Source: Catajapyx aquilonaris
Lineage: Eukaryota
Direction of reading: 5' to 3'
Assembly: GCA_000934665.2 (NCBI GenBank)
Contig: JYFJ02003901.1
Coordinates: forward strand, 1-36,561
Length of the DNA stretch: 36,561 nt
The notes below the pieces were generated by a model. That model saw only the letters and a list, made by a program, of their open reading frames with translations. It ran no database searches and was not told the origin of the DNA. A program made the translations under genes and the position numbers. How positions within the stretch are numbered: position 1 is the first letter of the stretch; every line of letters starts with the position of its first letter. Below, piece by piece: positions 1 through 36,561 of the stretch.

Positions 1-170
1 GCATATGTGGAAAAGGACCTACCACACAATAGCTGCACTAGCCCGTGACTCTCTTCTTTCTAGGTGATTGTAAGAACTTTATGACCGCCCCTCGTATATT
101 TCTACAAAAAAATATTATTGCCGAATTTCGAAACGGAAACGGATATGACAATTTTCAATGAGGTAATATG

Positions 171-358
171 CAAGATGACTCTATAAGGTCAGGATACATC
201 TAGGTAATTGTATTGCATTGTTGATTGCCAGTTGTGGCCACTCCAAGTGCCAACCGTGCCAACTCAACCTTTACTGTCTGTAAACAATCTGCTAGTTGGC
301 ACACTATTGGAAAGCAACAATACAATCCTATATGTACCCTGACTTTAGAGTCACCCTG
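171..358. mobile_element. Degenerate Tc1/mariner-like MITE
   Basis: Right end gagtcaccctg|ta, reading TA-CAGGGTGACTCTAAAGTCAGGGTACAT on minus; left end caagatgactctataaggtcaggatacat is an imperfect inverted copy. Confidence 0.5.
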
Positions 359-514
359 TAGAAAGAAAATTATGTCCTTGATGAATACTGCGCCGTATTT
401 GACGCAGTAGGCCTTTTTCTTACTCTTCCATAAATTTCTCGCTAGTTTCCACGGAAAAAGTTCACCCAGTTTTTTGACGGCGTAGTGTTCGTCTCATTGC
501 GAAGTGCACAGTAG

Positions 515-624
515 ATGTACTATATCGCTCAAAAAGATAGAGACGATTGGCATTTGATTCAAGTGCAAGTTGCACTTGAGTCAAATGCAAAATCGTCTCT
601 ATCTTTTTGGGCGATATAGTACAT
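515..624. repeat. 110-bp near-perfect palindrome (foldback)
   Basis: atgtactatatcgctcaaaaagatagagacga...aagtgcaa g ttgcactt...tcgtctctatctttttgggcgatatagtacat; a few mismatches and one indel. Confidence 0.9.
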
Positions 625-903
625 TCCACTTTTTAACATCTTTCACTAGCCACCTGCCCCTTTAATTATTAAATCATTCATTACTATATTTTGATTACCT
701 CAGACCAAGAAAAGAACAACGTACAACCATATTAATCATTCATTAAAATACCCGAATTTCAAACAAATGGACTGGACAATTTTAAATTACAAGTACAATG
801 GTCCGCAGTAATCCATGTAGGCGAGGACATTACGGAACAGTACTGACAAATTGGTTACTTGAAATAACACAAGTGTATCATGTGATCATTGTAATAAACT
901 TAC

Positions 904-1035
904 ATGGGTGAAGACCAAATGTATGGCACTTGGGAAGATGAAGTACTTTACGAGGATGCCAAAGGCCATCACAAATGCTCCAAGTGTTGCCGTTTGGACG
1001 GGCCTGTCCAAGAACCACCTCAGGAGCCGCATCAT
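904..1035 (-). CDS. First coding exon of a second, tandem CD36/SCARB-family paralogue (rest of gene lies left of the window)
   Basis: Encodes MMRLLRWFLDRPVQTATLGAFVMAFGILVKYFIFPSAIHLVFTH then GTAAGT; same length (132 nt) and phase as exon 5985-6116 and clearly homologous to it. Confidence 0.8.
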
Positions 1036-2610
1036 TCTCTGAAGCAGACTGTGTTACTTCCTTCACTCCTTTCAACACTCGACGGCAATGATGGTAGTCC
1101 ACTGTTTTTACTGTTTACTGCTGAAGGTTTATTATATGCAGTTGCGACACCTGAATTTTTATTTCTTTACAGATATAATTGTTGTGTAAGCATCTGCAGT
1201 TCCATCTGGTGCTTCTCGTTTGTTGTTTACAGAGGAGAAAATAATGTGACGTCGCTGATATGATAATCCTTTACGATTTTATGTAATTAACTTAGCACTT
1301 TTGTCATATAACGATATTTATGGAGCAAGATATTGAGGGAACTCCAATAAAGTGACCATTTTCGGCGCCGTTGGACTGTCCTGAATTTTTAAAGAAGTTA
1401 TGCATGGCTCACACCCAAGATGTTGTTACCGTACAATAACTGCAATGAAAATCTAAAATGTGTTAAGTTGCATTAACCAGTGGTACATAAAAAGGTATTA
1501 TAATATTACCATGCAATTATGAAAAGGTTGTACTTGAAAGGAGCTCTTTCACCACACTACAATAGCCTATATTGCACAATAATTAGTGTACCGACACATG
1601 GCAGATCATGTTTCTTGCATTATTTTAAGCCTGTAGCTGGAGGTTCGCCAGTATGGTCACAAGTTGTAAATATTTAACTGTTAATAATAAAATAAAGTAT
1701 TTTAAACATCCCCCTATAAATTCGGCCCTGGTCAGGGAGAGTGTACACTACCACAATGTACTGTACCCTGGGGTATTTCCCGATTTCTTTCTGTCAAAAA
1801 GGTCACTGCAAGTAAAATTATATTGCTTGGGAAATAAGAATTTGCACTGTATAAGGAGGTTATAAATACCTGACGTCCTCAAATGCAGCAGCATCATTCT
1901 TACTTCCCATGGCATTTTATAGTATTTTTTTCCATCCGTGAGTTCCAAATGAGAAATGACATAGAATAACTTTTGATCAAATTCAATCAAAGATAAGTCA
2001 GGATGGGCAGTCGGTCCGTCCCCTTACTTGGGTAGTCCATCAGGAATCAAAAAGATAATTTTACGGCCATTTTAGCGCCCATTTTCATATCATTGTAGGA
2101 GTTTTTATTGCGATGCATAATATAAGCAGAAATGTTGTGTGCTCCGTAGCAACTAGGGAAGTAGAAGGAGAAAAAAAGACGAGAAAAGGATGATGACTGT
2201 TTGGATCTCAGAATGATATTAAGTGTAATGCAATAATAATTGAAACTAAACATTTAAAAAATTAATTTTTAATTTTTAATTGAAAAGAAAATTACACTTC
2301 TCTTTGTGCCCGAACCATATTTTCCATTCTGTAGGTTGTTTCTCCTTGGTCACTTCAGTCATTAATTTGAGTGCGTTGATATAACATTCCAGCCAGTTTT
2401 AAAACTTGAGCCTTCGCCATCTGTTATCATTAAAAAAAATTTAAATGCAGAGTAAGAACTTACATAATAATACCCTGGGATACTTTTTTTGTCCAGAACA
2501 AAAACCACAGTATGTAGTGCCAAATTCACATAGTTTTCTCTCATAATTATTATTACACGGTATGTTCCGATTAGCCTGTGACATCAGTAGATCAAGTAAG
2601 TAAGCGTCAG

Positions 2611-5600
2611 TTAAATGGATTCATCAGACTTCTTCATGTTTAATATGGGTTCTTGGGCTTTATCCAAGAGTTTTTCATTATTCTTGCGACATTCTTGAGA
2701 ACGTTTCCACAACACCACTCCTGCGATTGTCATGATTGCACCTGCTAATTGGGTCGTCCAGAAGAAGACATCTATTACAATTTTGGGGAGCAGAAATCGA
2801 ATTTTAATCTCCAGCAACAGTTCCTCTGTAAGCACTACTTCCTGTGGAAAAAAATGACCGACTACAAGTTATCTGAATCAGATAATGATCTGCTACTATA
2901 CATACATCTTATAGTATATTTTATAGTGTAACGAAGTTGCTGGCCTTCAATATTTTAATTAATTGCAGGGTGACGTGCCTTGCATTCTGATGTGAAAGTT
3001 GCAAATGTTGTCATAATTTGTATTTTTTTATACACGCTGAAATGGTTCTTCATGTCACCCTGCTATTATTCTATTCTGAAGACTTGTACTTGTCCGTGAT
3101 GCACATACCTCCGCACTCCAAAACATGGGGAATATGACCCTTGGAACATGTTGAAATAGTTTCAGATTCTGGTACGGCTTTAGCTCAAAACTGAACTGCG
3201 ACGCTCTCCTGGCTCGAACAGGATATCCTAAATCCTGAAACATAAATGTACATATTTCGTACAGAGAAATTACAACGTATCATACCGTATACCAACTCAC
3301 TGGATGGATATCGATGTATGACATGTGCTTCTCCCTGTCTGGACTCAAACCTTCGACTCCATCCAGGAGATTCTTATCACAAGAGTGGAAATGAGGCTCT
3401 GAGTAGAAGATGTGACTTCCCGTAGAAGGATACAAATCTAAGAGACCGGATGGGAGACACTGTTCACCGTGGGATTCCATACAGTAGCACTGGTTCTCCG
3501 GGTTGTATCTGGGATTGGCTGTGACGTTTTTTGACAACTTGAATCGGTACAAGTCGATTCCCCGGTAATGAGTATCCTCCAAGTACTCTAAGTAGATTGA
3601 CCTGTGAAATTAATTAATTGATGAAACCTATCAAATATTGTATTCAAAAAATTTGGGATCAACAGGGCCATATGAAAAGGACAAGACACCAACCTCTGAA
3701 GTTCCTTTGCGAACACATAGAGCTTATCATTTCTACTGAGGAATGGTAGGAATAAGATTCCATCACTCCCGTTCAGCGTGCTGCAGTACGTGTCATTCCA
3801 ATCTGGCCACGCTTTGTGACCTTTAAAAGACGTAATTTGAGCAAGATTAAATATGTCATCTTCCCCTGTCCTCACTGTTATTGGTCCTTCCCTGGTGTTG
3901 TTCGTCTGTGAAATTTTATACAAATTATTATATTACTAACTTATGCATTATCATATTAATAATATTTACCATTCCCATAAATGAAAACTTGTTGTCCACC
4001 AGGAACTGCCTGGATGAGAATAGTTGACCGTGAGAGAGCAAAAGGTCGTGGTATCCATCGAAAAGGATTTCTCGGACAGTTTTGGTCACAAACAAATCCT
4101 GTCTGTAAGACTTCATGATCATGTTAAAAACTTGGGAGCTCAACTTCCAATCGCCCAAGTGAGAAACCACTGCTGCTAATTCCTGAGGGTAATTAAAATT
4201 GTGAACGGTAGTTGCATCACTTTTCCAGCAATATTTGCCTACCACAACAGGATAATTGATGACGGTGACCATGTCATTATACTTTCCTTCAGACAGACTT
4301 GGTTCGAAGTGAAATGTTCTGGAATCGTAGTACGTAACTGTCTTGTCATCATCATTCATGGTGATGTTGAACTTCTCCCAATTTTGCCTTAAAATGACAT
4401 TGTCAGCATTGAAATGTTGCTCTTTACCGGGCTTTGGCCGAACGTATAATTATATGCTTGTTAAACATAACTCACGAAAAGACGTAGCTTCCGACTTCTT
4501 GAAGTTGTGGCTTGACTCCAAAGTCTCGTATTTCGTCGGGATTTGTAACATTAAAGACGTAATAGCTGCTAATGATGGGCAGGGGCAAGTCCTTCCACCA
4601 AACCCACACCTCGGATCCAGGGTAAAGATACAAACGCTGGGAAAATACAAGTGAAAAACAAAATAAATTTAAAATAAGTAAATCTTTTGTTGTTATGTAC
4701 CGTATGTGCTTTATGTGGTATAAGAAACATCCTGTTTAATAGTACGAAAATAAAGGATTGGCGTATTTCGAAACGGCAACTGATAATTATGACTAATGTC
4801 CACAAGTTATTCAGTCAAAATACTGCGCCACATTTGATTTCATATTTTCATCTTCTTCTTATTCAACGTATAGCCGCAGGAAAAGTCCAACTTGATTTTT
4901 TATTTATTTTGATGATGTGGAAAGTTACGCTGAGTCACATGAAAGCGTCATTCAAATTTCAAAGTGCGCAGTATATTACACTACTTCTCTTAGATTTGGA
5001 ACTACAAGTAGGTAGTACCTACATCACTTTAATATTCATCGTGCATTACTTAATTATGATCGTAAATAATAAGGCGCTTCGAACAAAAGTGGCCCAAGTC
5101 CAAAAATGACATTTTCGAGATAGGACTGCCATCACATTCAGAGAACCACTCCAAGTTGGTAAAAAATGATGGGATAATTCCTACGTTGTATATTTGGACA
5201 GTAAATGACAAAGTGTCATTTATGCTCCAAGGAGAGTCGCCTACCCCTTGGAGCAATCCTGGTGTGAGTCCCATACCAGCTGTTAAAGATGGCCGACGAA
5301 GATGCAAGCGATATATCTGGGGGGCACCGCTATGGACAAAATAATATTGTGTATAACAAATAATAAGTGTGTGGCTGTCAGTTTTGCCATGTTTAAAATT
5401 ATGTTGTGAATTTGCAAATTTTTTCCTTCTCTTGAATTTTTTATTGAAATTAATGTTTACTATCCTCTATTATCTATTATCTATTATATTCAGATTCAAT
5501 TGTATTACACCCAGTCAACAATGGTGTAAGTCCATGATTCTGTAGGATCAGTATGGTGTAAGTCACATATGATTTTTTAAATCAATAAATCAATTTTTTT

Positions 5601-6116
5601 TGTTACAGTAGCAATGCATATAAAAAAGACTGCCATGTAATGATTGCCATTCTGGCATAATATGTATCCAAACGCATATGATTTCCCTTTTTTCTATGAC
5701 CTTCCAAACTTGCAGGTGAATTATCCCAACTGGAGCTTTTTGGACTTCGGCCACTTTTGTTCTAAGCGCCTCAATTGTTGAAGACAAGGCACTTGCAACC
5801 ATATGAATTATTAAAATATTTTTAACTGTCCTAATTTGAAGCAAAGGGACATAATAATTTTTATACACCACAATCTACATAGTTGAGGACATATGGAACA
5901 GTATGGAAAAAAGTTTGTTAGATGAGTTACCACAAGTTTGGCATATCCTATGATCATTTAATTATCAGAAACAAAATAACTTACGTGCGTGAGGAATAAA
6001 TAAATGGCAGTTGGGAAGAGTATGTACTTGACAAAAATGTCAAAGACCATCAAAAATACACCAATTCCTGCCATTTGGACGGGCCTGTCTAAGAACCACT
6101 TCAGGAGCCTCATCAT
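2611..6116 (-). CDS. CD36 / scavenger receptor class B family protein, 8 coding exons, ~506 aa
   Basis: Exons 6116-5985, 4636-4476, 4387-4243, 4182-3970, 3905-3694, 3601-3301, 3234-3109, 2841-2611; all GT-AG with consistent phases (1521 nt). Family motifs YVFNVTNPDE..GVKPQLQEVGSY, REILFDGY, LNGSDG, NPENQCYC, CLPSG, SEPHF, PDREKH..IDIHP, FPMFW; N- and C-terminal TM helices. Confidence 0.93.
5072..5771. mobile_element. Non-autonomous DNA transposon (MITE) in CD36 intron 1
   Basis: ~35-bp terminal inverted repeats aggcgcttcgaacaaaagtggcccaagtccaaaaa / tttttggacttcggccacttttgttctaagcgcct (2 mismatches); no transposase ORF; TSD unclear. Confidence 0.7.
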
Positions 6117-6839
6117 GTCTTGACTCCAATGTTATTCTCTATGTGACAACTCACTATTTGCATCAACAGAATCTGGTTCTCATCCCAAGACTATTGTTTT
6201 TTTTTCAACAATAAATCATTACTGAAGGTCACTCGAATTTTATTGCCACGTATGAAATTGTGATGTAAGTAGTACCGTAGTCTACTTGCGTCACAATTAC
6301 ATAGGTGGCAATAAAATTCTAGATATAAAACTACACAAAAAGGATTGGCACAACAACATAATAATATTAATACGTACCGGCGTATATATAACATTGTTTT
6401 GTTCCTGTGCAATTCAATTTGACTTGGTTGTGTACGTAGGTTTCGGCTAAGACCGAATGATACGTATGTACCGTCTGACAATCAAAATCCAATTTCTTTC
6501 TCGCACGTCATTATAAGGAATGACGTGTCCAGTGTCCTGCTGTAATCATTGGAATATTGCAATTGATCCTTAATTTGTTAAAATGTTTTAATTAATTTCG
6601 GCAATTTTTCCAGCCATAACAAGTTGCTGTAGCCCATGGTCTTGAAGGAGGCCAACACCACTTTACACTGGAGGTGACGATTTCAGTTTGTTCTAAATAC
6701 GTCCAACCCATTCAGCCAGGGCCACATGCGCGCGCAGGGGAATTAATTTGGGAGCCTACATCTGTTCAGAATGCATGCTCGCCAATCTTTTTTTTTTCTC
6801 TCCAAGGTTCTTAATGTGTTTTAAAAAAGTTCAAGCAAA
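6117..6839. promoter_or_regulatory. Divergent intergenic/5' region between CD36 gene and T1
   Basis: Head-to-head start codons 6116(-) and 6840(+); inverted motif pair cacgtcatt-ataagg-aatgacgtg at 6504-6527. Confidence 0.4.
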
Positions 6840-8404
6840 ATGCCTGTGAAGTCGTGCCTGTGCTTCTTCTCTCTCAGAGGAGGGACCATCTTCGCAGGAC
6901 TTCTAGCTTTGGTAAGTTGCCCATATGCCCATCTCGACTGAACACTTCAGATTAGCTTTCTTTGCAACTAGGCCAACACGGCCAACATGCTTTAGTGTTC
7001 CTGGAGATTGACCATGTTTTGCACTGAATGGTCATTTTGAGCTACACCCCATAAGTAGTATAACTGGAATATTACAATGAATTTCCAGGAGGAAATATTA
7101 TTAGTCGACCAGACTGTACATAATTATGTATGTGTGTATTTTTTTGCAGTTGATCGCCCTCTACGCATTTGAGATATGCGTCAGTGCCATCGTAAACATG
7201 TTTATTCGCATAGGATTCAGCTTTGGAGGTTAGTATAGTGTGTCATGATGACTTTAATTGCTGCTGCATTTAGTGGAAATTTCTGGGAATTGTTTGCAAA
7301 AAAAATGTGCCATTTTGGTGCCAGATGTAGTACATGTGATCGTCTGGCCAACTTCCGGTCTCAGGTGATGATAAGGTCATACGTCCTCTGAGAGCCATTT
7401 ATAGCCTTTTAGTCCACTGTGCCATCTAAACATTATGCCACATAAAGTAGTGCAAAGCTAATGCTTGTTTTTATGGTCATTCCATAAATCTCCTATTTAT
7501 TAATAATAACTTTATAGTTACTTCCTAGGGTGCTCTTTATATTAGAGTTTGTACATGACAATATCTGTGCTAATATAGGGTGTGACCTATACTCATCAAT
7601 TAAATATTGTGATAAAATTGGACTGCCATATATGCTAATTACTGATCCTTATTATTGGGTTGGAGATGATTAATTAAAACAATCTAAAAATATAAATTAT
7701 GGCTTGTGTTTTATTTTCAGGGCATTTGATAACGGATCCTGTGTGGATTGTGATTTTATCCATTACCATTTATGCTGCGGGGTTCTTCATTTGCGCCATT
7801 ATTGCTCTGGTCGGAGTGCATAAGGTGCAGTATTAAGTGGAGTGCACAACAATTAATCCATAAGTGATTAGAAAACCTAGTTAAACCAGTAATAGCTTTT
7901 TTGCAATCATTATTATTAGTGTATTGAAGGCATTTTAGTCAAGATAGAGTTTAATGTTGTCCTGAAATGGTACAATGTGATTGTCAAGTCGTTTTTTTCT
8001 GACGAAATTAAGGTTATCTAGATTTATGTAAAAAGGTGATTATTATTTCAAAAGATAGTCGTAATTTCACAGATTTTTTTTGAAAGGTAATCGATTTCAG
8101 GTTTTCGATGTATGGCTAAAAATTCAGAGAAGTTTCGTCCTTACAGTACTTCTATTTACCATTTCTAATTTCCCTTTTCCAGAATCGCTACAGGCTGATG
8201 ATCCCATTCCTGATATTTTTATTGTTGAACGTGTTATTGATGGTGGCGATGTTAACTCTGTTCTCTTTTTATGAGTGGTTCGACACCATGTTCTTCTTCT
8301 ACACGCTGAACGGCGTAATTGCAAATATTTATTTCTTTATTGTTGTTTACTCGTATTCCTACTATGTTCGAAGATGTGCGTGCGCTGAAGGATTGTCCGT
8401 ATGA
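6840..8404 (+). CDS. T1: single-module four-TM protein, LAPTM4/DUF4728-like, ~158 aa
   Basis: Exons 6840-6911, 7150-7228, 7721-7824, 8183-8404 (intron phases 0,1,0). MPVKSCLCFFSLRGGTIFAG...GVHK/NRYRLMIPFL...IYFFIVVYSY. Family assigned by recalled motif resemblance, not by search. Confidence 0.82.
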
Positions 8405-8560
8405 CCCGTCTAAAATATTTCAATTCCACGAAATTGTTGTTATGTCATGTATACTGTACAACTCTCCATTGACGTGCGCCGCTTGTGAATAAAATGTTAT
8501 GTAAAGATTTATGTTGATAATAAAATACAGACCCATTTTACATGCTACCTGCGCTGTTTG

Positions 8561-8561
<1 letters not shown>

Positions 8562-8630
<69 letters not shown>
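8562..8630. repeat. (ATT)n microsatellite
   Basis: Uninterrupted ATT run. Confidence 0.97.
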
Positions 8631-8631
<1 letters not shown>

Positions 8632-8757
8632 GCTGATTGCCAGACTCAATAGTCCCAAGATGAGTTCGTTAAAAGTATACTACGATTGGAAAAGTGAATA
8701 ATGATTGTGACGACATTTTGACTTACATAAAAGGAGTGAAAAAATAGCAATTAGTAC

Positions 8758-8865
8758 TCCAGGACGCATAATATTCACATAATAATAAACTTGTCGGATT
8801 GGAAGGGGCTTCCCCTTCCAATCCGACAAGTTTATAATTATTATGTGAATATTATGCGTCCTGGA
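8758..8865. repeat. ~108-bp near-perfect palindrome
   Basis: tccaggacgcataatattcacataat...ggattggaagggg ctt ccccttccaatcc...attatgtgaatattatgcgtcctgga; looser pairing extends to about 8738-8883. Confidence 0.9.
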
Positions 8866-9446
8866 TTAACTTGTTATTTTTTCATGAACATTAATTTTGA
8901 TGGAAGGTGTGCAATATATTATGGTTACGTCATTGTAATTGGTGTACACATGTGAGAGCAACCGGTTACAGTTGCTTACTTTTCCTGGTCTAGTGAAGTA
9001 AATACTTGAAGAAAAAGCTGTTTTGTAGGCTACTATGCAGCGTAAATGCTAACGCCGTTAAAAATATGCTTCGCATATCCAAGGTCTCAAATAATTACCG
9101 CTTTTGATGCAAATCGTACCAATGATGGACACTTTCCAGTCAGAAAAATTTATTACAATAAATTCATAGCTTGGGTGCTACTACTGGAGAGGTCGAGCAA
9201 GAAACGTGCTTACAAGCTTGACTCGTAATTAGACTCGGGCTCTCCGCTAGCAGTTTATTGTCGCCCTTTCGGAGCAACACGAACTCTATTGTAGCACAAA
9301 ACAAGTATCAGCAAAATTAAACAAACTGTGCGCTCCAATGGCTCGTAAATTTTGCTGACCTGCAAGTTCTTGCCCAGGGTCAGCAAGCATCACTTCGCAG
9401 GACCCCTTTGTACTGAGCAGTTGACACATTTTGGTGGCTTGCAACA

Positions 9447-10107
9447 ATGCAGTTGGCATCCTGCTTTGGATATTTCTCTCTCCGCGGTGGAAGTTTTTTT
9501 GCAGGATTGGTGGGAATGGTGAGTCCCAAGTTAACATGACTGAAATTGTCGCTAATTCTCTGCATTATTTTAGATGGTTGGATTGACAATGGCTGAGATG
9601 GGCATTTCCTATTTAATTGAGAGCGGCATGCACCCGGAAGTCCTGCATGTTGGTAAGCCATAGAGTAACAATTTTACCATGTGACAATAATATTCGGATA
9701 TGATGCATTTAAGGTTATGTTGTCCCATCCATGATTACTCTCTACGCATTGGGTCTCTCCATTAGTTCTGTGACAGCTCTGATTGGAATCCAGAAGGTAT
9801 TACTACATTTTTGCAGTCCATGCACCTTGATAAACCTGAAAAGAACATAATAATATGTAATTTTCAGGATCGTCCACAATGGCTGATTGCATTTTTTATC
9901 TTTCTGGGTCTCAACGTCATTATCATGATTTCTGTCTTAATTTACGTGAGTGTTGAGGCTGGGTTCATAGCTGCCTTGTTTTTTGTCGTGCTTAACTCGG
10001 TAGCAGCCCACATTTATTTCGCGCTCGTTGTGTACTCATTTGCGTTTAAGCTGCACCGGTATCAAAACTTGGAATCAGCCGACTCGCAGAACTCTCCGGA
10101 TGTCTAA
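9447..10107 (+). CDS. T2: single-module four-TM protein, paralogue of T1, ~157 aa
   Basis: Exons 9447-9518, 9574-9652, 9714-9796, 9868-10107; exon 1 and 2 lengths (72, 79) and phases match T1. MQLASCFGYFSLRGGSFFAG...GIQK/DRPQWLIAF...HIYFALVVYSF. Confidence 0.82.
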
Positions 10108-11030
10108 TAACGCTGTCTCAAGCATTACACGTATATTTTGTGCTGCTCAGTGATGCACTCACTCATTTGCTTTCATGTATCCAGAGTTCTCTTAGTAGTT
10201 CGCTGATGATTGCACCTAACAGTAATACACTCATTATAATATTCCAGAACATGTACTTTGTAATGGTTTTTTAAAGAGTCATGATTAGGCACTAATTTAC
10301 TCAGAACAAGCAATTCGTAATGAGCAATTACAGTTGTTTTTATAACTTGAATATAGACAATAATAAACAATGCCTGAATTCAATAAAATATTTTATTGTA
10401 TGGTACAAGTTTCTCTTTCAGCATTTTTCAACATGAATTTGTAGTTGCACAGTACATTTGTGACTCCGTGATCTTACGTACTATGTAAGGAGAAGTAAAA
10501 ACAAAACAAAAACATTTCACAAACACATACCGTAGTCAAAATATATCTGTCTTTGGCATCACCATAACTTACACTATGTAGTAATTTGTCACAGCTTATA
10601 TTGTTGTCTAGGCCCTAGGGTATTGCCACATGCACAAATAAAATAATACTGAGACTACACGTTGACATTATTACTTATACAGTGTACGTACAGCAATGTA
10701 ACATCTCATCGTATGTAGGTGAATATAATTGAAGTAGCATAAGAACACATCTAGGTCTATCACACAAGCTGCGTGTAAAATATTTACAGTTTATGTAATC
10801 ATCCTATCTAGCCCAGTCTCGATGCAAGTTAGATGGTCTATAATAATTATTATCATGCTATGGCCTCCCTACATGTGACATAGTATTGCATCTTTAAAGC
10901 ACAAAATATTGGGTTTTATTTAACACACACGTGTGAAAAGTCAAAATGTCCGTAAGTCGCAATATTTCCAAAACAAATCGTCAATTTTTGTGTCCTCATT
11001 ATTTACGTGGTAAGCACCGTGGAGCTGTAG

Positions 11031-12887
11031 TCACTCGGCAGTTGTTGAGTTGGTTGTATGAGCTCCTCTGAATTGCGCCAATATGATGAAGTAAGTGCTT
11101 ATGCAGCCGAGAGTCTGCAGAAAGAAAATAATAAATTATGCAGCACACACTAAATATTTCTTTAGCCAGAGCTCTTATTTTAGCTTTTTTTTCTAGTGCG
11201 TATATATTATGGGAAATTATTCGTTGGGGTAACTTACAGAAGTGACGAGACCGTAATCAATTGAGAAGAAATCCGATGCTGTTATTTGAATAGGGGGCCC
11301 CAACATCAGGTTGATGATTGTCTCCACCTGTAACATTGCGAAATCTACTGATAAGCACCACTTATTTATTCCTCAAAAAACCAGAATAAAAATTCTCGAC
11401 GCCTCAATAATGATTTATGGTACAAAAATGTAATGTGTGTCGAACATTTCTCATTATTATACGATTGTTATCTGTACCGGAAGTGATCATCGTAACTCTA
11501 TCCTGGCGTTATTGAGAAATGGGCAATCCAAGCGAATAAATATTTCAATGTCAACAAAAAATTACATTGTAGTGCCACAGTACTGCACAGGTGGAGGAGT
11601 ATAATATTATAAACTAGCAAATAAAATACTTACGCAATTCATCGGTGTTTGCCTAGAAGTGCGAATACACGAGAGGTCTCCAATACTCCTGGTTGCCTTT
11701 ATAACAATAATAAAGCGTATTAATTAGAGACAAATTTTCACAATGCAAATGATAATAAAGTGCATGCATATACTAATATTATTGCTTGTGACACACCCTG
11801 GAGATTGCAACCCTCAACTTACTTCCTTCGGTATTTCTCCTAGAAGCAGAGTGAATAAAATCAGAGTCGCTATTTGCACTGTAAGGTACGTCGACAACGA
11901 CACAATGTCAAGAGCACCAGAACTCTCGGCAGCTCCGTATGCAAAGTAGTACAGCGTGGTAATAATGTCAGCAAAAAAAGCGGCATACCTGACAGCCAAA
12001 ACGGACCCGTAAATGTCTCCAATACCTCGAGTTATTTCGTATAAATCAACAAACGCTTTGCATGCAACAGTCAAACCAGACAAATGCAATCGACCTCCAT
12101 CAGACAGACTGTTACGCGACTTTCGTACGATCTGGTTAACTTCTTTGAACCGTCTCTGAATCGCAATGGCAAAAAACGACACCTGAATCATCGGGAGGTT
12201 CAGAATGAAACTGCCTTGGGTGACCAACAGAATCAACGCAGCGTCAGAGAAGTAGTTCTGATTGGTGTTGTCAACTTCCAGGTACGACACAGACCATGAC
12301 AACAGCGTCACTGACGGAAGAAACACTGTAAGAGACGACAACAAACAAGAGTGTCGTCCAAGCTTTACGTTGTCACAATCCGTCAATTTCAAATCCACAA
12401 TTTCAAGTCGTTCCAACAGCCGAGACACTTGTCGCGATTTTCTCTGCATAATAACGAATGACACTAATGGACAGAACAGACTCGCGATGTACATTACAAC
12501 AGAGCTGCAGACAGAAGGCCCGTCCTTGTTCGCGAAATCTGCCCATTCTTTGGGCATTTTGACAAAACATAACAAGTAGCAGGAGAGCATGACACATCCG
12601 TTTAAAAAAGCGGGCAGGTGACGATACAATAATTGTGGCACAGGCAGTGGAATAATTCCCCCAATTGTTGACATTATGGCGATCGGTTTGAATGCCCATC
12701 TCGGAGTGGGTCGGTTCGAATCCCAGCAGACGGACCTGGGATGTGGTGTTACGACACTTTCTAGCATGGTCGTGACTGCGAATGGTTGTCTGAAGTTATC
12801 TGAAAATGTAGTTTCATCGGTCTCGTCCCCTCTTTTGTATACTGTCATCGATTCGGTGAGTTTATAAAGCATGAAGGAGGCATTCAT
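11031..12887 (-). CDS. Gustatory receptor (arthropod 7TM chemoreceptor superfamily), ~433 aa
   Basis: Long first exon 12887-11823 plus 11696-11634, 11327-11238, 11114-11031; three phase-0 3' introns typical of GRs; ITASDFFSIDYGLVTS and STYFIILAQF (TYxxxxxQF). Exact start Met uncertain. Confidence 0.9.
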
Positions 12888-13362
12888 TATTGCGAAGTTT
12901 TACGAGCCTCCAAATAGCGGCTTTGTCGTTTTTGTTGAATAGCAAAAATGAACGGCTTGTCAGAAAAATGTAGTTTGAACACTTTGTTGGAGGCTATACA
13001 TTGTCGTAATAATTGCGACAATGTATGGCCTCCACAAAGAGTCCAAACTGTACGCTGACTATGGAGATCGCTCAAAATATTGTCAGAAAATTATGTATTG
13101 AATAGAAATTCAATAACGTCTCGAGAGTATCAGACGTGACTTGATATCATCAATCCTTAGCCGTCAAAAGAATTGAACGCACAATTGTTGGTCGTGCATT
13201 TTTATAACATGTGCACTTACGTTATTACGTCCTTGACACTGTCCTTCCATGACGCGATGTACAGTCACTTCATGCCAGCGTCAAATATGATTTAAAAATT
13301 CTTTCCTGTTTTATTAGTTTGTCTGAACATGAACATGTGTTGTCTGAACAAAATTGTACATC

Positions 13363-15109
13363 TTACACAAGCGGATCATTGCCCTGCTCTGTGGTGGTCA
13401 TGTTTGTGGTATGCCTGGTTCTAATTTCCTCACAATAGGAATACACCACAGATGTTAAATATATGTGCGGTAAAATGATGCAACAGAGAAGAGGACCATA
13501 CATTGTGTTTCTATCTCGGTAAAAGGTTATTGCAAAACCAGGCAAAAATATGGCGAGTATGACTTGAAGAATAATCCAGGGCTGTATCAGGTGATATTTC
13601 TCCTGAAAATAAAATATTGTTGCCAGCTCATTAGGGCCTTGGTTTGTTATCAATCGTAAAGCTGGTATGTACTTACTTTACGGATTCCGTATATCATGAT
13701 TGGTCCCGTAACTAACGACGCAAGAGAATATGCAGATGGTGGCAGTATAATCTCCAGTCCTGGTGGTATCAAAATGAGAAAGACTTAATAGCAATTACCT
13801 CTCAGGTTTATAGAGTCAATTGAGCCAATTAATATGAATGTTATTTCAAATGTAAAAGGCCATTCAAGTATATTTTAAGATTATATTGCCATTAATGTGA
13901 GCAGTATACTTACGCCACCAGCAGCTTGAGACAAAGCAGAAAATTATTCCAGCAGCTAGGAGCATCGACAGGGCCTGTGCAACAATATTAATGACAAACA
14001 ATCACTCCAACAATGGGCAAATTCAACTCATTTCAACTCACAGTGTAGATAGCACCAATGAAGAATGAGCCTTTCCTTGTAGACCAGGCCAGACAGCATG
14101 TATTCAAGTTCGGTATATCGACATTAATAGTAGGTGGCATGGCAGCGCCTAAAATGTGTTAAATACCTGAAGGAATCTGGGTAACAATTTTCTGGTGATC
14201 ACACTTACCAATCTCATGGAGCCGTAGTTCCTCATAGTAACAGTACACCACAAATATGAAATACACGTGAGGTATTATGATGCAGCCGATAATTAAGCCA
14301 GTCGCAGCCAGTACCTTATAGCCACATAATGCAACTGGAAAAAACATTCCATACACGACTTGAAGCATAATCCATGGCAGCATCAGACGGCATCTACCCT
14401 GCAAATATATAACAATAGTTGACTCAAAATCTAACTCTGCCTCACATACATTGCGTTTACACATTTTGTTCTTGAGTGTTTCTAGTGTCATCAGAAGAAA
14501 ACAAGTATTTTCTGCAACGCATACGACTTAATCATGTATAAATGCAAAACAGTACTCACTTTACGAATGCCATGTATCATAAGCGATGCCCCGATGATAC
14601 ATAAAGTCGAATAAATCAGTGGAGGCAATGTAAATCCCAGGCCTGAAATTATGGAAGCAGATATATATCTCTTAGCATGGCTTGTATAATTAATTAACAC
14701 TAATGAGCAGTTGTGACGCAGGCAGGACAAGACCTGCTTCATTTAAGGTGCTCATATTCTCTTCATTGCATTTACTCTTTATTAGGAATTATTTTCACAG
14801 GTTTCCTTTCAGTCCTGGTAGTGTGTACTGCGAATAATTTATAATGTAAATAACTTAACGTGAGAGGGCCATACATACCCAACCACATTCCGGGTGTGGC
14901 CGTAAGATATATTACAGGCACAGCTATCATGATCGACAGCACCTGCATTGTGTCAAATAGCATTGTTATGAATAAGACCCCAATCCCACTACTAATAGCA
15001 TGTAACTCACAATGTAGACGGCAGCAATGATCAGAGAACCGGTCTGTGTAGACCAGACCCGGCAGCATGTCCTGGCTCTTGGAACTGACACCGCGAAGGT
15101 CACGAGCAT
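13363..15109 (-). CDS. G1: double-module (2 x 4 TM) LAPTM4/DUF4728-like protein, 8 exons, ~308 aa, intact
   Basis: Exons 15109-15011, 14942-14879, 14642-14560, 14398-14209, 14148-14042, 13974-13914, 13759-13677, 13602-13363 (927 nt, no internal stop). Each module has TCC..WST..GS, GIRK, PWI.LQV and VVY.Y.EE motifs. Confidence 0.8.
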
Positions 15110-15946
15110 CTTGGAATCAGTATATAGACTACACAATGAGCAAATTAATATTAGCAAAAAGTCACGATGCCATGCTGCGCAGTGACAGGATCATAACTAC
15201 ATGTATACACGACCTTGCCTGCATTCCATGAACACACAATGTAGTCTGCTGGCTTGACTGACTCACAGTCAGCTCAGCGTGGTTCAGTGGAATGAAAGTG
15301 CCGGTGTGAAGAGGCGCTAGTGTCGAGGCCACATCCTGCTGGATACTACGAATGAGTGTGTTTCAGCTTCAAAAGATACGTAGTAGGTTCAGTGCTCTCA
15401 TCAGACTAATGCACACAGCAAAAACATATTCAGTGTAATTGAAAATGTGAATTAGTTTTTAAAATGGTAACCAGTCCTCTTCCAGATGTGCGATCAAAAA
15501 CAACTAATTTGCTGTCGCTTATCCTTGTATGGTGCGAAACTCCACAGTGCACACTAGCCAACATCACAAGAGAAATGTCAAATGGGAAAGAGTGACCAGG
15601 TAAAAAAAATACAGGTGTCAATTGGACACAAATGGTTTTCATTAATTAAGCACATCCCATTACATTGTAATACATGTTACAATTTTATTAATTTAGGATA
15701 TAAGTTACCGTATACAAATGCAGAGTTCAGGTACTTGCGAAATATTTCTCCAGTATTATCTGGCCTTCAGTTCGAGTTTTCGTTTACAGAGCCGAATATT
15801 GGCCGCATTTATTGTCGTTAAAAACAATAATATTATATTATACAAGGATTAAATTGAATTGTGCACTCCCCGATTGCACTGTTGTGCAATTGGCTGGTTT
15901 ACTCTCCTTGTTTTCTGCTTCATGATTCTTATTTGTATCCTACTGG

Positions 15947-17974
15947 TTAGACAAGTGGATAGCTGCTCGGCTCTGTAGCGGCTGTCTCTACTGGAGGGTG
16001 ATTGAGTCGGATTTTTTTATAATAGGAATACACCACAAATGTGCAGTACATATGAGGTATAATGCAGCATCCAACAAAATACCCACTGCCAATTAGTCGA
16101 TTATTGAAACCCAGGATGTAAATGACCAGAATGACTTGAAGAAGAATCCAAGGCAGTATCAGCTGGTATTTGTCCTGGGGAAAAAATTAACAGAATGTTA
16201 GAGATTGCTTTTGCTCATCAGTAATATTACTGATGAAGCCCTAACCCTATACAGTAGCCTACTCACTTTATGGATTCCATGTATCATAAGTGGACACACA
16301 ACCAAATAGGTAAGAGAAATGCCCAGTAATGGTAATATAAATACCAAATCTGTAAATCAAAATTTAAGTGGGGTGTAGCTTACAACACAGTACAGTTAGA
16401 GTAATATCATATGGAAGTGGTAAAGTACATACCCCAGTAGTAGCCGGCTACAATTAAATATATCATCGCAGAAGCTAGCAGAATCGCCAAAACCTAAAGA
16501 GCGAAAGCATCAAAGTTATTGGCAGTTTTCACAGGCGCGAAAATGATAAAAATGCAACTGACCATGTAGAGAACTGCAATACAGAGTGAGCCAGTCCTTG
16601 TAGACCATTCCAGACAAAATGTCTTCAGATTTGGTACATTCAGCTCGATATACGGTGGCAAGGTGGCACTCTCGGTGCTACCTGAGAAGAAATATACAGT
16701 AACATAACAATAAGTTCTAATATGGCACGTCCCACGTCATATATTATGCAAAACAATCAGGCTCCTAGTGTAATGATTTGGAGGTGAATACTTGAGGTGA
16801 TGACTTGCCATTCTGGGTAATTCTGAGTTCCTCATGATAGCAGTACACCACATACACTAAGTACAAGTGTACTGTGATGGTGCAGCTGAAAACAAATATG
16901 GAGACACTATGTCCGTCGCACATCTCAAAGCTGCACATGGCAGCAGGTATATACATCGCGGCGATGACTTGAAGTATGATCCAGGGTACCAGCAAGCGAC
17001 ATCTGCTCTGAAACCATAATCGTGTCAGTTACACACTAATATTTGCCTCTCACATGTCGATTAGGCCTATAACAAGTGGAGGCCTGTATGTTGTCACATT
17101 ATTTTTAGAAATAATTTACAGTAAGCCCTATAGAGCATAGACTCTCTATGTCGTTGGAAAATGACGAATTTTCGCCTGAATATGAACAAGCAAAGAAATG
17201 TTTACAGTTTTCAGAAAAGGGAAAAAATAAACTCACTCTACGTATGCCACGTATCATAACCGATGCCGCAGTGATACAGAAAGTTGAATAAACCAAAGGG
17301 GGTGCCAATCTATAATAATTTGGATCTGAAAATATACAGCATAACAAAAAAATGAAAAATATATGCAAATGAAGCGCTGTCTTTTTCCTGCCCCATGTTT
17401 TAGTAGTCGATGAATTTTTCAGGACTATAGTTTTTTTTCATTTGCATGTTAGTGCAAGCGATGCAAAATTTGAGCCATTTCTTTAAAAGAGGAGAGTTAT
17501 TTATTTATTTATTTACTTACTTACTTACTTACTTACTATTTATTCAATTTCTTTATTAGTGGTTTTGTTATTGTGATTGCCACCAGCATCACCACCACCA
17601 CCACCACTACTAGGTACTACTACTATTTGTTGTAAACTTCAGGTATGTACAGCTCTCCATACCATTAGGTTGAGAATAATTATTTGTGGTTAAACCAGAG
17701 GGTTAGCCTTTTTAAATTAATAATATGAGGCATACTTACGAAACCACCCTATGGATAAATCAACAGCAGTAGTATAAATTACAAGAGCAGCTATCACGAT
17801 CGACAGGACCTGCATTATAAAAGGGATTTTTTAAATTATTGCAACAAGCATGCTACTTAATAATGATAACGTGAAACTCACAAAGTAGATGGCAGCAACG
17901 ATCAGTGAACCGGTCTTCGTAGAAAAGACCCGGCAGCATGACCTGGCTCTTGGAAATGATACTGTGAAGGTCAT
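15947..17974 (-). CDS. G2: double-module 8-TM protein, apparently intact
   Basis: Eight exons homologous to G1; linker intron 16808-16682 needs a GC donor (G|GCAAGT); first ATG is ATA here so the next Met (MTFTVSFPRARSCC) is used; in-frame 15-nt deletion in last exon relative to G3; ends ...PSSYPLV. Confidence 0.72.
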
Positions 17975-18375
17975 GGCTATCTTGGAAACTGTGCACAATC
18001 AAGAGAGGAAAATACCAGCTGTTGCATGTGGGCTAGTTAACACGCAATTAAATATTAGATACGCTATGCAGACTGGAACTGCACCTCGCACTGCTCGTAT
18101 ACGTTGCACACACTCCACAGATTCAAATTTGCCTTGTTGTATACAGTTATATAGTGGATAAGAAATTCTTAGGATTAAAGTAGAGACACACACCTGGCTA
18201 ACACGTGGTCTTGAAGGCAATCGAATGCAGCCCACCAGGATCACTCTATGCAGCGTACTAAGCAACTAGAGGCATGCTCAGCTACGGTTGGAGGACTCGT
18301 GAGAGTTAATAATGCAGGGGAGCATGTGGGCGGTTCTCGCTTCGAGGACATGTGCTCATGGCTCTAGGCTGTTAC

Positions 18376-18420
18376 ACTGACAGTCCGAAGGTCACGGGCA
18401 TCTTGAAATCAGTACGCAAC
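18376..18420 (-). pseudogene. Truncated relic of G1 first coding exon at the duplication junction
   Basis: actgacagtccgaaggtcacgggcatcttgaaatcagta matches 15084-15122 (ATG plus about 8 codons), then homology stops. Confidence 0.7.
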
Positions 18421-19198
18421 TAGCAAAATAATATGAGCAAAAATTCACCATTCCATGTTACGCAGTGACAGGATCGTCATAACCATGGATCATAACTGTA
18501 CGTACACGACCTTGCCTGTGCATTCCCTGAACACACAATGTAGTCTGCTTGACTGACTCAGAATGAAAGTTCCGATGGGAAGAGGCGCTAGTGTCGAGGC
18601 CACATCCTGCTGGATACTACGAATGAGTGTATTTCAGCTTCAAAGATAGTATAGGTGGTATCGGTTCAGTGCTCTCATCATACATGCTGCACACAGCAAA
18701 AACACATTCACTCTACTTGAAAATGTGAATATATTGGTTTTTAAAATGGTAACAGTCCTTCCAGATGTGCGACCAAAAAACAATTTGCTGTCGCTTCTCC
18801 TTGTATGGTGCGAAACTCCACAGTGGAGGAGTAGCCTACATCACAAGTGCAATATGTCAAATGGCAAAGAGTGCCCAGGTAAAAAATAAAGGTGTCAATT
18901 GGGGACAAAGATTTTAAGAATTGATTAACCACATCCGGTTACATTGCCATACATATTACAATCTTCATTCATTTAGGATAAAGCGCATACAAATGCAGAG
19001 TTCAGGTACCTGTGAAATATTTCTCCAGTATTATCTGGCCTTCAGTTCGAGATTTCTTTTACAGAGCCAAATATTGGCCGCATTACATTATATACAAGGA
19101 TTAAATTGAATGGTGCACTCCACGATTGCACTGTTGTGCAATTGGCTGGTTTACTCTCCCTGTTTTCTGCTTCATGAATTCTATTTGTATCCTACTGG

Positions 19199-21148
19199 TT
19201 AGACAAGTGGATCACTACTAGGCTCTGTAGTGTCTGCCTCTACTGGGGGGTGTTTGAGTCGGATTTCTTCATAATAGGAATACACCACAAATGTGCAGTA
19301 CATATGAGGGATAATGCAGCATCCAACCAGAGACCCATTGCCCCAAATCAGTCGATTATTGCGAAAGGTTACAAGGAAACCCAGGCCATACACGGCCAGA
19401 ATGATTTGAAGAAGAATCCAAGGCAGTATCAGATGGCATTTGTCCTGGTGAAAAAAATTAACAGAATGTCAGCAATTGCTTTTCCTCATCAGTAATATTA
19501 CTGAAGCCCTAACCCTATACAGTACTACTCACTTTACAGATTCCTTGTATCATGAGTGGACACAAAACCAAATAGGCAAGAGAAAGGCCCAATATTGGTA
19601 ATAATAATACCAAATCTGTAAATCAAAATGAATGTGTGAGGTAGCTTACAACACAGTGCAGTTAGAGTAATATCAAGTGGAAGTGGTACATACCCCAGTA
19701 GTAGCCGGATACAATGCAATATATCATTGCAGAAGCTAGCAGAATCGCCAAAAGCTAAAGAGTGAATATAGAAAAGTTATTGGTAGTTTTTCACATGGGC
19801 AACAATGAGAAAAATGCAACTCACCATGTAGAGAACTGCAATACAGAGCGAGCCAGTCCTTGTAGACCATGCCAGACAACATGTCTTCAGATTTGGTACA
19901 TCCAGCTCGATAGACGGTGGCAATGTGGCACTCTCGGTGCTACCTGAAAGGAAATATACAGTAACATAACAATAAGTTATAATAATTATGGCAGGTCATA
20001 TATTATGCAAAACAATCAGGCTCCTAGTGTAATGATTTGGAGGTGAATACTTGAGGTGATGACTTGCCATTCTGGGTAATTCTGAGTTCCTCGTGATAGC
20101 AGTACACCACATACACGAAGTACAAGTGTACTGTGATGGTGCAGCTGAAAACAAAGATGGAGGCACCATATCCATCGCACATCCCAATGCTGCACATGAC
20201 AGCAGGTAAATACATCGCGGTGATGACTTGAAGTATGATCCAGGGTAACAGCAATCGACATCTGCTCTGAAACCATAACAGTGTCAGTTGCACTAATATT
20301 TGCCCCTCTCATAAGTCGATTATAAGAACTGGAGGATTTTTGCCTGAATATGAACAAGCAAAGAAATGTTTAGATTTTTCAGAGAATGGGAAAAAATAAA
20401 CTCACTGTACGAATGCCCCGTATCATAATCGATGCCGCAGTGAGACAGAAAGTTGAATAAACCAAAGGGGGCAATGTAATGTTTGGATCTGAAAATATAC
20501 AGCATAACAACAAAAAATGAAACAAATATGCAAATGAATAGCAGTCTTTTGCCGGCCCCATGTTTTTAATTTTTCAGGACTATACGTGTTTTCATCTGAC
20601 TGTTAGTGCAAGCTATGCAAAATTTGAGGCTGTTCTTAAAAAGAGGAGGGTTTTGGGAGAGTTATTTATTTATTTACTTACTTAGTTACTTATTATTTAT
20701 CAAACTTCTACATTTGTGGTCTTGTTATTGTGATTGCCACCAGCATCACTACCACTACTATACTACTACTTCTATTTCTTGTAAACTACATGTACAGTAC
20801 CTAGCGATGAAGCTCTCCACACTATTAGGCTGAGAATTATGTGCCATGCAACCAGAGGGCTAGCTTTTTCAAAATTAATGATATGAGTTATACTTACCAA
20901 ACCTCCACCGGCCTCTGGACAAATCAACAGCAGTAATATAAATTACAAGAGCAGCTATCACGATCGACAGGACCTGCATTATAAAAGGGATTTTTTTTTT
21001 AAATTATTGCAACAAGCATGCTACTTAATAATGATAACGTGAAACTCACAATGTAGATGGCAGCAACGATCAGTGAACCGGTCTTCGTAGAACAGACCCG
21101 GCAGCATGACCCGGCTCTTGGAATTGACACTGTGAAGGTCATGGGCAT
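19199..21148 (-). CDS. G3: double-module 8-TM protein, apparently intact
   Basis: Eight exons, MPMTFTVSIPRAGSCC...EPSSDPLV; GC-AG linker intron 20067-19944; module B exon has TTG where G1 has ATG. Confidence 0.75.
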
Positions 21149-21977
21149 CTTGGAAACTGCGCACCAGAGAGGAAATATCAACTGTTGCATGTGGGCCTAG
21201 TTAACACACCATTAATACTAAAGATACACTATGCAAACTGGCACTGCACCTCGCATGGTGCATACGTTGCACATACTCCACAGATTCAAACTTGCCTTGC
21301 TGCAGTTATAGCCGTTAAGAAATTCTTAGGAACTTACAGTAGGGCGAGACACACGTCTGGCGAACACGTGGACTTGAAGGCAATCGAATGCAGCCCACCA
21401 GGATCACTCTATGCAGCGTACTAAGCAACTAGAGGCATGCTCGGCTACAGTTGGAGGACTCGTGAGAGTTAATAATGTAGGGCAGGATGTGGGCGGTGCT
21501 CGCTTCGAGGACATGTGCGCATGTGAAAGAAACAAACTGCGCTACGCTGAACATGAAGGCGGGATAATGGCAGGTTTCCAAATGCTGGCAACAGAATCGA
21601 GCGAGGTTATCAAATTGTAAACAATAGCAACAAAACAACTGATAAAGTCGGTTAAGTGAGAAGTTTATGACACAGAAGTACGGGAACATCCTATAGTCAT
21701 CGATGATTTAAAAACATGAGTTAATTGATTGATTTATTTTACTCATGTGACAAAATGAATACACAAGGGAGAATAAGACGAAATTAATCAAATACGCAAG
21801 GAAATTTATTCGAACATGAATAAATCCTTCCCATATTTTGTAATAAATGCTCGAATATAATGGCATCAAAATAGCGTATAAGCTTCAGTGTTACTGAGAT
21901 TGCATCTGGATGTTATTATAATTATTATCATATTAGGCCAATAAAGCAATACAGTATATTGCGAGTGTTAGCACTGA

Positions 21978-24259
21978 TTAGACAAATGGATCGCTGCTCG
22001 GCTCTGTATTGGTTGCATCTGGGGTGTGCTTGAGTCTGATTTCTTCCCAGTAGCAATACACCACAAATGTGAAGTACAGATGAGGTGCAATGCAGCACCC
22101 GACGAGAGTGGAATTGCCAATGGGGAACCTGATGCGAAAAGTTAGCAGGAGATCCAGGGCGACCCAGGGTATATGTGGCCAGCATGACTTGAAGAAGTAT
22201 CCAAGGCATTATCAGCTGGTATTTATCCTGGTAAAAATATTTAACAGAATGTTAGCGAATCTTTCATTCATCAGTATAATATAGTGAAACCCTGCCCTTA
22301 CTCACTACGGATTCCTTGCATCATAAGCGGACTCAAAACCAGAGAGCCAAGGGAAAACCCCAACATTGTCGCTACCATCAGATAATCTGTGAACCGAAGA
22401 GAAAGTGCAAGTCAGCTCAGGACTAGATTTCTGTGACATTTGTATTTGCTGTGTACAAACACCTTTTTATATTGACATACTGTACAAAAAAGTTCAACAA
22501 AAAAGGGTATGTTCAAGCACATGTGCTACAAGGAAAAGAAAGTTTCGGCCAAGCTTCAGACACTAGTATTTTTTTTGCAACATAGTGCACGTTTGTCAAA
22601 ACTTTTTTTATACACTGCAGTTAGATGGTCAGAGAGTGACAAAACCTCAGTGGTATACAATCATACCCCAGTAGTAATCAGACACAAAGAAATATATCAT
22701 CGCAGACGCTATAACCAATGACAATACCTAAGGAATAAAGTAAAAATGTCATTAGCAAACACCATCTCGCCACAGGGATATATCATAAATCCGTCAGTAT
22801 TTAGTAAAGTGAAAACAAAATGAAAAAACATTTTTATATTAAACATATACTCATGTTACCGTATTCAATGTGTCCGTTTAGCAAATATTATCTAAAGTGC
22901 TGTTCTGCGGCAATGCAACTCACTGTGTAAAGAGTTGCAATCCAGAGGGAAGCAGTTCTGGTAGACCATACCAGACAGAATGTCTTCAGATATGGTACAT
23001 CCATCTTGACAGCAGATGGAAGGGTTACACCCTCGGTGCAACCTACAAAATATTTAATGGCGAGTTGATGCAAAATGCAACCATGAACCCATTGTTTTCC
23101 TGGTGATGACTTGCCATTCTGGGTGATTCTGAGTTCCTCATAATAGCAGTACACCACATATATGAAGTACAAGTGTGCTGTGATGGTGACGCAAAAGCCA
23201 AGGGCGGAGGCACCGTAATCAGAGCACATGATATAGTTGCACATGGCAGCAGGTAAATACATCGCGGCGATGACTTGAAGTATGATCCAGGGTAACAGCA
23301 AACTACATCTGCTCTGAAACCATATTCACCTGCCTGTCAGTTTTCACTATAATAGTTTCCTCTCATAATATAAGTGCAGAATATAATTATCAGATGCAAG
23401 AGTGTTGTCAATCCTTGAGATAACATAAGCGTTTCCTTGGTGGAAAATGATTAGCTTTTGCAGGAATAATAGTGAAAAACGAAGTGTTAGTATGTTTCAA
23501 TTAAATTATGTAAAAGTAAACTCACTGTACGGATGCCATGTATCATAATCGATGTCACAATGAAGCAAAATGCCGAATAAAGCGAAAGAGGCCATGTGTA
23601 TGCCAGACCTGAAATCATTAAAAAATAATTAGAAATCTATTATGTTATTGAGTAAGCTCATATGTGTAGCATAGCCTTGATCAATTTTGTAGTACAGTAC
23701 AGTCGTTAATCTTATTGTTCCCTCAAGCACAAATTTAAGCAATGGTATATCATGCAACAAAATGCAACAGGAATATGATTTAAAGCTGGATTTAAAAACT
23801 CAACCAGTCAATGAACGCATACATTTTATGCATAATAATTGTACCATCATAGCGTGCATTGCAACCATTGTTTCTTTTCGAAAAAGGGTTAATATAAAAT
23901 AATACTTGCAATGTCTCGTGAAATATGCATAATTATACAGTATACGTATTATTAGTCTTATAGAACGTTTATCTAGGTTAATATTAATTATTTGGGAGTC
24001 ATACGTTCACTAATTCAAGCACTAATCCAAAGTTTGTAGGTCCAAGCAGCATAAGTTTCGTAGATTACAGGAGCAGCTGTTAGGATCGACACGACCTACA
24101 GTACACAAAACGGTAATAATTTTTAATGAGACAATGGCGATATTATTATATGAAACTCACAATGTAGAGGGCAGCAATGATCAGTGACCCTCTCCTTGCA
24201 GACCAGAAGCTACAACATGTCCTGGCTCTAGGAACTGACATTGAGAAGGTCAGTGCCAT
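21978..24259 (-). pseudogene. G4: double-module gene with disabling lesions
   Basis: In-frame TGA at 24017-24015 in exon 2, 2-nt loss before the exon 7 donor (~22306), 10-nt duplication frameshift at 22150-22169 in exon 8; ancestral end ...SSDPFV TAA at 21980-21978. Confidence 0.72.
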
Positions 24260-25316
24260 CTTGGAATCTGTATATACAAAAAGTGTAAATACAATCACTG
24301 CATGTACGAGTATAACAATGTAACGATGGTCTTTGAAAATACGAGCAATTACAAGAAATGATGTCTTCTCCGGTATTCCTTGATCTCTCAGCAGTAACGT
24401 ATCAAGAGTTCAACGACCACCTAGGAAGGACACATCCGGTGAATAGTTGCAAACAGCAAATGAGTAATATATTAGCCACTTGTTTAATCTGCGGCACAAT
24501 GTGGTGAAGAGGGCTGGTTCGCACAGTCAAGTGACAGGAAGAGACGCACGCCCTCTTCCGTTGTGCAGATGGACCTATACGATAAATTATTGTTTATATG
24601 CACTGCTTTTTCGTCCTGTCATTCAGATATGATTTTTTTTTCTCACACTTTATAGTTGTAGGTGACTGAAGTGCTAACGCCTCCGGGACGAGCGCAGGCA
24701 CCCCGGCAGACTCTGCACTCAGAGATTTCCAAAAACAATAATTTTAAATATAATTATGGCCCCGCTAGTGTCTGGGTCAGACGTTCTCAATGTCAAGTCC
24801 GCACACATTTCATGGATTTATTTTCATTTCAGTACACATGTTATACCAAAATGCTGGTAACAGTCTGCTGATGGGTTATTGTTTTGTACTGTACATTACC
24901 TTATTGCGTATACACGCCATTAAAACCATAGAAGGACACATTTATAACATGTTGTGAACGAGGTCAAAGTTCATGGACAGTGGTTTCATTGTGATTAAAT
25001 CGCCCGTGTTCAGCATAAAGTAAGGGCCATCTTAGGTACAGCATATCCCATTCTGCTGCAACTGTAAGTAATGTTGCTCTAAATGATGTTGGAAGACGGC
25101 AAATTATAGGATACATATAGGATATGCGTCCATTTACTCGCATGATTTGAAGAAAAAAAAATCGGTGGTAACATCATTAGCGGTGGCAAATGAAATTTTA
25201 TGGTGTGCATTAGTTTTGTTCAGCCAGTAAACCTCCATTCGTCGCAGACATTGAGGCATGTGCCGAAATGTGAGAAAAGTTCAAATAATATAGCCACAGA
25301 ATGATGATCTCAAAAA

Positions 25317-26580
25317 TCAAGCAAGAGGATCAGAATTCTGGTCAGAATTCTGGTCAGAATTCATTGGCTCTGCAGCGTTTTTGGTTCTCAGCTCTTCGTA
25401 TTAAGAATATGCCACATGTATGAAGTAAATATATGGCAAAATTGTGCAGAAGATAAGTGGTCGATAAACATAGAATCTTAATCTTATAAAATATAATGCA
25501 AATACTGGCATAAATGGGACCACTGTGATGTGCAGCAGGATCCACGGCATCATCAAGCGGCATCTCTCCTGGGAAAGCATTATTATACACAAGAATCACT
25601 GATAAAAATGATGTGAACAAAATGTGTGTTCGAAATAATTATTAACAATCAGACGTCTTACTTTTCGGATTCCGTGTAGCATCAGCGATGACAGAGGCAG
25701 GCAAAAAGCAGAATACACCAAACCGACGATTGCATATGCTAGGTCTGAATGAAAAAAAAATGAGATGTACAACATGAGTGTAAGTCATACTCTCACCGTA
25801 AGAAAAGCAGCAATGAGTAATAATTAATTTTGAATAATATTGATTTGCTCACATTGAAAGTATAATGTAGCAATTACTATATATAGCCTACCCCAGTAGT
25901 AGAGTCTCGTTGCAAAATATATTATTCCTGAAGCAACGATGGCGATGGATGCAACCTGTATGCAATCAGCATAAATATTATTGTCAAATTAATATGGGTT
26001 ATATGAGTTAAAGGGTCCAGATAATAATAAATCAACCCACAATGTTCAGGGCAGCAATCATGATGGATCCGGTTCTTGTAGACCACGCTATACAGCAGGT
26101 TCTAGCACTGGAGAATGAAACAGTACAAGTTGCTGTCTGAGCCGAATCTGTAAAGAATGAACCTTTTTTTAACAGTGGAAGGAGGAGTTATTTTCAGAGG
26201 CACAGGCATGAACTCACTGGTGTCTTTGAGTCTCAGTTCTTCATAATAAGTGTACACGACCAATAGGAAGTAGAGCTGTGGTATGATGGAGCAGCCCAAG
26301 AGCGGGATATAATAATTATCATAATTATAGTACTTATAATTATATTTATCATAATAGGTCTTAAAATCCAAGCACAGAATAGTCGGAAAATACAGTGCTA
26401 CGAGGATGTGAAGAAGCCAGGGCAGCATCAGGCGGCATCTCTCCTAAAAAAAACAATAAAAAAAACAATAACAATAAATAAATAAATAAATAAATAAACG
26501 GTCATTAGCCCTGCTCCTACAAATTCCAGGGTAGTGGTAAAATGACGCAAAGGACAATGACTACTACGACGACGACGACG

Positions 26581-26672
<92 letters not shown>

Positions 26673-27552
26673 CCCTTCGAATTCCATGAATCATAAGAGA
26701 AGACGCAAAGATGCAGAGAGGGAAATACACACATGGGACGAATGAATACCCCATCAATGGAGCTAAAATTAAACTCGTGAATTAATATTCAAAGAATACA
26801 TGATCGGGAAGAAAGTTTCTCCCTCCCTCTCGGATCTATAGGTTCCTTGAAATATTATAAGGCCAAATTGCCGGATTTGATTGAGTTGATTTCGATTCTA
26901 CGTGTAATATTGGAGGTATTCCTGTGGGTTAGGCCAATCCCCTACGTCCCTTGCTGAATGGGTTGCCTGATGCACAGGATGACACTGTAATAGGCTACCG
27001 TATACATATGCATTGTCCAATGTTAACATGCCATTATCTCCTGAGCCTAACATTGATAAAATCAACTGGGTATTGGAATATCTCAAGGAGCCCAGGTCCG
27101 GCAAGTTATGTTCATTTAACATGAATTATTGTGCGACACTGCAAAATCAATCATGGAAGATATTCTTTTAGTTCTCTTTCCTCTCCACCTTCCTGCTGTT
27201 CAGGGTGACAACAACACATATGTGTGAGGCTACTTCTCATTTCTGCCGAAATGGATGTAATATTTATATTATGGAACGCACTGCACTATGTAATATTTCT
27301 TATAGGGGGTGTGTTTACCTTTGATCCCATATGACGTTAACATGTATGCGCCGTAAGAAGCTGCGACACTCGACACCACCTATGAAGTACGGAGTAAAAA
27401 AAAGTGTTTATCACAAACGGGCATAATTTAAATGCAAAATAAAATGAGTCACTCACCATGTAGAGTGAGGCGATGTAAAGTACAAAGTCCTGAGAGACCA
27501 AGCCAGGCAACAGGTATTGGGATATGGTTTTCATCGTCCAAGTAAACGACAT
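25317..27552 (-). pseudogene. G5: double-module gene (second subfamily), degenerate or C-terminally truncated
   Basis: Exons 27552-27457, 27379-27319, 26762-26674, 26443-26218, 26147-26041 plus three more. Compensated -2/-1 frameshift in exon 1; premature TAA at 25403-25401 where G6 has TAC; ancestral stop at 25319-25317. Could still encode all 8 TMs. Confidence 0.62.
26560..26670. repeat. (ACT)n/(ACG)n microsatellite in G5 intron 3
   Basis: Trinucleotide run that begins inside the GTGAGT donor on the minus strand. Confidence 0.97.
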
Positions 27553-28021
27553 TGTAAAGCCTGGAATAAGAAAATAGCTAAAATTATTTTATTATTGCCA
27601 CATTTAAATAAGTGCCATAAAGTTTCTATGTGAATGGATCGGAAATGACTGTCGACACAGTAATACTCGCCTTGTGTATTGTCGGCCGAACAGACAATGC
27701 TGATGTGAATAAAATACCCTTACCCCTACCCGTACACGAAGCCGGCCAAAAGGTTCAATGATCGGAAAGACCACGGTACGCAGGTCTACGGCACTATATT
27801 TAAAACGCTGGTGGCGCTAGTGACGTCAGGTTATAGGATCTCTAAGGACACGTCACGGCTCCTAAAAATAATTATTGCTTCTACACAACATGTACGGATT
27901 TTAGACGCATAGCCGTGGACCAATCTATACGTACGTTTTGTTTACCTGGTACATGAAGACGACATAATCCTGCGTACAACAATGTAGTGTGTATTCTTCC
28001 ATAGATGAAGTGTTGTAAAAT

Positions 28022-28360
28022 TATTTTTTTATATACCCCGTGATAGGGCCATAGGCCCTTATAGGGGAGTGGAATACCACCATTTTTCCTTCAATTTTCT
28101 GTTTTTTCTTCTAACTCCGGTGCAAGGATGAAAGGACATGGGGTAAGGATAGGGATTTTTGGGGAGGGAACATAGATGCAAGTGCAATGTCGTAGCTAAT
28201 GGGTCATGTGCTGTTCCCCAGGAGGTTAGGTTGCCAGACACCTCCTTGGTGCAGGTCAGAGACCCTCCTGACGCAGGTGAAAGGAAAGTTCCCCAGGCGG
28301 GGATCGGGCCTTTCACTCAGCAAGCCGAGACGTTACCATCTCGGCCATCTACACCTCCCC
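28022..28360 (-). mobile_element. tRNA-derived SINE with 15-bp TSD
   Basis: TSD gaagtgttgtaaaat at 28007-28021 and 28361-28375; minus-strand head with A-box-like TGGCCGAGATGGTAA and a degenerate B box; A-rich tail. Confidence 0.8.
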
Positions 28361-28660
28361 GAAGTGTTGTAAAATAATATTGTACAATACTTCAGAATAA
28401 TTATTATATTAATTATGTTATTTACTATATTATAATAATCATAATTATTATTAAATTTTGAATGCCGTGTAAAATAAGGTCACATATAAATCTTAATCAG
28501 TAAATAATAAAACAGACTTATACAAAACATGATTGAGTAGCCTATTGAAAACTGCAAAATAATGTTCTTCAATGTGTATAATATTATATAGACACCTCAG
28601 CAGCAACCTATAGTGCTGACCATGTGCTGACCTGTACGCTGACCCCCTGGGACCAGCGCA

Positions 28661-29019
28661 GTATAATATAATAATAATAATGCTGGGGTAATGTGCTTTC
28701 GCCCCCACATGGCCCACATGGGGGCATATCGCACGGACCTTTATTTATTGGGGTACTGTACATTTGGTGCCTATTCATTTGAAACGCCAGGGCCCACGGG
28801 CAGGATGCAAGGAGGGGATGTGCAAGGTGCAGTGCAATGTCTTAAACGTGGCCATTTTTAGTGAACTCCCCGGGTGGTTTAGTCTGTTGGAAATACCACC
28901 CGAGACGAAGCCAGAGGTGACCCTGAACTCTGCACGAGCTGAAGGGGGTGTCCCCGGGCTGAACCCGGGACCTTAACATCCGTGGGCGCATACGTTACCG
29001 CAGCACCACTCCGCCTCCC
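28661..29019 (-). mobile_element. tRNA-derived SINE with 20-bp TSD
   Basis: TSD gaccccctgggaccagcgca at 28641-28660 and 29020-29039; head GTGGTGCTGCGGTAA ... GGTCCCGGGTTCAGCCC (A/B-box-like); (TTA)n tail; paralogous empty site near 24680. Confidence 0.85.
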
Positions 29020-29761
29020 GACCCCCTGGGACCAGCGCAATACAGATTCTGTACAAGCATAAAAATTTCTAAAGATAATTTTCAAAATATTATGTCCCCG
29101 GATGCGCAAGTGCCTGGGTCAGTATTCCGTATAAGCGCTGTATTCCATGTCTCTTTATTTCGATTTCAATACAACTGGTGTACAAAAACACGAGTAACAA
29201 TAAACTGGCGGGTTATTGTTTTGTATATTACACAGCGTACATACCATAAAACCATACAAAAATTACAAGTTCATGTTGTGAATGAGGCCAAAGTTTATGG
29301 AGACTAGTTTTATTGTGATTAAGTCTCTTTCTGTTCAGTATGCAGTATCTGACATCTTAGGTACAGCATATCCCATAATGCTGTAAGTAATGTTGGCCTA
29401 CAGCATGTTGGAAGGCGGGAAATGTTGGATGTAAATTCATTATTACAAGTAACCATACATACAGTAAAATAATAATAATGTCCTGGATATACAGCATATC
29501 CGAATAAAGCATAGAAATAAAATTGTTAGGGAATGTGCACAAAGTATTCCCTTCTTCTGATAGGCGTAATTATTTGAGAGTTTTTCCCGAAGTGACATCA
29601 TGGCAGCGGATAACATGACTTTATGCTTTTTTGGTGTATAAGGTCCATTAGTATTGTTAAGCAAGTAGACCTCTTTTCGTCGCTGACCTTGAGCTACTAG
29701 AGAAGTTCAAAAAGTATAGCTATATAGGGCCTACATAAGAATGATGATTTCACATGAAACA

Positions 29762-32413
29762 TCAAACAACAGGATCGAAACTCGGGTCAGAATTCATTGG
29801 CTGTTCCGCGTTTCTGGTTCTTAGCTCTTTGTAGTAAGAATATGTCACTAATATGAAGTAAATATTTGGCAAAATAGTGCATAACATAAGGGGCTTATAA
29901 GCATACCATCCAGGTTCCTCTAAAAATGATACCAATCCCGGCAAAAATGTGACCAATGTGATCTGCAGCAGCATCCACGGCAGCATCAAGCGGCATCTCT
30001 CCTGGGAAAACATAATTATACACGAACGTCAAAAATCAATGATGCGTACAGATGTGTACGGATTTAGCCATAATTAGACCACTTACTTTTCGAATTCCGT
30101 GTATCATAAGCGACGACAGAGGCAGGCAAAGAAAGGAATACACCAAACCAACGAATGCAAGTTGTAGAGCATCTGAATGTTTTTTTAAAAAGTGAGATGT
30201 ACAGTACATAAGGGTGAGTCATGCTCTCGCTGTAAGAAAGGTAGTAATGAATTATTGCAGATGTAGAGGCCGGCATGGTAGGCCCTACACTTGAAATATT
30301 CTGTCATTGTTTTCATAGCATTCCTTGCATTAAAAAGTAATTACTCGTAATCTCAACCTCACAGAAGACATGTAAAAGTGAAATGGCAAATGAAGACTAG
30401 TAGGTACTTATAAAAACAGATAGATGAACACTTCTAAATTGGATATTTTCCTAATGCAATATATTGTCGCGTCTGCCTTAGTAGCAATTATTTTGCATTA
30501 AGCTGCTTATTATTCATCTGTTACTGACAGCATTTCAAACAGGTTTGGTAATATCATTTTCATTAAGAGTTAAATTGCACATATTTAAAGTAGAATAAGG
30601 TAAGGAATTATACATGCAATATACAGAACTATACCCCAGTAGACGGTTCCTTTCGTCACATATGTTGCTCCTAAAGCAGCGATGACTATGGACACAACCT
30701 GTGTGAAACCATCATCAATCGTCAAATGAATTTGGAGTGAAAGTGTCAAGGTAACAAATCAACCCACAATGTACAGGGCAGCAATCATGATGGATCCGGT
30801 TCTTGTAGACCACGCTATACAGCAGGTTCTAGCACTGGAGAATGACACGGTACAAGTTTCTGTCTGAGACGAATCTGTAAAGAATGAACATTTTGGAAGA
30901 AGGAGTTGATTTGAGAACGACACAGAGGCACAGCCGCACAGGCATGAACTCACTGTTGTCTTTGAGTCTCAGTTCTTCATAGTAAGTGTACACGACAAAA
31001 ATGAAGTAGAGCTGTGGTATGATGGTGCAGCACAAGAACGGGATATGCGAATAAGGTCTAGGTGCATCCAGCAGCAGAAGAGCCGGAAAAAATAGTACTA
31101 TGAAGATGTGAAGCAGAAGCCAGGGCAGCATCAAGCCGCATCTCTCCTAGAAACAAAATAATGTGACGATGCATAGAGTAGTCACTAGTGGCAAAATGTT
31201 ACAAACATTTATTATTAATGCTACTACCTTACTCACCCTTCGAATTCCATGAATCATAAGCGATGACGTAATGATGCAGGGGGGGAAATATAAACATAGG
31301 AGGAGTGTATATGTCGCCCATGTGTGCCGGTGTGGCGCTGCGGTAGTGCCGTATGGTCCGGTAAGGGTCCCGGGTTCCATCCCAAGCCCGAGCTTTCGCT
31401 CCTTCATCTCGCGCAGAGTTAGGTAGTCTCTGGTTTTGTCTACAATTTAAATGTGTAAATTAATTCAAAGTGCACAGGATAAGATTGTTAAGAGAGGTCC
31501 GCACTTCCTCTCGGATCTATAATAGGTTCCTTGAGCTATTCTCATACGAAATTACCGCGTTTAATTGTGGTGATTTCGAATCTATTATACCTATAATGGG
31601 AGGTAATCCTGTGGGTTATGCCATCCCCCAATCTCACTTGAAAAATGGGTTGCCTGCTCCACAGGATGACACCTATAACGTCCGAAAATGCAAAGTTAAA
31701 ATGTCATAATCTCCATAACCTATTCGAAATCGCTAAAATCAACTGGGGTAGTTTCACCTTGGAATATCTCAAGGAACCCACCACTTCGCGGTTTGGGGGG
31801 ATCTAGGCGATCACTTTGAGTATATGCGACATGGGCATCTGACGCATAGTTACTGAGATAATGTGCTCAAAGCACAAAGTGTACAATATCCTGGCACGTA
31901 TGCGTCCCTCCATGCGACCTTACCTTTTTCATTTAAATTTAAGGTGTTACCATGCAATTTAATTTTTATTTACGATCCTGTTAGGTGTACCAGGGAATGT
32001 CCTAGGCAATGGAAGCGTCGTAAGCAGTATCCGAAACCTATAAGCTGAGATAAGGCACTTATTATTTAAATCTAATTATCTCGGTAACTATGATTCGGAG
32101 ACTCACGATTCCTATATTTAAAATGATCGTCTGGAAGCCCTCGCATCCCCAAAGCGAAGGTAGATTAAATTTCCGCACCCTGTGTAAAATACCAAAACAT
32201 TCCTCGACCGTGGTATGCGCCGTAAGCAGCTGCGATAATGGACGCCAACTATAAAACACGAAGGAAAAGTTTTTATTATAAAAGTGCCTATCGGTAATTA
32301 ATTTAAAATGCAAAATGAAATGATTCCCTCACCATGTAGAGTGCAGCGATGCAAAGTGAACCAGTCCTGAGAGACCAGGCCAGGCAACAGGTTTTGGGAT
32401 AGGGGTTGGTCAT
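29762..32413 (-). CDS. G6: double-module 8-TM protein (second subfamily), ~347 aa, with SINE-derived insertion in the first module
   Basis: Exons 32413-32333, 32248-32179, 31439-31237, 31146-30954, 30874-30768, two further exons, and 30001-29762; phases consistent, no stops. MTNPYPKTCCLAWSLRTGS...SDPSFDPVV. Start Met uncertain (GTG at the position of the G5 ATG). Confidence 0.72.
31324..31440 (+). mobile_element. 5' fragment of a tRNA-SINE embedded antisense in G6 exon 3
   Basis: gtggcgctgcggtag...ggtcccgggttccatccc...ccttcatctcgcgcagagtt...ctctggttttgtct aligns by eye with the head of the SINE at 28661-29019. Confidence 0.8.
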
Positions 32414-32721
32414 CGTGCAAGTCAACGACACTGTAATGCCTGGAATAACAGCCGGAATATTACTGACATTTAAATAACTGCCCTACACCCTGTATGTGTG
32501 TATGAATCAGAAATAACTGATGACACAGTCATACTCACCCTGTGTATTGTCCGACTGACAGTGCCGATGTGAAGAAGTCCTCAAGCGTCTGTTTTTGATG
32601 CTACACGAAGACAGCCAAACGTTGCAATGATTGGAGGGGGGAAAAGCCTTCCAAGCACGTCTATATACAGTGCAATTTTATTTATGAAGCCAGAGGCGCT
32701 AGTGTCAAGGACAGCTTATAG

Positions 32722-32857
32722 CAAGGGGGTAATCACTCGACTGAAAAGTGTACACTGGAGTACCACGGAGTAATAAAGAGTGAGGTGCCTGAGGAGTACC
32801 AGGGAGTACCACTCCCAGGTGTACACCGGAGTACCGAAGTGATTACCCCCTTGATTG
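32722..32857. mobile_element. 136-bp hAT-like mini-element
   Basis: 16-bp inverted repeats caagggggtaatcact/agtgattacccccttg, 8-bp direct repeat gcttatag at 32714-32721 and 32858-32865, internal GGAGTACC repeats; absent from the paralogous G5 upstream site (~27830). Confidence 0.75.
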
Positions 32858-33492
32858 GCTTATAGGATCTCGAGGACACGCCATGGTTCAATATATTTTT
32901 CTAGAGAACTTGAACTGTACGGCATTCAGGGCCGCATTAAGGTTTTTTGCGCCCCAAGCCCGAAGAAGAAATGCGCCCCCCCCCCCNATGCCAAATTATT
33001 TTACAATTTAATGTCATTAGGTCACTTGCAGGTGAGTAATAATTATACAATTATTAGATTTCAAAAACGTCAGGAAATAGACTTCAAATTGCACAATTTT
33101 AAATTACAATTAACTTCAAAGCCTCATTTCAGATGAGAGCTGGGAGCATTTTGTTCAGATAGATTCTTCTTATGAGGAATCAACAGGAATTATTTTAACT
33201 TGTTTTACTTGCACTTAAATTGTCTTAAATGTTAACACCAAGTAACACTTACAAGTTCAGCATTTAGTGGAAAACCTTTTTTCTAGACTTCTTTTCTGCA
33301 AACTGAATTAATAACTTGTCAAGGCACAGTGTTTCAAGTTTATCACTTTCGATTGAAAGCAAAGACAGTGCAGACCTGCTTCAGTTCCTGCTTCATTGTA
33401 GCACGGAGTTCTGATTTGATTAGTTTAAGTTTTGAGCAAGTTCTTTCACCCTTGCAATTGGTTGCAAAATTGCACAAATACATTCTTAGAAT

Positions 33493-34058
33493 CACTGGCG
33501 TATCAAGACTCTTGGGGGCCCTGGGGCAAAAAGGTACTCGGGGCCCCCTCCATAGTAATACGCAGCAGTGGCGGATCCAGGAATTTTTCTGGGGGGGCGG
33601 GAATTTTTTTCGGTTCAAGGTCACAACCCTTTCTCGCGACCCCAAATTTGGAGTCACGACCTCAAAATTGCACTGTTCTAGAGGGTTTTTACGAGTTTTC
33701 CACCCGTTTTTTTTCTTTTGTTCCTTTTTGCCCCCACTAAATCCGCCACTGGTGATACGTAATGATTACGTATAGGCTATCTATTAATGTAATGATTTCT
33801 CATTTTCATTGCTTTTGTGCCGTACTGATTACTGACACTGCGACTGCGAGAGTCTGACAGTGAGATAGTACGAGCTAAGACCCCGAATGGATTGGATCGA
33901 ACCCGCTTTCTTACGTCATATAGAATATAGAATATAAGTTATAGACGTTAGGCTTATTATGGATTTGTGGGTTTCCTCAAAATTTTCTAAAACTCGTCGG
34001 AAAATTCGGGGGCCCTGGGGCAGTCGCCCCACCTGCCCCTATGGTAGTTACGCCACTG
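33493..34058. mobile_element. Nested hAT-like MITE with perfect 8-bp TSD
   Basis: Ends cactggcgta / tacgccactg; TSD cttagaat at 33485-33492 and 34059-34066; gggggccctggggca near both ends. Confidence 0.8.
33566..33751. mobile_element. Innermost hAT-like MITE
   Basis: TIRs cagtggcggat / atccgccactg; near-TSD gtaatacg (33555-33562) and gtgatacg (33752-33759). Confidence 0.72.
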
Positions 34059-34398
34059 CTTAGAATAATGTCAACGTGGGGATCCTTAATGGGCACCTTT
34101 TCGGCAGGGCGCATTTTCGGCAGGGGCACATTTTCGGAAGGGGCGCCTTAATTTGGGCAGGGCGCCCTTTCGGCAGGGCGCATTTTCTCGGCGCCCCCTC
34201 CGTGATTTTAGCCCCCCCCCATGCCGTTACGCCACTGATAGAATTAGCAAAGCAGTGCATAATAATTTTAAATAATTTAATAAATTAATAAATAATTTTT
34301 TCAATATATCTAGTGCAGAGCCCAAAATTTTGCGCCCCTAAAACTCGCGCGCCCCAAGCCCGGGCTTGTTGGGCTTGTTGGTTAATGCAGCACTGGCC

Positions 34399-34878
34399 AC
34401 CAAGACAAGTATTTTTGACATAGGAACCCGTGTCCGGAAACGCCATCTAGAGGGGGTTCATAGACAAGGAACGGGTGCGCTCAGACGCGTCAGGCGGGCG
34501 GCGCTAACGAGCGGACCATTTAGTTGCTAGGTGGAGCGCAGATTGTACACAACTTTGCAATTCGCCATAACTTGGCAACAACAGAGTTGTTGTTTATTAT
34601 CTGCGCGCTACCTAGCATGCTGACTTTTAGTTGTTAGGTGGCTCTGTTGTTGCCAGGTTATGGCGAATTGCGAAGTTGTGTACAATCCGCGCGCCACCTA
34701 GCAACTAAACGGTCTGCTCGTTAGCGCCTCCCGCGTGATGCTTCTGAGCACACCCGTTCCTTGTCTATGAACCCCCTCTAGATGGCATTTCCGGACACAG
34801 GTTCCTAGGTCAAATATGTTTGTCTTGGTCCCCTCTATCACCCCTACAAGTTTGTCCCCCGAATTCATTTACACCCTG
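34399..34878. mobile_element. Foldback Tc1/mariner-like MITE, left tip missing
   Basis: ~190-bp inverted arms (accaagacaa...gcaacaacagag / ctctgttgttgc...ttgtcttggt); right end caccctg|TA. Confidence 0.8.
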
Positions 34879-35147
34879 TATATTCAGTGTGTTCCAAGTA
34901 TCCAGGGCATTTTATTTATAGCAAATTCAACTAGGCCTATTTCTTTTGTGTGAATTTTTGCACCATGTTCAATTTTGCCCCATTTTACACATCAGCTGAG
35001 TATTCGACCACCCCTAGGAGTAATTGGGCACCTGATTGGTGTGCAAATGGTCATAAAATTGCCCTCTTATGCCAAGCACACCAGACAACTCATCCTCAAA
35101 ACCTCATTTAATTTGCATACCATCTTCCTCCATGGAGGTTTCCATAA

Positions 35148-35249
35148 TGTCACTGCCACTTGATGTAAGGCTGCTGTTGGAGTGCTGTTCCTGCTGTCAC
35201 TGCCACTTGATGTAAGGCTGCTGTTGGAGTGCTGTTCCTGCTGTCACTG
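35148..35249. repeat. 47-bp tandem repeat, two exact copies plus a partial
   Basis: tgtcactgccacttgatgtaaggctgctgttggagtgctgttcctgc x2. Confidence 0.92.
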
Positions 35250-36468
35250 GTAGTCCACCAAGCAGCGTTGTATCACTGACGGAAGCCACTCTTGATGCTA
35301 TCCGCATTGACGCCACTAGCTACTGAAGCTTGGCTCCAGCGCACTGCAACAAAAGGCTACATTAACAATGGTCCTCAAACAGATGCAACCTGCTAACACA
35401 GCAAAGCATTCATCGCAAAAATCAGCATCTAAAAGGTACAATTATTGGTACAAATTATAATGAGTACTCTCCTGTGGTTGGCCATACCTGCCGTACTGGC
35501 ATCCCCCCCAGCTCACAGGGGGTGTAAAAGGCGTCGTTGGAAGATGACCGAACTGAGAGTGAGAAAAATAAAATCCTCAACTGTTCCAGAGAAACTCAAG
35601 GTTGAAAATGATGGATGGATGCCAGAAAGTCGCGGCTTTTTGTAGCCGCTTAGTTGCAGTAGCGGCTATGATTAACGTGATTGCGTTTTTTTTTTTAACA
35701 TTTCATATGCATGTGTTTATGACCCAGTAGGTAATAAAGAGAGAGAAAAAAGAGAGACAATGCTGAAGATACAATTGACCTGCAGGATGTGGCTACAACA
35801 GGGAAACCACAACCAAGGATTTTATTACTCCGTGTACTTGTATACACAACACAATGAGACTCATGAGATTGACTTTCCAACATTTTGTGTGGTTGGACAA
35901 AAAGCTGGAGTTTTGATAAAATAGGCAAGACTATGCCGGCCACAAACCTAACCATAAATTAAGGGTAATACAATCATAACAAAAGTAGGAATGCATATAT
36001 GTGTATACAATACTGTGGCAACTAGAGGACTTGTGCGCACATAAAATAAGTAAAAAAAAGTCTTCCTTACCTTTAGTACACTACAAAAATATGAACACTT
36101 TGTTGCCAAGAACAGGAAGAAATATAATTATTGAGCAGTGAACATTACACAATAAATTATGTACTTGTTTCGTAATGAATCAACCACAATATTCCAGGGT
36201 GAATTCCTGGATGCCTGATGATGCTGTCTAGGAGCCATTTGGTCTCTGAAGTCTATTGTTACCAATTATTTTAATAGACCTCATACACCAGGTATAAAAT
36301 ATTGATCCCTCAAAACAATATTAAGGCCTGTTGTGAATACACATAAGAGTGATATCCATAAGTTTTTTCATTTTTTTTGAACACTACAAAAATCCTGCAG
36401 TTATGTGAATATTGAAAGAACATGTTTAAACTATAACATCAGAGCGGACAACAGATCGGGACGATATA

Positions 36469-36561
36469 CAGGGTGTCTATTGTAACTCTGCAAAAACTTT
36501 CAGGGATAATAGAGGGGACCAAGACAAGTATTTTTGACATAGGAACCCGTGTCCGGAAACG
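36469..36561. mobile_element. Left end of a second copy of the foldback MITE family
   Basis: TA|cagggtg... followed by accaagacaagtatttttgacataggaacccgtgtccggaaacg, identical to sequence at ~34400-34442; cut by the window edge. Confidence 0.78.

Follow-up and report, generated by a model that had tools for sequence, protein, structure and literature searches.

A tandem array of eight-exon genes for predicted double-tetraspan proteins of a DUF4728/pasiflora-like type in Catajapyx aquilonaris

Do the four-exon tetraspan modules clustered on contig JYFJ02003901.1 of Catajapyx aquilonaris (assembly GCA_000934665.2) belong to separate small genes, or are they joined two by two into larger membrane proteins? 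The question concerns the DUF4728/pasiflora family, which has essential septate-junction members in Drosophila and for which we know of no structure and no mode of assembly. We analysed the whole stretch of 36,561 nucleotides (the window), and consider it likely that the array consists of six paralogous animal genes in tandem, each coding, or once coding, for an 8-pass protein built from two diverged DUF4728/pasiflora-fire-exit-like tetraspan modules.

Organization of the array

A motif scan of the window gave 37 matches to the family motifs, all of which fall within 13420-32389 on the minus strand, with none on the plus strand. Twelve four-exon modules lie at 13363-32413 (minus strand) and are paired as A and B into six eight-exon genes, G1 to G6; the exons of G1 were read base by base, and those of G2 to G6 were found by splice-site and phase-constrained scans and then assembled. 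The intron phases are 0/1/0 in all twelve modules, with the sole exception of exon B3 of G4, which has 81 nt versus 83. All modules share the conserved motifs PW, HGIR and VVYxYYEE[LI]R. The paired layout and the phases had been proposed in the initial annotation, and the base-level reading, the scans and the assembly all bear them out. Only G1, G2, G3 and G6 are intact, each with an open ATG-to-stop frame and preserved splice sites over eight exons, while G5 and module B of G4 are damaged by frameshifts or a premature stop.

All six genes are read on the minus strand. G1 (13363..15109, 308 aa; supported by the base-level reading, the assembly and a contig of the public run X1 described below) has module A exons at 15109-15011, 14942-14879, 14642-14560 and 14398-14209 and module B exons at 14148-14042, 13974-13914, 13759-13677 and 13602-13363, the last including the stop, and an AATAAA lies 48 nt beyond it. 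G2 (15947..17974, 313 aa) comprises exons 17974-17882, 17809-17740, 17325-17237, 17007-16809, 16681-16563, 16493-16433, 16349-16267 and 16174-15947, and G3 (19199..21142, 319 aa) comprises 21142-21050, 20973-20898, 20488-20406, 20266-20068, 19943-19825, 19754-19694, 19615-19533 and 19444-19199, both of them supported by scans, assembly and X1 joints. In G4 (21978..24259), module A is intact (24259-24161, 24095-24023, 23608-23526, 23313-23115) and module B is broken (B1 23042-22924, B2 22727-22667, B3 22386-22306, B4 22227-21978), with two frame-breaking lesions, namely the B3 exon that is 2 nt short and an indel-caused frameshift in B4 near 22160. The damaged G5 (25317..27552; scans and assembly) has exons A1 27552-27457, 27379-27319, 26762-26674, 26443-26218, 26147-26041, 25955-25892, 25744-25662 and B4 from 25568. 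Compared with G6, its A1 has deletions of 2 nt and 1 nt, by which about 16 codons, the Cys motif among them, are scrambled before the frame is restored, and its B4 has an in-frame TAA at 25403-25401, ahead of YEELR. Finally, G6 (29762..32413, intact ORF of 313 aa; scans and assembly) comprises 32413-32333, 32248-32179, 31337-31237, 31146-30954, 30874-30768, 30698-30635, 30172-30087 and 30001-29762; of its splice sites, the A3 acceptor (31337) is the one placed with least certainty.

The single-module relatives noted earlier beside the array are also present, both on the plus strand and with the same 0/1/0 phases: T1 (6840..8404, 158 aa; exons 6840-6911, 7150-7228, 7721-7824 and 8183-8404) and T2 (9447..10107, 157 aa; exons 9447-9518, 9574-9652, 9714-9796 and 9868-10107). 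They resemble the modules of the array in their four exons, their phases, their length class and a 'YF..VVYS' end of TM4, but share only 14-22% identity with them, lack the PW and Cys-Cys motifs, lie on the opposite strand and are unfused.

Junctions between modules A and B

All six genes have a phase-1 linker intron at one and the same position, its donor in module A lying exactly four codons past EELR, and an acceptor 60-127 nt downstream of that donor continues in frame into module B. The initial annotation had described such a donor a few codons past EELR, and the five junction coordinates given there (G1, G2, G3, G5 and G6) proved to be exact. All junctions are on the minus strand and in phase 1: G1 14209/14148 (intron 14149..14208, 60 nt, GTAAGT..TTTTAG), G2 16809/16681 (16682..16808, 127 nt, GCAAGT), G3 20068/19943 (19944..20067, 124 nt, GCAAGT), G4 23115/23042 (23114-23043, 72 nt, GCAAGT), G5 26218/26147 (70 nt, GTGAGT) and G6 30954/30874 (30953-30875, 79 nt, GTGAGT). 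The donor is thus GT in G1, G5 and G6 and GC in G2, G3 and G4, the GC donors having gone unmentioned before.

The joins were seen in contigs from X1, one public run whose kind is given as '?' and which is not on record as RNA. Since these contigs are assembled from 31-letter words, each junction is shown, but not a single molecule from ATG to stop. The first record is an intron-free contig of 1091 nt (depth 18.6) that contains all seven coding junctions of G1 including A4|B1; its 8 joints have GT..AG ends on the minus strand and its listed pieces have 0 mismatches. At A4|B1 (joint 14147|14208) 60 nt are skipped, so that A4 (record positions 352-541) adjoins B1 (542-648). The same record also spans a 5'UTR intron (joint 15128|15214, CT..AC, side 85), by which a 5'UTR exon at 15214..15298 (minus strand) is joined to 15128 across an intron of 85 nt; its upstream end is approximate, as inferred from the side length. 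The second record has an A4|B1 joint of the G2/G3 type, which becomes GC..AG when its ends are shifted by one base. It is chimeric, joining A3-A4 of G3 (donor 20068) to B1-B2 of G2 (acceptor 16681), and the two genes are identical over 44 nt around the junction. Other X1 joints fall at 16491|16561 and 17988|18194 in G2 and at 20266|20406 and 19443|19532 in G3. Because spliced RNA-derived contigs confirm the join, the covalent A-B fusion put forward in the initial annotation is supported.

It could nevertheless be argued that there are twelve independent single-module genes whose normal products are A and B tetraspans made separately, the A4-B1 splice giving a minor isoform by read-through (a 'conjoined gene'). 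Without splicing, the frame of A4 reaches a stop 14-41 codons farther on in five of the six genes (in G1, for example, at 14159), so an A-only protein is possible; the linker intron of G4, if retained, is in frame and stop-free. An in-frame ATG ahead of the Cys motif is kept in B1 of G1 (14140) and G4 (23004), and isoform ratios are not derivable from X1 contigs. However, in G2, G3, G5 and G6 the stretch from the upstream stop to the Cys motif of B1 contains no in-frame ATG; these are the same four B modules that had been singled out before as lacking their own start. Moreover, gaps of only 60-127 nt leave no room for a terminator and a promoter, and neither AATAAA nor ATTAAA occurs in the gap in five of the six genes. 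The sole G1 contig among those listed is the spliced form, the position and phase of the donor are conserved throughout the six genes, and module B is constrained as strongly as module A (see below). We therefore regard twelve separate genes as unlikely.

Constraint, duplication and decay

Modules A and B are equally constrained, with dN/dS values of 0.39 for A and 0.39 for B between G1 and G2, and of 0.39 (A) and 0.36 (B) between G1 and G3. In the youngest pair, G2 and G3, the ratio rises to 0.78-0.79, which is nearly neutral, and the exons diverge as fast as, or faster than, the introns; module B of G5 versus G6 gives 0.94. These values support the fast evolution suggested for the family in the initial annotation, and the frame-breaking lesions in G4 and G5, together with a tree that indicates whole-gene duplications, likewise support birth-and-death evolution. 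In this tree the twelve modules form one clade against T1 and T2 (100/100), the A modules of G1 to G4 form a clade (98/97) with the topology (G1,(G4,(G2,G3))), and the remaining pairs are G2B with G3B, G5A with G6A and G5B with G6B.

The same data could be read as a decaying, largely non-functional duplicate cluster in which transcription and splicing persist and the proteins no longer matter. The broken module B of G4, the scrambled A1 and premature stop of G5, the high ratios in the young pairs and the failure of every protein database search to return relatives would all fit such a cluster. Against this, four ORFs of 308-319 aa stay open over eight exons each with their splice sites kept, dN/dS is 0.33-0.39 in the deeper comparisons, at dS of 0.7-1.6, and the three motifs are conserved in every module. 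General decay thus has little probability, and we assume that only two copies are on this path.

For the fused genes, we propose that a single-module, four-exon gene of the T1/T2 kind was duplicated in tandem and that the copies were then fused by read-through, whereby a new phase-1 donor four codons past the TM4 'EELR' would have removed the stop of A and a new acceptor in the former 5'UTR of B would have joined the frames. Module B of G1 retains a Met that aligns with the initiator Met of A. The eight-exon gene would then have been copied whole at least five times, with two copies, G4 and G5, now decaying. Genes commonly evolve by internal duplication and subsequent tandem expansion; for this reason, and since the function can only be inferred, we regard the doubled tetraspan array as a real variant of the little-studied DUF4728/pasiflora-like family that is solid rather than startling. 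Since the protein database searches came back blank, it may be lineage-specific, as the initial annotation suggested.

Family relationship, topology and possible function

Pfam scans were made with 14 exon-4 peptides, each a contiguous single exon. Six of them matched DUF4728 (PF15860) at E<=1, the best with 0.0023 and each over profile positions of about 22-91 out of 91; none reached the gathering score of 26.7 bits. No other Pfam family was matched by more than a single peptide, and the exon peptides from T1 and T2 did not match DUF4728. In the ESM Atlas, the top clusters obtained with an exon of type B and with one of type A (scores 0.93 and 0.92; 198 and 197 of 256 features shared) carry DUF4728, yet only 19% of their members have PF15860, so that they are a lead and not a proof. 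Of the LAPTM4/DUF4728 type named in the initial annotation, the DUF4728 part has sub-threshold matches and the LAPTM part has no Pfam match among the exon peptides. It is very unlikely that the modules represent endolysosomal proteins of the LAPTM4/5 (Mtp) type instead of pasiflora-like ones, with the doubled protein as a lysosomal adaptor. A preprint assigns to the pasiflora family of tetraspans a Drosophila protein for which both a DUF4728 and an Mtp domain are predicted, by which the two Pfam families overlap, and the initial annotation drew the same link, but no exon peptide submitted matched Mtp at E<=1.

The pasiflora/fire exit proteins (Drosophila Pasiflora1/2 and CG15098 'Ikebana'; PF15860, Mtp) likewise consist of small modules with four helices, about 145-170 aa long. 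A PW motif where TM3 begins defines this family (PMC4582180, section 9); it is found in all twelve modules of the array and in neither T1 nor T2. The family is further described there as having four TM helices, a larger first extracellular loop, N- and C-termini that both lie inside the cell, and plasma-membrane/septate-junction localisation, with the TM4/C-terminal boundary VxSQYQ in Pasiflora1 and a shortened VxS in Pasiflora2 (PMC4582180). A comparable VYS ends TM4 in three of the six B modules (G1B, G2B and G3B) and in T1 and T2; at this place the A modules have VYC or VYT, G4B has VYC, G5B has AYS and G6B has TYS. None of the modules of the array, nor T1 or T2, has QYQ, YYEE[LI]R following instead. 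In contrast to the described single 4-TM members, the array genes fuse two modules into an 8-TM chain, have a Cys-Cys motif before TM1 and show no enlarged first extracellular loop, TM1 and TM2 being about 8-10 residues apart in G1 A and 17 in G6 A. Taken together, the matches are sub-threshold but consistent, and the modules of the array probably belong to a DUF4728/pasiflora-fire-exit-like family. MYADM of the MAL family, with 8 TM segments from two tandem MARVEL domains, is also a tetraspan fusion within one family; it is an architectural analogue only, the array having no sequence relation to it and no MARVEL match at E<=1 among the exon peptides submitted.

A crude Kyte-Doolittle scan gives four hydrophobic blocks per module and eight per fused protein. 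Basic residues at the module N-terminus and in the TM2-TM3 loop (for example RKGRCR) suggest an N-in/C-in orientation. As each module also has an even helix number, its two ends are predicted to be cytoplasmic, in which case the A-B linker of about 35 residues would be cytoplasmic as well and the fusion would preserve the topology of B. The product would then be a covalent 1:1 A-B tetraspan pair. A transporter-, channel- or junction-like function had been suggested; if pasiflora, claudin and MARVEL tetraspans are taken as a guide, the pair may serve as a membrane or junction scaffold that oligomerises in cis, and not as an enzyme or transporter.

The transcribed head-to-tail fusion of two diverged, equally constrained modules suggests that the working unit is a tetraspan pair, and the fused protein offers a construct of fixed stoichiometry for structural and cell-biological work. 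A bolder and improbable reading is that pasiflora-type tetraspans are obligate A-B cis-heterodimers, hard-wired here into one chain, and that the array turns over rapidly because a protein of the epithelial barrier or of surface recognition, such as a pathogen or symbiont target, is under diversifying selection; the signs of turnover would be the copies gained and lost, the G2/G3 exons that diverge at least as much as the introns, and the dN/dS of about 0.8. If this were true, the fused genes would be a natural tool to define the dimer interface of the family. For annotation, linker introns of 60-127 nt, three of them GC-AG, are the type of feature that causes pipelines to split or truncate genes.

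Structure of the array and the A–B junction

The window has a GC content of 38–46%, as AT-rich eukaryotic DNA, and a regular-expression scan for four family motifs (CC..WS, HGIR, PW[IL]LQ and YxEE[LI]R) gave 37 matches, every one of them on the minus strand and within 13420–32389. The six genes found there, G1–G6, each consist of two tetraspan modules, A and B, of four exons (A1–A4 and B1–B4). The exons of G1 were read base by base on the minus strand: module A occupies 15109–15011 (with the ATG start), 14942–14879, 14642–14560 and 14398–14209, and module B occupies 14148–14042, 13974–13914, 13759–13677 and 13602–13363. Those of G2–G6 were taken from phase- and splice-constrained scans and assembled by script. 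The introns of G1 module A have the phases 0/1/0 and consensus GT..AG splice sites; exon A4 terminates in G/GTAAGT (the slash marks the exon border) in phase 1, four codons past EELR, and module B is entered in frame at TTTTAG/GC, 60 nt beyond this donor. The array of A–B module pairs described in the initial annotation is confirmed: the intron between A4 and B1 (the linker intron; 60, 127, 124, 72, 70 and 79 nt in G1–G6) joins the two modules in frame and is in phase 1 and at the same alignment position in all six genes, and the five A–B junctions placed there were all exact. Its reading of the linker donors stands as to phase and is supplemented as to sequence for G2, G3 and G4, where the donor is GCAAGT and the introns are thus of the GC-AG type. 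In the script assembly, the ORFs are open from ATG to stop in G1 (308 aa), G2 (313 aa), G3 (319 aa) and G6 (313 aa). It also holds that module B of G2, G3, G5 and G6 lacks a start codon ahead of its Cys motif, since the only ATGs in their B1 frames (16565, 19827, 26061 and 30788) lie downstream of it, and an upstream in-frame ATG is present in G1 (14140) and G4 (23004).

Contigs of a public sequencing run (X1, kind not on record and not labelled RNA; Logan contigs, 85,611 records), in which 41% of sampled G1 words are present, were compared with 13250–32900. Record 1 (1091 nt, depth 18.6, minus strand) has eight joints with GT..AG ends, seven of which are the coding introns of G1, including the linker (14147/14208, skipping 60 nt); the remaining joint removes an intron of 85 nt from the 5'UTR of this gene (15128/15214). 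In this contig A4 (positions 352–541) immediately adjoins B1 (542–648), a piece ending at 13303 spans the G1 stop and 3'UTR, and the listed pieces have no mismatches; being built from 31-letter words, the contigs show single junctions and not one ATG-to-stop molecule. An intron-free G1 contig could formally also be a DNA retrocopy. Record 2 (457 nt, depth 7.55) has a joint at 16680/20067 which, shifted by one base, reads GC..AG on the minus strand, so the unusual GC donor is used. It connects A3–A4 of G3 (2 mismatches) with B1–B2 of G2 (0 mismatches), skipping 3386 nt and fusing the A4 donor of G3 (20068) to the B1 acceptor of G2 (16681). We considered this as a real recombinant gene or haplotype or as a cross-gene splice and dropped both, because 44 nt around the spliced A4/B1 junction are identical between G2 and G3 and, with assembly from 31-letter words, a real joint is inseparable from an assembly chimera. 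Record 2 is taken only as evidence that G2 or G3, or both, possess the A4/B1 junction. Junction sequence across A and B, which the initial annotation had proposed to look for, is thus found as the G1 joint in record 1 and as a G2/G3-type joint in record 2. The depth of X1 is zero or near zero over G4, G5 and most of G6, which makes it uninformative on the expression of those genes; the last bin, 32274–32900, which overlaps exon A1 of G6, has an unassigned depth of 16.9.

For A and B as separate genes there is no room, as the gaps are just 60–127 nt and no AATAAA or ATTAAA occurs in five of the six; an AATAAA lies 48 nt past the stop of G1 module B, near the end of record 1. The covalent fusion of A and B is supported both by the sequence logic and by the spliced contigs of G1 and of G2/G3 type.

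Probable family membership and predicted topology

The Pfam scan covered 14 peptides from exon 4, which alone offers long uninterrupted stretches; on this scale, DUF4728 (PF15860) gave sub-threshold matches for six of the 14 at E≤1 (best 0.0023, in each case at profile positions about 22–91 of 91), and no other Pfam family recurs among them. The ESM Atlas neighbours of a B-type and an A-type exon scored 0.93 and 0.92, with PF15860 in 19% of the cluster members. Drosophila CG15098 is described, in an excerpt of 10.1101/2024.04.13.589362, as a member of the pasiflora tetraspan family with predicted Mtp and DUF4728 domains. According to PMC4582180 (section 9), this family is defined by four TM helices and intracellular termini, and further by PW where TM3 begins and either VxSQYQ or VxS where TM4 ends. 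All 12 modules of G1–G6 have PW; VxS occurs only in module B of G1–G3 and in T1 and T2 (the single-module plus-strand relatives at 6840–8404 and 9447–10107), QYQ is absent and the first loop is short. Weighing the sub-threshold DUF4728 matches, the Atlas neighbours and PW against the missing QYQ, the partial VxS and the short loop, we regard the modules as probable members of the DUF4728/pasiflora family. Hydropathy gives four hydrophobic blocks per module, with basic N-termini and TM2–TM3 loops, which fits a predicted N-in/C-in topology with a cytoplasmic linker. No homologous proteins were found with the A4–linker–B1 ORF of G4 or the exon-4 alignment as query; the 145-aa G4 ORF had no match among representative proteins at E≤1e-3, and a PDB profile search with the exon-4 alignment had none at E≤1.

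The closest architectural analogue is MYADM, unrelated in sequence, whose eight TM segments come from two tandem MARVEL domains as stated in part of PMC3078064; in the excerpted literature on DUF4728 and pasiflora, nothing was found in print on a doubled protein of this family. By analogy, the fused product may be a covalent tetraspan pair serving as a membrane or junction scaffold.

Duplication, selection and decay of the copies

Modules A and B of the same gene share 31–46% identity, G2 and G3 share 81% with both modules alike, and T1 and T2 share 14–22% with any module of the array. In a maximum-likelihood tree of the 12 array modules with T1 and T2, where breaks in damaged modules were read as X, the 12 are set apart from T1/T2 as a single clade (support 100/100), within which G1A–G4A form a clade of their own (98/97) with the topology (G1,(G4,(G2,G3))), and G2B pairs with G3B, G5A with G6A and G5B with G6B. 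The per-exon scores of G5 and G6 against G1–G3 are mixed: by exon 4 each module sides with its namesake (A with A, B with B), by exon 1 with the opposite type, and exon 3 looks A-like in both modules. With these conflicting scores and unsettled deeper nodes, the assignment of G5/G6 modules as orthologues of A or B of G1–G4 was dropped. Despite the mixed scores, a single ancestral fusion followed by whole-gene duplications is argued for because the linker intron is identical in position and phase in every gene. In the alignment, the Met that starts module A stands opposite an in-frame Met of module B in G1, as expected if two tandem copies had been fused by read-through. The upstream regions of G1, G2 and G3 share homologous stretches, with similar translations (15162–15362 versus 18490–18633; 18215–18367 versus 21378–21620), and 5'UTR introns are seen in X1 for G1 and G2; therefore the 5'UTR and promoter were copied with the duplications.

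The dN/dS values (Nei-Gojobori, modules A and B separately) are 0.39 and 0.39 for G1 versus G2 (dS 0.8–1.0), 0.39 and 0.36 for G1 versus G3 (dS 0.7–1.0), 0.33 and 0.37 for G1 versus G6 (dS 1.5–1.6), 0.78 and 0.79 for G2 versus G3 (dS 0.13–0.15), and 0.62 and 0.94 for G5 versus G6 (dS 0.22–0.43). Long-term constraint is therefore equal and moderate on both halves, and the young copies are nearly neutral in evolution. Between G2 and G3, introns are 81–100% identical and not more diverged than the exons (pS 0.12–0.135, pN 0.09–0.11): intron 1 (17881–17810 versus 21049–20974) is identical at 72 of 72 positions and the linker intron (16808–16682 versus 20067–19944) at 97.5%, which hints at patches of gene conversion or at coding sequence under diversifying selection.

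The pairing given in the initial annotation stands, with the correction that module B of G4 is broken and G5 is damaged. In G4, exon B3 has 81 nt and not 83, leading to an immediate stop in exon B4, which itself differs from that of G3 by a 10-nt insertion and further indels; the 72-nt linker intron is stop-free, and its retention would add 24 residues without truncation. Compared with G6, exon A1 of G5 (27457–27552) has lost 2 nt directly behind the ATG and 1 nt a further 50 nt along; this compensated frameshift scrambles about 16 codons including the Cys-Cys motif before the frame returns. Exon B4 of G5 is interrupted in frame by a TAA at 25403–25401, directly ahead of YEELR. Assembly errors could, in principle, account for the two indel-type lesions of G4 and G5. 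The two decaying copies support the proposed birth-and-death evolution. In exon A4 of G5 there is also an insertion rich in Tyr, Asn and Asp (DKYNYKYYNYDNYY; 26290–26350), which falls in the TM3–TM4 loop, and the intron 5' of this exon (26517–26690) contains a long trinucleotide microsatellite that reads as poly-Ser, poly-Thr or poly-Tyr by frame.

C-terminal tail and neighbouring features

In the alignment, a conserved ...[DY]P[LFV]V-COOH tail closes five of the six B modules (minus strand, 13366–13383, 15950–15967, 19202–19219, 21981–21998 and 29765–29782). The tail has been lost from the A modules, and the end of T2 reads ...PDV; speculatively, the conserved tail could be a C-terminal sorting or PDZ-type signal. 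Between G5 and G6, 28338–28993 is a high-copy repeat with a summed X1 contig depth of 2432 versus about 4–19 on the genes, and its loose ends resemble a tRNA T-arm, which suggests a candidate SINE; Rfam on the whole window gave no family at gathering score, including no tRNA at this repeat. The assembly has a single N at window position 32987. Upstream of T1 sit three long exons of a gene of the CD36/scavenger-receptor class B family (3283–4449, minus strand; Pfam CD36 E 6e-34, 2e-24 and 3e-18).
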